Source: Lepidodermella squamata
Taxonomy: Eukaryota > Animalia > Gastrotricha
Assembly (NCBI GenBank): GCA_047495785.1
Contig: JBLDXI010000015.1
Location: 2,604,001 to 2,668,000 of the forward strand
Reading direction: 5' to 3'
DNA: 64,000 nt
Shown here: positions 1-64,000 of the stretch, piece after piece
Layout: every line of letters starts with the position of its first letter
Position numbering within the stretch: position 1 is the first letter of the stretch
The notes under the pieces: model-generated
Databases searched by the model: none
What the model was told of the DNA's origin: nothing
Seen by the model: only the letters and a program-made list of their open reading frames with translations
Made by a program: the position numbers and the translations under genes

Positions 1-405
1 AATCAGCCTGAGGCTAGGTCAAAAATGCGGACGCACCTGATTTATGAAAGCTGATTTTATGTTGATGACTTTAATTATCCAAAAAATTGGCATTTAGCTG
101 GTTTCTGAACTCAAGCGGTTTGACTTGTCTGTTTATCGCGCCGGAAATGTCCGGAGTATTCGATAACCGTTTATGTCACTCGCTGGGATGAAAACCCGGA
201 AGTTTTTCTAAACATAGTAATACCCCTGCTTACGTGATAGACTTTCAATTAATCCGGCTGATTATCCCGCGGCTAGTTCGCTGAAAAAATTAAACAACTT
301 CTGGCTAAAACGGGATTAGGCAACGAACGAAGGCGATTTCCTGCAGCTACATATTTTGTTTCATTTGAATTAAATAGGTTTAAAAGACGTTTTTTGTTAA
401 AAGAA

Positions 406-827
406 ATGTCGCAAATATTTCTTATAATCAACTTCTTGGTCCTAATTTTGGCCGTTCTGGTTCTCAGCAATCCGGCTGATACCCAACACGAGAATGAACA
501 GGATCCTAAACTTGACAGCTGTTACGATTTGGTCAGCTATCAAAAATTATCTGAGCTGAGTAGAGACGAAATTCTGGTCAAATTCAAGAACTGCGACTGT
601 GAGCATTTTTTCACATTTTTTTCATATTTTTATGAATTTTTGTATTATTTATAGGGAGAGCTTTGTTGAGACAGGCCAAATTAGCACGCAAGCGTGTCGT
701 GCATCTCATGCGTGACGAGCGGCAGCGACGAGTTATAGACGCTTGTTTGAAGGACTTCGGAGGAAGGGCAGCACGAGCCATTCCGATTGTTTCCCTTATT
801 TGCACTTCGGCCGGAATAAAATTGTGA
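406..827 (+). CDS. Secreted peptide precursor 1, 'FGG-ARAIP' ring family (121 aa; exons 406-598, 655-827)
   Basis: Hydrophobic signal peptide (MSQIFLIINFLVLILAVLVLS). Phase-1 GT-AG intron of 56 nt. Exon 2 ends ...ERQRRVIDACLKDFGGRAARAIPIVSLICTSAGIKL*, matching two paralogs downstream. Confidence 0.8.
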
Positions 828-1057
828 AAATTCGTTTTTTAATTAAGGAGGATTTTTTCACTCATTTTTTGTCAGTATTGCCCTGTATTTTCACACGTGT
901 CGTAGAGTTAATTAGTTGAGTTGTTGACGAAAGTCTCGGGAATTCGAACTTGGCATAGGTATCAGCCAATTAAAATCACACTCTACAGAAAATTAGCGGC
1001 CTTTATCTCCAATCAAAAAATCCTAATTAAACATTATATCACAAATGTTGAGAGTGT

Positions 1058-3492
1058 TCATTTAGCTGATCGGAATATAGCAATAATCCAAATGAGACCG
1101 GTCGACAGTGACAGGAAAACAGCCGAAAATGACAGCGTAATCTCCTGTCCGACTAAATCGTCAACAGCGAGTGCGATCAAAATTGCAGCGATCGAAATAG
1201 TCGTTAGATTTACCAAAGCCGCGATGATAACGCCTAATTGAGGAACGGCTCTGCGATAATTGCAACTCCGTATCTTGAAGAGGCAGATAGCTCCGATTAA
1301 AATTTGAACGAAATAAGCGCTGATCGCGGCGAAAATCCATGCAGAAAAATGGCGAGATTTGCAGGTTAACACAGATTTTTCTATCAAAATGTCTTCAAAA
1401 ATAACGTATAACGGCGCCTCCTTAACGGTGAAGCAGCTCAATGGATCAGCAATCAGCCAAACCGCTAAAAATATCGTAATTACAGCCGTGAAAGCTGACG
1501 TAGCGCTCAGAGAGATTAGGTCGATGGATTGTACCTCTTCGATGGTCAGCTTGGTCTGGGGACGAACGAGCATGGCGGAGATCCATGAGTCAGCTCGACC
1601 TCTCGATCCGACACTGTAGGTTCGACTTTCAGGGTAGACTCTGCCCGAGGCGGCTCGTATTGCTGATCTCGCACTTGCTGCAGCACTTGCAGCTTTTGAT
1701 TCGAATTTCGCCATGCCTAGGAAGTAGCCGAATCCTCGAAGACTTATACTACCACCCAACATGGCTAAACCGACAGTCATTAGGGCAATTCTTGCTACCC
1801 AGATTTGGTAAGCGGAATAAGGAGCCAACTTCACGGAAAACATAACTCCAGCTGCATTTAATAGGATACCGCCAATAAATCCTATAAAGGATGATTTTAG
1901 CAACTTCCTATGAGTTTCCTCATATTTCATTTTAATCAGCATTACAATCATCCCTGAGATATGAATAAGAGATGAAATGGCAGCGATTACAACGACTGTG
2001 TAGAAAATTTGCTCAGGAACCGAAACAGTGATCTGGGAAATCTTCTTCCTATCCTTAGGCGCCTTCCCATCCTTTGTCATCCAAACAGGCTCGCGAACTT
2101 TTTTCATGTAATAATGGCTGAATGCGTAACCCGTTGTTCCTGGGTTCTGGTAGACATTGTAAATGTACTTCAGACCATTCTGAGGCGTCCAGTGGCTGAC
2201 GTAGAGTATGTCCATGTCAACCTCACCTAAATCATTGTACCTCATCCGGCCCATTCTTAACCCGGTGTAATCGACTGATATAGCTGAACGATTTACAGCC
2301 TCTCCAACAATCTGAGGATAATCTCTCATATTGCGAAGGGAGTAATTTTTAGTCTGTAAGATTTTTTCAGTTTCATCTAGTACGATAAGAGCTTGGAGGG
2401 TGGTGTCGTAGCATAGAAATCGCTGCTCGTAGTCGAAGACCATTCCTCGACTGTTATTCGTGTATTTATCGTAAATCTCTTCGAATTCTGGAAGAGTTAT
2501 TCCTAGATAGCTCTTCATGGATGGTTCATTCGAAACCATAATTGGCGCAACCCAGTAGGAGAATTTCAACTGTTCGAGTACTCCAGATCTGTAGCAACCA
2601 GGCATGATTTCATTGCCGAGACTTAACGGATCTCCGTAAGTCACGCCAAGAAGGATGAATATGTATTTTGACCCAGCCAACTCATACTTGTAACTCAGGC
2701 AAAGAAATTTCCAAATCAGAGGTAAGCTTGATGTGAACAAGACAATAATTCTCACATCGCTTTGTTTGAGATTAGCGATGACTTGTTCATCGATATCTAG
2801 GACAATGTCAAAATAGGCGACTGTTACGTCTTTCATTTCAAGCGCGAGGCGTTGTAGGATAGTTGCAGAGCCGTAGTCGAACACATTACCGGCATTGGTC
2901 AAAATGCCAAGGCGTCTCCAGTTGCCGCCTCCAACTATGAAATGCATGATTGCATAGGTCAAAACACGGCCAGTTGAACGCATTAGGTACAGGTTTGGGA
3001 ACAATTTACGGTCAGTGAGGAACGGAGCAGCGCAAGCGATACTAACGCTGACTGAGTTGATATGGTGGAGAAAGGGAGCTTGGGCCTTGCACCCAGTTGA
3101 TTGACGGGGTCCGACGATTACAGGCGATTGGTAGGTACCATTGCGGCCGTTGTTCTCAAAACTTCGGCTGAATTGTGCAGCGAGACGGGCGGCATGGATT
3201 CCTGTGTTCTCGTCTTCAAATTGAATCTATAAATGCAAAAATGCGAGAATGAAAAAATTCCTCCTTAAAATTTGATTTTCCGCACTTCAATTTCGTAATC
3301 AGGAAGAATATCTGAGCGGCTGTTCGCGATGTCGACAACAATTTGCGAAGCTGTTTTGCAAGCGTAGCCTGTTGACGGCAATGCTCCTGTGAATGACATC
3401 GATTCCATCATTACCATTTTGTACGGCTTACGGGCCTCTGAAATCGCGATCAAACATGGCGCAATGACGTAGATCACAGCGTGATGAAGCAT
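1058..3492 (-). CDS. Class C GPCR, GABA-B-receptor-like (Venus-flytrap/ANF-receptor domain + 7TM), about 791 aa; exons 3492-3286, 3226-1058
   Basis: Signal peptide; 'NSRSDILPDYEIE', 'PVIVGP', 'FLTDRKLFPNLY' and 'LKQSDVRIIV' are typical GABA-B/ANF VFT segments. Seven hydrophobic helices with 'WLIADPL' after TM4. Phase-0 intron of 59 nt. Confidence 0.85.
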
Positions 3493-4835
3493 TGTTTCAA
3501 ATACTCTGTTGTAGTTTTCTGGCAAATTTGGAATGATGAATTCTTCCGTGAGAATTTACACAGAGTTTATTAGCTGCCATTTTTCTAATAGTCACGTTCG
3601 AAATCACACGCCGCCTGTAATTAACAGATCCCGATGAGGATATTAGTTTAATTGGTATCGATGTTGTTTACCGGAAATTCTAGCCTCTCGCGTGTACCTT
3701 GATCCTTAAAAAGCTAGTTTGCTAGGCGGAGACATTTTATCATGCTATTCAGGACTTGGTCATATTTGGACAGGCAGATTTCCCCGGGCGCAGTAGCTTA
3801 GGTGTGCTGTTTTGCGTTCTATTTTCACATAAAAAATTGATTTTTCGGCAGAAATTTATTTACAAATTGAATATTATGAGTGAAACAAAACTACGTGTTT
3901 TCACAGCAGCGCCGTAGAATTTTACGGGATGACCCCGGTGGACTCAAAATGGAGCACGGGGAGAACTATGCACCCTGCAATTATATCGATTTCCCTTCGT
4001 AAATCGGTCATATGAAAACAGACAAATGAAACAAACTTCAATGCGGAAATAGCATTGAGGAGAAGAACTTGGCAGAGTGATGACCGCTATTAGTGACTTA
4101 AGGTTATCGAGTTCTCAGCTGCTAAAAGAGTTTAAAACGGCGGCAAATTTAAAGCATCTCACCATACCCGAAGTCCTTCATTAAGAAGTCCGTGGGCTTG
4201 GAACTCGTAATTTCCCCTGCGAGTTGACCATCGATTTCACACACCTAAAGCAAAAGCTGCCTAAATCAGCGTTCAAGACTCTCGGTGAATTCCTGAGCTT
4301 TTGAGCGATAGGGTCATTAGCATTATACTTTGCAGGGTTCCCATTTTGCTGCTTTCGTTTCGCTGCTGTGTATTCCGGTGTGTATTGCCGGAAGTCAGTC
4401 ATTTCCTCAGTTCTTCTTATGAATAAAGCGAATTTTGCTGACGTATGCCTTGTTATGGTTCGGCGTTTAGAAAAAAGCATTGCACCGGATATGTATCGTT
4501 TCATTCAGAAAAATTAGGCTAATTCGAACTTAGAATTAATAATCCTGTGCTTTATGATTTCTGTTCGCCGCCCACAACAGAATCCGGCATTAGTCAGATA
4601 TTGCTCTTCTATAATACCAGTTGCCTTATTTTTCCTTCGATCGCTCATGTCGGGGATATAGCTCGCCAAAAATCTTCACCATTAGGTACATGCTTATATC
4701 GGTCCCTAATTGCTTGGATAACTCATGTGACCAAGAAACCCGTGTGCACCTAGCTCTGCCAATTAGCGTCAACGTCATTTATATCAGTGCGCCGTCTTAT
4801 TACATTTCAGCTAGATCTTAGTCACATTCAATAGT

Positions 4836-5275
4836 ATGATGATTTACAAAATCTTCCTCCTTTCCTGCATCGTCCTGGTGACACATGCTTTAACAGACAA
4901 GCGAATTATCTCGCCCACCAACTCTGCGCTGAGACGGGCTTATGCGAACGTGGCGAAGACGAGAGGTCAAACGACAACTGAGAGCTATGTTTGGACAACT
5001 CCTCTGCCGACGTTCAAGCCGACGACGCCAAAGACAATTCGAATTAAATTTAGCAAGTTGAATGTACAATTTCCAGGAAATTGATGATCAATTTGTTTTA
5101 TACAGATCGCAAACTCGCTAAAATACTGCAGCGAACAGGTGCTGGTAGCATGGAGGAGTTGATTCAAATAGCTCGTGAGGAGAAGAAGCGTAAAAAAGTC
5201 GAAGAATGCTTCGATCAATTCGGCGGCAGCTCAGCGCGAGCCATTTTGATTGTCTCAATCATGTGCAAGCAATAA
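4836..5275 (+). CDS. Secreted peptide precursor 2, 'FGG-ARAIP' ring family (exons 4836-5052, 5106-5275; GC-AG intron)
   Basis: Signal peptide MMIYKIFLLSCIVLVTHA, Thr/Pro-rich spacer, C-terminus EEKKRKKVEECFDQFGGSSARAILIVSIMCKQ*. Only the GCAAGT donor at 5053 gives the needed phase 1. Confidence 0.78.
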
Positions 5276-5576
5276 CTTGGATTCAAACACAATAATCGCC
5301 TAAATTCTTCTCACGTATATCCGTGTGTCATCGATGAGGAATAAAGAATAATTGGAAATGTCAGGTTGCTCACTTTTTGACTGCTACCCAGAATCCGTAT
5401 CGAGCGATGTTCGCACGTCATTACCTATAATCCAACGTATTTTTTACGCGGATGATATGAAGGGGAAAAACAACTGTATTGCTTAGTCATGCAGAATAGC
5501 CTTTCAATTATATTCTAGGGATACTCTTTCGGATTCTACAAATGCTTGGAGAATAACGATTTCTGGTTTAAACGAG

Positions 5577-5936
5577 ATGTGCCCTTTCAATACTAACCAT
5601 TTGAAAACTTGCCCAGTCTTTATTTTCACGTTTCTACTCATCATCATCATAACCAGTATTATTCTATTGAAAATAACAACCCCAACCGAGGAGCAACGAG
5701 CGGTTCCCGCGAAACAACCCGATGAAGTATCTCAGAAACTTAGTAAGTCTTAATTTCAGATCATTTCATTCCATCACGGCTTTGTTTCTACAGGTTCACA
5801 GTTGGTGAGCATCTTCTTGCAAATTGGAGATAGCGGAAAGGTTGCTAAGAATAATCAGCAAACAAGCGAACTCAACTACAACCTAATCCCATCGCGAACG
5901 AGCCGCAGACCTGTATATGGTATTCCCTGGAATTGA
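5577..5936 (+). CDS. Putative small two-exon secreted/membrane-anchored protein (102 aa; exons 5577-5742, 5794-5936), absent from the ORF track
   Basis: ATG, hydrophobic stretch VFIFTFLLIIIITSIILL, GTAAGT...TTTCTACAG 51-nt intron, open frame ending SRTSRRPVYGIPWN*. Confidence 0.55.
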
Positions 5937-6021
5937 AAACATTCTTGATTGGTTGAAACGTTTGGAACTTCCACCTTTGCGGCCATAACTTTACATTAAA
6001 GTGAATACGTACGACATTATA

Positions 6022-6408
6022 GGGCGACTTTGCAGTCACATGACTAAGGTCCGTCGATTTTTTTCTGGTCTTGGTCGCGCGGTCGCGCAGTCGTTGTGGT
6101 CGGGCGGTCGTGAAAAAAATGTTCGCTCAAAAATCAGACTGAAAAAAACGATGCACCACCAGGAGTCGAACTAAGGATGTTGGAATATAAAGCCATATTT
6201 TTGATCCACTACGCCACCAGCGTGAAGAAATCTGCCGGGAAAATATTTACACCCATATTGTTCTCAATCGGATCCACTGATAGAAACTCTTAATTGCCAT
6301 GAATTGGTGGCGTAGTGGATCAAAAACATGGCTTTATATTCCACCGCGACCAAGACCAGAAAAAAATCGACGGACTTTGACCTTAGTCATGTGACTGCAA
6401 AGTCGCCC
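6022..6408. mobile_element. Palindromic non-autonomous element (MITE-like) with an internal tRNA-derived segment
   Basis: Arms GGGCGACTTTGCAGTCACATGACTAAGGTC...TTTTCTGGTCTTGGTCGCG and the reverse complement at about 6345-6408. TATA on both flanks. Second inverted pair at about 6182-6219 / 6305-6342. Confidence 0.8.
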
Positions 6409-6709
6409 TATAATGCGAAAGGTTAGAAATTATGCTCCCAACGGACAGCAATTCCTCTCGATCTGCTCTGACATTTAGCACTTGTCGTCGTTTATTTACA
6501 TATCAATGTAATAATTTTATTTTTTGAGTGTCGATGCGAAAGCAACGCCGAATAAATTGATATACAAATCAATAAAATTGTTTGTTTTGAATTGATGATC
6601 ACATCAATTTCCGCCCTGCGACCGGATGTAATTTATCCATCTCATAATAACGAGTAGCCCTGGTCCACACTGCGTTCACAGATATATGATGACCCACTTT
6701 TATGTGAAA

Positions 6710-7084
6710 ATGTTGATGGCTAAAACTATACTCGCAATTTTGCTTCTCATTCCTTTGACGCAAGCTTATGGCAAATTATCCTTTGGCACGTCTGCTCAAA
6801 GTAAAAGCCAGTGGCAAGCTTCAATTCCGAATAATCCCATCACCAACGAAAATGACAAATCGATCGACGTCAATACACGTACTTTTTTATTTTACTATAA
6901 TATTCTACAATGAATAGTTCTCTTTTTTGTAGCAAGACATAATCATGTCAAAGAGCTGTTTCGATTAATGCGAGTCGTCCATGAGCAACGCAAGCAACGA
7001 GAACAGGAAGCCTGCTATAAACAGTTCGGCGGAAAACCCGCAAGAGCAATTCCTATCGTATCCGTAATCTGCTCATCTAAATAG
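6710..7084 (+). CDS. Secreted peptide precursor 3, 'FGG-ARAIP' ring family (exons 6710-6878, 6933-7084; alternative start 6686)
   Basis: Signal peptide MLMAKTILAILLLIPLTQA. Phase-1 GT-AG intron of 54 nt. C-terminus EQRKQREQEACYKQFGGKPARAIPIVSVICSSK*. Confidence 0.8.
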
Positions 7085-7121
7085 TAGTAGTGACTTTATG
7101 TATATAGTGAATGAAGTGTTG

Positions 7122-9077
7122 CTAATAAACAAAATGGAACCAACTGAATTCGCAATCAAAAACTGGCGAAGGGGTTGAATGCTTCAGCATTAGGGTGGGC
7201 TTTAATGAATAACGGGACGCGGATTTTCCCAAATCAGCATCCTTACTAATGATCAACCAGTCCATTTCAGCAAGTGTAGCCCAATGGACTTGCTGCGGGA
7301 CGTTGAGCTCGGAATGGGTAGTTCCGAATATGTTGACATCTTCATTGCGAGCGATATCGTCATATTGGCGAACGATACTGGTAAAATCTTCCTCAAAACG
7401 CTCGTCAGTATGGCTGGTTAGGAAAACGAATATTCCGTGGCGTTTTCTATCATCGAGACGAGAGCGAATGACATCAATGGTTTGATGAACAAAGCAAAAC
7501 AGTTGAATGTCGCGGTATTCCGCGGAAATGTTGCTGTAGTCCGGATACAAAGTCAACGGCTCGAAATGCACGCCTATTTTCGCTGATATCTTCCACTGGT
7601 CTTGCGAGACAGGGATTAAACTCCTTCTCCTCTCTTCCGTTCCAGAAACAAGAGTTCTCAGACCTGCTGATAGCAGTGAAGCTATGTCAGCCACGTGAAT
7701 ATACTCCGGTAGGGAGTTAGGCAGGGCTCGAAGGAAATTCGGGTAGAAATAACTTTGCCGTAGTATCAAATCGAAGGTATTCTCATTCAGATCTTTTATC
7801 AAGATGGTTGGATGGTCGCTATTGCAGAGATTCCCGGTCTGCCTTTCGATTAACCACTCAATTTCAGATTTAGTTTTCACTATTGCTCCGTCTAGGGATC
7901 TGTCCGATTTGAATAAATCATCTAGAAGAGATTCATCCGTAGCAATGATCAATTTTCGGTTAGAAGCCAGAGCCAGGTAGAAAGCAACCGCGGCTGGAAC
8001 GAGACAGTCCGGGAAAGACTTCTGGCAGCTCAAAATTAAAGCCGAATTATTCGAAATATTTGATTGGAAATTCCTTAAATCGGCGACTATTCTGTCTGTT
8101 CTCTCTTGCCTTTCAGAGTACTTGGTAAATTCAATTGGCACAGCACTCTCGATAGTCAAATCAACGCCGGAAAAGCGTAAAATATTATCTTCATCTTCTT
8201 CCATCTCCTGGACTTTCGTTTTGCGAATCCATATTGGACACGTTTCACTTCTTTGGAGAAATACCCCATCAACAGCTGTCAAATCGTGCTTCAAAACAAC
8301 ATCAGGATGAATATTTTTCATGACGGCATTGAAAATTTGATGATGCTGAGGTGGCTGCAATGATGATTTGCACTGTTGAACCGCGGCTTGGCAGAATTTT
8401 CTCATGAAAATTGGAGAGCCGCCAAATAGCTCTGGCGCAAGGTAATGCTCCGCATTTTCATCGATAGGTACAAAGGCGCAAGATCCTTGACGTCGATCAA
8501 ATGGTAGCAATCTTGAAGTTTCCGTCGGAAATAACAAGGGATCTCCGTAAACAGGATGCTCAATTGCAAAACTTCCGGTGATATTGATTTCTAGACCTTT
8601 AACAGATTGCAGGTCGAAATCAGCCGATATTACAAAGCTGAAGAGTTCTTCGTTGAAGTATTCGTACTTTTCCGCATAGTCCAGATAAACCTGACATGGG
8701 TTTATTTCTCCAGGATGGATATATGCCTGGATTTTTATGGCATTCTCTTCACCGTGATTTATATCCACCCAATATTGACTGAAGAGAAAATAGGTGACAG
8801 TTTTGGCATCTAATAATTTCATTTCCTGCAGCTTTTTGTGGTAATTACCAGCAGATGGGGTTTCTTTAATGGCTAGGAGAATCGCAACGTTTCCGTCCTT
8901 GGTCTCTCTTGGTGGACGCTTGTCTCTCCACCTCGATCCAGAGGGTTTAATGCACTGACATTGCGAATAGAGGAGAAATATTGGTAAAAGATTTAGGAAA
9001 TACAAGTAGACTGACATCATTCCTGGGTAAATTAGGAATACTAGTAAGATTCTCGACTTAACGAGGGTAAACATCAT
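7122..9077 (-). CDS. GT6 (ABO-type)-like + fucosyltransferase-like fusion protein, paralog 1 (single exon, 651 aa)
   Basis: N-terminal anchor. 'VISADFDL' (DxD) and 'HPVY...PFDRRQGSCAFVPIDENAEHYLAPELFGGS' resemble ABO 'HPGFY...[29 protein letters not shown]'. C-terminal half has 'KIGVHF', 'IFVFLTS' and 'LAEMDWLII', resembling FUT motifs I-III. Confidence 0.75.
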   Translation of the reverse strand: MMFTLVKSRILLVFLIYPGMMSVYLYFLNLLPIFLLYSQCQCIKPSGSRWRDKRPPRETKDGNVAILLAIKETPSAGNYHKKLQEMKLLDAKTVTYFLFSQYWVDINHGEENAIKIQAYIHPGEINPCQVYLDYAEKYEYFNEELFSFVISADFDLQSVKGLEINITGSFAIEHPVYGDPLLFPTETSRLLPFDRRQGSCAFVPIDENAEHYLAPELFGGSPIFMRKFCQAAVQQCKSSLQPPQHHQIFNAVMKNIHPDVVLKHDLTAVDGVFLQRSETCPIWIRKTKVQEMEEDEDNILRFSGVDLTIESAVPIEFTKYSERQERTDRIVADLRNFQSNISNNSALILSCQKSFPDCLVPAAVAFYLALASNRKLIIATDESLLDDLFKSDRSLDGAIVKTKSEIEWLIERQTGNLCNSDHPTILIKDLNENTFDLILRQSYFYPNFLRALPNSLPEYIHVADIASLLSAGLRTLVSGTEERRRSLIPVSQDQWKISAKIGVHFEPLTLYPDYSNISAEYRDIQLFCFVHQTIDVIRSRLDDRKRHGIFVFLTSHTDERFEEDFTSIVRQYDDIARNEDVNIFGTTHSELNVPQQVHWATLAEMDWLIISKDADLGKSASRYSLKPTLMLKHSTPSPVFDCEFSWFHFVY

Positions 9078-9331
9078 AGGCTACGTCCCCAATCCACAGC
9101 GTATAAGGATTCAGCTGTTCTCAATGAGGCAAACCTCCTTCACCGCGATTATATTCTGAAACATTACACTACCTTGAATTTACTTAGCAATTTTTCATGC
9201 GATGTCAAATAATGGCTAATTCATATAAGTTCAATTTAATATGGCCCAGCGAAAAGCACAGACATGTATTTCAGCAATTCGGTATGTCGATCGTGAATCC
9301 AGAACGCGAATGCACTCATGAAACATATGCA

Positions 9332-10734
9332 TTAGTTATGAATAAGAGTGCTGTTGCTCGAGTTGCCTGCAATCACATTGCTGCTACTCTCTGTTGCGTA
9401 GTCGATTAGTATTAGGAAGTATGTCAGTATTGCGGCGAAAAGCTGATAATTATGCAAAAACGGAAATTGCAATTGACTAAATGCGAAGGGAAACATACTG
9501 CTGCAATGGTTTCTCTCTTCAAAGGAATCATTCCCAGGACATGCAAGCAGCAAGTTTCGGAAATTTGGCTCAGTAACATTGTCAACTGTAGAATGGCTAT
9601 ATGATGAAATATATTGTAGATTCATCATCAAAATACCTGAAGTAGTGTTGCTGAATCCTGAGATTTCACCCTGATATTGAACAACTTCTCCTTCACATTC
9701 TCCGACCAATGCGCGATGAAAGCTGACGGAATGATGAAAATCATCATCCCAGTCAAGGCGGCTAAGATCCAAAAGCCAGCCACAATCGACTCCATCGACG
9801 ATGTTTTAGTTTCTTGCGCGCTCTCTCCCCAAACACCTTGATACAATGTGACTAAGAAAGCTGTAAAACCGTAAGATGTTGTGCTAAAAATCGCAACCCT
9901 GATATGCCGATCCAAATGTCGAACCATTCGTTTGAGAAGTAAATGGCGATCTCGAATGTGCTCGAAGAACGCCTTCTCGTCCAAATCCTTCAAAACTGAA
10001 GCCGAGCTATCTTTGGAGGGAACTGGTTTGCTGTAGCGATTCACTTCTTTCGACAGCTGATGGAAACACCCAGCTAGGGTGAAGCCCAAGAGGGTTAGGT
10101 AGGCTACGCTAAGAGCAAAGCCGGCTTCGTTCAACAAGCTCAAACTTATCCAAATTAGTACTGTTACACAACTCCACGTGAAAGAATCGACACGTTCATT
10201 CAGGTTGAACGGGAATACCATGTAGCCAAGATCTTCCCGGTTTACCATCAGGGCGATTAGAACCAAAACAATGTTAGTCGTCACACCTGATATTGAAGCG
10301 ACGAAGAGACATAGAGCTGTTGGCCCTCTTTCTACCTCTGTTGGCGTGAAACTGGTTCTTACTTGCCCAGGGTATTGCCAGCCCTGTTTCAATCCCAAAA
10401 TAGGGTGGAACTTGCCTTTCCAGCAGCAGATCACCATGTTTGTTCTTACAGCTGCCAGGCTTAAATGATAGAGAGCATCGGCAGCGTGAAATATAACCCC
10501 AGACATCGGGGTATTGGACAGGTTAATTGCAGTGAACAGTAAAAACATTCGCAGGCTGTTCAGCCAAGACAAAGCCACTAAGATAACCACGTATGCTTTA
10601 TAAAGCCAATGGCTTGGTCTGTACTCCCAATCGTCATACGACCAGTTCGGCATCAGACCAAGTATCTTGAGGGCGCTGTGAAGACACCGAAACCCAGTAG
10701 CATCGCCGGGTAGCAAAGCCTTAAATTCGACCAT
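9332..10734 (-). CDS. Gustatory-receptor-like (GRL/7tm_7) protein, about 431 aa; exons 10734-9637, 9585-9499, 9442-9332
   Basis: Multiple TM helices. Spliced C-terminus LTMLLSQISETCCLHVLGMIPLKRETIAALFAAILTYFLILIDY carries the TYhhhh signature. Two phase-0 introns near the 3' end, as in GR/GRL genes. Confidence 0.85.
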
Positions 10735-11066
10735 GAAGATGAATGCATGGGTTGAGAGTTTGCCGACGCTCCGCTAAACTAAAGCTCCTTTTTGATCTCA
10801 TTCAATATTCAAACTCGAACTCTGAAAGCCATTAGCTGCCAGCGTGGGGTTCAAGCTAAAAATAACCGAGACTTGAGTTCAAAAGCCTGGATGTTCGAAT
10901 GAGCTCGAATCAGTATTTATCAGGAAGTTATCGGTATGAACCAGATTGCATACGCCTACGCTTATCTTGAACCTTGTTCGTTATCTTGGCTCATGTAGAA
11001 AAAACCCCAATACACACCATGCATTAAATTCTCTTTATATCACAATTCAGCACGGACTGTTTCATC

Positions 11067-11891
11067 ATGGTGGCAATAAGAGCCTTAATTTTGTTTTGCT
11101 TTCTCGGAGACAGTTACGGTATCTCTGAAGTTGTTTATCCCAGGCCCGCCGCGTTAACCGGATTCTGGCCGTATGATTCTTACTCTGGAGTAGCTGAGTA
11201 TGCTAAGGGCATTCAGACTCTTAACGACTATGGAAAGCTAGTAACAGATCTACCCGGACCTTTTGGTAAACCGGGGACATCCTATACAACTACAGACAAT
11301 GAAACTGCCTCGTTTATTCCAATCGCGACTTATTACGTAGAGGCTCATCAGTCCTTCTCAGTGTCTTTTTACTACTACTCTGGTGATGTCGAGACTAACA
11401 GTGGAATTGTCGAAATCATGGATTTGATAACTGTATCTCGATCTTCATCGAAAAGTCTCGAAATCTGGTCGCAAAATCTGACGGAAGGAATGAGATTTCT
11501 TAGGAAGATAGACGTCATCGATCCGAAAAAATGGCAATTTTTCGCAGTGACCTACAACTACAGCCTTGAAACTTTGAAAGTGTATGATCAAAAGGCGAAT
11601 CTTCTCGAAACGATTCAGATGCCGTTGAGATGGAAAAGTCCTATTGTTTTGGCGTTATTTAATGCCGGTTTAGGAATTATTGACGAAAGGAACATTCAGA
11701 TGTCCAGAAATGACGCATTGGCCTGCGTTCTCATTTACAAAGAAGAACTAACTCCAAATGAAATATCGCAACTACCAGGTGTTTGTGCTGCTGATAGAGT
11801 CCCGATGACGACAACAAGTACCAGCGGGACAAGCAGTTTCGGTCCCCGATTTATCGCTCTTTATCTCATGATTTCGCTTGCCCTTCTATAA
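11067..11891 (+). CDS. LamG/concanavalin-A-like (pentraxin-like fold) secreted, probably GPI-anchored protein, paralog 1
   Basis: Signal peptide, 'GFWP', 'FSVSFYY', 'KKWQFFAVTY', 'CVLIYKEELTPNEISQL', Ser/Thr linker and hydrophobic tail. Confidence 0.7.
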   Translation: MVAIRALILFCFLGDSYGISEVVYPRPAALTGFWPYDSYSGVAEYAKGIQTLNDYGKLVTDLPGPFGKPGTSYTTTDNETASFIPIATYYVEAHQSFSVSFYYYSGDVETNSGIVEIMDLITVSRSSSKSLEIWSQNLTEGMRFLRKIDVIDPKKWQFFAVTYNYSLETLKVYDQKANLLETIQMPLRWKSPIVLALFNAGLGIIDERNIQMSRNDALACVLIYKEELTPNEISQLPGVCAADRVPMTTTSTSGTSSFGPRFIALYLMISLALL

Positions 11892-12038
11892 TTTTATGAG
11901 ATTGATAACATATCTATGAAACTCGTGACGCAGAGCTTATCAGGAGTAAAACGGAATTTGGATTTCTGTATTTAGAATTTTTATCCCAGACTAGGAAATA
12001 CCACTTTTTCAGTTATTCAGTTCTTTTTTCTAAGAGAA

Positions 12039-12914
12039 ATGATTTTTCAATGTATTTTATTTTGCTTCTTCGCCTTGGAGCCTGTTGAGGGGGCTAAAAC
12101 GAATAGCGAAATAATTGTCCCGTTAACTAGGTCGAATTGGCCAAGGCCTAAAGCGATCGCAGGATTCTGGCCCTTGAACCGTGTGAGCGGTCTTTCAGAT
12201 GTAGTTGCCGGCTTGCAGCCCTACAGTGACTACGGACGGTTGGTTACTGAACTGCCCGGCCCATTCGGCCAATTAGCATCGTCATATTCAACACGACCAA
12301 GTTCCGAGAACAATAGAAGTGTCGAGGCGTTTGCGGCAACGCAAATTATTGTCAGTGCTAAATTCACAATATCATTCTACTACTACCCTAGTGATACTGA
12401 ATTAGAAAGTGGAATTTTGTCTGTTCCGGGTCTGATATACATCTCCAATCCTCGATCGGCACAGTCTTTACTGGAGATTTGGTCACAATTTTACAAAGGA
12501 GGTGGTGCGATTTTTCATAGGCTTGCTTCATGGGATGTCATTCAGCCGAAACAGTGGAACTTTTTCGTCTTGACATATGATTCTGAGAATGTTTTGAAGC
12601 TGCTTGATTCAACGGGATCTGTCATCACGACTGTGGGCTTGGAGCTGCCATGGAATATTAGCTCGATATTTATATCCAGTTTCCTCGCCGGTTCCGGAAG
12701 AGTGGGAGATGACGCAAGAATGGTGGCGATGACGCCGAAGGATGCGCTGGCGTGTGTTATGATCTATGAGGAAGTGTTAACCGCAGAGGAAATCAGAGAG
12801 CTGCCTAAGGTTTGCGAGCAAAGTCAAGCCACCAACTCCGCCCCTACGGCGATTATGCCTCGTACAAAACAGCTGTTAATTTCAGTCATTATTGTTTTTT
12901 ATCTTAAAATGTGA
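12039..12914 (+). CDS. LamG/concanavalin-A-like secreted, probably GPI-anchored protein, paralog 2
   Basis: Colinear with paralog 1 (GFWPL, LPGPFG, FTISFYY, WNFFVLTY, DALACVMIYEEVLTAEEI); hydrophobic C-terminus. Confidence 0.7.
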   Translation: MIFQCILFCFFALEPVEGAKTNSEIIVPLTRSNWPRPKAIAGFWPLNRVSGLSDVVAGLQPYSDYGRLVTELPGPFGQLASSYSTRPSSENNRSVEAFAATQIIVSAKFTISFYYYPSDTELESGILSVPGLIYISNPRSAQSLLEIWSQFYKGGGAIFHRLASWDVIQPKQWNFFVLTYDSENVLKLLDSTGSVITTVGLELPWNISSIFISSFLAGSGRVGDDARMVAMTPKDALACVMIYEEVLTAEEIRELPKVCEQSQATNSAPTAIMPRTKQLLISVIIVFYLKM

Positions 12915-13519
12915 TCATGTTATTGCGGTCGGGTTTTTCGCAAGCAGTCTCTGGAAATAAAGCACTTTTGGCAGAGATGCTTATTAACATTTTTAATACG
13001 TTAATAAGGATGAAACCTGTCGGGATGAAAATGTAAAAATCCCTAAATATTTTCTCAGAGTTAAACAAAATTTTAAAAAAGCTGAACGTCGGGTGTCAGG
13101 TTCAAATAATTAGAAAATTTGCAGAAAGAAAAGGTATCACCTTCGCTTTGCAGTAAGAATAATAAATACAAGTCCTTCAAGGCTGATTAGATTTGGTTAG
13201 GTATGCATGAAAGCGCGCAGACGTCAGCAGCGTAATATATTTTCACGCCCTACTCATGCCACATTTCTGTCATTCTATGAATACAAAACCCATAAAAATG
13301 TGTGAAATATAATGAGGCGGTATTATATGTGCGGCAATATAAGTATACTCTGGGTCTCCACATGACATTTTCTGGGCTGAAAATTTCGAAATGCTTGGGA
13401 CGCTGTCGGAGCTGAATCGGCGTCTTGTCCCTTGTCCCCCGGTGAGTTGTTACTTATTCTTCGCTGGTTGTACTATTCTCGGAGTTTCAGAGTTTCTTAG
13501 ACCTCGAAAATGCTGAGTC

Positions 13520-14400
13520 TCTTTCATCAAGCGGAATGGTTGCAATGGCGGCGGAACGAGGTGACAAGCTTTGGATCAAAGCATGGCGTCTTTTGGGCTC
13601 TCCTATTACTACTCCAAGCACTGAAAGTTGCCCGATAACTATCAGGCGATGGCAGAGACCGTCTCGGTTTTCAGCTTGACAAATTGTTGTTCGAGCTGAG
13701 CCTTTCTTGACTCTGTCAAAGCGTCATACCCGTCAAAGCGTCCCAAGTTGTCGTTGTAGTTGTCGTAATTCAGATATCGTTGTAGGCCGTGTGGATGTTG
13801 TTTTCGATTATGGCCTGCTGCTCGACATCTGCGTTAATCTACTTCACCAATTCTTTACTACAAATCTGAACTACTCGTGCTTCAATGTTTGGGAATTTGT
13901 GGATTCCAAAGTAATACGTTTGCTCTTTTGACTGATGCTGGATTTTTCCGTAAGGCAAATGAATCTATCGCAACAGAACAAAGCTTTTTCAGCTTTATCA
14001 TTCGTGCTGGCGAAATCCAAATGTATCTTAGAAACTAGATTTAATCTCGAGCATTTATACATTAGGGCTCCACTTCAAGCCACATTGATGTTCTGTTAAA
14101 AGAATCAGATTCATGGTAAAGGGGGCGGGAAAGGAAAAGGTTAAGGGTAGGGGTGATCAGGCTTGCATAAATGGCTGTTACTGTTTCTGCTAGAGGTTAA
14201 CGGAACGGTTGCGATGGTGTTATACTTCGCTGGTAGACTTTGGAGAAGATACTCGACTTTCTGCTGATCGTCGACGGTCTTTTCAATGATGTTGAGTTGG
14301 GCGACAAGGCCGTAAAGCCTACGAACAAGATCATTAACTGTCTCGGAGGTTCGCATTTTAAGCTCGGATAATTGTTGTTTCGGAAGCGTCGTGACGCCTC
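13520..14400 (-). mobile_element. Two degenerate Ty1/copia gag (UBN2-like) fragments in tandem
   Basis: 14141-14390 reads LKMRTSETVNDLVRRLYGLVAQLNIIEKTVDDQQKVEYLLQSLPAKYNTIAT. About 13540-13760 reads, across frameshifts, WDAL..ESRKAQLEQQFVKLKTE...GQLSVLGVVIGEPKRRHALIQSLSPRSAAIAT. No pol or LTR recognised. Confidence 0.6.
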
Positions 14401-14429
14401 AAAAGGACCTGTTAGAGCTTGAATCCGGA

Positions 14430-14512
14430 GAAAAACTGGTATTGGTCGGCTGCCGGCTGAATCGAAGTGGCCCACTTCGATTCAGCCGGCAGCCGACCAA
14501 TACCAGTTTTTC
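14430..14512. repeat. Perfect 83-bp palindrome (41-bp arms, 1-nt centre)
   Basis: GAAAAACTGGTATTGGTCGGCTGCCGGCTGAATCGAAGTGG-C-CCACTTCGATTCAGCCGGCAGCCGACCAATACCAGTTTTTC. Confidence 0.95.
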
Positions 14513-15091
14513 AGATTTGCATCAAGTTTGCCACAGTCAAATGATGACAGTCGAGCAAAAGCGGCACATGTGAAAGTCCTGATTTTCTGGTCAGGAATCT
14601 GACCCCTGAAGAGTTCGAATGACATGGAGAGTATGACTTTCTTAAAAATTGGCACCTACTGGTGGCTGTAGATGGCTATATGAAAGCCCATAGAACATAG
14701 GAGTGTCATAATCGCGCGAAGGTCGTCAAATTTTGTCTTTTCACCGCCGCGTTCGAAGCAGGCAGTTCTGACAGAGGTAATCTTCCTTCTCGGCGTTGCA
14801 TTATTAACCACCGGTTGTTCTGTATTTTGTGCCCATGCCCGCATACTTCTTGCTACACTCATGCAAATCAGTCCTCAAAACAAATTAAGCAATAAAATTA
14901 GGCGTTGTTATCTCTTGTGTTTTTTACACCGTAAAGGATGTTTCCAGGCTTCGGGAAAACCTGTTGCTCCACATGGGAAGTTGCACGGTGTTTATTCTTC
15001 CAATCAATGGCTTAATGCACGAAATATCAAATTCATGCGTACTATATGAGGAGCGTAGCAAAAAAATGTCGAATATCAACGATTCAAGAGT

Positions 15092-18034
15092 TCAGCTTTG
15101 GTCATCATGCACCAGATTGACATTGTACCACGAAAAGAAGCACGTTGTCCCGAAGGCGTTGTTAAGCCGCAGTGTAGGTTTCAACGAATAAATCGACGCA
15201 GACTCGCTAAAGGGGCTTCGATTGATCAGCAACCAATCCATTTGCGTCAGAGCCCACCAGTCGACGTAAGTTCTAGAAAACTCGTGCCAATCATCATGTT
15301 GGGTATCTTTCAGGGGCTCGTAAGCGTTAAGAGGTAAATCATCCGCATCGACTACAACGATATCTTCATTCAACATTAGATCGTCTTGTTTCTTCAAATA
15401 CCGAGCAACTTGATCCGTCCCGAATTCGCCGAGATCACTAGAGACGTAGACAATAATCCCGTGGCGTTTCCCTTCATGTAAAAACGACCGAATCAGCAAT
15501 CTTAGATGTTCGACTAAGCACAGAATTTGAGGCATCCAAAGGTCTTGGTTCAACCGGCAATCTGTGCCGTTCCAAATCATGTTCCGGCAGGCCCGAATGT
15601 GAAGCCCGATTTTAGCGGCTTTTCGCCACTTCTCACCGCCGATGCTTTTGACAACCGACTTTTCGAAGGTTTCCTTCAATTTTTGAGATCCATCGCCGAA
15701 AATAATCCTCATCGCCGCAGATTGGAGAACGGAAAAATCGGAATGAGTCATAATTTCCGGGAGCAGGCCAGGTAAACGCTCCAGGATGTTTGGGTAGAAA
15801 TTAGGATTGTTGAAAGTTTGTTTAATTACGAAGGTCGCTCGATTTGTCGTGACCTGCCAGTCTGCGAAGCTGTGGAAATTTTTCAGCGAGAAATTTCTCC
15901 GCGCAATTTCCAAGGAGAAAAAGAAGGCTTTTGCATCGTATAAATCCAACCAGGTCTGGTTTTTCGAGCTGATTTTAGAGATTGAGTCAGAGTAGAGATC
16001 AAGTGGTAGATCGTATATCGCGTTCGGGGTCCGAAAAGCAGCGGAAATATCGTGAGTTCGAGTCCAGTTGTAGTGAAAAAATCGCCCAGTTGCGAGTGAT
16101 ATGAAAAAAGAGGTAATTAGGCCACGAATTCGGTCGCCGAAACCACCGCATTGATCACCAGGTGAACAGCGATATGTAAAGAGCTGCAATCATCAAAAGA
16201 CCAATAAAATTATGAGGAAATTATTTTGAATTTCAAAATTTGAATATTGTTAAGTTTTGTTTACAAATATCAAAGGGGAATCGGGAAATCAAGCACTTGG
16301 GATTAAAATAATATAATCCCGGGAAATTTGGTCCAACCGGGTAAAATACCGAAATTGCCAAAGTTGTTAACATCGAGGTTTCCGGGTTTTTAATATCTTT
16401 GGTAAATTCGTGGACGAATTAGGATGGAAGATTCCCCCGATAGTTTTAATTTCATAAAATTACTTGCCAAATAAAATGTGGCTGTGAAATTAATAGGACT
16501 TGGGTGTAGGAATAAAAAAATAATAGGAAAATGTCCTAAATTCAGAGCCCTTAGCTTTGTGTTTTAAATATGTATGCCTATTCTCAAAGCAATAATCTCA
16601 CAATTTATATTGAATTTAAAAATTAAATGCTGAATATCGAAATTAAAAGAAAATTTAAATGATTTTGACTAAATTAAATTTCAGTATAAAATCGATAATC
16701 GATAATCGATAATCTGAGGACATCAAGCTTACTTTCAGCTTGGACGCGGTTTCAGGATTTCTCAGTTGTTCAGCCATCGGTTTGAAATAATTTGCTTTCA
16801 ACATTTCCATGACCGGGCCGACTTTCTTCTCCCGCCGCCAGAAGTACTCCGAATCGTACCACTCCTTCAACGGCGTTCGAACTTCGCCCTCTCCAACTAT
16901 AACATAGCCAACCGTGTTCAAAACAGACGACGGCACAAATCGATACGTAATTTTCGCCGGTTTCGCAACTTCAACACCAGTCTCAAGTGGCACCATATAT
17001 TCAGGCCCAAGCAGCGTGACACGCTCATTCATCATAAATTTGTTGAAAAGCTGATGAAATTCCGGCCGATTCCTAGAATACATCTCCTCATCCTTACAAT
17101 TCGAGACAATTTTCCTGCAAAAAGTTTCGATAACCCCCGTTTTTCCAGCGAAAAATTCCGAAGCGTAGTAGTGATCAGCCTCACTGCCATGGGGCACATA
17201 GGCACAGGAGCCTGGTCTTCGGTCGTAAGGCCATAAGCTGCGCTTCTCCTTAGGAAACAGGGTCGAATCGTCGTAGATAGGGTGTCTAATCACCACGTGA
17301 TCTCCTATCAGCAACTCCTCCGTTAAATTGACCTTTTGCGCGAAACTGACCCGCGCATCGAACGATATCACGTGACTAAATAAGGTCGCGTCAAAAAATC
17401 GATATTTATCAGCGTAGTCCAGATAAGTCCGGCACGGGTTAACCTCGCCATGCAAAATGACAGCCGGAATAGGAATGACGTCACGTGACGAGAAGGTCGC
17501 AGCTTGTTGCTCGTTCATGTATTGGTCCATGACGAAATAAACGACATGTCTCGCCTCGCCGCGGTAAAAATCGGACGTATTCTGCTTACCTTGCGACGTT
17601 AACAGCGCGTTCCACTCGACTGACCCCACCAAATAATCGCGACTTGACCTGACAACATCCAGCGCTTGATTAACGCGGTTATTCATGATTATCACCGCGA
17701 CGTTGTTTCCACCATTTTTCGGCAATTTCTCGCGCCAATCAGGCAGCGGCGGCGGGCCGTTATCACCGGTGTATTGCCGATATTTGTTGACTGTAACAAC
17801 TGTGAGGAGGGCGATGAAAATGAGAAAAATTAAGGCGGCTGTTGCGAGTTGAAGCCGCGATCGTCGTTGCACTTGCATTTTCGTGTACGCGCCAATTGCG
17901 GCGAAAAATCGCGTTGTAGCGGCTGTTATTGTTCGTGATGATGATCTCAGCTTGCTGCCGCCGCCGCGGCAGTCTGTGTAACACCGGCCGTTTAACATGT
18001 TAACGCGGACGTTGAACAGCCGAAATGTGAACAT
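15092..18034 (-). CDS. GT6-like + fucosyltransferase fusion protein, paralog 2 (exons 18034-16733, 16183-15092; about 797 aa)
   Basis: Type II TM anchor. GT6-like 'RHPIY...WPYDRRPGSCAYVP...HYYASEFFAG' and 'LLGPEYM'. Phase-0 intron GTAAGC...TTGCAG joins it to 'CGGFGDRIRGL', 'KIGLHIR', 'YVSSD' and 'DWWALTQMDWLLINRSPFS'. Same domain order as the intron-less paralog at 7122-9077. Confidence 0.8.
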
Positions 18035-19294
18035 TTGTGATGAATTGGCGGTTCAGGCTATATTCACATGTCCTTTCTATACCTAGGTACAACTATTAGA
18101 AATTTTAGGTGTATATTGTTTAGGATTGTGCTGTTATAGGTATACGCGTATTGTTTAGCTCAGTGTGAAGTTAACGTAATATAAATCCTGCTTACATATA
18201 CCGTATATACACGGATCGTTAAAGTACTCGAGTTCTGACTGAATGGTTTGTCATTGTTTACTCACGCTAATGCGTCGCGCGAATAAAATACTAATTTTGA
18301 GAATATGTCTCGAGCAAATAAATAATTATTTGATTATTCCAAAAAAACTGGGGGAAGTTAAACATACTTCTTTCTCCGGTCGTCTGAATAGTAACCGAGA
18401 ATCCTATACTATAAGAGATGTCATGCTAATATTAAGGAATAGGAACTATTTTTCCCTAATTTTCGAGAGCCAAATTTTGAAAAAAATCCTAATTTAAATT
18501 GAACCTAACTATAAAATGAATAGATAATTTAATGATTTATACAAATATTAAAATTAAAAATATTCTGTTTTCCTAAGAGTAGTCTAATATATAATTACAG
18601 AAAAACAAGATTTAGGAAGTATAAGTTGAGAGCTAATTATTCTGATCTTATTCATGAAAATATATATAAAAAACTTGACGAAATGGGAATAAAAAATGTA
18701 GTCCAATCAGGTAAAATACCAAAAGTTACCGAACCATTGACAATAGGGATTTTTCAGAAATTCCCCAGTGAAATTGCTGATAAAGAATGATCCAAATTAG
18801 AGAAATTTTTGGATAAAAAATGGTTAGAAAAAATGAGAAGAAAGATGCACCGACCTGATCATATAAGTCTCTTTTTATGACCTTGCCTACTTCAGCATGA
18901 AATAAAGAGTGGTCGAGCTCTCAAAAAGCGCAATAATATTCTACCAAGTTATATATCGCAGCAGAATACCGATGCTGAGTGACCTCAGCAGACCTTAGGT
19001 CACATTATTCATTTTCTGACGCTGCTGTTATTAAAACACTGCGGTGAAAAAATTCGACGAAATTCCCAAACGAAAATTTTAATTTTAAGCTGCTTAGCTG
19101 TTCCGCGTCTCATTTAGTCAAAAAATCGAGGAATTTAATTACAAAAAATTTAGGCAATCATATCTATCGGCATTACAAGGACATTTTATCTGTAGTAACT
19201 TTACAAAAAATCAGCACGGTTTTACAAAATGAAAAAAAACAGGGACGTGAGCACATCTCAATTTTCAGTTGTTTAGGTGTTACATTATTCAATA

Positions 19295-22200
19295 TCAACA
19301 GCGAACAGGCGTGTTTTGGAGCGATAGGATGAAATCGATCAGGTTTTGTTCTTCCAAAAGAACCCTTTCAGCCTCGCGGCGGACGTATTTCCGCCAGTAG
19401 ACGTTGGTTCGGATTTTTTCCATGACCAAATTTTTCGGGCGTTCCCCAGTACCGAAACTGCCGTACGATTTCGCGAACATTTCGTACTCCTTGTACTGCG
19501 AGGGCGTGTTAAAATATTCGGCGATTCCAACAAACCAACGCATGACATTACGAGTTGGGCCTCCGAAGCTATATTGGAAAACATCAAAAAATTAATTGTT
19601 TTTTACAATGTAATCAAATCCTATCCGATAATCAATAATCTAAGCTAAAATCTTACTAAGGTTTGAGCTGGTCGAAATTCTCCCGGGCCCAATTCCACAT
19701 CAATTGCCGACTCTCCGGATTGTAGGCAGCATAGTTAGCTATACTCAGGAAATCAGGTGCTCGCAACTTGCCATGGAAAATCTTTTCAAGCTCCCTGGGA
19801 AAAATTCGAAATCGAAAATTTATTGATTTATCGGTCTCATAATACTTCACCTGATGACTATCCAATTATTGCTAGTTTTCATGACAGCAGAGTAGATTGA
19901 GTTTCGCATCGTCTTCAGGCTCGTTCTATTCGCCATGCCGAGTAGGGTGTCGATGGTCGTCTCAGTATCATCTGCCAAAACAACGGAGAGAAGAATCGGG
20001 CCACGAATGCCGACATTTTTCGGGTCTTCCCACGTGCTCTGGCGGTAGTACTCGTAGTAGCATTTGATTTCCTCTGGACGGCGGTAGACCAGGCTCATCT
20101 CTGCCAATGTAGATAGAGTAACCCTATCAGAAATAATTTGGCAAATTTTCCGAGAGATTTAGTTCAATCCTCTTACGCTTTATTTGGATGGGAGTCAGGT
20201 AGAGCCAGAGCCTCTAGACGAGCTGATCGTAAGATTCCAACAATTAATTTCTGTAACAAGAGACATAAAAAGTCCCATGTTAAAATATATAATTTTTTCT
20301 TTTTTTTTTACCTCAAATTGTCCATACGCGGCAGAGTCGGCGAGTGCGTAGCGCAAGTAGGTCACGTGGCCGTAAAACGCGTTCCACACAATGCGGTGCG
20401 TTTCTTTAGCCATAAAGCGGATCAGATTGAAGGAGACTTCATAAGAAAGCCGGCCAGCTTTAGACAACTCAAAAGCATCGTCGATTAGACCGGCACGATC
20501 AACGGGGCTGAATGAATTCTAGCGAAATTCGGTAATCGGTAAAAACAAGAAAATAATTCAGTTGTCATTTCATTAAAAAATTAAATAAAATAAATAGTTC
20601 ATTGAAAAATTGAGGGCAAAACGTGTCATCTAAGTGTTCACTCAAAATGTTGGCCTCTGGAATTCTTGTACGGAATCTTGTAGATCAACTTCGAAAAGGC
20701 CTGGAAGTGGATTTTCGAAGTACCATAAGCCATAAGCCTTATAGTATATATTTTTTGGAAATTCTTGAAAATACTTCCCTTCTTTGGACTTCGGATAGAA
20801 CCCTTTTCCCTTTCATGGAACAAGTTATTTGCGGAAAACCAGAAATAATGAAGATTTTGATAAGTTAAAAATTCTTACAATGTCGTTATCGAGTAATTCG
20901 ACGAATTTCAGCCATGACCGGTGCGGATAATTCACGCGAATATAAGCAGGCTGGCCGACATTAATTTTCAACCCTTCAAATTCACCATTTCCAACAGCGA
21001 TCGAAAACGGCAATCCATCTGAAAAATATCATTGAAATTTTCTAAATTTTAGAAATGCCTTTTACTTGGAGGAAACCATTCCGTAGATGTGTTGGCATTG
21101 CCTTGCCGCCGGAAAACGATAGGTATGTACCACTGAGCTGGTGGTTGAGGTTCGCCAACTTTTCTCAGCGCCTCAACATCATTTTTGGCATAATATTGCG
21201 GCAAAATAAATCGCTCCTGGCGCAGAATCAACTTGCTCTCAGCCTGAGAAAATTCAACAGTGACAAGGGGGTAACCCTTCTGCTCAACCCAGGTGCTCAT
21301 CGCCGCTGCGATGTCAATCTGGCTGAACTGGGCCAACGACTGCCACAAATCCGTCGTCTTCGCGTTTTTGTACTGAAACTTCTTCATGTAAGCACGAGCT
21401 CCGTCGCGGAAATTGGTCATGCCCATGGCGTAGGTCAGCATGCGAATGATAGACGACCCCTTAAGATAGGTGACCCCGTCAAAGGCCGCGCTGATATCGT
21501 CGCCTGTTTTCAGGTTAAACGCTCGAATGGCTCGGGTAGATTCGCTGCCGTCGTCGCGCATTGCGTAGAGGAAATCTTCGTATTCATCGGCGTTTTGGAG
21601 ACGGTTGATCGACCAGCTGGCGGGGAATTCCATGAAGGACGCGAAGCCTTCGTTCAGCCACAGGTCATCCCACCACGACATGGTGACAAGATTGCCGAAC
21701 CACATGTGTGCGAGCTCATGCATTATCACAGAATTTACGCGATCTTTAGCCGCTTCAGTGCTTTCAGCCGAAACCAACAGGGCTGTAAAATCAGGAAAAA
21801 TAAAGTGTACTACTCCTGCATTTAAGAAAATATAGCTAACCTTCTTCTCTGAAAGTGATTAGGCCCCAATTCTCCATAGCACTTGACCTGAATTCGGGCA
21901 AAGCGACCATATCGAGCTTAGGCAACGGGTAATCGACGCCGAAGAAGTCCTGTAACCACTCCATGCCTCGAACAGCAGTATCCAAGGCGTAGGCTGTTTG
22001 TGACACCAGATGATCCGGCACATAGACGCAAATCGGCAAATCAAAGCTGGTCTTGCTGCAGTTTGCTATCGGCTGGTACGGTCCGATTACCATGGCAACG
22101 AGGTAGGTGCTCATCGGGACATTCGTCCACTTGAATCGCGAGATAATGTTCAGGTCAGCCTCGTCGGAATTTCGCCGCGACTCGATGGGCATGTTGGAAA

Positions 22201-23723
22201 GAGCGATGGTTGACGATTTGTGGTGTATAATTAAGGTGAAATTAGCCTTTAAACTCGGCTCATCGAAACAAGGGAAAGCTTTCCGAGCAGCTAAAGGTTC
22301 GAACTGAGTCATCGCAACGTTTCTAAAATTAATTTGAATGAATTGTGATTTATGATGAAATCAATTGAACTTCACATATAATGGTCCCGAAATATCAAAA
22401 AATTTAAAAATTAGTTCAATATTTTTATAAAACCTTTTCAAATTTTCGAAAATTTTTAAATTAAAAAAATCACTAATTGCCTTGTTGAATTTTTAAAATA
22501 AAACCTATGTATTGAAACTATAATTTTTTAATTTTCCAAAACATACTCACAGCTTTGTATTTGATCCAGGAGCCTTGAAAGGTGCCTTATAAAAACCTTC
22601 GAACGTGTCCTTCAAACTGCCGCTGAAGGTTATTTCAATTAAAATGACGCGATTCGCCTTCAATTTCGAAGACAGGTCGATGACGTAGTAATTATACGGC
22701 TGGAAAGCGAATGTGTCTTTGATTTTCAGCCATTCACCATTGCTGTCGTTGTACTTGACCTGAGTCGTCGAAATGTTCAACCGATTTGCGTGTAGAATGA
22801 CGTAATAGGTCGAGTTTTCAACCCTCGCTTCGATCGACACTTTGCCGGTGAAATAGGAGTCGGAATCTGAGTAGAAGTACGGCTTCATTTCGAGGGTGTA
22901 ATGCACTGGAATAATGTCGCTGGGCAGGCGGTAGTTGGTCCATGGTTTCGATGGCTCGTAGATGACTGATCGTTTGCTAGGATTGGCTTCTTGTTCGTTT
23001 TTAGTCAGTTGGGATCGAACACTTGCCGATGATGATAGGTCGTCGCATTTCGAAGACCGTGACGTAAGGCCAGCCGCAAGTCCAACAACCAAGAGCAGCA
23101 AAGCAACTCCTATGGGAAAAGTTGGAATAATTTCGTCTTGCTGTAGCCCAAGTTCAAGAATTAGAAACGCAAACCGTGCCAACCCACTTTTCGAACCCAT
23201 TTTAGATGTGTTTTGAGGGTCTTGAATAATTGGCACAGTGTACGAAGTAGCATCCTGAAGCTAGAGGTTCATTTGAGGATTTTCAGCGGACCAAAAGGGT
23301 TCCCTTTTTATAAGAATTTATAAAACCAGAATTTCACCTACCAACAAAGGTTGACAGAACAATCAAATAGCTGACAGGAACCTTCTGGCTGAGAAATTCG
23401 ATCATGCGGTTGTACGCGCTTGTTTTACTCGCATTCGGATCGCCGCGTGGGTCATTCGAAACCACCTGTTGCATTTTTGTTGGCGCGCTCGGAGCCGCGA
23501 TTTTAGCCGGCGCAGATTGCATTCGTTTTGCCTTGGTGGCACTGCCAGCCTCAAGATAGTTGACAGCCGAAGAGTTCTCTTCATCGATTGGGCGTTGCGG
23601 CGATTCTTCATCGAAGTAACCGCCGCGGAATTCGTTGAAATATTGGCCATCACGTGTTATTTCATCGACGTTGTTTGTCAGATTGACTTCGGACAAGGCC
23701 CCGCCTTGTGATATATTGGCCAT
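19295..23723 (-). CDS. M1 family aminopeptidase (aminopeptidase N/A-like, type II membrane), copy A, multi-exon
   Basis: 'YRLPSDIIPVHYTL', 'TQFEPLAARKAFPCFDEP', 'SAMENWGL', 'HELAHMWFGNLVT...WLNEGFA', 'YLKGSS', 'SPVDRAGLIDDAF', 'WNWARENFDQL'; the intron phases I checked are consistent. Confidence 0.95.
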
Positions 23724-23867
23724 TTAAAAATTATTAACAACTTGATTTACCGTAAACAAATGTACAGTGCTCGCAGTTTTTTGCGTTCGTTCAGTCCGGG
23801 CTGAAAAAAATACACTCCTCGTGGTAACAAATTTCATTTACGTGGTTTTCATGTCGACAGACCAGCT

Positions 23868-23905
23868 TCAAAAATGGTAATTTTACGCCTATGAAACAGA
23901 GGCTT
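23868..23905 (-). promoter_or_regulatory. Conserved upstream motif shared by both aminopeptidase paralogs (second copy about 36477-36512)
   Basis: CAAAAATGGTAATTTTTACGCCTATGAAACAGAGGCT vs CAAAAATGGTAATTTTGCGCCTATGAAACGGAGGCT, 150-250 nt 5' of each ATG; surrounding DNA is not conserved. Confidence 0.55.
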
Positions 23906-24163
23906 ACAGGTTCACGTTCGTAAAGGATAGCGTTTCCGAGGCGTAGAGCGGATGCGTACATCCAAGCTGTAGCCAGATACATTTTGTTCGGCCCCCAAAT
24001 ACTTCGGTATCAGTATAATTCGAAAACTTTGGCGTTGCTCTTTAAATGCTAGAAATGATAACACTGGACTGGAGTATATGTGTTTCGAATTATTACTGAT
24101 TTTTCCAGATTCAGCCGCTCTTAGCAGCTCCGCCCCGGTCAACAGCTGTCTGAGCTTGCGCCT

Positions 24164-24203
24164 CTCGGACACATGAGACGTAGCTACGTCTCATGCTCGG
24201 ACA
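24164..24203. mobile_element. 24-bp perfect palindrome flanked by an 8-bp direct repeat (hAT-like TSD)
   Basis: CTCGGACA-CATGAGACGTAG|CTACGTCTCATG-CTCGGACA. Confidence 0.7.
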
Positions 24204-25173
24204 GTGTATGAATTCTATAGTGAAGGAAGCATCTTAAACAGAATTTACGCCTAATTTAGAGATTATTTATTTTGAATTACCTATGCTGATCAATCGTTGC
24301 AACCTTGGCAGGTTTTGAAAAGTGGTTTTAGGCCCATTGAAAATTCCAAAATTTGGTCCCGCTAAAAGGAGGAGGGCCGGTTAGCAGGTAAAATGCGCAA
24401 TCCGCCCAAGGTGAGAAAGAGCTGAAACTAATTTTAGAAATTACAGAATAATCAAAAAGATGGATAGAAAAAAGTCCGAGAGCGATAGGATGCTCAGGTA
24501 GCAATTGAAAATTCTGCGAAGTTAATACTATTTGGCGTTGCTCACAAGAACGCGTACAAATAACTCTGGTCACATGACCGCGCGAGATTCAAAACCTATC
24601 AAGGTTCGAAGTTTAAAACGCGATTTCCTGCGACAAAAGTGTCGAACAAAACCAAATTAAAATATCAGTATTAGTATTTGATATTAATTTTAATAATAAT
24701 TTTGAATTAAAAAATTAGGTGAAAAACTAGCGAAAATCGGAATTTTTTTATGCGGAACACGGCGATCGGTTTTTCAATTTTTCTTGACGGATTTAGATTC
24801 CTAGCTAAATTTCGCGTCGTTTGATGTAAAAATGTTGTAGGTTCGAGGATGTCTTGACACTAAATTTTAGCCGCAAAGTTAGTCGCAATGTGAAATTTCT
24901 GACGCTGCCATTTAAAAAGATTGCGGTGAAAAAATTCCCAGTCAAAATTTTTATTTATATCTTGTTCCAGTTTTGCGTCTCCTAGAGACAATAAATTGAG
25001 TAATTTCAATATGAACAAAAGATATATCTATCGGCAATAAGGACGTTTGAAGACTCGTTTTGTCTATTGCAAATTTACAAAAAAATCAGCACGATTTTAT
25101 AAAATGGAAAAACAGGAAAGTGAGCACATGAAAAATGTTGATCTCATTTGTTCAGTTTGTTTTTTTTTAAATA

Positions 25174-28100
25174 TCAGCAGCGGACAGGTGTATGCCTGAG
25201 TGATTGGATAAATTTGCTCAAGTTTTGTTCTTCCAGCAGAGCAGCCTCAGCCCCATCGCGAACGAATTTTCGCCAGTAGACGTTGGTTCGGATTTTTTCC
25301 ATGACTAAATTCTTCGGGCGCTCACCTGCGCCGAAACTGCCGAACGATTTCGCGAACAGCTCGAACTCCTTGTACTGCGAGGGCGTGTTGAAAAATTGAG
25401 CAATATCGACAAACCAGCGCATGAAATTACGAGTAGGGCCTCCAAAACTTTTAAAAAATCGAAAAGTTAATTATCACTCATTATCAATAACAGCAATCAA
25501 ATCAGATTAAATAATTCTGATGAAGCAGTGCAGCCAAAAAAACAAAGCTGAAATCTTACTAAGGCTTGAGCTGTTCGATATTCTCCCGGGCCCAATTCCA
25601 CATAAATTGACGACTCTCAGGGTTGTAGGTAGCATAGTTAGCCAAAAGCAGGAAATCAGGTCCTCGCAAGCTTCCATCAAAAATATATTCAAGCTCCCTG
25701 GAAAAAATGAACGATTTGAAAATGTATCCAGGTGATTTTTTCCTAGGTCCCATTTTACCTGATGACGATCCAGTTGTGGCTCGTTTTCATGACAGCAGCG
25801 TAGATAGAGTTTCGCATCGTTTTCAGGCTAGTTTTATTCGCGATGCTGAGCAGAGTATCAATGGTCCTCTCGGTATCATCGGTCAAAACCGCGGAGAGAA
25901 GAATCGGGCCGCGAATGCCGACATTTTTCGGATCTTCCCACGTACGCTGGCGGTAGTACTCGTGGTAGCACTTGATCTCCTCCGGGCGGCGGTGGACCAG
26001 ACTCATCGCAGCCAATGTAGATAAAGTATGCCTTTCAAAAACAATATTGGAATTTTAAATCAAATATTTCGATTTAACTCACGCTTTATTTGGATGGGAG
26101 TCAGGCAGAGCCAGAGCCTCTAAACGAGCTGATCGTAAGATTCCAACAATTAATTTCTGTAACAAGAGGCATAAAAAGTCCTTGTGTTGTATACTTTTTT
26201 CTTTTTACCTCGAATTGTCCATACGCGACAGAGTCGGCGAGGGCGTAGCGTAAGTAGGTCACGTGGCCTGAAAACGCGTTCCACACAATTGGGTGGGTTT
26301 CTTTAGCCATGAAGCGGATCAAATCAAAGGAGACTTTGTAAGAGAGTCGGCCAGCTTTGGACAACTCGAAGGCGTCATCGATGAGACCAGCTCGGTCAAC
26401 GGGGCTGAATGAATCCTAGCGAAAATAAAATGAAATTCACTTTCTAAACAATTTCAAATAATATAATTCCTCTTAAAGTTTCACAAATTCAAAGGCAAAA
26501 AGCTGCCCTCGCTCGATACAGTTCCCTGGAATTTTACACCAGGTGGCCCCCTCTGGTGTGGTCCTTGGCCGCGCTCTCGTGTTGTCTATTCCTAAATGGC
26601 TCCTCTTTCAAGTTTTCCGTTTTATCAAGTTGGTCCAGAGTACGGTGAACGATCCTCTTTTACGTCCTGCTACGAGGGTGTCAAGCGGCCTTGCGTCTAC
26701 AAATAACGCAATCGAGGCGATTAACGAAGTTATTAAGCGCGATTTTACATGCAGATAACGTCGGCCAATAACTGATTTCATTTAGTTAGTAATGAAAGCA
26801 ATACGTTACATCGGATGAAGACAGTTTCGCATTGTTGAGAATTATCAAGTCTACAGGATGCGAATTCAACGTTCTCATCCAGAAACGTAATCCTACCCGT
26901 AATCGGATTGATAAATAGCAAATTGAGGCCGTTGCCGAATATCCGGCTCCGTTTTGTGTTATCAACGCCTCGACGCTCTAACGCGCCAGGCGGACAACCA
27001 GGACCTATCAGATTTTGCTGCTGTCTACTGAATGCAAGCCCGATCCCTTGGGCTCACCGATGAGGAGTAAATTCAGGCCTTAGCCTTTATACTCAACACG
27101 GCCAACAGCCGCACCTTTTCGTTCCTACACACTACACGCGCGTTGCCTGCCACGTTAGCCGGCGTCTTCGCGATGCTCCAATCTCGCTTGGAGGTTTCTG
27201 CGCCGCTGCCCGAGAAGCCTTCATGTAAGCCCGGGCAATCACTGGTTAAGCTCGCCGATGACTGCCGCCACTATGCGCGTGCTCATCACGGCCTGGCCGA
27301 CTTCAACCAGGTCGAGTTTTACGCCATCGAGGCTTTCCTCGACGCCCTGCCGCACGATATTAGTGTCCCGTCACAGACAACATTCTCGATATCACGCAGA
27401 ACTACTGGAACCACTGGCGAGAAATCGTTGGTCTTCCTAAAACTATTTTCCTGCTATACGCACTCCGGAAAACTGCCGAAATCTTTTATGAATGAGACGG
27501 AAAAATAACAGCTGTTCGGAATTCATCTGCATCATGAAGTCGCAGGCCGCTGCCGAAAAACTCACCAAAGGCGAAGTATCAATCAGAGTATTCGCCATCG
27601 ATGCAACCTTTACCGGCACCGGACACCGGCGGTCGTTGCAAAAAATGCCAATCGCACGAGCACCGCTATCGCCAATGCAAGAGCAAAACAAAGCGTCGGC
27701 GTGCACAAATACGCCGCCGATTGTCTGGTCAACAATGATTAGACGAAACGTCATTGTGTCAACTGCGATAAAAAAGTCACGGTACCGGAAACCGCGGCTG
27801 TCTTTTTCAGGTTCGACGTTCACTCTGCGGTACTTCTTGCTACGCTACACCGTGTGGTGCTACGTGCTACACTCCCATAGAGGACGTGGCCGAGGTCGAG
27901 GCCGTGGAGCAGTTAGAAGCAGTTCCGAAGACGTACCTACCCGGCCGACTCGTGGTCGAGGCCGCGGAGCAGTTCAGGAAGCTTCTGAAGACCTCGAGCC
28001 TACCCGGCCGGCACGTGGTTCAATAAACTAATTTTCAAGATTGTGTTGCAATTTTCATTAATAACGGTTGATACGGTGTGGCACTTTTACTTGATAGAAA

Positions 28101-31100
28101 AAGTCACTCATTTAGTACACGCTTAACGTTTTAAGTGGCATATTGCGTGTTCAAGTGGCGTTTTAAGGATTAAGTGACGATTTCATTTTACGCGACAATT
28201 TCCAGATTTAAGTGACGCAATCAATTATGGCGTTAAGTCTTTCTTAAAATTAGAAAATAGGCAATTCTCCGAACCAATTACAAACCAGTCTTCTTAAGTT
28301 GCTCGACAAAAAAAGTACAAAAGATTCAAAAGTCTTACAATGTCTTCGTCGAGTAATTCGACGAACTTGAGCCATGATCGATACGGATAATTCACGCGAA
28401 TATAAGCAGGCTGGCCGACATTGATTTTGAGCCCTTCCAGTTCATGAGTTCGAACATCGATCGAGAACGGCATTCCATCTGAAAAAATTCTCAAGTTTTT
28501 TCGAAATTTCGAAAAAGGATTCTTACTTGGAGGAAACCATTCCGTAGACGTGTTGACATGGCCTTCCCGCCGGAAAACGATAGGAATGTACCACTGAGCT
28601 GGCGGCTGAGGTTCGTCGTCCTTCTTCTTTTCATCAACCTCAATTCTCACATGAAATTGCGGCAAAATGAACCGCTCCTGGCGTAGAATCAACTTGCTCT
28701 CAGCTTGAGAAAATTCAACAGTGACGAGGGGGTACCCTTTCTGCTCGACCCAGGTGCTCATCGCCGCTGCGATGTCAATCTGGCTGAATTTGGCCAACGA
28801 CTGCCACAAATCCGTCGTCTTCGCGTTTTTGTACTGAAACTTCTTCATGTAAGCTCGAACTCCGTCGCGGAAATTGGTCATGCCCATGGCATAGGTCAGC
28901 ATACGAATGATTGACGAGCCCTTACGATAAGTGATCGAGTCGAAAGCCGCGCTGATATCGTCGCCTGTTTTCAGGTTAAAAGCTCGAATAGCTCGAGTAG
29001 ATTCGCTGCCATCGCCGCTCATCGCGTTTAGGAAATCTTCGTATTCGTCGGCGTTTTGGAGACGGTTGATCGACCAGCTGGCGGGGAATTCCATGAAGGA
29101 CGCGAAGCCTTCGTTCAGCCACAGGTCATCCCACCACGACATGGTGACAAGATTGCCGAACCACATGTGTGCGAGCTCATGCATTGTCACCGAATTAACG
29201 CGATCTTGAGCCTCTTCGGTGCTATCGGCCGAAACCAGCAGGGCTATGAAATGAGAAAAATTAGGAGAATAAACAGTTACTTGTCGGCTTATTGCTTATG
29301 GCTACCCTTAGTCTTAACTCTTTCGTTTTAAAAATTGAAAATCTTCGACTGCAAACCGAAGATTTTTAGGTTAGTAGATTTTTCGGCTCGTAGTAGCCTT
29401 TCACATGTTTTACATAGTCCCAAATGGTATCTAAATGACCGCGGTGTTTCGGCGAGCAATAATACGCAAAAATCTTCGTTATCCTGCCTTCGTTACCGAC
29501 ATTGCGTAATGTTGAATAAGAAGGACTCAACTACTGTTTGGCCGAAGAGGACAATGATTCAGGAAATCTACATCGAAATGTTGTTCCGACCTGGAATCAC
29601 GTTCTTGGCAATGGCAGTTTCAATCTTGCATTCAGGGGATGTTTAATCGCTCCCTTTACCGATGGCGTGTTGCCATCCCCGTTAAATTTGACGGGGACTT
29701 ATGCGTTGTTCCCTTGAATAGATAATAGATGAAACCGAAATAATGAGTCTCGCTTCGATTTCACAGCCGTCAACGGCGGCCACTGCTATCAACCTGTCGC
29801 AACCTGCCACCCCAGCCACCGCATTTGATGCAGTGATGCCCAGCCACCGCAAAACCTTAACACCACATTTGATGGAACACGCCTGCAATTGCATACCTTC
29901 ACACTTAGCTTCCTCGAATTGTGGCTGTAGGCGTTCGAACTCTAAATGCAACGACGCTTGCAGTTGCAACGGGGCCCTAGGCTTCAATAATCCAATAAAT
30001 CATCAAACTGGTCTTCTTTCCACAAAATGCTACTGCGATTTTGCATCACTGTGACCAATATACGACTTGAAACGCCTCCACCGTTCTACGCTCTTGGCGA
30101 AGCAAATAGCGATCCTCGAAGCAAACCCCAAAACCCAAAGCCAATTCAAAAAAATGGCAAATGCCTCTGGTTTCTCTGGTTGATGCAATTTTTGAAAAAA
30201 TCTGGTTTGATTCATCTGGTTGATGCAAATCAAGGCCGCTACTACGCCATTCCGCAATCTACGTACGTTCCGTAACTCCTGGAAATCTACAACAAATCCC
30301 TGACTCGCTTTGGCTTGATGCTGTCCATTGGAGCGAGCAAAACGCGAGCCAGCACCTACCGCCGAGAAATGAAATCGCTGGAGTGTGTGGATTTTGCCGA
30401 TTTCAAGGTTTTTGTGAAAGAGCGGTGCCTCCTGACCAAAATTATGGCACCCGTGTGCCCGTGAGACGAATTCCTTGCGACCGGCGAATGCCCTCACTAG
30501 CAATTTAAATGATCACGTTCCGACTTTCAAAAGGGCCACCACTCGCTTGGCATGAGCACCTGTCAAAACTTAGCAGCTTAGCAGCGCATTGGCATTTTAA
30601 CCCATTGATCTTACTACGAAGCCGCGGTTCGACCCGGAAATCTGGACATATTAAGTCTGCGTCTGTGCCGGTCTCTCGCTAACCGACAACGGGACAAAGG
30701 TTCGGCTTTCCAAGAATGTTCCCACACGTCACCGTATTGCCTTTTCAAGAATGAACAGGATCTTTGTGAAACCCGGTTGTTGGGTAGGCTACCCCTTGAA
30801 CGGACCTAGCTACATAGGAAGTGAGCCACAACAAGGCAGTGCATAAAATCTGCGAGGCAATTATTGATAACCACATTACTGACTCTGCTACCCTCAAAGC
30901 TTATACCTTTTCACAATTATTACGCATTTTGAACTCAAGGAAGATAAATATCGGGATATCCCGATTGAGTTGTTGACGAATTGACCCTTCAACGATAAAT
31001 AGCGTTTTATATTCGCTGTTTCGTGACTATGCTGTTATGTCGGTCTGCCTCCTTTTGTAGAGCTTCCAAACTTGGTTACCGAGCTCATCAAATAAATAAA

Positions 31101-34100
31101 TAAATAAATCATGATATTTATGATCTTTTTATCTGGAATCTGGGAATTTACATTATGAGAATTAATGAATTTTTGGATATAAAATCTGGACTTCTATTAA
31201 CTTCCTAAAAAACCGGATGATCATTATTTTGTATGAAAATATCGCTAACCTTCTTCCTTGAACGTGACCAGGCCCCAATTCTCCATAGCACTTGACCTGA
31301 ATTCGGGCAACACGACCATATCGAGCTTAGGCAACGGGTAATCGACGCCGAAGAAGTCCTGCAACCACTCCATGCCTCGAACAGCCGTATCCAAGGCGTA
31401 GGCCGTCTGCGACATCAGATGATCAGGCGCATAGACGCAAATCGGCAAATCAAAGCTGGTCTTATCGCACCTCGCTTTCGGCTGGTACGGCCCGATAACC
31501 ATGGCTACGAGGTAGGTGCTCATTGGGACATTTGTCCGTTGAAATCGCGAGATGATGTTGAGGTCAGCTTCGTCGGAATTTCGCCTCGACTCGATGGGCA
31601 TGTTGGAGAGCGCGACAGCTGACGACTTGTGGTGCAAAATTATGGTGAAGTGAGCTTTCAAACTAGGCTCATCGAAACAAGGGAACGCCTTCCGGGCAGC
31701 CAAAGGTTCGAACTGAGTCATCGCAACGTTTCTAAAATAAATAAAAATTAACAAGTGAAAGAGTACGAATTTTGATTAATATTTGAACGTGACCGAAAAT
31801 CTCCAGAAAATTCATGAAAATTCATAAAAAAAATAACTTTCATACTTGAAGACAAATTTTAACACAATTGGAGACCAATTGTATGCACCCAATAAAATGG
31901 GGCAGTTCCCGTCTGCTCGACTCACTTTGCGCGACGCGTTCGCACGTGCGCTACTTGCTGCTGCTAGTCAGCTGCCGGACTTGGTGGTGATGAGAAGTCT
32001 TAATCAGTTTAGTCATTGGAGGAATATATGTACTAGCTAGTACTCCAAGACTATTACTCCAAGGTTTAGTCACCCTAGCCATTGCGCAGCAAACACTTCA
32101 TTTCTCTCAACAAACTACCTAACCCACTCATGCCTAGAACTAAACGCGTTGGGTTTAGTAAATCTCCAGACTAGCCACCTGCTAAAATGGGCCGGCAGCC
32201 AAAGGCTAAGCCTAGCTTGCTTCCGGTTCCGGTCGCTGAACGCCCGCTTAGTCCACCGCCAAGGATAGCCTTGGCGCCCAGTTCGACAAGCAAGATTCCG
32301 GCGAGATCGGCTACATTGCCCTCCTGGGTTCGGCGAGCCACAGGATGGCCGACATTGAGGATGTCTTTTCTGCTGTTGCTCGGGCCCAGGCAGCGAATGT
32401 TTGCAGAAGAGGATCAGTTCGTGGCGGACTTCTTCGAGGCAGTTCATGAAGTCGAGGCTACTTTTTCTAATTTGCCTCTGCCTGGACATCTTTTATCAGA
32501 TGTTATCGATTCACACAATTCAACATCGCCTTTCCGTACCAGCCGTACCTGATAGAAGCCGAAGAGCAGATTCAACCGGAGGAGGCGACTTGCGACTTCG
32601 AGTCTGGCCTTCTGCCAATCGTCCGCCAATCGGCCGAAACGGTCGCAAATTAAAATAATCGGCTGCCATTTTCACTACTCTCAATGCTTGTTAAGGTGGC
32701 TGACCAACAATGACCTAATTAAGCATTATCGCCGACTCACCGACTCGAACGATTATTCAGCGCTTCATGTCACCTGTCAATGATGTTTTCGTTGATGCCA
32801 AGTACCTCATGCTGAAGGCGGAGGAAATAGCCGTCACTAACAAGCTGTGTCCCAGCAAGCGGCTGGTCAACAAATCGCCCGAAAGAGGGCGGAGGTGAAT
32901 CAGACAAACGAAAAAATTGCTTTTGTCGACGCGCAATACATCGCTGACCTGATAATTTGTAAAAACCTGCTATTTTTATCCTATATATATTATAAATTGA
33001 ATATTTTCTGACTATTTCATAATTTGATGTTTTTTCAGAATGACGGTTCTTATGTTGATCTAGCTGGCCAAGTGCCGCCTACCCCGGCTGCGTCGACGAA
33101 TTCGACAGCGGCGCCGGCCACTCCCGCCCCGACGACTGCACCTGCGACGCCAGCACCCACTGCCACGTCAACACCGGCCGCGGCTCCGAGTGCTCCTACA
33201 ACGGCCACTACGCCAGCCGCAACTCGGAATACCCGGAAAACAGCGGTTGCTACAACGCCCGCTACGACGTCTGCCTCAGCCCCTCTCGCCCCTTCAAATC
33301 GCCGACCGGCTAACGACGATTCGACGGAGTCTACCAGCACCAAGCGTGCAAAGACCCTCGGTCAAAGGCTCGCGGCCAATAATTAATCGAACTGTCTGAT
33401 TGTTACTAGTTTTTTTTCCTGCTTCGTGTCTTATATTGTGTTGATAAACCGTTCATTTCGTTTCAAATGATGATTATACTATGCCTCAACTTCGTTGAAT
33501 CATGAATCTGTTCGAAATTTCTCGGATTCCTCGATTTGTTACGGAATTGTGTTAATAGTCAACGAAATTGTTTCCATCGATACCTCTGTTTTGTTATCGG
33601 TATCGTTTTGCTATTGTGTTTTAAAAAATTGATTTCGAAGAAATGAAATGATAAATTGATGAGAACATGACTCTCTTGTTTAGAATGGCTTCTTCATTTT
33701 CATTTACAAGAGTAACTCTTTAAAAAAACTGAATGGATATGTGACTGCAAGGCTACATTCACCTCTCAACACATGTTCAACCAACACGTTTGCTTGCCTC
33801 GATCGAACGAAAGTGCGCCAGTCGGAAAATGTGACCAACAGCCGATCTTAAGATGCGTTAATTAACGCATGCGCCTGTTGTTGATGTGATTGATGATGCC
33901 ACGCAAATGGAAGATGAGCCTGCCCGTCATAAGCTCGATATTGAAGATATTTTGACTGAGAATTTGAATCGCGCCGCCGGTCTGTCCAAGGGTCAGTCGC
34001 TTGGCAGAAATTAGAATAACTTTTCTCTGCAATATTGGCTTGAGAATGCCTGAAATTTCCGGCGATTGTTGATTTTTCTTGTTTCTTATTTGTTAATTTT

Positions 34101-36258
34101 TTTAATTAAAATTTTCCAAAAAATTTAATTTGAAAAAATTAATTAGTTGGCCTAATTGGGTTTTTTTCATAAAATAAAATTAATTATACCCAAAATTTCA
34201 AAAAATAATATACTTACAGTTTTTTACTCGACCCCGGAACATTGAAAGTCGCCTTATAGAAGCCTTCGAACGTGTCCTTTAAACTGCCGCTGAAAATTAT
34301 GTCAATAAAAATGACGCGATCCGCTTTCAATTTCGATGACAGCTCGATGACGTAGTAATGGTACGGCTGGAAAGCGAATTTTTCCTTGATTTTCAGCGAC
34401 TCACCGTTGTTGTCGCTGTACTTGATATGAACCGTCGAAATGTTCAACCGATTTGCGTGTAGAATGACGTAATAGGTCGGGCTTTCAACTCTCGCCTCGA
34501 TTGAAACTTTTCCGGTGAAATGAGAGTCGGAATCTGTGTAGAAGTACGGCTTCATTTCGAGGGTGTAATGTACCGGAATAATATCGCTGGGCAGGCGGTA
34601 GTTGGTCCATGGCTTCGATGGTTCGTAGATGACTGATCGCTTGCTAGGATGGATGTCGTGTTCGTTTTTAGTCAGTTCGAACCGAGCATTGGTTGATGAT
34701 GGTTGATCACTGCATTTCGAGGGCCGCGAGGTCAGGCCGGTCGCAAGTCCAACAACCAAGAGCAACAAAGCAACTCCTATAAAAAAAATCGTAATAATTT
34801 CATCTATTAAAGGGCCAAATTTCGAAACCACGCAAAATTTCAATCAATTAACCTGTAGGAGTAACAAAGTACGCACCAATGACCCTAATGACCTAGATAT
34901 GTTATTGACAAACTTTAATGCTGACGGCGTAGAATCATAAAAAAGTTCATGGAATAAATTTATACGAATTCATACACCTTGGCCGGAAATCCTGCTTTTC
35001 AAACCTCTCGTGTCAAAAGACAAAAAAATCCCCATTAAACTATCTATCAATGGATCGAACTATCGATTCTATGGTAGTAAAAGTGTTCCGGAGCAAGTGG
35101 ACTAAAGTGACAGAAGCGTGGGATAATTTTGCCGCATGGCTTTTTCCCTTTTCTTGCTACTTTGTAGCCTGGCAAAATTTTTGAAAATATTCGGCAAATG
35201 CTTATAGCACTTCGGCCAAGTGTCCCAATTCCGGCAGGTGGCCGAAGTTAGGTCGCAGCGGCCTAATTTAGGAAGCGGCCGAAATAATTAGGGATTTCTA
35301 CTCTACGTTACCGATTTGAACTTGTCATGTAAAAGATGTCATCGAGGGAAATCGTTTTGTGAAAATCGAACGCCCCAGAACTTCTCAATATAAATTCTGT
35401 ATTTTCCGATTATTTTCTAATTTTTAACATGGCTATGTAGCAAAGTAAGGTAAATCAAAGAAGTGGCCGAATTTAGGGCTTCATCTATTTAATTTGATTT
35501 TAAAAATTTATTTTAGAAATAATCATCAAATTCGAGTTCATTAATTAAGAAATAACTACAGAATATTTGACCCTACAAAATTAAAATTAATCGAATTGAT
35601 TTTTCAAATGGATATTAATTAAGGTCACGGCTATCTGCACCCACCTAATATCCTATTAATAGAAGAAAAAAAGGACAACCCCAAACTAACTCTAAAAGTT
35701 TGAGATTTAGCCACAAAACGAGCTAGAGTTATAGATATGTTAAAAAATTAATTTAACTCAACAATAAAATCGTGAATTTTCAGAAGAATTTATTGATACT
35801 ACGCGTACTTATAAGTATTTATAATTTCACCTACCAACAATGGTGGACAGAACAATCAAATAGCTGACAGGTACTTTCTGGCTGAGAAATTCAATCATGT
35901 GGTTGTACGCGCTCGTTTTACTCTCGTTCGGATCGCCGCGCGGGTCATTCGAAACCACCTGTTGCATTTTTGTCGGCGCACTCGGCGCCGCAATTTTAGC
36001 CGGCGCTGATTGCATGCGTTTCGCCTTGGTGGCACTGCTGCTGCTGCTGCCACCATTTTTCGACGACTTTGAACTGCCAGCCTCAAGATTATTGACATCA
36101 GGGTTCTCCTCGTCGACTGGGCGCTGAGGGCGCTGAGGCGATTCATCTTCGAAGTAACCGCGAAAATCGTTGAAATATTGGCCATCATGTGTTATTTCAT
36201 CGACGTTGTTTGTTAGATTGACCTCAGACAAGGCCCCGCCTTGTGATATATTGGCCAT
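25174..36258 (-). CDS. M1 family aminopeptidase, copy B (tandem paralog with four enlarged introns)
   Basis: Exon-by-exon match to copy A (MANISQGGALSEVNL..., SAMENWGL, HELAHMWFGNLVT, ...TPVRC*); same intron positions. Confidence 0.92.
26500..28230 (+). mobile_element. Degenerate MULE/SWIM-type transposase fragments inside an aminopeptidase B intron
   Basis: 'STNNAIEAINEVIKRDFT' and 'VFAIDATF' resemble MULE transposase motifs. RGRGRG-rich tandem repeat of about 60 bp at about 27890-28020. Many stops; absent from the equivalent copy A intron. Confidence 0.55.
29680..30700 (+). mobile_element. Degenerate TE-like coding relic (CXC-like Cys cluster, possible decayed SWIM finger) in an aminopeptidase B intron
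   Basis: 'ACNCIPSHLASSNCGCRRSNSKCNDACSCNG'; downstream 'FK*SRSDFQKGHHSLGM'. The equivalent intron in copy A is only about 55 nt. Confidence 0.4.
32100..34010 (+). other. Unidentified GC-richer insert with a Pro/Ala/Thr low-complexity segment (33040-33386) in an aminopeptidase B intron
   Basis: Coding-like composition, broken frames, TTTTTCAG acceptor before the PAT-rich segment; absent from copy A. Confidence 0.35.
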
Positions 36259-37197
36259 AAAAAAATTATTAACAACTTGATTTATAGTATAAAAACGTTC
36301 TAGAAACAAATTTCAAATTTAAAAGGAAATTAAATTTTAATAAATTTAAAAATAAAATAAAAATAGACATGTAATAAAATTGAGTGCTGGAAAAGAATAT
36401 ATGGCCTAAATTAGGTAATAAATTCCATTGAGACTTTATTTATGGGGTTTTACGTCAACAGACGGATTTCCGCGCCCAAAAATGGTAATTTTGCGCCTAT
36501 GAAACGGAGGCTGAATGTTACGCATAGTTGCATGTTGCATATTATGGCTGATGAAAACGGCAGCAACGCCGTCAATAATGCCAACATGTTATAACAATAA
36601 TTCTATTACGGCTTTTCAGCCGTGGAAAGCAGAAATAATTTTCACATTATGAATCGAGTGTGGATTTACTGTTTAAATTTTAGTTGACTGATTTTTACGA
36701 CTCGTGCTGTAAAATCATGCGCTAATCGCGTGTCACTTGACTCAGCTGTTGAAGCAGGCCTTTTATTGGAGCAAGAAATATTGAGCTAATAGACAGGTGG
36801 CGATTTCATCAATCTACTGCCAGTTCGATGAGCACACACAGATAAAACCAGCAGTTATCTACTGCCATTGATTATTCTGAAATTGAACCAGATTCGAGTT
36901 ATATTTCGATTTGCTGGAATTTGTATCTGCATTCTGATAATTGACGCAAACTTATTGAATGATTTATTCCTGATTTTCTGGAAAATTTTCAAAATTAAAT
37001 ATTGTTCGAACTTCACAGTGTATAAAACTTGAAGACCGATCGCATATAGGATTTTATTGCGTGGTTGGAAAAATCCGGATCTCGCTTCAAAAATGCAAAC
37101 CACGAAAAATTCTCCAATACTTTTTACCGGTTTTAACCTGTTTCAAGAGCAAGTCTCCTACACAAAAACAGCAAAAATCACAAAAAATCACAGCAAA

Positions 37198-39546
37198 ATG
37201 TTTCCGAATGAGCTAACCGCGGCAATAGAAGGTCATGTTAAATACATCTTCGACAAGTCACAGGCTATAATTATTTTCATCAATAGTTACGAATCGATTT
37301 CCATTCTTTGTTGATGAGGTCTACGCTTTTTTGAGCGAAATAATTGGCATATGGTGGACATCAAGCGTTGCCATGTGAGAAGTAACTTCCCAAGAGACAC
37401 TCGATCGATCAATCAACCGCTTTTTTCAGCAAAAATGAGGCGAATCGATTTGAAACCATTGTTATAGCGATAACCCAAGTGCACAATCATCCTGCTTTTT
37501 TTACCTCCGCAGAATATTTCAAGCTCGATTTTGAAACCTGACTAACAAAATCACAAATTTAAACGCGATGAATTTCAGCTCAAAAACGTATGAATTCGCT
37601 TCGAGTTTGGCGGCTATGTAAGAGTTTAAAATTCCGAGAAAACTCAAATTTTTAAAGCACAATTTTTAGTTATCGACCTCCGCCACTGAACGCCTCATTA
37701 GCTTGGACTCGAGGCGTTGTACCCTATGAGATTGACCACGACTCGTTCCCTCGCGGCATCTATTTCGGAGCCTTGGAAAGCATCATGTGGGCCATGGAAC
37801 AGTTCAATCGCTACACCGTCGTGCAATTCGCACAGAAGACTAACGAATTTGATTTCTTGAACTTCACGTATCACCCACTTCCGACAAGGTCATCGCATGT
37901 CGGCAGGCAAGGCGGGCGGCAGGTCTTGTACCTGACGGGTGACGCGCCGAAAGAGGTCCTCCTCCACGAGTTGATGCATGTCATTGGATTCCAGCATGAT
38001 TCATCGCAAGTGGGACACGGCAAATATGTGTCTAATATCGATATCAAAGATCCGAATAATATTAGGTAAAAATTTATCGGCGAATTGACGAAATTTTCGA
38101 ATATCGCTGCTGAAAAAGTTAATCAAGATTGCACAATCCAATTTAAGCATTTTTCCACCGACTTTTTCGATTTTTGACGATTTTGATGTTTTACTCTCGC
38201 GATCGATAAAGATGCACCCAGTGACCTCAGATTTATTATTTCATTTATCTGGTACCATCAGGCTTGCAGGAAAATTTCAATATTGGCTACCGAGCCTGAT
38301 GATATCGGAAAAATCACTGATTTTAAAAATCGATATTAGGAATCGATATCGAATGTCAAGTATACAGCATGTCCCATAAGTAACTCAAACAAAGGAAATT
38401 CACGGAAAAGGGATCAGGAACTCTTAAAAATGCGGCGAATCTTGAACAAAAATCAAAAAGCCTTAAATAGTTATCAAGCGTGTGTCACTTGTCAGTGGGA
38501 TCCGGAGAAATTCGGTGAAACTGGGTAAAATACCGAAAATACCGAACCAGTTACCATCGGGGTTTTACGGGAATTTCCCGGTAAAATTGCGGACAAAAGA
38601 TGGCAGTTTTAAGCCTGAAGGTCAAAAAAAGTTGAATTTTCTACAAAAATTTTCAAAATTTGAAAATTGTTGCGCCATGGGACACACTGTAACCATTTTT
38701 AATAAATGATAAATTTATTTAGTTAATTTATTAATTTGATAATTAATAATTAATAATCATAAATAATTTGATAATTAAATTTTGTATAGTAATTATTATG
38801 AGATTATTTTATAAGATTTTCAACGATTTTTCGCTCACTTTTTCTTACTTCTTACCTTAATTTTGGGACAAAAATGTTTGCTCTTAGCTCAACTCGCGAA
38901 ATGAACCTAAACTATCATTATAAAAATTCTCTTTTTTTCCAGGTTGAGCGGATGCGTAATTATAGGTTCATTCGATGCCGAATCTGTAATGCACTACCCA
39001 TGCAGTTTTACCAATCCCTACAACAACAGTCAATTATTACGCCGTAACGAAACCAATCGAACACCCAGACTAGCCAGCCTCAGCCAAAGCGATATCGCCG
39101 CTGTGAATCAACTATACGGCGCTAAAAATTCGCCCCCAATTTACACCGACGTATCTTTTATGAGCTGCCGAACATGCTACGGCGACAAGTCGAAAGCAGC
39201 AATTTGTTCGAAATGCGCCGAAACCGAGCATTTCGGTCATCAAATGTCACCCATCGATGATTTCACTGTCATGGCGTGCCGGTGTGGCCGTTACCAGAAT
39301 CGAATGGCGTTATGCACGGCGGTGTTGAGTGACAAAAAGTACGTACGGCAGAGTGTCTACGTGTGCTACGACTGTTTCGACGTCGCCAAGTACCGCAAAG
39401 AGTACAAGGGCTTGTCACCCGGCGTGTGTTACAATTGTGTCACCCGATGTCATAAGGGACATAACATTCAACTACTCGAGCGATGTGCGCCTTTTTATTG
39501 CGATTGTGGCCTGCTAATTTGTCGCATCGCTTGCCAGGCAAAATAA
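37198..39546 (+). CDS. Astacin-like (M12A) metalloprotease fused to two UBR-box zinc fingers; exons 37198-37231, 37287-37374, 37579-37617, 37670-38065, 38943-39546
   Basis: 'WTRGVVPYEI', 'SHVGRQGGRQVL', 'HELMHVIGFQH', Met-turn 'FDAESVMHY', 'LSQSDIAAVNQLY'. Then 'CRTC...ICSKCAETEHFGH...CRCG' and 'CT...YVRQSVYVCYDC...GVCYNCVTRCHKGH...FYCDCG'. The first three exons are hand-inferred from phase-consistent GT-AG sites. Confidence 0.8.
38508..38600 (+). repeat. Representative copy of a dispersed repeat of about 100 bp (other copies about 16324-16422, 18700-18785, 43780-43890; reverse about 40333-40405, 40480-40535)
   Basis: Shared core GGGTAAAATACC(G/A)AA...T(A/G)CC...TTACCATCGGG..TTTT. Confidence 0.7.
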
Positions 39547-39961
39547 CAATTTTCAGGAATAAAATTGACAAGATTATTTAGTGCAATTTTTTTTTATTGC
39601 CACAATAATTAGCTATTAAAATGATTTTCGCAATAATCACGTGTCTGAGACATTGCCTCGATACAGGAAATTAGCCATGTTAATGCTAATTCTTGCATTG
39701 GACCGTATTTATACAAATAAGATGAGTAAACAAACGACATTGTTTTTCGGTGCAAATGCGTCAATTCGAGCAAATTCCAGAGACATTAATATACCTGTGG
39801 GACTCAATCGAAGTGAGAACACAGAAAAATGAAAAATTCCACCTTAAAACAATTTTTTATTAATTATTAATAATTATTATTTGTTTTCATTATTATTGAG
39901 AATAACAAATTTATTTCATTTTATTAATTATTATTGAAATATTATAGATTTTTTGCAAAAA

Positions 39962-40946
39962 ATGGCTTTTAAATCAGTGAGTTTCTTCGTTTTAATGTCC
40001 CTCGTTGCCAAGCAAACGTCGGCTGCAGTGTCAGCAACTTGTTCAGACCCATGCAGCTCTACGATTGGCACGCTGTCGCTTACCAGCTTGGATACATCCG
40101 TCACATGTGCTTCCACGGTTGACAAATCCAAGGTGACAAGTGCACCCGCTGTCAAGTACGCGAGTGCCGTCACAGGATCCCTGTACACCCTCATAATGGT
40201 CGACCCAGACGCGCCTGCGCCTAATTGCCCGACCAGTTTGTACTACAAGCACTGGCTTGTTACCAACATCCCTGGAGCAACTCTGTCTGCAGGGTAATCA
40301 AATTTGCAAAATTAAAAAAAAAATTCTTTAAACTTACCTGAGAAAACCCGAAAAACCCCGGATGGTAAATGGCTTGGCAATTATCGGTATTTTACCCTGA
40401 ATTTATGTTGGTAAAATAATGTTTACTTATCTCCGGAAAGCGATGCTAGCGGTATTTTCCAAATTTCCGAACCTAATTTCCGAAAAACCCGAAAAAGCGG
40501 TAATATCGGTATTTTATACCCAGTTTTACCAAATTTCTGTTGTTTTATTATTATGTCTGAATTGTTGATTTTTTATTAGAACCAGCGATTTGGGAACCTC
40601 AGGTAAAGATTGGACAATCGTCACCGCTTACGAAGCTCCAGCCCCAACTAAAGGCGCTCATCGCTATCAATTTTTCCTAATGAAACAAACCGCTTCGTTG
40701 AGCGTCGCGGCCGATACTACCCGCGATAGTTTCGACCTGGTCGGCTTCGTTAAAACCAACAGTTTAACAACGTTGACGGCTGGCTTTGCGTACAAGGTTG
40801 ACAGTGGAGCGGCTGATAGCTGCACAGCGACTACAACATCCTGCGTCAGTTTATTTTCCGCCGCTAGCAGCCGTTTTTCTGCAGCCAACACTGCGACAAC
40901 AATAGCGGCAGCGTGTTTTTTCGTTGTTTTAGCGCGGCTTATGTAA
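39962..40946 (+). CDS. PEBP/RKIP-family protein with signal peptide and GPI-like tail (exons 39962-40293, 40580-40946)
   Basis: 'YTLIMVDPDAP', 'HWLVTNIPG', 'YEAPAPTKGAHRYQFFL'; hydrophobic N- and C-termini. Confidence 0.88.
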
Positions 40947-41331
40947 TCGCGGTTTCTTCACACTTTGGAGGGCTGAAAGCCGGCCGCAAGACTGGAACCT
41001 TGTTTAATATATATCTGTGGATTTATAGCCCCGAAATTTACCCTATTAATAATAATAAATAACCTCGCTTTTGCTTTCCTAAAATACACCATATAATTAA
41101 TTTTTACTTTTATTTTTATGCTAGCTCTTCCGCTTATCCGATATTTTATCCTAATAAAAGAGATAAAATATGAATAATGATCAATTTTTAACACAATTAT
41201 TCACGAGTCTTATTTACCCTTTGGCCGTGACTTGTCAATTTATCAATGAACGCTCTGCATTTATTTTTCGATTTTTTGTTTATATTTCAGCCTCCATCGT
41301 TGATCGCGTGCTGTCAGCGTAAACAGTGATT

Positions 41332-42265
41332 CATTCGCTAGTTTTTATTAAATTTTGACTTTCGCTAGCAAAAACTATCGAGCAAGTTTTCATAATTTTA
41401 CTGGCGTTTTTTCATTGAAATTTACGATAAATGCTTGGCGGGTAAGTTTAAAGGTCGCTTATCAACTGACATATTAGGGTCAAGTGCGCGTCGAAGTGCC
41501 GCACTAAGCCGCATTGACCCACGCAATTAAATTGTGTGCCAATGGGCGGAGCTTACGACGTGATGACGCAATGATTCATACCCGGTCTTACCAGTGTGCA
41601 TACGCAAATTAGCGACCCGGCTGGCAGTGCGGGCAGTCCAAGACCCCGGCAAAATTTTTTTTTAAAAAAAGTATCGCTTCTCGGCCTTTTTGGCTATGAT
41701 CAAAGTGTAGTATCTGTTCTTTGTAGTTTAATATCTACAACGGCCTCCATGTGGGGCCTACGATATTAGCCCTATTTTTGGCTAGCCGTGCGGGAGCAGC
41801 CAGCTTGCTGGACCCCGTCCACGAGTCGGCCCGGTATTGCAGTACCTCCGGGATTCGGCTCACCCCCTGAAACATGGGGAATGAAACTAAAAATAAAACA
41901 CTTTTAGGCCTATGAGGTGTAAATTTAATAATTGCGTTTTTAAAAGCAGCGGGACGATAGACATCACTTTAAGACGGTCTCTCCATTACCAAGGAGTGGG
42001 ACAAGGCGTCACATTTTATTCGCGCATTTGACACTTTTTGTGCGCGAGAGAAGCGCATCATCGGCGTGCGCGCAGCCAGGCGTAACGCCTTAAAAAGCGC
42101 GCGCTCACAGCGTGAAAAACAAATAGCCTAGAGTTTTTATAATAATTATGAAACATCGTCCATTGACAATGTTAACACGCGGACACTGATACACCTACAC
42201 ATCTCGTGAGAGTGCTCGATAGTTTTTGCTAGCGAAAGTCAAAATTTAATAAAAACTAGCGAATG
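41332..42265. repeat. Perfect 53-bp inverted repeat pair (41332-41384, 42213-42265) enclosing the U2 gene
   Basis: CATTCGCTAGTTTTTATTAAATTTTGACTTTCGCTAGCAAAAACTATCGAGCA and its exact reverse complement. Confidence 0.92.
41673..41866 (+). ncRNA. U2: U2 spliceosomal snRNA
   Basis: ATCGCTTCTCGGCCTTTTTGGCT...GATCAAAGTGTAGTATCTGTTCTT (branch-site pairing GTAGTA), stem IIa TTGTAG-TTTAATAT-CTACAA, Sm site ATTTTTG, stem-loop IV with TATTGCAGTA. The 3' end is approximate. Confidence 0.97.
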
Positions 42266-42458
42266 CAGCAATTTTTATCGGCGAAAAGAATAAGAGGCAC
42301 ACAATTGAAACACGTTTCAGCACGAGCGCGGGAAAAGATTCATCACAATGCCAAAGTAGTAACCGTTATGCATAATGAGCAACCTTAATTTTAATTTTTT
42401 TTTTCAATTTTTTTTATAATTTTTTTTATTGAAATAATGCAATATTTTAGGAAACAAA

Positions 42459-45400
42459 ATGAGGGATTTAGTCACAAATTTATCAATTTTTATTGTGTTA
42501 TTATACTCAATCGACTCGATCGCCGAAGAGACTGAGGATTATTACGATACGGATCAACCCGGCGCTGCTCCGGCACCTGTAGGCGGAGGCCCTATTACGG
42601 GTGATAATTACGGAATGGGTGACTACGGCGAGACTGAAGTCTCTGAACCTTCGTCCTTCCTCAACATTGGCGCGCCTTGTAACCCGGACAACGACGACTG
42701 CGGTGCTAATATGGAATGCCGTAAGGTGACCTACTGTCCAGGTGAGGAGCCGACGTGTCAGTGCGCCGCCGGTTGGGCGGAAGATAAATCGGGGAAAACG
42801 TGCCGCAAACTGGTCGAACTCGGCCAGGCGTGTTTAGGCACCGATTTGCAATGCGCGGCTGAGAATTCGTTCTGCAACGCAACGCTGAACAAGTGCCAGT
42901 GCCGGCCGGACTACAAGCCGGGGCCGAATGGCAACGACTGCGTTTGGACGTGGAAGACGCTGTTTTATGGCCAGACGTGTCGCAAAACTATCCAGTGCCA
43001 CTACAACATGTCCTGTGATAACTTTGTCTGTTCTTGCCCTCCTGGATCTCGAGGTATAAATGAAAATTGATGATAATTATTTTTTCGTAAATTTCATAAC
43101 CTGGTATCAAACGCTAGCTGTTCTACTTTTCAGATGATTTAAAAAATGAATAGGCCGCGTCAGCAAAGGGATGACGAGGCTTGATACTGAAAATAATGAC
43201 GCATAAACAACGCTTTGAAATTTATTTGGATTTTTTTTAATTAATCCTGGAATTTCGAATAATGGAAAGGCATTTTTATCTTTTAACATTATTCCAAAAA
43301 ATTGAGGATTTTAATTTAATTTCAATTTTTAATTCAACATTTATGTGGTCAGACTTTTCAGCGGTGACACTTCAGCAAATAAGGGTCAAATCAGCAGTGA
43401 CATTTCATCAGTGACGCACCTTGTCAGTAAACATTTCATAAAAATCACATTTTAGTATTAATTTAAATAATTCTTGTAGACAAGTGAGCAGTGACATTTC
43501 AGCAGAGACAGTCCCCCTGCTGAATACGGCTGAAATTCTGTTGATGAAATGTCCCCGCTGAAATGTCACTGCGCAAATGTCACCGAAATAAAGATAATAA
43601 ATTTGGAAAAATAGAGGATAAATTATCAAAAATCACTGCTGACTTGTCACTGATGATTTGTCACTGCACAAATGTCGCAGCTCAACTGTCACTGCTCATT
43701 TGACCCTCATTTGCTGAAATGTCACTGCTGAAAAGTCGTTAACCCAAAATTTAATGTTCGCAAGTAAACTCAAGTGAAAAAATTGGGTCCCACCGGGTAA
43801 AATACCAAATAATACCGAACCGATTACCATCGGGTTTTCCTGGTTTTCTTCGGTAAATTCTTCATTTCTTTGGTCAAATCGCGGATAAAGACGCGGATAG
43901 AGACAGGTTTAATTTCACAGAATAAGTTAAAAGCTATGAACCTAAAGCATTTAGTTGCAAAATCAAAATATGGTTGCCCAAATTTTGGGACACGCTGTGA
44001 ATCACACAAAAAATTGCCAACATTTCGGTATATTACCTTTTAGCCCTAATATTCTTTTAAAAGGAGCTTGAATTAAAATGAAAAAGAAATAACCAACGTA
44101 ATCTAAATTCCTTAGTTTCGATTAAATCCATTTCTGAATAATATTTTTACCTTTCCTTCCTATAAATTAAATAAAAAACTGGTTATCAAACATATCCTAT
44201 AAATTAATTGTGATTATTTTCAATTTTTCAATTTTTAGTGGACACCAAAAACAACGCTCAATGCATGATCAGTAAGTGGATTTTTTTCAATTTTTCTCCT
44301 CGATCGATAAAATTTTCAATTCAGATGGCCTAGACGGAAGTTGTACAAGCGACGAGCATTGTTTCCGGCGAAATTCCGTCTGCATCTTAGGCAAATGTTC
44401 ATGCGAAGCCGGCTACTCAGCAATGTCCCTTCGCTTCGGCTCGGTCAGCGCCCCGGTGCAGGAAGTCTGCGTCGCCGCCAAAGTTCAACGCCGCCGCGTT
44501 GGCGAAACCTGCTCAGTCGCCTATCCGTTCGACCAGGGTGTCTGCATCCAAGGCCTCGTTTGCTCAACGCAATGCTCAAACGCCAGCCCGAACCCGATTT
44601 GTGTCAACCCTAGAGACAACAAAGGCCTAACCACGACTAAAGCTCCGCCCCCTAAAGTTCGAGTGCCAATCTACGGCGATAGGTGTACCTCGAGTTCAGA
44701 ATGCGTGACTACAGACGGTTCTTTGACTTGCAAACGGCCGATGCCAGCGGTTTGTAAGCCCGGTCAGCAGGCCAACCCGGGCCAACAGGGTGTCTGCGGG
44801 TGCTCTGATGGGTTCTACCTAAGCGGGGTCAACAAATGCTCTAGGAAACCAGCCGGTGTCTACCTGGGCCAGTCTTGCTCGATTTACCTGAAAAACGACA
44901 TAACCGGTAATTGCCAGGCCGATGGGTCGGTGTGCGTCGGCGGGATGTGCATATGCAAATTAGGCTATAAACCAGGCCCTCGGGGTGACGATTGCGTTTC
45001 GAATTGGAAGACCCAGTTCCACGGCGAGGAGTGCCACGATTCCATCCAGTGCCACTACAACATGTTATGCATCAACGGGACTTGCTCTTGTATCGGCGTT
45101 GGGCTACCGGCTAAACCGATTTCTCAAGAGGGCGCCATAGTCGAGTGCACCCGGGTGAACGCGGGTGACAGGTGCGCTGGGGAAAACGATTGCTCCGGGG
45201 TGGCTAACGGGTTCTGTTCGAAATTTTCGCAGCGTTGCGAATGTAAAGAAGGCTACGTATCAACAACCTTCCACCTTGGCTCGCCCGATGACGTAACAAC
45301 CCGTTGTTTGCCTAAAGAATTAAGGTTGAGAGATGAGGGCGAGGAGTGTACCGTGGGGCCGTCGCTTGATGACACCCTGTCGCGATTGGCGCCTAATTTT

Positions 45401-46019
45401 GAGGTGGCCATGCCGTGCGCGGCGAGTTTTTATTGTGCCAAATGTACGGGCGATGTTGAGAAGTCGATTTGCATGCCGAGGGACATGACGCTGGCGAGAA
45501 AGACGCAAAATACCCCGCCACCGCAGCAGGATGATGATTCACAGGCGACGGAAATTCCGCGGCCACTGGCGCCCCTTACCCCGAGAACTACCACGGCGAG
45601 AACTTCCGGCGGTTCTTTTCGCGCGGTTTCTGATGATTCTCAAAAATTGGTAATTTTTCTGAAAATTCCTTTATAAAAAGAGTCACCCTAAATTTAGTCC
45701 TCCGGCCCTAAATTTGAGGCGACAGCACTAGATTTCCGCAAAACCGATAATATCGATTCCAAATATCGATTTTTCGATTTCAGAACCAAAATCAGACACT
45801 AAAATATGAAATAATCAGAAAAATTAAGGAAAACATGAACTTCCATTTTATTGGACCATGACATAACTTCACACATTTTTTCAAAATTTAAAAATATTTT
45901 CAATTTTTTTTCAGATGCAACCTTTGAGGACCAGTGCTCCGAATCGACCGATTTTAAGCTGGAGTTTGGCAACACTAAATTTTATGGCTATTTTATCTAA
46001 ACTTGTGCACTTGCTTTGA
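42459..46019 (+). CDS. Secreted/GPI-type cysteine-rich protein with repeated EB-module/EGF-like units (exons about 42459-43053, 44240-44271, 44326-45649, 45915-46019)
   Basis: Signal peptide, acidic N-terminus, repeats such as 'GQAC...C...NSFC...CQCRPDY', an internally duplicated 'WKT.F.G..C...IQCHYNM.C' unit, hydrophobic final exon. Confidence 0.78.
43352..43737. mobile_element. MITE-like foldback element in an intron
   Basis: GACTTTTCAGCGGTGACACTTCAGCAAATAAGGGTCAAAT... vs ...ATTTGACCCTCATTTGCTGAAATGTCACTGCTGAAAAGTC; internal CAGTGACATTTCA repeats flip orientation at the centre. Confidence 0.8.
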
Positions 46020-46449
46020 TCGAGGAAATTGCGAATATAGCCACATTTTCCAGTCATTCGATGCATTTTTGAATACTCATCTCTGAGGCACGCTTTTAAA
46101 TAATATTTCAACTCGCTCAAAATTATTTAACTTTTTAATTGTTATAAACTCAATTATTTGTCGTGGTCACCTATTATGTAATTTAATGAATAATTATACT
46201 CGGAAAAATCTGAAGTAAAACTGAACGGAATGACGGTGAAATGTTTTTGTATTTTTCTGTCTCTTGGCCAATATTTACCTGTCGATTAATCACGTGAATT
46301 TATCTTCAATGTAAACTCAAACGGAGAAATAATTATTGAACAATGTCTACAGCACCCAATATTTACCCTAAATTGTCTCCACGAAGCGGGAAAGCCAAGG
46401 TTCAGGTATTTCAGTTCTATTTTGAAAAAAAACTTATTTCCAGGTCGAA

Positions 46450-48122
46450 ATGACAGTTTTTCTCGCCGCCTTTACCCTGTTAGCTTTGAATAGCTTTCAA
46501 GCAACGCTCGCGGCAACTACTACGACAAAAAAGCCGACGACCCCGATGGCGACCCAAAAATGCGGAATTACCGAATTTACGACCGATGCGGCTGGAATGT
46601 CCAAAATCAGGCCACAATACGGTGTCGAGGCGATAAAATTTTTGAGCGATCCTTACGCGCGGTGAATTTTAAAATTTTTCAAATCTTTAATCGAAATTTC
46701 GCGAATTAATAGCTCCGAATTTCCCTGGCACGTTTTTATTTACGAAAGTGAAACGACTCCCCAAGACCAGCCGTCATGTTCGGCAGTACTAATCGACTCA
46801 AATTGGGTCTTAGCTTCGACCAAGTGCTCCGTAATTGACCCAGCGTAAATTATTATCTTAATGTGGGTCACATTTTATAAATAATTTTAATCTTTAGTAA
46901 AGCGAATAAAAAAGATCCTGTTATTCGTTTGGCGTTCGAAAGCGCTGATCGGAAGTCAATTGATGATCGCGGCCGTATCAACCCTACGTTATTTATGGCT
47001 AAACAAAGCCAAGTAGTTCCCCAGGCCAACGTCAATGTTAATCCGAATGGATTTCCATTCGCAATGATTCAACTGCCAAGAAAGTTTTTCGCGACAAAAT
47101 TCGCCAAATTTTGTATTTCCAAGTTTTTTCAGGACCGATAGCAATCGGGCCTCAGATTCAACCGCTTTGCCTGCCACTCGCGACCGGGCAATGCGGGGCT
47201 AATAATCGATTCAACGTTGGATCATGCCTGCCGGAGAAAAGTTGAGATTGTCCCCAAGTAATTCATCATTACTAATTATTTTTCTATTAAGTTGCTGTGG
47301 TTGTCGGCTGGGCTTCCTCCGCAGTACTGACCACGGCGGCTGGATCCACGGCTTCGATCAGCGACAGGATTCTAGCTGATATCCTCGGCTTCAGTAGCAG
47401 CTCATCAACTACTCCAATTACGCAGCAGCAATGTTTAATTAACGGTAACGGCGGCGAAATTAGAAGTTATAATTAGAGGAAATTGTATAAAATTTCTCCT
47501 ATTAAGCTTCTCTGCAAAAATACGTGACTTACATCCCAGAGTCTGCTGCCGGCACATCAGCGGATCCGACTGCTTGCGGCAGACCGGACAGGGCGATGAC
47601 TCAGGTAAGACTATCAAAAAAGCTTCAACATCCAGTCTAAGACCATAATTTTTCATTTAAAATATTAAAATTAAAATTAAACACATTGTGTCCCAAAAAT
47701 ACGTGTAATAGGGATCAGAAAATATAAAAGGATGGGCAAAATCACAGAAAAATTTCAAATGCCATGAGAATGAAAAATAAGAACGGAACTTGTTATTGGG
47801 AAAAAAGCCAGAGACAAATCCTGGTCCAACCAAGAATCATACTAATTAAAAATGTCTCCGATAAAAGTGCAAAAATAATTTTTTTTTAATTATGAAGTGA
47901 ATTTTAGTTAAATTTTAGGGAATAGAATTCCCAGTCAAAAATTATAAATATATATTAATCTTTTCTTCTCTTGTGTTGTAGTTCGACCAAACGGCAGCAA
48001 TTTTGGGTATCGAGGGCGATCATTACGTTTTTTGCGGCTTCCACAACGGCCAAGGCTGCGACATTTCGGTTTGCCCGGTTCAGAAGTGGATCATCGAAAT
48101 TCTCATGAAAAGTTCCGGTTAA
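46450..48122 (+). CDS. Trypsin-fold serine-protease homolog, catalytically inactive (multi-exon)
   Basis: Signal peptide, 'CG', 'EFPWHVFI', 'CSAVLIDSNWVLASTKC' (AAHC lost), 'FAMIQLP', 'IQPLCLP', 'VVGWA', C-terminal 'VQKWI'. No GDSGG. Confidence 0.75.
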
Positions 48123-48907
48123 CATTTCAAAGTAACACGAATCTCGTCTCGAAACTATATCACATCGTACATTTCAGCGAAAAGTTTAAAAACTAATTTT
48201 GTGAAAAACTGCATTTACGCAGATTACGATTTTTCTTAAACGTTGATGACATACTCCATTAGCGTAATTGGGACATTGTAAAGTAATTAATAAAATCTAG
48301 TTCTATGTTTAATCATTAAAATTGCTGGAAGCTCTTAGCTAAATTCAGATAATATCCCATTGAATGAAATATCAGCAGGAAGTACCTAATGATGAGGCAA
48401 ATCATCGCACCCACACGCCGACGGTGGGGACTACTTTGAGGAAATGAACGGGCTAATTATTGCAACCACTCAGACGGAGGGTGACAGAAAAAGCGCAGTT
48501 TTTCACTCGAGCAGTTTCACAGCAGCTAGGCAGTTGAATACTCTGTCAATGCTCACAGCAGCAATTTTGTTGAATTTCATTTTGGCAAATCATCCGGATG
48601 CCCAACTTGTAATTTACAGCATTTTCGCAGTTTTGATCTCCGATACGGCGTTTGTAGCTACGCATCTGCCGGATATTTTGGCATCAAAAGCGAATACTAT
48701 CGAAATTTCTATTGCGGAGAAGTAATTGAGATGTAGACTGTTGTTAAACAGATTTTAATGTCAAAAGATGAATTAAAAGGTGATTACTGAGATACTGAGT
48801 ACCAATTTTGTACCTTGGATATCATCACTTATATTACTGAGATAATTGTAGAGCAGAAATCACTGGGATAAATAATAGTTGTCAGCCTTCAAAATGGAAA
48901 TAGAAAA

Positions 48908-50723
48908 TTATCCGCTAATTGTTTGTTGGCTGCACGTTGGCAAAGCTACATCGTATTTGTTCATGGCGATGCATTTGACCTTGCCGGTAACGCCAGCTGG
49001 GAATTTCTTGCCAGCATCACAAGCGCAAGTGAACGATTCGCCGACATTGACAAAGTCATCTTCGTTTTCACGACCATCAACCTCGCAATATCCGCCCGAG
49101 ATTTCACTCGGGAAAGCGCAGACGGGCCTTGCGGTGGTCGAGCTGAAGGTGCACGATGGCCTGTTGCCATCCCACTGGTTCATGCCCTTGCAGGTCAGGG
49201 TGACAGTTGCACCGTTCTGTCCATTGGTCAGGTACCCTACGTCACAGCCACAAATAGCCTTCTCCCCGACGTCAAAGTTGGTAGCGCCATCCTTCGCTGC
49301 TGATTCGCAGTAGCCATTAACCAGAGTGTCCAAAGCAGACAGCGTGCAGATGGGTTTTAGGGTAGTGGTGATCTTCACGCACTGAGGCAGCACGCCGGAG
49401 AATGTCCTGCTAGCTAGACACTTGAGAACTCGATCTCCTGTGAGCATGTAATCATCTTCATCGTAGCAAGCACATGAAACCTAAGATTGAGGACATGGAG
49501 ATTTTATGGAGATTATAAGCAGAATCATTACCGAGCGTCCGATGTCGACATCGTTATCGTCGTCGCCTTCTTCGGCGTGGCAGACACCTCTGACAACCGT
49601 CGGAGCTTTGCCGCAGCCGGCGGCTCGGGTGGTTGTGACAATTCTTGTGCAAGTTGGATATTTGGACCAGGCGGAATTGGTCTGGCAAGTAATCGTGGGG
49701 TTTCCAGACATTTGGAAACCAGGATTGCACTGAAAGTAAACAACAATTTTGACTTCAGAACATCGTCATCTCGTAAGATTACTGTGAATGTAACGGCCTC
49801 TCCGATTTTAAAGATCTGCTTTCCGTCGCTACCACCGATACAATTGCTACCATCGCAGCCAGTATTAGGAACGTCTTTCGGCCTTGGGCATGTAGGAGCT
49901 GGGCTGGTTGTGCCTTCAAATATGCATCTGGGAACGTTGATGAATCTGAGTATACAAATTGGGTTATAACTTAACTTGCCATTTAACTTGACGAAAAATA
50001 CCTGTCATTTCCGATGCATCTAACCCTTGCGCTCACTGGCCATAGTGCATCACGGCGTTTTCGACCAGATAAAGTTGAGGTGGTACTCAGGAAGAATCCG
50101 GACTTGCACGCGCAAGAAACTTCCTCATTCAAGGCGATGCGTGGATTCGTAGTGTTGATCCTTGTGCAGTTACCGTTTGCGATCAAAGGTAATTTAGCGC
50201 AGCCTGGGGATAGGGTGGTGGTGGTGACAATAGGTTTGCAGGTGGGCGGGTTCAGCCAAGTGTTCCACTCTTTACACGTCGGATTCAGTACACCCGTAGA
50301 GCGCATGTAGCCGGTTTGACAGGAGCAGTTTGCTTGGTCTCGAACTCGAAAGTACTTTCCATTCAATTTGGCGCCAGTGCAAGAACCGTAAGCAATAGTT
50401 GGTGGCGAGCAGATCATCTCGCATGTTGGGCTCTGAGTCCATGTACCGTTGGCCTGGCATGTGACCTGAGTCGGACCAGTGAAAACCCAGCTGGAGTTGA
50501 TCGGCTTGTAATAGACAATAACATTAGGGTCGTAAAGTTGAAGGTCCTTGACTTCGCTAGTTTTAACGATGAACGACGCAGCGCTGGAATCAGCCCATGG
50601 TTTGGTTGAGCAATTGCCACAGTAGATGAAGGGTGGATTACCACACTGACGGCCATCGACAGAACTGAGGAAGAATAAGCAAGCAACGCCCAGAAGGGCA
50701 AAGGAGAGAGCAGCCTTTAACAT
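48908..50723 (-). CDS. Secreted multi-sushi (CCP) protein, copy 1 (4 exons)
   Basis: Signal peptide, repeated C..P...G.C...C.C..G(Y/F).....C...W....P.C units, TTTT linkers, RKRR site; ends QQTISG*. Confidence 0.85.
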
Positions 50724-52725
50724 TGTTTAGAAAAGGACGAAAACTGACTTGATGGCTTTGAAACCACCCCGACTCTTTTTATAAACAGCCCGAAAGCGGA
50801 CGCTAACGCACGAGGAAATACGCGTAGCGCTGAAGCGCGACTGTTAACAAGCCTGCAATATAAATGCAATAAATTTCGTATACCTACAGCTTCCTTATCG
50901 GCAAAACAGCGCGTGGGCAGAATGCCAGCACGACACAAAGACGTTCAACGTGACGACCATTTATCCGTGTAGCGGAGAGACCAGCGCGCATCCAGTCCTA
51001 ATTTCCTGTAGTCGAATGTCAAAACAAATATACATCCGCAAATATGTGGATCCAACACCCGGATATCCGGATATTTCCATTCCGGGTTTAACTTTGCTTA
51101 AAACAGTTATCATAGCATTCATGAATCCACCATGAACCAATGATTCAAACATTTCCACGAACTCTTTCGAGAAACTTCTATGAATCGTCGTATAAATAGC
51201 TCTAAGTCCATCCGAAGTCGAAAACGCAATTTCAGTACTCCGCTTTTCACGCTGGTCAAAATTTCTGAAAACCGTGGTGATTATCGTCAAATTCGTCAAC
51301 TTATCAATTTTCCAAAATGTGAGCATTTCAACCAAATTTGACAACGGCCTGTCTTGCGCGAACAGTTGTCTCACCTTTGGCGCTCGATTGCGGTCATGGC
51401 TTAGACCCGGCAATAGTGCAATAACTCCAATTGCATATACGCAAATACTCATGATTCATGATGTGCACGCAAAGCCAAGCATGAGTTAACAACGTGTTAA
51501 CAAGCCGCCATGGATCAGTATTTTGGTCTGGGTCCTGGGCGATCATGACGCATGACTCATTTCTCATGTCAGTAACCGCAAATTGCACAAGAAAAAACAT
51601 CAAATCTGCCTCGGAATACATACTTGAAGTTTCACGTGTTGCGTTAACTTCTGCAATTGTTGGGGTCATATTAGCTGAAGCCGTTCGATATAAGAATGGC
51701 ACTAATAAATGAAATAATGTGCTTTCACGCATAATACAATGTTATGGCGCGTGTTAAATGATAACTGGGTAACCCTGTATACGTACGAGCGTATATGAGC
51801 GTATACTTACAAACGAACAGCAGAACATGTACACACAACCAGGACCGCTCGTGCGTAAAGCATGTCGAACCGCATCCAAAAAAAGTTTCCTCAAACAAAA
51901 TGTCGTGCTGTTGACAAAATTATGCGACTCATCCCGCAATTATATCACTGATAAGGAAAACATCCTCAGTCAACATTTTATCACAAACATTACTCCAAAC
52001 CAGGGAAACTCCAGGCTCGTTTTTGCATAATGAGTTATTTTTATCATAGGGCATTTGATGGCTGCTGGTGTTGGAAACATCGATTGAAGAAGTGAGCATA
52101 TTTATGGGTTGCACAGAATAAGCAACATTTTTCTTGTACGATTGACCGCCGAAACCAATTGATGGGCGATGGGGTTCGTTGTGTAGCTTGTTACAGAAAT
52201 TCAAGAAATGCAAGCTTTTCGAAATTCTCACTCGCTTGCGGCCTTTATCGCCCGTGTTTTTTTTAAATGATTTTTGCGGCGATTAGGCTAACCAAGTGCG
52301 GTCTTTGTTCGAGCCGCGGCATTTACAACACTAAATAGGGTAATTTTATAAAATGATATTCAATCCCACATATTCGATCGATAGACGATTGCCTAGGTTT
52401 TATTCGGGATTCATGATTCGCACACATCATTCGAATTTCTAATAGATGAAGAAACGTTTGCAGATGCGTAAATCTTTGATCAGCTGAATTATAACAGAAG
52501 TAAAGCGATTGGTACTAACAAGGTACACTAAAGCTAACGATCGCTGATGATCATCAGGCCGCAATTACCGCTCTAAGCGATTTAGCACGAGTCGGATTCA
52601 AGTTATTACTAATAAAAAATGGGTTGTAAGTTGTTTTTTCCGTAACGTTCGATATGGTAGAAGCATAAGTGATACCATGTTACGGATTTGATCTGACTTC
52701 TATCAGCTAAATATTCAACTCAAAA

Positions 52726-55700
52726 ATGCATATCATGTATTGGATTTTATTTTTTCTTACCTGTTCAATTCACAACATTTCAGCATTTGAAAATCAAGCT
52801 GAAAATCATAATAAGCATCATCAACCCCACAGCTTCTTGGACATATTCGACGTATAAAAGCTACAAATATTATCACTATAACCATGGTATATAATCGTAG
52901 TATATTTTAATAGGCGAGTCATGGTTTCGGCCGTTCTCCGAATTCGGGCGTTGTTTCGAACCCTGCAAAACATCGCGCTAGCCAGCACGGTTCCACCTCG
53001 CCTCTTTCCTCCTATCCTTACTTCCGATCCCTTTACCCGGACTTCGATTTCGACCGAGCGAATTCGAGCGGCGAAAATCCTGGTGTCACTTTGTATTCGC
53101 GATTGATGCAAAATTACAGCGTTGACGTGTTGCCAGTGAATCAAACGCACGAAGCTGTTCAAGTTCGATTGCAACTTAAGTTGATTCAGTTCGTAGACGT
53201 CGATGAGAAGAACCAGATTTTGACCACTAATGTTTGGCTAAGGCATGAATGGTTTGATTCAGGACTGACATGGAACCCGGATGACTATGGGGGTATCGAA
53301 CAGCTCAACATTCCAGCTGATGAAATTTGGTAAAAATAAAATATAGAAAAATTCGACTAATACAGGAATTAAGGAAAATTTAAATTTAGGACGAGATTTA
53401 AAAAAAATAAAAAATTAAAAAAATTGACATATTTTCAGCTAATTTCTAAATCTTTCAGGCTGCCAGATACGTGCCTGTACAACAAGTAAGATGCAATACC
53501 CAATTTATTTGAAAAATTAAAATTTGTTTAAAAAGCGCTGATGGCGATTATCAGGATAGCTCTTTTTTCTGCAGCAGATTTCTTTTTTCAGCAGCAGAAT
53601 ACTTTTTTCTGCAGCAGATACTTTTCCCAGCAGCAGATACTTTTTTCTGCAGCAGATTATACTTTTTTCAGCAGCAAATTTCAAAATATCGATTTTCATT
53701 AAAAAAATGTAACCATTTTGATAGACACGCTTTCCTGAGTTAAAATATGTATACATATTTCGTTATAAGCAGCAACCGCGCCTAAAATGATTTATTTCCA
53801 TATACTCGTCATTACTCTTATTAGATTTAACATCAGAGAATGGAAATTCAGTTAATTCAGTCTGTTCTATCAAGAAAAATTCAGCGGCCTAGGGCCATGT
53901 AGTGTGCACCCGTGTAAAACAAGGATATAGTCCTTATTCGCCTTGACGAACGTCTACGGCGTTAAAATCCTCGTCTTTACTAAAAACAGCAAGATTGAAA
54001 TCTTTGAAATCAAGATTGAAACGCCGTAGACGTTCGTCAAGGCGAATAGGGCCTCATTACCTGCCCAATAGCCTGGGCGCCTCAGTTTCTGTACTGCAAT
54101 AGAATCGTTCTTGGTGTAACCACGCCCAGGAAACTCCTTCTCAGCAACACCGGCCATAAACGGCATCAAATCATCTTCATTTGCCATCATCCACTCCACT
54201 ACTTGCTGCCGCATAGTGATATGTGTGATCCTCCTGCGAGCCATTCATCAAAAGGGCAAACGCCCAAAGTGCGCAGCTATGTATATGTATACATATTTGA
54301 ACTCAGGAAAGCGTGTCTATCAAAATGGTTACATTATTTTAATGAAAATCGATATTTTGAAATTTGCTGCTGAAAAAAGTATAATCTGCTGCAGAAAAAA
54401 GTATCTGCTGCTGGGAAAAGTATCTGCTGCTGAAAAAAGTATTCTGCTGCTGAAAAAAGAAATCTGCTGCTGAAAAAAGGTTTCTTCGATTATCAAATAA
54501 CGATTCAGACCAAAGTCGAAGTTCGCCATGATGGGTTAGTAATTTGGGAACCACCAGCCATCTACAAGTCCTTCTGCGCTATCGACGTCGAATTTTTCCC
54601 ATACGACAAGCAAAATTGCGAAATGAAGGTAAATTAACTAACAAATTCAATTTTTAGTAATTTTCAAAAAATTCTCAAGTTCGGACCTTGGACTGAGGAC
54701 ATTTCGAAGGTGGACTATCTATTGGTCGGCCCGGATGGCAACACGAGTGACCATCAAGAGATGGCCGTTGACCTAAAAGGCTTCTACGAATCAACCGAAT
54801 GGGACCTACTGCACGTTCACGGCACCCGGCGCCACTACATGTACCCATGTTGCGAGGAAAAATACGTCGATATCACCTACGAATTCAACATAAGGCGACG
54901 AACCCTATTCTACACAATCAACCTAATTATACCATGTATAATGATCACTTTTCTGACAATATTAGTGTTTTACCTACCTTCGGGTTCCAATCAGAAAATG
55001 GCCTTCTCAATTTCGACCCTACTCGCCCTGACTTGGTTTATTCTAGTTTTGTCTGATATAATTCCTCCAACTTCCTTAGTTCTACCTTTAATTGGCAAAT
55101 ATTTGATTTTTACGGAAATTTTAGTTTTACTATCGATTTGCTTATCAGTCCTTGTTTTGTACAGCCATTTTTGCCACCCTTTTTGTAAGCCAGTACCACA
55201 ATGGATCCGGTACGTTTTCCTCGAATTTCTGCCCCGATTTCTGTTTTTCGTCGCCGAAAATCATCTAAAAGACCCGGCAGATTCGATTTATTTCAAACCA
55301 GTGCCGAAAATTTCACCCTGGACGTACAAACGAGTTGAATCTAGGTCACCCAGTTTAGTCACCCTATCGCCATCACTGAAGAATTGTAGCGAAAATAGCT
55401 CGCCGAGAAAATCGTCGATCAAAAGTTCGGCTAAATCTAAGCGAAAACGGGTTAATTTCGAATCGGATTTACATCGAGCCATTCTGGAGGCTTTGCCAGC
55501 TTTCCAGGAGTATTATCATCTGCCCGAGGTGCGTCAAGGCCTGATTTACGTTCAATACATAGCCGATCGCTTTGAGGCCGCCAATGAAGAGGCGCGGATC
55601 AAAAATGAATGGCAGGCTGTTTCGCGAGTTATGGATCGGTTTTTTCTTTTTGTTTTCACGGCTGTTTCGATTATTGGAACGCTGGTTATTCTGCTCTATG

Positions 55701-55795
55701 CGCCGCCCTTGTACGACCAAACCCCGGCTGTTCGAGCAACTGTTCAGGACGAACTGACGGAGGACTTTCCTCACCTTAATCACATCTCGCCATAA
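52726..55795 (+). CDS. Nicotinic acetylcholine receptor alpha-type subunit (Cys-loop channel), interrupted by an insertion in exon 4
   Basis: Signal exon 52726-52851; '[16 protein letters not shown]', '[14 protein letters not shown]', Cys-loop '[15 protein letters not shown]', loop C 'YPCCEEKY', '[15 protein letters not shown]', TM1-TM4. Confidence 0.92.
53554..54486. mobile_element. Non-autonomous Mutator-like element: TIRs of about 200 bp, 9-bp TSD CGATTATCA, internal OTU-like fragment
   Basis: TSD at 53545-53553 and 54487-54495. TIRs at about 53563-53757 / 54285-54478 are built of TTTTTTC(A/T)GCAGCAGA repeats. Minus-strand '[22 protein letters not shown]...[21 protein letters not shown]'. 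Confidence 0.88.
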
Positions 55796-56070
55796 CCCAA
55801 TATTTTCAAAATTATTTTCTATTCGTTTGCGCAATAGTTGTTCGAATGAAACCACAACGGATTCAGCTTTTCTCTGGTTCCTACGGTTCCGCAGTGTTTT
55901 CGGTATACAAACCAAGATGAATGTGTGAAATTTTAACGCTGTTGAAGTAAAGAAGCTGAATATTTGCACGTCTAAAAATAAAGTTGAAGCACTAAATTTT
56001 CCGATTCTTTGCGAGTATGGTTATTTTTTTTTCTGTTTGTCTATAATGATCAATATCGACCCATTGAAAA

Positions 56071-58335
56071 TCAGCCGCTGATTGCTTGCTGACTGCACGT
56101 TGGCAAAGCAACATCGTATTTGTTCATGGCGATGTATTTGACCTTGCCGGTAACGCCGGATGGGAATCTCATACCAGCATCGCAAGCGCAGGTAAACGAT
56201 TTGCCGACATTGACAAAGTCATCTTCGTTTTCACCATCGTTCAGTGCTGACATGCAGTAGCCATTGGCCAGAGTGTCCAGAGCAGCCAGTGTGCAGATAG
56301 GTTTCAGGGTTGTCGTGATCTTCACGCACTGAGGCAGCACACCCGAAAATGTCCTGGTAGATTGACACTTGAGAACTCGATCTCCTGTGAACAGGTAGTA
56401 ATCTTCATCGTTGCAGGCGCAGGACACCTTAGATTAAAGACGGAATTTAGAATTTGCGCTGTAACGAGAAATTTGGAACTACCGTGCGTCCGATGTCGAC
56501 ATCGTTATCGTCGTCGCCTTCCTCTGCGTGGCAGACACCTCCGGCAACCGTTGGAGCTTTGCCACAGCCGGCAGCACGAGTGGTTGTGGCGATCCTGATG
56601 CAGGTTGGAGATTTGGACCAGGCCACTCGCTGAACGAGTTCAGCATTTAATTGCGGAACACGAAAATATGCATTTTTTCAGGAACATTTCGTTTGCATGG
56701 CAGTGTATATCTTTCATTTCCCTTAAGAAATGAGGACTAAGATGAAAGAGCAGTCGGACAAGATTGAACAATTCGAGAACCGCCGTTGTAACCTCGATTA
56801 TGAGAACAGGCGCCTTCAGTCTGCTATGTCGCAGAGAAAGAGCGGGCATTGGTACGCTTTTGCGCTCCACGTTTGCCATTCACGTAACACCGCTCTTCTG
56901 ATTTCTACTGACAGAAATGGCGCGAGGAACTGTTAGGCAAGTCAATCAAACTGTTCTATGACCTCACTGAAAACTCTTATCTCTGAAAACTGAAAACGCG
57001 ATGGAATCAGTGTCATTTTTTCAAAGTATTTAAACAAATTTCATATGACACAAATTGCATATGCTTTGTTCTGCCTGCTGCGATGCTTCTTATCATTCGG
57101 TCTTTTTTACGTTATATTCCACGATATTTGAGATATGTAACAATTCATATGTTGAAGAGTAAAGGATACATTAAATTCTATGGACGCAGTTATCAAAAAG
57201 ATCCGTCGACAAGATGCAAGATTTCATGTCTTCTGTTTATTTTTACAAATTTTGTATCCAAAAGGAGGAATGCGAGAATAGTAGGATACGAGTTTCGAAT
57301 TTCAAGATGTGCCAATTGCCATGTCATTTCCATGGGTATTTAACTTAGCTTGATTTTTACTCAGTTTTCAAACACAATTTTTCGACTAACTCAGCAAAGC
57401 CTCGGAAAAATCAGTAATTACCGACGTTTTATACTTAATAGTTAGAAAGGTCGTTTTGTAATAACTGATTTGAAACTCAGTAAGGCCTAGATTTTTTTAC
57501 CCGTGTACTACACCTGTGGTTTTTTTTACCCGTGGTGTAGGAGCAAGAGTGGTTGTAGTTATAGGCTTGCAGGTGGGAACGTTAGAGTATCTAGACAATA
57601 GAAGTATACGTTATCTTCAAAATTGTTCAAGACAGTCACATACTTGTCATATCCGATGCATCTAGCCCTTGCGGTGGTTTCAAAATTTAAATATGAAGCA
57701 GATGCGTAGAATCCGGAATTGCATGTGCAAGAAACTTCCTCATACAGGGCGATGCGTGGATTAGTGGTAGTGATCCTTGTGCAGGTACCGTATGCCATCA
57801 AAGGCAATTTTGCACAGCCCGGGGATAGGGTGGTGGTAGTGGCAATAGGCTTGCAGCTTGGCGGGTTCAGCCAAGTGTTCCACTCTTTACAAGTCGGGTT
57901 CATCACACCTCTTGAGCGCATGTAGCCGGCTTGGCAGGTGCAGTTTGCTTGGTCTCGAACTCGAAAGTATCTCCCACCCACTTTGGCGCCAATGCATGAA
58001 CCGTAAGCAATAGTTAGTGGAGAGCAGATCATCTCACAGGTTGGGCTCTGGGTCCAGGTACCGTTGGCCTGGCATGTGACCTGAATCGGACCAGTGAAAA
58101 CCCAGCTGGAGTTGATCGGGTTGTAATAGACAACAGTATAAAGGTCGTAGAGTCGAAGATCCTTGACTTCGCTCGTTTTGACAATGTATGACACAGCGCT
58201 AGCATCCGCCCATGGCTTGGTTGAGACGTTGCCACAGTAGACGAATGGCGGATTGCCACACTGACGGCCATCGACAGAACTGAGGAAGAAGCAAGCAACG
58301 CCCAGAAGGGCAAAGGAGAGAGCAGCCTTTAACAT
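56071..58335 (-). pseudogene. Sushi/CCP protein copy 2, disrupted
   Basis: Exon 1 intact. Exon 2 breaks at about 57535 into unrelated sequence and homology resumes at about 56621. One CCP module is deleted in the last exon, and there is a Cys-to-Tyr change (VKYIAM). Confidence 0.7.
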
Positions 58336-58469
58336 TGTGTAGAAAAAGGTTTCTATACAGCTCCCTTTATATACAGCCGGAATCAGGATGGAAGCGGACG
58401 CTATTGCTCGGAATCCTATGCATTCTAAAAAATAGATATTATGAATAAAATGAATCACTCCATATACTT

Positions 58470-58640
58470 AGTCAGCAGCTACGTCTCTCGGCTTAAAACC
58501 ACGGCGGCAGAACGCCAATGCACCATCGTGACCGCTGCGGTTAACGTGACGAGATTTACTTTACCATATTATGACGAGCGCTTTTTCGATCCCGTTTTCT
58601 GTTTTCGTTTGTTGAAATGTGGAATGTCGTACATCCGCAA
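58470..58640 (-). promoter_or_regulatory. Conserved upstream block shared by sushi copies 2 and 3 (second copy about 62155-62320)
   Basis: CTTAAAACCACGGCGGCAGAACGCCAATGCACCATCGTG...CGCTTTTTCGATCCCGTTT...CGTACATCCGCAAT in both; TATATAA-like boxes lie just 5' of the ATGs. Confidence 0.55.
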
Positions 58641-58827
58641 TCATATGGAAAAAACGCCTCCTTTAACAAAAACTTCAAAATTTCCAAGCCAATTTCCGAG
58701 TTTTGAGCCGGACTAATTCCATTTTCAAATTCAGACGAAAACTGTGAATTGCCTGCTCAATTTAAAGACTGGTCAAGGCTTCAGGATACCCAGGAAATGT
58801 TATCAAAATTTTCCCTTTTTCCATGGT

Positions 58828-59296
58828 CCATGGGGGATGTCTGTATGGGGGATGTCTGTATAACCTGTTGCACAAAATATTTTGCACAAACTGCATTTTT
58901 CAAGCGGAATCAAGTTTAATAAGAAAATTGAATATACCAAATTGAAGACAAAGCCCTTAGGCATCAAAGACTGATTTCGAGCCCTGGTTTCTGAGATATT
59001 TTAATGCGTCCGATTCGAGTTTAAATTACAAGGGGTGGCGAGTTTCACGTTCGGACGTAGGGCAATGATGAATTGGAGAAATGAAGCTGAAATCAATCAA
59101 TCAACGATGCCATGACCATTTTTTCTGCTACTATCACTCAAGACTGCGCTGCCCTCGCATTAGACAGCTTTTCTAGGCATTGAATGATGAAATCCGCTTT
59201 GAAAATGGAGTTAATGCAAAATATTTTGTGCAACTGCATTTGTGCAAATGCTTTTGTGCAAAATCGTTTGTGCAAGTACAGGTAAATCGTCCATGG
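58828..59296. mobile_element. Imperfect inverted-repeat (MITE-like) element
   Basis: TTGCACAAAATATTTTGCA...CAAGCGGA vs TCCGCTTTG...TGCAAAATATTTTGTGCAA; CCATGG at both ends; tandem TTTGTGCAA units. Confidence 0.55.
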
Positions 59297-60182
59297 TATT
59301 TTCATTCATTTGCATGAAGTTACAACACCGCAAGGCTAAATAGTATTTGACAGGAAACAAGTGAAAAGTGGGGCTTGACGAAACTTTGGGAACGTGAGAA
59401 TTTTAGGCCACTTTCAAGATCAGTTGATGAGGAGTCGAAAGTTATCAATAAGATGGTGACATTCAGCATTCAGCAGGGTTGCAGAGAAAGGGGGCTGCAA
59501 AGTTTACGAGCGAAAAACGGCAATTCCAACTGGAGCGCGCTTATAGCAAATGAGCTTTTAATTGCAATTAATAAAAAACTGAATAAGAGCACCTTGGAAT
59601 CCAAGAATCGTCCCAATTTGAGAGCAAACTTTTTGTGATTTGCTGGAAGATACAGAGAGTTCGCCCAGCTCCAATTTTCACTTGTTACACTGATCATTTG
59701 TAAGCTGAAAGATCAAAAACCCAACTTAAAGATGATTATTATAACCCACGATTTATAATCGAACCCATAAAATTCCCTATCTGGACCTTGGAAGCCGATC
59801 CATCTAGAGAAGTAATGAAATGTTGTGTAAAATGTGCACAGGATAAAAGTTGAATAAAACGGTATATAAAAATAATGTTTTCCCGGTCTTCAGACAGGTA
59901 GTCTCAAAAATTGCTTTCAAGCTCAATTTATTCTCCATTATTTCATATTCCTTTTTTGCGTCCGAATCCTAGTGGCGATAAATTCCCAATGGCGAATAAC
60001 TTCTTTCAATATGCGGTTGAATTCGCGATTTCGCTTCAGCAACTTCATCAAAAACTTGTCGATCAACAGTGACCTCTCCGAACTCCGAACGTTAATGTTT
60101 ATTCTAACCAGATAACCGGAAGAGCTGAAATCACCAGGGGATGAATGCGATTACTGAAAATGTCAAGATTTCCCATTACAAA

Positions 60183-62037
60183 TTAGCCGCTGACTGCTTG
60201 CTGACTGCACGTTGGCAAAGCAACATCGTATTTGTTCATGGCGATGCATCTGACCCTGCCGTTAACGCCGGCTGGGAATTTCTTACCTGCATCGCAAGCG
60301 CACGTGAAAGATTCGCCGACATTGACGAAATCATCTTCGTTTTCACGACCATCAACCTCGCAATATCCGCCTGAGATTTCACTGGGGAAAGCGCAGACAG
60401 GTCTTGCGGTGGTCGAGCTGAAAGTGCACGATGGCCTGCTACCATCCCACGTGTTCATGCCTTTGCAAGTCAGGGTGACAGTTGCACCTTTTTGTCCATT
60501 GGTTAGGTACCCTGCGTCACAGCCGCAAATAGCCTTATCTCCGACTTCAAAGTCGGTCGCGCCGTCATTCGCGGCTGACTGGCAGTAGCCATTAACCAGA
60601 GTGTCCAAAGCAGACAGCGTGCAAATAGGTTTCAGGGTGGTGGTTATCTTCATGCACTTTGGCAGGACGCCTGAAAATGTCCTGGTAGATTGGCACTTGA
60701 GAACGCGATCTCCTATGAACCAGTAGTCATCTTCATCGTTGCAGGCGCAGGAAACCTAAGATTGAGGACATATTTAGATTTTACGCAGATTAAAAGTAGA
60801 TAGATTACCGTGCGTCCGATGTCGACATCGTTATCGTCGTCGCCCTCCTCGGCGTGGCAAACACCTCCGACAACCGTTGGAGCTCTGCCGCAGCCGGCAG
60901 CACGGGTGGTCGTGGCTATCCTGACGCAGGTTGGATATTTGGACCAGGAGCCATTGGTCTGGCAAGTAATCGTGGGGTTTCCGGACATTTGGAAGCCAGG
61001 ATTGCACTGTTGTTGATTTAGGATTATGAAAAGCGAACAATTTCAGCTCATCAGCTTACTGTAAATGTAACAGCCTCTCCGATTTTGAAGATCTGTTTGT
61101 TGTCAGCGCCTCCGATACAGTTGCTTCCATCGCAGCCAGTATTAGGAACGTCCTTTGGTCTTACGCATACAGGCGCTACTGGGGTCGTTATTATTGGTTT
61201 GCAAGTGGGGACGTTGACGAATCTAAGGGGTAGAAATTTACGATATATTTAAAATTTCTCAAGAATATCAAAATACCTGTCATTTCCGATGCATCTAACC
61301 CTTACGCTCGTTGGCCATAATGCATCACGGCGTTTCCGGCCAGATAAAGTTGCAGTAGCAGCTATGTAGTATGCGGAATTGCACGAGCAAGAAACTTCCT
61401 CATTCAAAGCGATGCGTGGATTAGTGCTGGTATTGATCCTTGTACAGGTACCGTATGCCATCAAAGGCAATTTTGCACAGCCTGGGGATAGGGTGGTGGT
61501 AGTGGGGATAGGCTTGCAGGTGGGCGGGTTCAGCCAAGTGTTCCACTCTTTACACGTCGGATTCAGTACACCCGTAGAGCGCATGTAGCCGGCTTGACAG
61601 GAGCAGTTTGCTTGGTCTCGAACTCGGAAGTATATTGGAGGCGGTGCCCTAATGTTCATCCTGCAATTCATGTTCGCCGCCAATTTGGCACCAGTGCATG
61701 AACCGTAAGATAAAGTTGGTGCCAAACAGATCATCTCACAGGTTGGGCTCCGAGTCCAGGTACCGTTGGCCTGGCATGTGACCTGAATCGGACCCGTGAA
61801 AATCCAGCTGGAGTTGATCGGCTTGTAATAGACAATAGTGTTGGGGTCGTAGAGCTGAAGGTCCTTGACTTCGCTAGTTTTAACGATGAACGAAGCAGCG
61901 CTGGGATCACCACATGCCTTGGTTGAGCAGTTGCCGCAGAAGACGAAAGGCGGATTACCACACTGACGGCCATTGACAGAACTGAGGAAGAAGCAAGCAA
62001 CGCCCAGTAGGGCAAAGGTGAGAACAACCTTCAGCAT
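60183..62037 (-). CDS. Secreted multi-sushi (CCP) protein, copy 3 (4 exons)
   Basis: Colinear with copy 1 (MLKVVLTFALLGVACFF..., RKRR, ...QQAVSG*), with a short insertion in CCP2. Confidence 0.85.
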
Positions 62038-64000
62038 TTTTTGGAAAAGAACGAAAACTGACTGGATTCCGTTATATACAGCCAGAATCTGCGCGAAAGC
62101 GGACGTTATTGCTCAAAACCCTAAAAATAATGTCTAAAATGAATTACTCTATATAGTCAACAGCTACTTCTCTCCGCTTAAAACCACGGCGGCAGAACGC
62201 CAATGCACCATCGTGCCCGCTGCGGTTAAAACGTGGCGAGCTTTTTTTACCATATGAGCAGCGCTTTTTCGATCCCGTTTATTCGTTTGTTAAAATGTGG
62301 AAGGTCGTACATCCGCAATTACTGTATATCTACTAATTTTCGGTTTTAGAGATTTCGGACCTATACTATACATTTAATTTCTGTGGATTTGAATTCGGTT
62401 TGAGGGAAGTTCCTGAGAAAAAAATCGAGATTAATCAGTTGCAGCAGGCTGTGATCTTGGATCCTGGAGCTGCCAGGGAGGGAAATTTTGTTTGCTGTAT
62501 TTGCCAGCTGTATTTGCTGTATCCAACCAAAAACCGAGCGAAGCGAGAAAATTTTGAATTTTGAAGAATTAAAACTAAAACACGCCCCAAAACCTTTCAA
62601 AATTAAGGGGGGATGATTCGCCCATCCCCTGAAAGCCGCACACTGACTTTCAGTGTTTCAGTTTCGCGTTCTATAACGCTATGAGTAGGTACCGTGGCGT
62701 GGGGTAACTTGGCCGGAAATACGGTTTTTGGATCCTATTACGTCTCCGGTAACTTGTTTCGCTCTAAATTTTATACCAAAAAATCTCCGTTCAATTCTCA
62801 ATTGATTGGTAGAATCGACGACCGATAAAATCAATCGATTCTGTGGAGGTTGAATAACATTTCATCACATTCCATGTATGCAAGGTGGGTACATAGCACA
62901 TGGAGACAGGGCACAATCACAACCAGTGGCAGGCGATTGGTCAATGTGGCAAAGCCCACCAGCCGGAGCAGTGATCCGGCATGTACACTGGGATTAGGCA
63001 ATTGAGAGTGTCCGGCCAGGGTCCCTCACAGTGTTGTCGGCAGTGCCATGTCCGGAAAACAGCAAACAGTCAAGTGGTACCACCACGTCAAGGTTCCAGT
63101 GTATTATATTTGAATTCAGGAAAGCAAAATCGAAACGACCTTTATTATACAGGAGACAGGAGCCAATGGATTTTGTTGATAACAGTTTATGAAGTCAAAC
63201 GCAGATAGGCCATTAGGTAGAAAATGTTATCAAACCTGTAACCAGTTCTGAAAAAATTTCTGGACCAAATTTGGTACCTAAAAATCCGCCGTTTTCAAGG
63301 TTTGAATGACTCGACGCGCGGCTTGGCACCTGCAATCGATGCATAAATGCAATTGTAGCTTTTCAGCTTTTCCCCCCAGGACACTGAGTTAATCCCCTAC
63401 CATCGGGTGCCCATAGCGTTCCACCCTCTTAGCTGCGAGTGAGCACTCTCGTCTCATTTACGTCGCATCTAAGTTGCGTTTTTTATGGTGTCCGGAAAGC
63501 TATTGTTCGACGTTGTGATCAATTCTTCGAACACAGAAACACACAGAAACAACAATCCGCAACACAGAAATAACAATCAAGTAATTAGCCTCGAGCTGTC
63601 CGAGCTCGAGAGGCGGGCAGAGGTGCGTTTTTTATGGTGTCCGCGGGCTAATTGTGGCAATTAAGACCAGATGACACACATAACTTAGCTTATGCTTTTC
63701 AAAGCAATCGTTCAACTTTAAATTCAGAAATATTGAACTATGGATTTTTTGGCAAGTTTGGATTCAAAATAATCGTCAATTGACAGTTAAAATTGAGAAT
63801 TTTCGGTAATTTTCGAAAAATTTCAAAAAATCAATATTTCTCTCGATTTTCGCGAATCTTGCCAACAAAATGAAAAAGGCTTCGCCACGACGTTTGGCTA
63901 AAAATTGGCCGTATGGCACGTCGTGAGAAGTTAACGAGGGTCAGATGGCGCTTTGTAGTAAATTAATTACAACCATGTCTCGATTTGTCAAGGTCTAATC

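Follow-up and report, generated by a model that had tools for sequence, protein, structure and literature searches.

A candidate family of secreted precursors with a 20-residue cysteine ring around a GABA-B-like receptor gene

Three neighbouring genes (p1, p2 and p3) in the 64-kb stretch of DNA analysed here, referred to as the window, are best read as members of a family, not described before and probably confined to one lineage, of precursors that are predicted to be secreted and end in a conserved cysteine ring. On balance we favour the view that they are old tandem paralogs whose products are cut at a basic site to give a disulfide-closed signalling peptide. The family would be a candidate new set of peptide ligands, with a ring whose length of 20 residues is unusual. 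Features of the locus are presented in Table 1.

Table 1. Coordinates and features of the gene cluster
Feature	Positions	Strand	Details
p1	406..827	+	Exons 406-598, 655-827; 121 aa; 56-nt GT-AG intron, phase 1; predicted signal peptide; pro-region with extra Cys39 and Cys63; basic sites RKR and RQRR; ring Cys95-Cys114
p1 Cys-to-Cys motif	744..803	+	20 residues
p2	4836..5275	+	Exons 4836-5052, 5106-5275; 128 aa; 53-nt GC-AG intron, phase 1; basic cluster KKRKK; ring Cys107-Cys126
p2 Cys-to-Cys motif	5207..5266	+	20 residues
p3	6710..7084	+	Exons 6710-6878, 6933-7084; 106 aa; 54-nt GT-AG intron (predicted), phase 1; basic site RKQR; ring Cys84-Cys103
p3 Cys-to-Cys motif	7013..7072	+	20 residues
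GABA-B-like class C GPCR	1058..3492	-	Exons 3492-3286, 3226-1058; 791 aa; predicted signal peptide; Venus-flytrap domain; no cysteine-rich domain; C-tail of about 4 residues
g4	5577..5936	+	Exons 5577-5742, 5794-5936; phase-1 GT-AG intron; 102 aa; start codon inferred
Foldback/MITE-like insertion	6015..6415	.	37-nt perfect terminal inverted repeats; in 3' UTR of g4

Gene structure and conservation of the ring

All three paralogs are two-exon genes interrupted by phase-1 introns of 53–56 nt, in agreement with the original prediction of about 55 nt. The joints of p1 (598>655) and p2 (5052>5106) are present in contigs of the RNA-like run X1; in the contigs of run X2 neither joint is seen. The X1 contigs bear out two of the three proposed junctions; the p3 junction is not bridged, and the sole X2 indel within the p3 gene (position 6922) falls inside the predicted intron. 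The p2 transcript contig stops at 5358 with an A-run end, and a polyA signal lies at 5340. The GC-AG type of the p2 intron had escaped the original prediction.

The N-termini of all three proteins are hydrophobic (9-residue hydropathy of 3.2–3.8) with plausible -3/-1 sites, and a signal peptide can be predicted in each of them, as had been claimed. These calls were made by hydropathy and -3/-1 heuristics rather than by SignalP or another dedicated predictor; they are clear in p2 and p3, and the cleavage site is less certain in p1.

A six-frame scan of the window identified exactly three copies of the motif C-x3-FGG-x2-ARAI-x-IVS-x2-C, one near the C-terminus of each paralog, with the first Cys codons at 744, 5207 and 7013, which bears out the conserved ring that had been proposed; a profile search of the window found no fourth copy (next best E 0.36). 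Twelve of the 20 ring residues are invariant across p1, p2 and p3, the chance expectation for 12 fixed residues being 6e-11, and the codons differ at 9 of these 12. The ring codons are under purifying selection. Codon positions 1 and 2 are identical at 32–34 of 40 sites (80–85%) and third positions at 6–8 of 20 (30–40%), and the two X2 differences within the p1 ring, among the 40 of 269 differences listed, are both synonymous.

Conservation without gaps extends upstream of the ring as far as position -16 and spans the basic site (score 79 against a shuffle mean of -9, p 5e-5); these 16 residues had been overlooked, as had the two extra cysteines of p1. The basic clusters RQRR, KKRKK and RKQR are present as claimed, and the aligned positions -8 and -5 are occupied by basic residues in every paralog. 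The exon 2 peptides are alike (p 0.0005) and the pro-regions, as had been claimed, are not (p 0.05–0.57), which gives the pattern of variable pro-region and conserved tail known from prohormones.

Processed peptide or uncut mini-protein

The precursor architecture proposed for this real, spliced and selected family is supported, with cleavage and disulfide closure as putative steps. The signal peptide would take the precursors into the secretory pathway, where a convertase would cut at the basic site 5–8 residues before the first Cys and release a peptide of 26–31 residues that a Cys-X18-Cys disulfide would close. The invariant FGG..ARAI.IVS face may form a receptor-binding surface, and the released peptide could act on some receptor as a hormone, neuropeptide or pheromone. 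As in precursors of hormones and neuropeptides, a basic convertase site precedes the conserved region and follows a variable pro-region, both read from sequence, and the heuristics point to a cleavable signal peptide. Typical antimicrobial peptides are cationic, unlike the predicted cut forms, which are weakly charged (+2, 0 and +2).

Several observations count against a cut peptide. In the AlphaFold2 model, built on an alignment of 3 sequences (pLDDT 84), the basic site falls within a single long helix, and a site inside a conserved predicted helix suits an uncut domain of about 40 residues equally well. The ring ends in nine residues of strongly hydrophobic character (2.6–3.0), which would fit activity on membranes or a structural function, the extra Cys pair of p1 permits other disulfides, and the R-x-x-R site of p1 and p3 is missing from p2, which has dibasic pairs only. 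It is therefore possible, if rather doubtful, that the working unit is an uncut, disulfide-clamped mini-protein of about 40 residues (helix, hinge and hydrophobic helix) which acts on membranes or surfaces and is not a receptor ligand, with a role in defence, in gland secretion or as an adhesive or cuticle component. Besides the hydrophobic ring end, the gap-free conservation that starts at -16 and covers the basic site, the helical hairpin predicted for the conserved region and the charge of +3 to +5 on forms beginning at -16 are consistent with such a protein. However, third codon positions are saturated while 12 ring residues have stayed invariant, a tighter conservation than membrane-active peptides usually require. 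The basic residues, moreover, are kept in register, and prohormones commonly carry amphipathic helices ahead of their cleavage sites.

The preferred reading, a processed signalling peptide, has parallels in the somatostatin/allatostatin-C, MCH, elevenin and calcitonin types, in which each precursor likewise has a variable pro-region and a single ring peptide at its C-terminus, preceded by a basic site; this likeness is one of general type and not of individual comparison. To our knowledge, the rings of these types are much shorter than those of p1–p3, and a further difference is that no Pfam family matched any p1–p3 fragment.

The interleaved class C receptor

The gene between p1 and p2 can be classed from its sequence as a divergent GABA-B-like class C GPCR, an identity that had been overlooked. 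Its closest solved relatives are GABA-B subunits (PDB 9jqx, 4mqe; E 1.8e-10), with which it shares a Venus-flytrap domain joined to a 7TM region without a cysteine-rich domain. Of the seven hydrophobic stretches expected, six pass the hydropathy threshold, and a Pfam search of the receptor returned no 7TM family. It differs from the GABA-B subunits in its low identity, in having no coiled-coil tail (the stop falls about 4 residues past the last hydrophobic stretch) and in its ligand residues. Among the seven readable GABA-contact residues (taken from PMC7997371 and read by hand off alignments, with Trp65 unaligned), only Ser130 is kept, and Gly151, Ser153, His170, Tyr250, Trp278 and Glu349 are lost, the lobe-2 positions being approximate at this low identity; the receptor is therefore an orphan. 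The original prediction had assigned it an ANF-receptor/Venus-flytrap ectodomain. The flytrap fold stands, but no natriuretic receptor is present among its 22 matches, and the Pfam name ANF_receptor is a label for the common Venus-flytrap fold. A crowded homolog search gave 0 of 7996 scored.

Position alone makes this receptor a candidate partner of the ring peptides. That they are its ligands, in a linked ligand-receptor cassette, seems unlikely to us. The receptor gene is flanked by p1 and p2, with its stop 231 nt from the p1 stop and its ATG 1344 nt from p2, head-to-head, and this 1.3-kb region might be a promoter common to the receptor and p2. The gene is intact and spliced (its intron joint is found in an X1 contig, with a short side of 25 letters), 10 of its 13 listed variants are synonymous, and the loss of all readable GABA contacts except one leaves its ligand open. 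Vomeronasal V2R are class C receptors. A precedent for peptide action on such a receptor is mouse ESP1, which acts on Vmn2r116/V2Rp5 (PMC7826187). Against the pairing, the window is gene-dense and contains unrelated tandem families (glycosyltransferase-6, LamG, M1 aminopeptidase, sushi and EB), so that interleaving is ordinary. Receptors without GABA residues also occur in other invertebrates, as in 4 of 8 GABA-B-like genes of Nematostella according to the available part of bioRxiv 10.1101/621060, and the arrangement is known from one locus in one species. Among the literature matches listed, nothing was on point for peptide-liganded GABA-B-like receptors or linked ligand-receptor genes. The more specific proposal that three remotely natriuretic-like rings signal via the neighbouring GABA-B-like receptor, which would have lost GABA binding, is very unlikely.

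Rodent exocrine gland-secreting peptides, as far as the available part of PMC7826187 describes them, are likewise clustered, lineage-restricted, secreted and encoded by two coding exons. However, their intron is phase-0 at the signal/mature boundary (phase 1 in p1–p3), their product is a 7-kDa uncut helical protein, and they have no sequence match to p1–p3, so that the analogy is functional only. The locus offers an intact orphan receptor and three predicted peptides short enough to be synthesized and tested on it directly; if the receptor responds, it would be a GABA-B-type receptor turned to peptide ligands, and ligand and receptor would be kept together in one locus.

Natriuretic resemblance and searches for relatives

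The suggested resemblance to natriuretic peptides is weak. Natriuretic peptides described in the available parts of PMC12343078 and PMC9502559 have a 17-residue ring, C-X15-C, with the consensus C1, F2, G3, D7, R8, I9, G14, L15, G16 and C17 (PMC9502559), whereas p1–p3 all have a 20-residue C-X18-C ring and, judged by sequence, are not natriuretic peptides by definition. The likeness to ANP, BNP and CNP lies in the layout (signal peptide, pro-region, basic site and C-terminal single Cys ring) and, counted back from the last Cys, in an F-G pair (-15/-14) and an R (-9). When anchored on that Cys, F2, G3 and R8 match in all three paralogs (3 of 9 fixed residues) and L15 additionally in p1, which amounts to 5, 4 and 4 of 10 consensus residues in p1, p2 and p3 including the anchor Cys; D7, I9, G14 and G16 are absent from all three. 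The probability of three or more of nine matches is 0.011 per anchored comparison (about 1%), and 2 of 190 Cys in long ORFs of the window score as well. The p1–p3 rings differ further in being hydrophobic and predicted helical, and they have no profile or PDB sequence match (short queries). Shared residues, a similar layout and natriuretic-like sequences from jellyfish, leech and centipede (available part of PMC12343078) notwithstanding, it is highly improbable that p1–p3 are a divergent invertebrate natriuretic branch with the first Cys shifted 3 residues upstream and receptor guanylyl cyclase signalling, given a ring unlike that of all members described there, four missing consensus residues, a match count also reached elsewhere in the window and no Pfam or PDB sequence match. 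If intermediates to C-X15-C exist, the family would inform the unsettled question of how natriuretic peptides arose beyond the vertebrates; with neither intermediates nor a receptor response, it would be a secreted peptide family of one lineage.

As had been predicted, no recognised relative of the family was found. A homolog search covering lengths of 99–2000 aa accepted 0 of 1718 candidates, and 1,835,955,588 protein representatives (1.84 billion) gave no accepted relative. Their sole match, a 1536-aa repeat protein which we take to resemble a nematode polyprotein allergen, was rejected, its 16 matched positions lying in 7 stretches. In JGI metagenomes 0 of 324 stretches were confirmed as relatives, and all 8 pattern matches were rejected, 5 with a stop inside the ring and 3 without the remaining motif and precursor layout. 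Four ring fragments compared with Pfam matched none of its families at E up to 10, these being short queries for which HMMER filters lose weak matches, and no PDB chain matched the similarly short ring peptides by sequence. Foldseek found nothing matching at E 0.001, and the best VIA-align hits (Z 5.1, rmsd 2.3–2.6, 49–55 aligned) are generic helical hairpins. An ESM Atlas match to bacterial HTH_33 at 0.92 was rejected, with only 132 shared features, and the Atlas gave no usable match for p2. Five short motifs were not found in full-text literature, a coverage that excludes supplements and subscription journals. The animal lineage concerned is barely sampled in the protein, Pfam, PDB and JGI metagenome sets searched, and the neighbouring aminopeptidase itself finds at most 46% identity among the matches listed (best 120 of 785), so that blank searches are weak evidence of novelty.

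The cluster contains a fourth spliced small gene, g4, which had also been overlooked. It has no ring and was rejected as a fourth paralog, showing no detectable similarity to p1–p3 (p 0.19–0.87). The adjoining foldback/MITE-like insertion is absent from X1 and X2 contigs. The g4 product has an N-terminal hydrophobic stretch and ends in RTSRR followed by 8 residues.

Ring peptide genes, conservation and splicing

A six-frame scan of the 64 kb window identified C-x3-FGG-x2-ARAI-x-IVS-x2-C at three places, and a profile built from the three exon-2 peptides found no fourth copy in the window; 6e-11 occurrences of the 12 fixed residues are expected by chance. In each paralog (p1, p2 and p3) the motif closes a two-exon gene with a phase 1 intron, as the original prediction had proposed. 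No Pfam family or PDB chain was matched by the ring peptides, in agreement with the earlier failure to recognise a named family. The feature is genuine and appears not to have been described before.

Features of the window
Feature	Position	Strand	Intron	Joint in X1 contigs	First ring Cys codon	Product or remark
p1	406..827	+	56 nt	598>655 (GT-AG)	744	121 residues
p1 Cys39 stretch	487-594	+				pro-region
p2	4836..5275	+	53 nt (5053-5105)	5052>5106 (GC-AG)	5207	128 residues
p3	6710..7084	+	54 nt		7013	106 residues
g4	5577-5936	+		5742>5794 (GT-AG)		two exons, 102 aa
Receptor	3492-3286, 3226-1058	-		3226>3286		class C GPCR, 791 residues
Foldback/MITE-like element	6015-6415					
Membrane protein ORF	9628-10773	-				single exon, 381 aa, multi-pass
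Glycosyltransferase-family-6-like ORFs	7122-9080, 16655-18052, 15092-16189	-				E 7.5e-4 and 3.2e-8
LamG-like pair	11028-12914	+				tandem, single-exon
Astacin-like exons, UBR-box repeats	37656-39546	+				
M1 aminopeptidase and sushi-repeat proteins	21049-34843, 48908-62112	-				recent tandem duplicates

Twelve of the 20 ring residues are invariant across the paralogs, with differing codons at 9 of the 12. Between any two paralogs, 32-34 of the 40 first and second codon positions in the ring agree, as do 6-8 of the 20 third positions. Judged by sequence, the three genes are old duplicates kept by selection on the protein. Pro-regions are unalignable (p 0.05-0.57 versus shuffles) and exon 2 is alignable (p 0.0005); the similarity runs ungapped for 16 residues upstream of the first Cys, across the basic site (p 5e-5), which the original prediction had missed together with a second Cys pair in the p1 pro-region (Cys39/Cys63). 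Thirteen residues around Cys39 align ungapped with the sequence leading up to the ring Cys in p2 and p3 (uncorrected p about 0.01). This part of p1 may be the degenerate remnant of another copy of the module.

Two public runs, X1 and X2, cover the stretch, the RNA label of X1 being only a guess. X1 contigs skip the p1 intron and the p2 intron (non-canonical, with a GCAAGT donor), and one run thus bears out the modelled splicing of both genes; the p3 junction is bridged by no contig in the runs compared. The introns of the receptor and of g4, a further small gene, are likewise skipped. None of the four joints occurs among the 15 of 36 X2 rows listed. The p2 contig from X1 terminates in a run of A at 5358, beyond which lies apparent cDNA adapter sequence. 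Among the 40 of 269 X2 differences listed, five fall in p1 coding sequence, three of them synonymous including both in the ring, and two jointly alter pro-region residue 26; the sole X2 indel inside p3 lies within its predicted intron.

Spliced g4, absent from the original prediction, lies between p2 and p3 with no detectable relation to p1-p3. Its product has an N-terminal hydrophobic stretch and, at the other end, RTSRR with 8 residues after it; the gene may encode a distinct small peptide precursor, or else a membrane protein of type II. The foldback element carries perfect terminal inverted repeats of 37 nt, with nested inverted repeats as well. It has high depth in X2 and is missing at the site in X1 and X2 contigs; the insertion, in the g4 3' UTR, is polymorphic.

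Proposed processing and the neighbouring receptor

We favour, with moderate confidence, the reading in which each precursor, predicted to be secreted, would be cut at its basic site, releasing a putative disulfide-closed peptide of 26-31 residues that signals through a receptor. AlphaFold2 on the three-sequence alignment predicts a long helix that runs up to the first Cys; FGG forms a turn, and a further helix leads on to the second Cys (pLDDT 84, pTM 0.56; p2 single-sequence model, pLDDT 70), and the final nine ring residues are strongly hydrophobic. The main rival, an uncut helical hairpin of ~40 residues with a membrane or surface role, is considerably less likely.

The receptor lies tail-to-tail with p1 (231 nt apart) and head-to-head with p2 (1344 nt apart). 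Its Pfam label, ANF_receptor, refers to the Venus-flytrap fold common to these receptor types. In natriuretic receptors the peptide sits between two ectodomains, and in class C receptors small ligands occupy the cleft. GABA-B subunits are its nearest solved relatives (E 1.8e-10), no natriuretic receptor is among its 22 matches to solved structures, and it has no coiled-coil tail. Only Ser130 of seven GABA-contact positions is kept, the alignments being read against the list in PMC7997371; other invertebrates also have GABA-B-like genes whose products are predicted not to bind GABA (bioRxiv 10.1101/621060). Ten of the 13 coding variants listed are synonymous. The receptor is a live orphan. A peptide that acts on a V2R is known in ESP1 (PMC7826187). 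Unrelated tandem families crowd the window, so position is thin evidence, and pairing of the peptides with this neighbour is quite improbable. A linked cassette of peptide genes and receptor is decidedly improbable.

Natriuretic comparison and search for relatives

Natriuretic peptides are defined by a 17-residue C-X15-C ring (PMC12343078 and PMC9502559), whereas the rings here have the spacing C-X18-C. With the last Cys as anchor, F2, G3 and R8 match in all three peptides and L15 in p1; D7, I9, G14 and G16 are matched by none. Chance alone would give matches at 3 or more of 9 fixed positions with P 0.011, and among 190 Cys in the 19 long ORFs of the window, 2 do as well. Given the choice of anchors and the many ring-peptide families open to comparison, the resemblance is weak. 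The layout is like that of a ring-peptide precursor, yet p1-p3 are by definition not natriuretic family members, and homology is highly improbable.

No peptide relative was found among 1718 candidates, and no peptide locus was confirmed in metagenomes. The single match among 1.84 billion protein representatives, a repeat protein, was rejected. The window's conserved aminopeptidase reaches at most 46% identity among the matches listed, suggesting that the lineage is poorly represented in databases; blank searches thus say little on true range. Five short motifs from the peptide genes are absent from the full texts searched, a scope outside which lie supplements and subscription journals, where a neuropeptide survey of the lineage could list them.

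Other genes of the window

With a nicotinic-type channel, astacin, EB and sushi modules among its genes, and with short introns, the window is that of a compact-genome animal. The multi-pass ORF has no meaningful Pfam match and by eye resembles a gustatory-type chemoreceptor. The first glycosyltransferase-like ORF extends into a second domain resembling, by eye, ORF 15092-16189. The LamG-like proteins have a signal peptide and a hydrophobic C-terminus and are possibly GPI-anchored. After the astacin-like protease exons come UBR-box zinc-finger repeats; within a single gene this would be an unusual combination of domains.

Follow-up and report, generated by a model that had tools for sequence, protein, structure and literature searches.

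Two genes of the gastrotrich Lepidodermella squamata, lying in a window of 64,000 nucleotides (the whole stretch of DNA analysed), each encode a membrane anchor, a GT6 fold and a GT-B fucosyltransferase domain in one polypeptide, and this architecture, present in two copies, is real. The best reading, and one that is probably correct judging from the residues kept and lost in each half, is that the fucosyltransferase of gene 2 is active and its GT6-derived module non-catalytic, gene 1 being a pseudo-enzyme paralogue.

Architecture and layout of the two genes

The proteins of gene 1 and gene 2 share 31% overall identity, and each has a single strong hydrophobic segment, located at the N-terminus (Kyte-Doolittle). 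Hydropathy, GT6 homology and GT37-like homology bear out the anchor, GT6-like and GT-B fucosyltransferase-like regions that the initial annotation had read in both genes (Table 1). Gene 1 is, as had also been proposed, one uninterrupted frame of 651 aa over 7122-9077 on the minus strand in the list of open reading frames, while gene 2 is covered by two, 16655-18034 (-) and 15092-16189 (-). The predicted splicing of the latter at 16733/16183 could be corroborated by one contig of run X2, taken by guess to be RNA, which joins 16183 to 16733 with 29 letters on its shorter side, skipping 549 bases that begin with CT and end with AC on the plus strand. The depth of this run is zero at 16456-16663 within the intron, which the DNA run X1 covers. 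Splice support is thus modest.

Table 1. Position of the two genes, their domains and diagnostic residues in the window
Feature	Position	Strand	Description and evidence
Gene 1	7122..9077	-	Single-exon CDS, 651 aa + stop; anchor, GT6-like and degenerate fucosyltransferase-like domain
Gene 1 N-terminal hydrophobic signal anchor, ~aa 10-37	8967..9050	-	Kyte-Doolittle maximum 2.06 at aa 10-28
Gene 1 GT6-like GT-A domain, ~aa 63-263	8289..8891	-	Iterated profile search matches aa 89-263; alignments
Gene 1 D153-F154-D155 at DXD position	8613..8621	-	MAFFT/hhalign register; HMMER one residue off, register unsettled
Gene 1 fucosyltransferase-like GT-B domain, motifs lost	7134..8045	-	BLASTP vs gene 2 exon 2, E 2e-26; motif table
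Gene 1 Glu506 at conserved donor-binding Arg position (KIGVHFE)	7560..7562	-	Motif table
Gene 2 exon 1, 434 aa: cytoplasmic tail, anchor, GT6-like domain, linker helix	16733..18034	-	ORF; donor site; splice joint
Gene 2 signal anchor, aa 64-82	17789..17845	-	Kyte-Doolittle 2.74
Gene 2 GT6-like GT-A domain, ~aa 104-357	16964..17725	-	Pfam PF03414, hhalign, AF2, Foldseek
Gene 2 D226-A227-R228 at DXD position, second Asp missing	17351..17359	-	Alignments; AF2 strand ends at Asp226
Gene 2 H327-Q328, family-invariant, opposite (D)E-S of GT6 WHDES	17051..17056	-	Invariant columns; MAFFT and hhalign alignments
Gene 2 intron, 549 bases, GT..AG, phase 0; dispersed repeat ~16316-16409	16184..16732	-	Sequence, splice joint, depth, repeat copies
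Gene 2 exon 2, 363 aa + stop: GT37-like GT-B fucosyltransferase domain	15092..16183	-	PDB profile search, AF2, Foldseek
Gene 2 GGFGDR Gly-rich loop, aligns with GLGNR of AtFUT1	16130..16147	-	Sequence, profile alignment, motif table
Gene 2 Arg of KIGLHIR, aligns with Arg of IGIQVR in AtFUT1	15593..15595	-	HMM alignment; motif table

The GT6-homologous half and its catalytic site

The N-terminal half is homologous to GT6. Against Pfam PF03414 (Glyco_transf_6, gathering threshold 25 bits), gene 2 exon 1 scores above threshold (33.2 bits) and gene 1 below it (18.8 bits), while gene 2 reaches 38.2 bits and gene 1 24.8 bits with a canonical GT6 HMM whose only source was 84 GT6 sequences of viruses, bacteria and archaea. 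The expectation that this half would match GT6 structures held: phmmer searches of the PDB match ABO and alpha3GalT at E 3e-5, profile-profile comparison with GT6 by hhalign reaches a probability of 98% (E 2e-12, 220 columns), and an AF2 model covering aa 100-434 of gene 2 has GT6 structures for all of its best 50 Foldseek PDB matches (BoGT6a at 1.8e-11, GTA/GTB, alpha3GalT; TM by target 0.55-0.70), the alignment behind this model including canonical GT6 sequences that may bias the fold toward GT6. The core of the domain has a pLDDT of 75-90, in an N-terminal model of moderate overall quality (pLDDT 67).

As in the CAZy family GT6/PF03414 (human ABO GTA/GTB, bovine alpha3GalT, Bacteroides ovatus BoGT6a, phage GT6), the domain has a GT-A fold, with homology running from the first beta-strand to (S/G)PEY and including the HP, (D/E)RR..S.AY(V/I)P and FFGG motifs, and it sits in the type-II topology common to vertebrate GT6 enzymes. 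It differs from GT6 in four invariant, family-specific cysteines, in the long helix and second glycosyltransferase domain that follow, and in its invertebrate host, GT6 having been reported absent from invertebrates (PMC3961637).

The catalytic site is also altered. The WHDES loop of GT6 reads (E/Q)-F/H-H-Q in the family, His-Gln standing in for the catalytic Glu (Glu303 in ABO, Glu317 in alpha3GalT, Glu192 in BoGT6a), and no acidic residue occupies that position in the alignments of genes 1 and 2 and of P0016 and P0025, two single-ORF relatives in tandem on one eukaryotic metagenome contig. GT6 enzymes carry DXD (metal-dependent) or, in bacteria, NXN where the fourth strand ends. At that site, in the register of MAFFT and hhalign, gene 2 reads D-A-R, P0025 D-N-R, P0016 D-S-F and gene 1 D-F-D; HMMER registers differ by one residue here, and gene 2 lacks a full DXD in any of them. 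In the phmmer PDB alignment, gene 2 keeps His alone of HP, shows Phe where WHDES has Trp and carries Pro in place of Asp in the (S/G)PEY(L/M)-W-D segment, three positions that we take to be acceptor-binding in ABO. A C-terminal Lys contacting the UDP diphosphate (Lys359 in alpha3GalT, Lys231 in BoGT6a) is described as common to all GT6; MAFFT aligns LKANYFKP in the linker to a viral LKKNH segment, which could be chance, and the region after (S/G)PEY has a pLDDT <50. In BoGT6a, the E192Q substitution leaves a residual activity of 4e-5 (PMC3961637). Lacking the catalytic Glu, where His-Gln now stands, and the second DXD Asp, the GT6-derived domain of gene 2 therefore most likely transfers no sugar. 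Pocket residues (the DXD-strand Asp, HP, DRR, FFGG and HQ..N) are nonetheless conserved in proteins whose fucosyltransferase half is dead and, given this conservation, the domain could still catalyse by a non-canonical route.

The fucosyltransferase half and reciprocal decay across the family

Among GT11, GT23 and GT37, which the initial annotation had listed for a family check of the C-terminal half, the nearest is GT37. A family profile matches the plant alpha-1,2-fucosyltransferases AtFUT4 (8.5e-12) and AtFUT1 (1e-10) in the PDB over positions 17-326 of 351, with NodZ at 9e-4, and Foldseek places the AF2 model of gene 2 exon 2 (pLDDT 84, pTM 0.88) closest to AtFUT1 (1.4e-10, TM 0.6), ahead of FUT8, NodZ and POFUT1. 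The best profile and fold matches are thus to CAZy GT37/PF03254 (the xyloglucan alpha-1,2-FUT AtFUT1, PDB 5KOE/5KOP/5KWK; AtFUT4, PDB 9NQH), with which the G(F/L)G(D/N)R loop, the IG.Q.R arginine motif and the C-terminal D..(I/V).S..S.FG align and the similarity extends over the whole domain. Unlike GT37, the family domain falls below the threshold of Pfam PF03254 XG_FTase (23.4 bits), gene 2 exon 2 giving no match at E up to 1 and relatives scoring 12-21 bits in the Gly-loop only; it is also ~100 residues shorter than plant catalytic domains, forms its own clade and is fused to a GT6-like domain.

The arginine of motif I, conserved in the GT-B fucosyltransferase superfamily (GT11/GT23/GT37/GT65/GT68) as the residue that binds the GDP-fucose phosphate, corresponds to Arg365 of FUT8, where it is essential (PMC7033129), and to Arg284 of AtFUT1, the latter by the title of PDB 5KX6, an R284K mutant; it is present in 34 of 38 aligned relatives. 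GGFGDR, GxHIR and YVSSD had been ascribed to both genes, but the motif table retains them for gene 2 alone: gene 1 reads SFPDCL, GVHFE and TSHTD in their place, and all four of its fucosyltransferase motifs are degenerate. Having lost the Arg and the Gly loop, gene 1 would therefore be a fucosyltransferase-dead paralogue and, to judge by these residues, cannot be a normal fucosyltransferase. Gene 2 exon 2 is under strong purifying selection, the 27 differences listed against run X1 comprising 22 synonymous and 5 non-synonymous ones over 239 and 850 sites, respectively.

Ten fused relatives were found on metagenome contigs, and none of the ten has GT6 signal together with intact fucosyltransferase motifs. 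P0016 (27.8 bits with the canonical GT6 HMM) and P0025 have, like gene 1, lost the fucosyltransferase motifs, while all eight fused proteins with intact motifs score <3 bits with this HMM and share with the GT6-like set an FFGG...C segment and the linker helix (hhalign 93%, E 2e-7). Gene 2 alone, among the members found, combines both. In the fucosyltransferase tree every fused row belongs to one clade (support 90/95), with Marchantia, Chlorokybus and Basidiobolus as sources of standalone relatives, and genes 1 and 2 group with P0025 (99/96). P0025, from another organism, has an intact ORF of 727 aa with the same Arg loss and is the nearest relative of gene 1, a pairing that may reflect long-branch attraction; the terminal branches of P0016 (2.24) and gene 1 (1.96) are the longest and second longest among fused rows. 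Read from these motifs and scores, the two halves decay reciprocally across the family.

Alternative readings and proposed function

Other proteins join comparable domains. A cluster of the ESM Atlas (557 aa, 169 members, mainly Thermodesulfobacteriota), by its automatic annotation, likewise has GT6 and a fucosyltransferase-family domain in one polypeptide, although it is prokaryotic and its fucosyltransferase half is GT11, not GT37-like. A literature search found no paper on such bacterial two-domain proteins, and literature and database searches found the GT6 plus fucosyltransferase architecture in no paper and no named animal protein. The suggested novelty thus stands for described animal proteins, but the general idea of the fusion seems not to be unique to this animal. 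EXT1/EXT2, the heparan-sulfate polymerase, are type-II Golgi proteins with GT-B and GT-A domains in one chain, paralogues that each retain only one active domain; the reciprocal decay of halves in the present family would resemble this, although theirs are GT47 and GT64 in the other domain order. That the present proteins may heterodimerise is pure conjecture.

Of the two functional readings that the initial annotation had offered, gene 2 agrees with that of a fucosyltransferase bearing a GT6-derived module, while that of a one-protein blood-group pathway is disfavoured by the missing catalytic Glu and by D-A-R for DXD. In the latter, the fucosyltransferase half would make H-like Fuc-alpha1,2-Gal, to which the GT6-like half would add alpha-1,3 Gal/GalNAc via His327 or another residue. 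The pairing is functionally coherent, since characterised GT37 enzymes put alpha-1,2-Fuc on Gal (PMC10933551) and ABO-type GT6 enzymes use Fuc-alpha1,2-Gal as their acceptor motif; the mostly bacterial atlas cluster suggests that such fusions are selected, and the GT6-like pocket residues are invariant across ~25-35% identical paralogues and persist where the fucosyltransferase half is dead. Set against this are the absence of the catalytic Glu from all members and of the second DXD Asp from gene 2, the minimal activity left by E to Q in BoGT6a, and the changes of gene 2 at the presumed ABO acceptor positions, so that a true two-step A/B-type synthase is unlikely. There is a slim chance that the ancestor was a single-chain two-step H/A/B-like synthase, independent of that of vertebrates, whose paralogues have since kept one half each, gene 2 being the surviving bifunctional form with a non-canonical His-based active site in its GT6-like domain.

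It is possible, if doubtful, that the GT6-like domain is a mere structural stem or spacer devoid of ligand binding, its pocket residues being conserved for folding. The four invariant cysteines suggest a scaffold stabilised by disulfides, and since eight fused relatives have almost lost the GT6 signal with their fucosyltransferase motifs intact, the fucosyltransferase evidently can work without a GT6-like pocket; however, gene 1, P0016 and P0025 keep GT6-like residues and lose fucosyltransferase residues, a pattern that an N-terminal domain with no function of its own would hardly explain. That gene 1 is a young pseudogene, a duplicate in the course of decay, rather than a functional pseudo-enzyme would agree with its long terminal branch and its degenerate motifs, but is very improbable, its frame of 651 codons being still open at ~70% amino-acid divergence from gene 2 and its nearest relative, subject to the caveat on that pairing, being an intact ORF of another organism with the same Arg loss.

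What the sequences demonstrate is the homology and fold of each half, their union in one chain and the state of the motifs. Under the preferred reading, genes 1 and 2 would represent a family of type-II (Golgi-type) membrane proteins that is restricted to one lineage, its members carrying a GT6-derived GT-A domain after the membrane anchor and ahead of a GT37-like GT-B fucosyltransferase at the C-terminus. From the intact state of every family motif and the strong purifying selection on the exon, we infer that gene 2 encodes an active, inverting fucosyltransferase that depends on GDP-fucose. The analogy with its nearest solved relatives makes an alpha-1,2 linkage to a galactose-like acceptor probable. 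The GT6-derived domain of gene 2 would be an accessory module, folded and stabilised by disulfides, that either binds a ligand or glycan or acts as stem and scaffold. Gene 1, whose frame has stayed open and which retains GT6-like pocket residues and D-F-D, would likely act as a partner in binding or regulation and not as an enzyme.

Two genes with the same two-domain architecture

The initial annotation had placed a GT6-type and a fucosyltransferase-type domain in one polypeptide twice in the window, and comparison of the two genes bears this out: gene 1 is a single ORF encoding both domains, and by BLASTP its product aligns with both the N-terminal (E 2e-38) and the C-terminal (E 2e-26) half of gene 2, at an overall identity of 31%. 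No further family copies were found by tblastn in the 64-kb window. Each protein has a single strong hydrophobic segment at its N terminus, as expected for type-II Golgi glycosyltransferases.

Gene 2 is read from the sequence as two exons, with the donor AAA/GTAAGC (last exon base 16733) and the acceptor TTGCAG/ (first exon base 16183) both in phase 0, giving a spliced product of 797 aa (434 + 363). Two public runs cover the stretch, X1 (DNA) and X2 (RNA by guess only). The intron is continuously covered in X1, and X2 depth is zero at 16456-16663, inside the intron. In one X2 contig, 16183 is followed directly by 16733, so that exactly 549 bases are missing, bounded by CT..AC on the plus strand and hence by GT..AG on the coding strand; this joint coincides exactly with the predicted junction and, with a shorter side of 29 letters, lends modest support to the splicing of gene 2. 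The fusion itself is independent of this splice, because in gene 1 and in two relatives from a metagenome contig, P0016 and P0025, a single ORF spans the whole architecture.

Coordinates of the genes, their neighbors and related loci
Feature	Position	Strand	Remarks
Gene 1 ORF	7122-9077	minus	uninterrupted, 651 aa (ORF listing)
Gene 2 ORF, GT6-like half	16655-18034	minus	ORF listing
Gene 2 ORF, fucosyltransferase half	15092-16189	minus	ORF listing
ORF with hydrophobic segments	9628-10734	minus	368 aa, directly 5' of gene 1
Tandem paralogue	11067-11891	plus	between gene 1 and gene 2
Tandem paralogue	12039-12914	plus	between gene 1 and gene 2
Short dispersed repeat	about 16316-16409		in gene 2 intron
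Partial repeat copies	near 38500-38565, 43780-43860 and 40343-40397
P0025 on contig L001	7598-9781		sample ERZ23486787
P0016 on contig L001	10001-12277		sample ERZ23486787
Phage-type GT6 gene on contig L004	3755-4450

The two tandem paralogues are 40% identical (E 9e-58), and both carry a hydrophobic leader at the N terminus and, at the C terminus, a hydrophobic tail, possibly a GPI signal. Their matches to the Laminin_G_3/concanavalin-A-like lectin fold are sub-threshold (23.6 and 16.3 bits, cut-off 27.6), and only their position connects them with the glycosyltransferases. The 368-aa ORF contains several hydrophobic segments, has no significant Pfam match and may encode an unclassified multi-pass membrane protein. 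The intron repeat is probably a fragment of a high-copy mobile element: X1 contig depth at 16248-16351 is about 6,900 vs about 80 in the flanks, and many contigs stop at 16315-16356.

A GT6 homologue joined to a GT37-like domain

As had been proposed, the N-terminal half shows homology to GT6, with Pfam (gene 2), hhalign and Foldseek matches all to GT6. Pfam PF03414 scores 33.2 bits in gene 2 and 18.8 bits in gene 1 (cut-off 25), and phmmer with gene 2 reaches alpha3GalT and the ABO transferases in the PDB (E about 3e-5), a match strengthened to E 1.2e-8 with a five-sequence family profile. With an HMM built solely from 84 GT6 sequences of viral, bacterial and archaeal origin that carry DXD and WHDES, gathered starting from the phage-type gene on L004, gene 2 scores 38.2 bits and gene 1 scores 24.8 bits, and hhalign aligns the family with this set across 220 columns that begin at the first strand and end at the (S/G)PEY motif (probability 97.7-98%, E 2e-12 to 2e-13). 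For gene 2 aa 100-434, AF2 gives a model of moderate overall quality (pLDDT 67; core 75-90), whose best 50 Foldseek matches in the PDB are all GT6 enzymes (BoGT6a, 1.8e-11); language-model features also indicate GT6 clusters.

Word-indexed protein searches with gene 1, gene 2 exon 1 and the N-terminal family alignment returned P0025 and no further relatives, and a metagenome-contig scan with the N-terminal alignment returned no family member, its sole hit being the canonical phage-type GT6 on L004. Together with those on contigs L008-L087, this gene belongs to a large, well-conserved group from viral contigs of IMG/VR, of which some exceed 100 kb; its members have intact DXD and WHDES and 66-89% mutual identity.

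The C-terminal half is a GT-B fucosyltransferase domain whose closest family is plant GT37. Gene 2 exon 2 alone has no match in Pfam or, by phmmer, in the PDB; an exhaustive HMMER search with it, the sole source of relatives besides P0025, found 105, and a 38-sequence domain profile was needed to reach PDB matches, namely AtFUT4 (9NQH, GT37; E 8.5e-12), AtFUT1 (5KOE, 5KOP and 5KX6, GT37; E about 1e-10) and NodZ (GT23; E 9e-4), with the GT37 matches extending over almost the whole domain. AF2 models the domain well (pLDDT 84, pTM 0.88), and Foldseek places the model nearest AtFUT1 (1.4e-10, TM about 0.6), followed by FUT8, NodZ and POFUT1; language-model features are in accord. Since Pfam XG_FTase remains below threshold in all members scored, we call the domain GT37-like rather than a GT37 member. 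Marchantia, Chlorokybus and Basidiobolus are the named sources of standalone relatives. GT37-type fucosyltransferases are regarded as plant cell-wall enzymes. Those characterised all form alpha-1,2-fucose linkages, and all on plant wall glycans (PMC10933551).

The sequence in X1 is that of a diverged allele or of a relative, and 22 of the 27 differences listed for gene 2 exon 2 are synonymous and 5 non-synonymous. Set against 239 synonymous and 850 non-synonymous sites, this listed subset of differences gives a ratio near 0.06, and thus strong constraint on the fucosyltransferase half of gene 2.

Catalytic motifs across the family

The fucosyltransferase consensus of the family is C-GG(F/L)GDR, KIG.Q.R, F.TSD and DW..L..MD.L.ISRSGFGE.A. 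Such motifs had been ascribed to both genes, which holds for gene 2, where all are kept (CGGFGDRIRG, KIGLHIR, YVSSD and MDWLLINRSPFSESAS), but not for gene 1, which reads SFPDCLVP, KIGVHFE (Arg to Glu), TSHTD and DADLGKSAS. The same Arg, also gone in P0016 (to Gly) and P0025 (to Lys), pairs in the profile alignment with the Arg of AtFUT1 IGIQVR; it is the donor-binding Arg of the superfamily and is essential in FUT8 (PMC7033129).

Among all relatives found, GT6 likeness and an intact fucosyltransferase are mutually exclusive, with gene 2 as the sole exception. Against the canonical GT6 HMM, the eight fused relatives whose fucosyltransferase motifs are intact stay below 3 bits, yet they share with the GT6-like set an FFGG...C segment and a K..YF(K)P linker helix (hhalign 93%, E 2e-7). 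In the fucosyltransferase-domain tree, 12/12 fused rows fall in one 20-row clade (support 90/95), and gene 1, gene 2 and P0025 form a clade (99/96) within which the pairing of gene 1 with P0025 may reflect long-branch attraction. Short proteins of the 20-row clade may be exon-only gene calls, comparable to gene 2 exon 2 as a 365-aa ORF, or else standalone genes; upstream of one short relative, the 355-aa P0001, tblastn gave no GT6-like match.

All ten fused clusters looked up lie on ENA metagenome contigs, and the P0016/P0025 and P0001 contigs carry eukaryotic neighbors such as NPC1, ODAD1 and Band_7. P0025 and P0016 stand in tandem beside NPC1-like and CATIP-like genes, an arrangement on a eukaryotic contig that parallels the clustering in the window.

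The canonical GT6 loop is W-H-D-E-S. At this position the family has (E/Q)-(F/H)-H-Q, in which His327 and Gln328, as numbered in gene 2, show no variation, and neither MAFFT, which sets the family His opposite the catalytic Glu of GT6, nor hhalign, which leaves a gap, finds an acidic residue there. The E192Q mutant of BoGT6a retains 4e-5 of the wild-type activity (PMC3961637). At the DXD position, gene 2 has D-A-R, P0025 D-N-R, P0016 D-S-F and gene 1 D-F-D in the MAFFT/hhalign register, from which HMMER is one residue off; a full DXD is absent from gene 2 in every register. Other GT6 features are kept, i.e., HP, (L/W)P(F/Y)DRR..SC, Y...FFGG and the N in the helix that follows the loop, and four invariant cysteines are family-specific.

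Functional reading and significance

The comparisons establish homology, fold and architecture, whereas the functions are inferred. Judged from these motifs, gene 2 would encode an active fucosyltransferase with a non-catalytic GT6-derived domain, and gene 1 a fucosyltransferase-dead paralogue whose frame has stayed open. In proteins with a dead fucosyltransferase half the GT6-like pocket persists, which argues for a separate function of the pocket, more likely binding than catalysis. Because this function is argued from the survival of the pocket, we also keep a bifunctional reading, with the GT6-like half catalytic as well, although we consider it quite improbable. The acceptor of ABO-type GT6 enzymes is Fuc-alpha1,2-Gal. 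The pairing of domains is thus suggestive, since alpha-1,2-fucose is what characterised GT37 enzymes add (PMC10933551 for GT37).

Pham et al. report that invertebrates had yielded no GT6 genes (PMC3961637), and no description of a GT6-fucosyltransferase fusion was found in the literature searched; one candidate account, PMC3499355, was rejected as a mere word coincidence. An analogous architecture, according to the automatic annotation of an atlas cluster, combines GT6 with GT11 in 169 proteins, most of them bacterial.

Here, GT6 and GT37-type folds are joined in one animal polypeptide, and gene 2 is the one member in which both halves are recognisable. The reciprocal loss of catalytic signatures among paralogues constitutes a natural experiment on two-domain glycosyltransferases, showing a route from such a protein to an enzyme plus pseudo-enzyme, or to lectin-like modules. 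If the GT6-like domain of the preferred, non-catalytic reading binds the fucosylated product, the protein would be a built-in 'writer plus reader' of a fucose epitope; if the domain is active, it would represent a convergent animal path to blood-group-like glycans.

Follow-up and report, generated by a model that had tools for sequence, protein, structure and literature searches.

We analysed a 64,000-nucleotide stretch of the genome of the gastrotrich Lepidodermella squamata (contig JBLDXI010000015.1; hereafter the window) and found on its forward strand, at positions 37198-39546, a four-exon gene whose predicted product of about 373 amino acids joins the catalytic domain of an astacin metalloprotease to two tandem UBR-box zinc fingers. 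Exons and splice sites were read directly from the DNA. The features of the locus, in window coordinates and including the first exons of two competing gene models (A and B), are as follows.

36515-36652, + strand: signal-peptide-like open reading frame of 45 amino acids (MLRIVACCILWLM...); its ATG, at 36515, lies 700 bp upstream, and in principle it could be joined to the gene, though only via weak donors.
37198-37231, + strand: exon E1, candidate first exon of model A; ATG, MFPNELTAAIE in phase 1, then donor AAG/GTCATG.
37287-37374, + strand: exon E2, candidate exon of model A; weakly hydrophobic (VYAFLSEIIGIWWTSSVAI), acceptor tcaatag/, donor CAT/GTGAGA, phase fitting E3.
37568-37617, + strand: alternative first exon of model B (MNFSSKTYEFASSLAA); ATG, good donor TAT/GTAAGA, phase fitting E3, 52-nt intron.
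37670-38065, + strand: exon E3, N-terminal subdomain of the astacin catalytic domain; Pfam Astacin 48.4 bits, E = 1.2e-12.
37965-38000, + strand: zinc motif HELMHVIGFQH with Asp151 (HELMHVIGFQHD), read directly; the motif alone spans 37965-37997, residues 140-150.
38943-39129, + strand: start of exon E4, C-terminal catalytic subdomain, ending LYGAKN and colinear with relatives.
38983-38997, + strand: Met-turn SVMHY, residues 187-191; Ser, Met and Tyr kept.
38943-39546, + strand: exon E4, zf-UBR in two stretches, E = 2.5e-12 (Pfam).
39130-39312, + strand: UBR box 1, degenerate; zf-UBR 29.5 bits, profile positions 12-58 only.
39313-39543, + strand: UBR box 2, complete; zf-UBR 32.2 bits, 11 Cys/His ligands, AF2 pLDDT 89.5.
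39544-39546, + strand: stop codon TAA, with a polyadenylation-like AATAAA at 39558-39563, 12 nt past the stop; both read directly.

In model A every intron begins with GT and ends with AG, and the phases are consistent across the four exons, giving 373 amino acids. An 878-nt intron (38065/38943) divides the catalytic domain, and splicing at this junction, which an earlier note on this DNA had assumed, is supported by comparison with intronless homologues (including tblastn matches), which run colinearly across it; 52 residues separate HE from MHY in the spliced gene model, compared to 51 in the relative P0009. Among the neighbours of the gene in the window, which is animal DNA, are genes for an nAChR subunit, an EB-module protein and a PEBP. 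For the nAChR subunit the best matches, at only 45-50% identity, come from many protostome phyla, which places the host in a lineage that is poorly sampled.

Exon E3 has no in-frame ATG, and an in-frame stop stands immediately 5' of its acceptor, so an upstream exon is required. Model A supplies E1 and E2, which add 41 residues and give a candidate N-terminus beginning MFPNEL..., and model B would yield a short N-terminus resembling that of most relatives. E2 has no Pfam match, and E1 has no homology support. An apparent homology of E2 to L004 was rejected as spurious because the match sits 5' of the start codon of the L004 gene, past a stop. A signal peptide is absent from both plausible N-termini. 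The N-terminus on which the earlier note relied is one of at least two candidates.

The earlier note had read the gene as an astacin followed by UBR boxes, and a Pfam scan bears this out, with one Astacin match (E = 1.2e-12) and two zf-UBR stretches (together E = 2.5e-12). Exon E3 alone scores more than twice the Astacin (PF01400) cut-off of 22.5 bits, and it matches BMP1 and astacin entries of the PDB at E-values of 3e-11 to 5e-9. The zinc motif HExxHxxGxxH with its catalytic Glu is present as HELMHVIGFQH, and the Met-turn SxMHY with its fifth-ligand Tyr as SVMHY, so that both motifs are as intact as first claimed. These are features of classical astacins (1AST; BMP1, 3EDG and 6BSM; meprins), with which the fold is also shared, as shown for P0007: in the AF2 model of this relative the N-terminal 94 residues are disordered (pLDDT about 30) and the catalytic domain and UBR boxes are mostly confident, and its catalytic domain aligns to crayfish astacin with Z 20.2 over 174 residues at an rmsd of 2.6-2.7.

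In contrast to classical astacins, the predicted protein has no recognisable signal peptide or prodomain, has lost both disulfides and carries Asp in place of Glu after the third zinc-binding His. The four canonical disulfide Cys positions are all substituted, in agreement with the earlier note, and in the alignment to BMP1 the replacements are HTCVTF to YTVVQF, CGC-CS to PTRSS and NCDK to DAPK, with no Cys after LYG. The features of a classical secreted zymogen are thus missing, both the disulfides and, in the candidate N-termini, the signal peptide. In astacins the Glu directly after the third His holds the mature N-terminus. That position is Asp151 here, again as the earlier note had it, and Glu in 14 of the 16 aligned relatives. 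HDSSQVGHGKYV stands where astacins have HEHxRxDRDxYV, so the RxDRD motif is gone. Across the alignment with 16 relatives, 45 of 56 family-conserved columns are kept. With its metal ligands, catalytic Glu and Met-turn Tyr all retained, the protease may still cut; we regard the prediction of catalytic activity as evenly balanced.

Downstream of the catalytic domain, each of the two Cys/His clusters scored separately exceeds the Pfam zf-UBR (PF02207) cut-off of 25.2 bits, box 1 at 29.5 bits and box 2 at 32.2 bits. Box 2 has direct sequence matches to the UBR4 box (8j9q, E = 1.8e-5) and FBXO11 (E = 9e-5). An AF2 model of residues 236-373, which contain both boxes, was obtained with pLDDT 89.5 and pTM 0.83; its best 35 matches in a Foldseek search against the PDB are all UBR boxes, although this search did not resolve box 1, and comparison with VIA-align superposes box 2 on UBR4 (8j9r) with Z 9.4, 71 of 72 residues and rmsd 2.4, and on FBXO11 (7yrb) with Z 9.7. 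The clusters are therefore zf-UBR domains as opposed to disulfide domains.

The UBR4 box coordinates three zinc ions through 11 ligands, 9 Cys and 2 His; its Phe1671 and Phe1713 are needed to bind the N-terminal residue, and its Asp1715 holds the amino group (PMC10687169). Box 2 has the full set of ligands (C297, C314, C317, C335, C338, C342, H343, H346, C359, C361, and C366 or C370) and places Tyr306, Tyr358 and Asp360 at the positions of Phe1671, Phe1713 and Asp1715. It spans the whole UBR4 domain, shares the UBR4 count of 9 Cys and 2 His and has a Tyr/Tyr/Asp pocket; unlike the boxes of UBR4 (8j9q, 8j9r) and FBXO11/UBR6 (7yrb, 5vmd), it lies outside an E3 ligase, in tandem with a degenerate box and fused to a protease. 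Of 50 tandem modules, 36 carry the pocket Asp and 40 have an aromatic residue where UBR4 has Phe1713.

Box 1 falls short of the 11-ligand set, having lost three zinc ligands together with the pocket Asp. Its first Cys is absent, Glu268 stands where 48 of the 50 modules have Cys or His, and Asn292 where 47 have His; CRCG replaces the CDCG found in 38. The last two pocket positions, equivalent to Phe1713 and Asp1715, are occupied by Ala and Arg. These substitutions are unique or nearly so among the 50 tandem modules and 16 relatives. Box 1 is degenerate, and only box 2 looks competent. The earlier identification of two UBR boxes thus holds at the level of the Pfam profile for both clusters, and box 1 is a degenerate example with three ligands lost.

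We searched exon 4 against 1.84 billion representative proteins using HMMER and found 87 relatives at E ≤ 1e-3, of which 37 reach E ≤ 1e-10. About 20 of the 87 are astacins with tandem UBR boxes, colinear with the gastrotrich protein across the domain boundary at 30-37% identity. They include proteins of Paramecium primaurelia (A0A8S1LT67) and P. pentaurelia (A0A8S1S3U9), an astacin followed by a tandem zf-UBR in each case and automatically annotated 'Metalloendopeptidase'; the sponge Oscarella pearsei is represented by a transcript (EP00118_P016908), and further members are environmental reading frames on eukaryotic metagenome contigs, beside MRG and PTPLA genes or in tandem arrays (L001). 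A word-index protein search with the family alignment recovered only two family members, plus ordinary astacins, and a feature search of the ESM Atlas gave no usable match.

The Paramecium, Oscarella and environmental proteins share with the Lepidodermella protein a short or disordered N-terminus, then a colinear astacin domain, LYG linker, box 1 and box 2, and they fall in the same clade. A DVxKYxK insertion in box 2 is common to this gene and the group of Paramecium, P0007, P0009 and P0015. The Lepidodermella protein is only 30-40% identical to these relatives and differs from them in that its gene has introns, Asp replaces the family Glu, RxDRD is missing and box 1 is degenerate.

In a maximum-likelihood tree built from catalytic domains alone, one branch (support 89/92) parts the 16 UBR-fused sequences from 26 ordinary bacterial and nematode astacins, the latter being those returned by the word search and so not a balanced sample. 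The gastrotrich catalytic domain is nested with Paramecium, P0007, P0015 and P0016 (support 97/92), on a branch of its own of length 1.07. Judged by this tree, with its unbalanced set of ordinary astacins, the astacin-UBR fusion has one origin.

The earlier note had not known this architecture from the literature. The family is nevertheless present in public databases, and a 2023 review of astacins by Gomis-Ruth and Stocker lists ZF-UBR (PS51157) without comment among the accessory domains in the legend of its Figure 1 (PMC9848320); we found no literature on intracellular or UBR-linked astacin function beyond that domain list. From its sequence, the Lepidodermella gene is a divergent, rather degenerate animal member of a catalogued but unstudied eukaryotic family, and the architecture is not new.

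Because Glu151 has become Asp, RxDRD is gone and box 1 lacks three ligands, this divergent copy may be under relaxed constraint or inactive. A stronger form of this reading is that the copy is a decaying or non-catalytic paralogue, either a pseudo-enzyme or a young pseudogene, whose frame is open by chance or for scaffolding. Consistent with decay are the near-unique changes at Glu151 and RxDRD and in box 1 (the first Cys, the Cys/His position and the invariant His lost, Asp changed to Arg), the long tree branch, and the existence of dead relatives such as P0015, which carries HLIMH beside a live copy in L001. The frame, however, runs unbroken through four exons whose splice sites are canonical, a polyadenylation signal lies past the stop, and the copy retains its catalytic zinc ligands, catalytic Glu and Met-turn as well as the 11 ligands of box 2. 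We therefore consider decay of this copy unlikely.

According to the standard description, astacins of every phylum have a signal peptide and a propeptide and work extracellularly (PMC9848320). The astacin-UBR relatives have no signal peptide, transmembrane segment or hydrophobic N-terminus; ahead of the catalytic domain, the Kyte-Doolittle 19-residue maximum stays below 1.6 in every one of them. The start of three of them (P0015, P0053 and P0094) and of three small tandem-UBR proteins reads MGxxx[ST], in line with the N-myristoylation pattern of PROSITE PS00008; P0007 begins with MG but falls outside the pattern, and the Lepidodermella protein, unlike these relatives, has no such start in either gene model. 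The C-terminal partner is also of an intracellular type: classical astacins carry CUB, EGF, MAM or ShK domains (PMC9848320), and the zinc finger found here instead recurs at the C-terminus of a PARP (P0040), a protein kinase (Pkinase, P0046) and two AIG1 GTPases (P0049 and P0052), as well as on an NLR with HD2 and LRR (P0037), a RING protein (P0029) and a B-box protein (P0075), and in an array of 19 boxes (P0001). The partner domains of the tandem-UBR module are all cytosolic.

The lack of N-terminal signals in relatives, the cytosolic module partners and the loss of both disulfides make the cytosol the best reading for the family; every comparative line thus agrees with the earlier proposal of a non-secreted protein, and we consider it likely that the product of the Lepidodermella gene is cytosolic. 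The competing possibility is a secreted or luminal protein, whose signal-peptide exon lies upstream and has been missed or whose E2 hydrophobic stretch serves as a type II anchor, with the Cys/His module outside the cytosol. The signal-peptide-like reading frame at 36515-36652, five N-x-S/T sequons in the astacin domain and the secretion of all classical astacins (PMC9848320) would fit such a protein. Yet the donors of that reading frame are weak, and the E2 segment reaches a Kyte-Doolittle 19-residue maximum of just 1.39, under the usual transmembrane threshold, with flanks negative on the N side and positive on the C side, an arrangement that under the positive-inside rule would leave the C-terminal domains in the cytosol even if E2 were an anchor. 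Five sequons are little above the 2-3 or so expected (a hand estimate from typical residue frequencies), and the signal-less relatives, the loss of all four disulfide Cys and the cytosolic module partners also speak against secretion, which we consider very unlikely.

The pocket residues conserved in box 2 are compatible with a protease guided by N-degrons. The Asp and aromatic residues of the CDCG region are, however, also conserved in FBXO11, which is not known to bind N-degrons; the pocket residues for this reason do not prove that box 2 reads N-termini, an activity that we consider doubtful. Alternatively, the module may be a general docking or localisation adaptor that takes many different enzymatic heads (kinase, PARP, GTPase, NLR, RING), the protease among them, to a common partner or compartment, perhaps in a pathway resembling innate immunity or in a stress pathway. 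The module's recurrence on kinases, PARPs, GTPases and NLRs suggests such a more general recruitment role, to which the RING and B-box proteins and the 19-box array add weight, and FBXO11 is among the closest solved boxes. According to the authors of PMC4506424, N-degron binding is lacking in many UBR boxes, which probably make protein-protein contacts. Against a pure adaptor, box 2 retains the three residues that UBR4 requires for N-terminal binding, and the pocket Asp and the aromatic residue are kept in most of the 50 tandem modules. The module's broad range of partners fits general recruitment as well as it fits N-terminus reading, and we consider an adaptor that does not read N-termini a serious possibility, short of an even chance.

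If the N-degron reading were right, the family would have a functional analogue in bacterial ClpS-ClpAP, in which an N-terminus reader passes substrates directly to a protease without ubiquitin. ClpS-ClpAP shares no homology with astacin-UBR proteins. In the bacterial system the adaptor, ClpS, is a protein of its own, and the unfoldase-protease ClpAP depends on ATP; an astacin, by contrast, is an endopeptidase that works without ATP and would clip a substrate, not degrade it. By this analogy the family could carry out ubiquitin-independent, N-terminus-guided proteolysis in the cytosol as a one-polypeptide counterpart of ClpS-ClpAP, the UBR box docking a protein by its free N-terminal residue and the attached metalloprotease clipping it. 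On kinases, PARPs, GTPases and NLRs, the same reader would then direct those proteins to N-termini of this class. We regard this full scheme as improbable.

The explanation that we prefer for the whole is an old, uncharacterised eukaryotic family in which a signal-less, disulfide-free astacin without a folded prodomain is joined to a C-terminal tandem UBR module, a reading that we hold to be reasonably probable. The astacin-UBR protein would most likely remain in the cytosol, where the intact box 2 would most likely recruit a partner or substrate to the protease by docking it, possibly by way of a free N-terminus, and box 1 would have decayed into a structural remnant.

Since the Lepidodermella copy is divergent and has one decayed box, it is not the best experimental representative of the family, and the Paramecium proteins, in which neither box is degenerate, or the sponge protein would serve better; the family deserves experiment, ideally on members with both boxes intact. 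The tandem-UBR module is a promiscuous C-terminal addition to several signalling and immune-type enzymes, and this promiscuity makes it a tractable handle, since a single binding assay on the module would inform many architectures. The Lepidodermella gene and its approximately 20 relatives are astacins without a secretion signal or disulfides and with a zinc module of cytosolic type, and in this they contradict the standard picture of astacins (PMC9848320). They therefore suggest that a well-known protease family has an intracellular branch which has gone unstudied.

The astacin-UBR gene (37198-39546, plus strand) is flanked in the window by an open reading frame on one side and a gene on the other:

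36515-36652, plus strand: 45-aa ORF, 700 bp upstream of the astacin-UBR gene, whose first residues (MLRIVACCILWLMKTAA...) resemble a signal peptide
39953-40946, plus strand: two-exon PEBP (phosphatidylethanolamine-binding protein) gene, directly downstream of the astacin-UBR gene

The upstream ORF may be a chance occurrence, a gene for a small secreted peptide or an unrecognised first exon. The PEBP product has a signal-peptide-like start and a hydrophobic C-terminus that looks like a GPI-anchor signal. Within the long intron of the astacin-UBR gene, 38700-38830 is extremely AT-rich, with degenerate TAAT/ATAA repeats.

Relatives of the gene were found on other contigs. Logan contig L001 (SRR31724247) carries at least two intronless astacin-UBR genes in tandem (array at 2-988, 1383-2468 and 3125-3502), one of which retains an intact HEIMH, and the next gene on this contig, encoding P0015, has an MGC start and is, judging from its HLIMH and SIMRY motifs, a dead astacin. 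On three ENA metagenome contigs from a microbial eukaryote (L004-L006), gene calling assigns the astacin domain and the UBR region to separate, neighbouring ORFs (2227-2844 and 2847-3428 on L004), which probably represent a single gene divided by a short intron or frame change. Here the astacin zinc motif is HEIMHTLGFLH, followed by AENNN instead of EHxRxDRD.

Among proteins matched in the exon 4 search, a C-terminal tandem-UBR module like that of the astacin-UBR gene was also found on proteins of six other kinds, and one match is a UBR-box array:

Proteins matched by exon 4 that carry UBR boxes.
P0037: NLR (NLRC4_HD2 + LRR)
P0040: PARP catalytic domain
P0046: protein kinase
P0049, P0052: AIG1 GTPases
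P0029: RING protein
P0075: B-box protein
P0001: UBR-box array, 19 UBR boxes in 1423 aa

The tandem-UBR module is promiscuous, and its set of partners resembles innate-immunity proteins.

Follow-up and report, generated by a model that had tools for sequence, protein, structure and literature searches.

A non-autonomous terminal-inverted-repeat element splits exon 4 of a nicotinic acetylcholine receptor alpha gene in Lepidodermella squamata and probably disables that copy

In the 64-kb stretch of Lepidodermella squamata DNA analysed here (the window, to which all coordinates refer), a 933-nt element (53554–54486) splits exon 4 of a nicotinic acetylcholine receptor (nAChR) alpha gene between two copies of a 9-mer. 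Judging from the sequence, we consider it likely (probability about 0.7) that a young non-autonomous element with terminal inverted repeats (TIRs) disabled this one nAChR alpha copy, the loss being buffered by intact alleles or paralogues. As a broken copy, the insertion is an ordinary and well-documented kind of event, in which a young transposon is tolerated through intact copies.

With the element taken out, the receptor gene on the forward strand was modelled from six segments (52726–55795) encoding 611 amino acids with no internal stop. Exon 1 (52726–52851) opens with an ATG, has a start that looks signal-peptide-like by eye, and is followed directly by a GT donor. The ligand-binding domain begins in exon 2 (52914–53329; Pfam Neur_chan_LBD, E = 8.6e-23), and the 27-nt exon 3 (53459–53485) is collinear with homologues. 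Exon 4 consists of a part before the element (53536–53553), which includes the left 9-mer and whose protein reads (N)ADGDYQ, and a part after it and the right 9-mer (54496–54628), which encodes the Cys-loop (Pfam, E = 1.9e-15, and homologue alignment). Exon 5 (54680–55795) carries the vicinal cysteines of loop C, the transmembrane region (Pfam Neur_chan_memb, E = 1.5e-53) and the stop codon. The host gene is identified as an nAChR alpha subunit by the two Pfam domains, the Cys-loop and the loop C vicinal cysteines, and its best named matches are lophotrochozoan and arthropod nAChRs at 34–53% identity. All four introns have a GT-AG solution, with A-rich AAG acceptors in two of them. The segment interrupted by the element has a fixed length: the spacing from YNNAD to WxPPA is constant in all 103 pattern-matched nAChR homologues (120 were counted, of which 17 were unmatched by the pattern), and the segment is ungapped against two human subunits, those of the two solved-structure alignments shown.

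The initial annotation, made from the sequence alone, had described an exon 4 that reads NADGDYQ and then runs into 933 bp of element, with a duplicated target, a read-through stop at about 53741 and all other exons intact. All of this was borne out. Exon 4 starts at 53536, the 9-bp left target-site duplication (TSD; 53545–53553) is repeated perfectly on the right (54487–54495), and reading through from exon 4 ends at a forward-strand TGA at 53741–53743. A 9-mer duplication by chance has a probability of 4.6e-6 per register, or ~0.004 over 900 register choices.

The TIR arms of the element (53562–53758 and 54283–54479) are each 197 nt long, differ at 4 positions (98% identity) and contain six ~20-nt subrepeats apiece. 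On the forward strand, the left arm provides seven T-rich acceptor-like sites, its subrepeats containing T-rich CAG sites of this kind, and the right arm terminates in an AG (54478–54479); no AATAAA was found on this strand of the element. The outermost 8 and 7 nt of the two ends are unlike each other, and the element begins with GG. The family has one copy within the window. The letter at 54393 and that at its mirror position 53648 agree between the two arms and are absent from the major TIR contig of X1, the sequencing run described below, which suggests homogenisation between the arms or a subfamily.

X1, possibly drawn from the very sample that gave the window, behaves as DNA, because introns are covered; depth of an X1 contig is no copy number. 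The check for an empty site proposed in the initial annotation was run in this data set, and contigs with an uninterrupted exon 4 and a single 9-mer were found. A depth-77 contig links 53494 directly to 54487 with the intron flanks kept, and two others, at depths 77 and 66, have their start precisely at 54487, upstream of which exon 4 continues with one 9-mer. The single 9-mer settles that the repeat arose by target-site duplication, and uninterrupted versions of the gene exist. The filled left junction is crossed by a contig (53291–53582, depth 23.6) with no differences from the window, which extends just 29 nt into the element and so falls short of the 31 letters required for bridging; the filled right junction was not seen among the X1 contigs. 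The window's version of the gene is a minor one in X1, its contigs with no differences having depths of 23–26 (23.2 and 26.2), against 59–83 and above for diverged versions. The nearest empty version, which may be either allelic or paralogous, shows a single difference over the 219 nt of 54487–54705 and 16 over 205 nt further on, and its introns 2 and 3 are unalignable to those of the window copy.

The TIRs are represented in X1 by contigs at depth 430–500, compared with 23–26 for the window version of the gene. A second kind of interior lies behind this TIR in X1 (loose ends at 53741 and 54297), and a contig breaks off precisely at the 8 nt that form the left end of the element, as is expected if several flanks diverge there. 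The bin depth at 54485–54499 exceeds that of both exon contigs, which suggests that the right end is common to the family too. The element is a member of a dispersed multi-copy family. The mismatch between the outermost 8 and 7 nt is probably a trait of this family, as the X1 contigs suggest, and not decay of the window copy. The initial annotation had taken the diverged TIR ends as a hint of age; this reading of an old element was rejected on the X1 contig that stops at the left terminus. Three runs are recorded in all, none registered as RNA. X2, whose RNA status is a guess, has nothing at the insertion junction and contains a diverged 3' version of the gene (55392–55806, 26 differences) together with bits of the element interior, and X3 gave short AT-rich chance matches only; neither was counted as evidence.

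The X1 and X2 contigs (54487–54606 and 55191–55806) also contain at least two more diverged nAChR versions (with 20 differences over 120 nt, 8 over 55, and the 3' version that X2 also contains), which suggests a lineage-specific nAChR expansion. In exon 5, the entry to M2 (54980–55040) reads GSNQK where homologues have (D/E)SGEK, and LTWF where they have LTVF. As the GSNQK stretch is also present in the depth-83 version, it is a lineage trait. The glutamate missing from the M2 entry is presumably the residue governing cation selectivity, and its loss may have changed permeability.

Coding differences between the window and other versions are largely silent, 43 of the 49 listed being synonymous where 22% would be expected (p = 3e-22). 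These 49 comprise 37 of the 40 listed among 126 differences and 12 of a further 14, with five element-internal entries dropped, and they are unpolarised. As the differences are mostly synonymous and the arms differ at 4 of 197 positions, the insertion is probably young; the silent differences, together with the lack of any second lesion, the filled copy having no stop or frameshift elsewhere in its 611 codons, indicate that the copy was probably functional before the insertion. That the copy was already a pseudogene when the element landed is allowed by the redundant versions and the unpolarised differences, but the lack of other lesions and the excess of silent differences make it highly improbable, as does the odd M2-entry motif, which the version at depth 83 also has (all 7 differences from it in 54779–55020 are synonymous). 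We regard it as even less credible that the filled site is an artefact of assembly or amplification, or a rare somatic event. The filled version is minor in X1, its right-junction contig was not seen and it is in no second DNA data set; against this, transposition leaves just such a footprint, a perfect 9-bp duplication at the exact ends of the element, and the depth of the left-junction contig (23.6) matches that of the other contigs of the window version (23.2 and 26.2).

The initial annotation had posed a choice between knockout and transposon-driven intron gain, of which knockout is favoured and intron gain is weak; this either/or framing also misses the empty-site versions in X1 and a published route of hairpin-directed excision (accessible text of PMC12779559). 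On the intron-gain reading, spliceosomal removal, as in Introners, would yield a working receptor through the donors GC 53544, GA 53555 or GT 53709, all of which form in-frame, stop-free pairs. In the accessible text of Gozashti et al. 2022 (PMC9860276), Introners include non-autonomous TIR elements with a TSD in coding exons, as here, and in some families the donors are GC or GA and codons have been added or lost. Of the 11 registers that would remove the element exactly, none carries GT, GC or GA together with AG. Among 125 in-frame donor–acceptor pairs enumerated, 10 use GT (53709 or 53739). Joining these donors to AG 54479, which leaves the downstream exon whole, adds 57 or 67 amino acids, and joining the exon-3 donor 53486 to AG 54459 is in frame and canonical and replaces the NADG motif; the statement in the initial annotation that in-frame rescue requires a non-canonical donor therefore fails, as canonical routes exist, at a cost. 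Of the two non-canonical routes that it proposed, GC 53544 with AG 54479 is confirmed as in frame and stop-free with two amino acids added, and GA 53555 with a TTCAG acceptor is in frame with four lost, the acceptor ending at 54508 and not at 54509.

Every in-frame spliceosomal option alters the segment whose length is constant in 103 of 103 matched homologues, and the T removed by the −4 option is invariant among nAChR homologues. Removal with little or no coding change, as in Introners, comes no nearer than these +2 and −4 products, both from weak non-canonical donors: against the U1 consensus, GA 53555 matches at 6 of 9 positions, inside the host range of 4–7, and GC 53544 at only 4 of 9. 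Host introns fit GT-AG in 11 of 11 cases examined (4 in the receptor gene and 7 in the aminopeptidase genes described below); one of the 7 aminopeptidase junctions gave a better alignment with GC in place of GT, yet GT is what the paralogue uses at that position. AG 54479 is not implausible as an acceptor, given that AAG acceptors are tolerated in two of the four introns of this gene; in the predicted fold, however, it lies inside the stem together with both GT donors, and the seven T-rich acceptor-like sites of the left arm would pull in element sequence. At 933 nt the element also exceeds the 30–654 nt range of medians given for Introner families (accessible text of PMC9860276), and unlike them it offers no register for precise removal. 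Taken with its supporting points, intron gain leading to a working receptor is very unlikely.

In SOS splicing, a process independent of the spliceosome, exonic DNA transposons leave the mRNA through their base-paired inverted terminal repeats (ITRs), rarely with GU-AG (Zhao et al. 2025, PMC12779559). As described in the accessible text of that report, the process operates in worm and human cells, depends on AKAP17A, CAAP1 and RTCB, and is imprecise; it cleared Tc1 from 90–100% of C. elegans mRNAs, with some products in frame, and rescue of function is reported there in poorly conserved regions only. Folding of the element is predicted to give a stem of ~200 bp (−488.8 kcal/mol; z = −32 relative to 20 shuffled sequences), in which imperfect pairing would extend into both TSDs. 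By this prediction it is a strong candidate substrate, as base-pairing inverted repeats within an exon, which are all that such excision needs (PMC12779559), are present in the fold. The Tc1, Tc3 and Tc4 insertions in C. elegans exons are alike in being exonic, in having pairing ITRs and in offering no usable GU-AG at their ends, with ITRs of 54 nt in Tc1 against arms of 197 nt here; they differ in that the present site lies in a conserved domain, where the accessible text of the report gives no rescue (PMC12779559). Removal of exactly the stem (53562–54479) is in frame, but adds 8 amino acids to the length-invariant segment. Cuts placed up to 15 nt from the ends form 961 pairs, of which 303 keep the reading frame and just 11 give the wild-type protein. 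Given this, the imprecision of the process and the restriction of published rescue to poorly conserved regions, it is unlikely that excision through the paired TIRs yields enough in-frame, tolerated products to keep the copy working. Slimmer still is the chance that the hairpin is excised often enough inside the duplicated target to restore the wild-type receptor. Excision of this type may well happen and still leave a null copy.

The reading that we prefer, a copy disabled by a young insertion, can be put as a sequence of steps. A Mutator-type transposase acting in trans would have mobilised the element, which would have inserted by cut and paste into exon 4, likely recently, with duplication of the 9-bp target. 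Transcripts that retain the element would end their reading frame at 53741 and be expected to decay by nonsense-mediated decay. Removal at the RNA level, by cryptic splicing or directed by the hairpin, would mostly lead to frameshifts or to indels in the length-invariant ligand-binding segment. The filled copy would then give little or no working protein, and intact alleles or paralogues would compensate.

The initial annotation had called the element Mutator-like. This label fits the anatomy (a 9-bp TSD, long TIRs and a captured fragment), but it is putative, as no transposase was found in the 5 element ORFs scanned. TSDs of 8–9 bp are also a feature of the Merlin and Foldback types. Rehavkus is described as another transposon group with TSDs of 8–9 bp. 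Helitrons are not known to have long TIRs or TSDs; they resemble the present element in that a DNA transposon carries an OTU protease, and differ in their rolling-circle movement, as far as the sources describe them. The 9-bp TSD, single at the empty site, lies in the range of 8–11 bp given for Mutator-like elements (MULEs; accessible text of PMC6446971), and the TIRs are long (197 nt, 98%). As in Pack-MULEs, a captured non-transposase fragment, the relic of an OTU-type protease, lies between the TIRs. Pack-MULEs and non-autonomous MULEs share TSDs of 8–11 bp, TIRs of hundreds of bp and a non-transposase coding fragment (accessible text of PMC6446971 and PMC6431247); Pack-MULEs are described there from plants, whereas the present element has an animal host and carries an OTU core. 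An OTU fusion is mentioned for Medicago MULE transposases (PMC1702500, in part), and OTU domains occur in Ginger1 and Helitron/Helentron elements (PMC2836005 and PMC6431247, in part). Ginger1, a DNA transposon that carries OTU protease sequence and has TIRs of 40–270 bp, was excluded, since its reported 4-bp CCGG/CCGT TSD and TGTNR ends contrast with the 9-bp TSD and GG start found here. The closest parallel for the insertion itself is in Myzus persicae, where a MULE silences one allele of the voltage-gated sodium channel (Panini et al. 2021, PMC8201860). In the accessible text of that report, the two cases share long imperfect TIRs, an insertion site within the coding part of a gene for a neuronal ion channel, premature stops and an intact gene version alongside; the aphid case has in addition transposase homology, heterozygosity, silencing proven from RNA and a phenotype. 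A literature search, weak in that it was made without a species term, returned no title on the element or gene.

The OTU-type relic lies on the minus strand (53884–54278) in three collinear pieces (54278–54225, 54223–~54008 and 53946–53884) and was detected by Pfam, protein search and tblastn; the initial annotation had overlooked it. The minus-strand ORF 53954–54244 matches Pfam OTU at E = 0.0013 with 19.7 bits, under the cutoff of 23.3. A search against 1.84 billion representative proteins gave 5 matches, 4 of them small OTU proteins; one of the five, P0243, was rejected as a repeat-driven false match. By tblastn, the four OTU proteins align to the three collinear pieces, with E = 4e-17 for P0245. 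The Cys and His positions are kept, and the upstream D-G-N motif is absent at the TIR border; no single frame contains the whole D-G-x-C … H catalytic core, the relic spanning three frames. Four extra nucleotides near 54222 break the frame and are missing from the corresponding X1 contig, and an internal hairpin with 41-nt arms (53929–54054) interrupts it in the window copy. Loose ends of X1 contigs at 53932 and 54004 indicate that other copies arrange the hairpin region differently, and by eye such copies may keep the OTU frame open. A nested MITE at 53929–54054 was ruled out, since both of its arms code for one and the same stretch of OTU and the arrangement differs in other copies. Comparison of the OTU ORF with longer proteins gave 0 of 105 candidates, so that a parental gene was not found there; the cargo may come from a host gene or be the autonomous partner's own domain.

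The receptor gene is flanked by three copies of a gene for a secreted cysteine-rich repeat protein (48900–50750, 56060–58350 and 60180–62070, minus strand), which are 77–90% identical in DNA and sushi/CCP-like by eye, the middle copy being incomplete in alignments. Two tandem M1 aminopeptidase genes (19013–23763 and 24896–36298, minus strand) have named matches at ~27–48% identity. Three of their introns are homologous and differ in length, being short in one copy (228, 58 and 360 nt) and long in the other (2486, 2006 and 1923 nt), probably through insertions. Three inverted-repeat elements (6022–6408, 41320–42277 and 43352–43737) are unrelated to the family of the exon-4 element; the first, flanked by TATA on either side, has ends that match, and we take it to be a Tc1/mariner-type MITE. 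Two long single-exon ORFs on the minus strand (1058–3226 and 9628–10773) are, by eye and presumably, a class C GPCR-like protein and a gustatory-receptor-like 7TM protein, respectively.

The OTU cargo in an animal element with a 9-bp TSD and long TIRs is a small addition to transposon diversity. Were hairpin-directed excision to keep the filled copy working, a non-model invertebrate would offer a natural case of a coding exon that stays functional despite an insertion, here one from an animal family that resembles Pack-MULEs and has an OTU protease core, and the empty-site counterpart would serve as an internal control. As the filled and empty exons occur side by side and many silent SNPs tell them apart, RNA could separate decay, cryptic splicing and hairpin excision, and the locus offers a test case for transposon removal from mRNA outside worms and humans.
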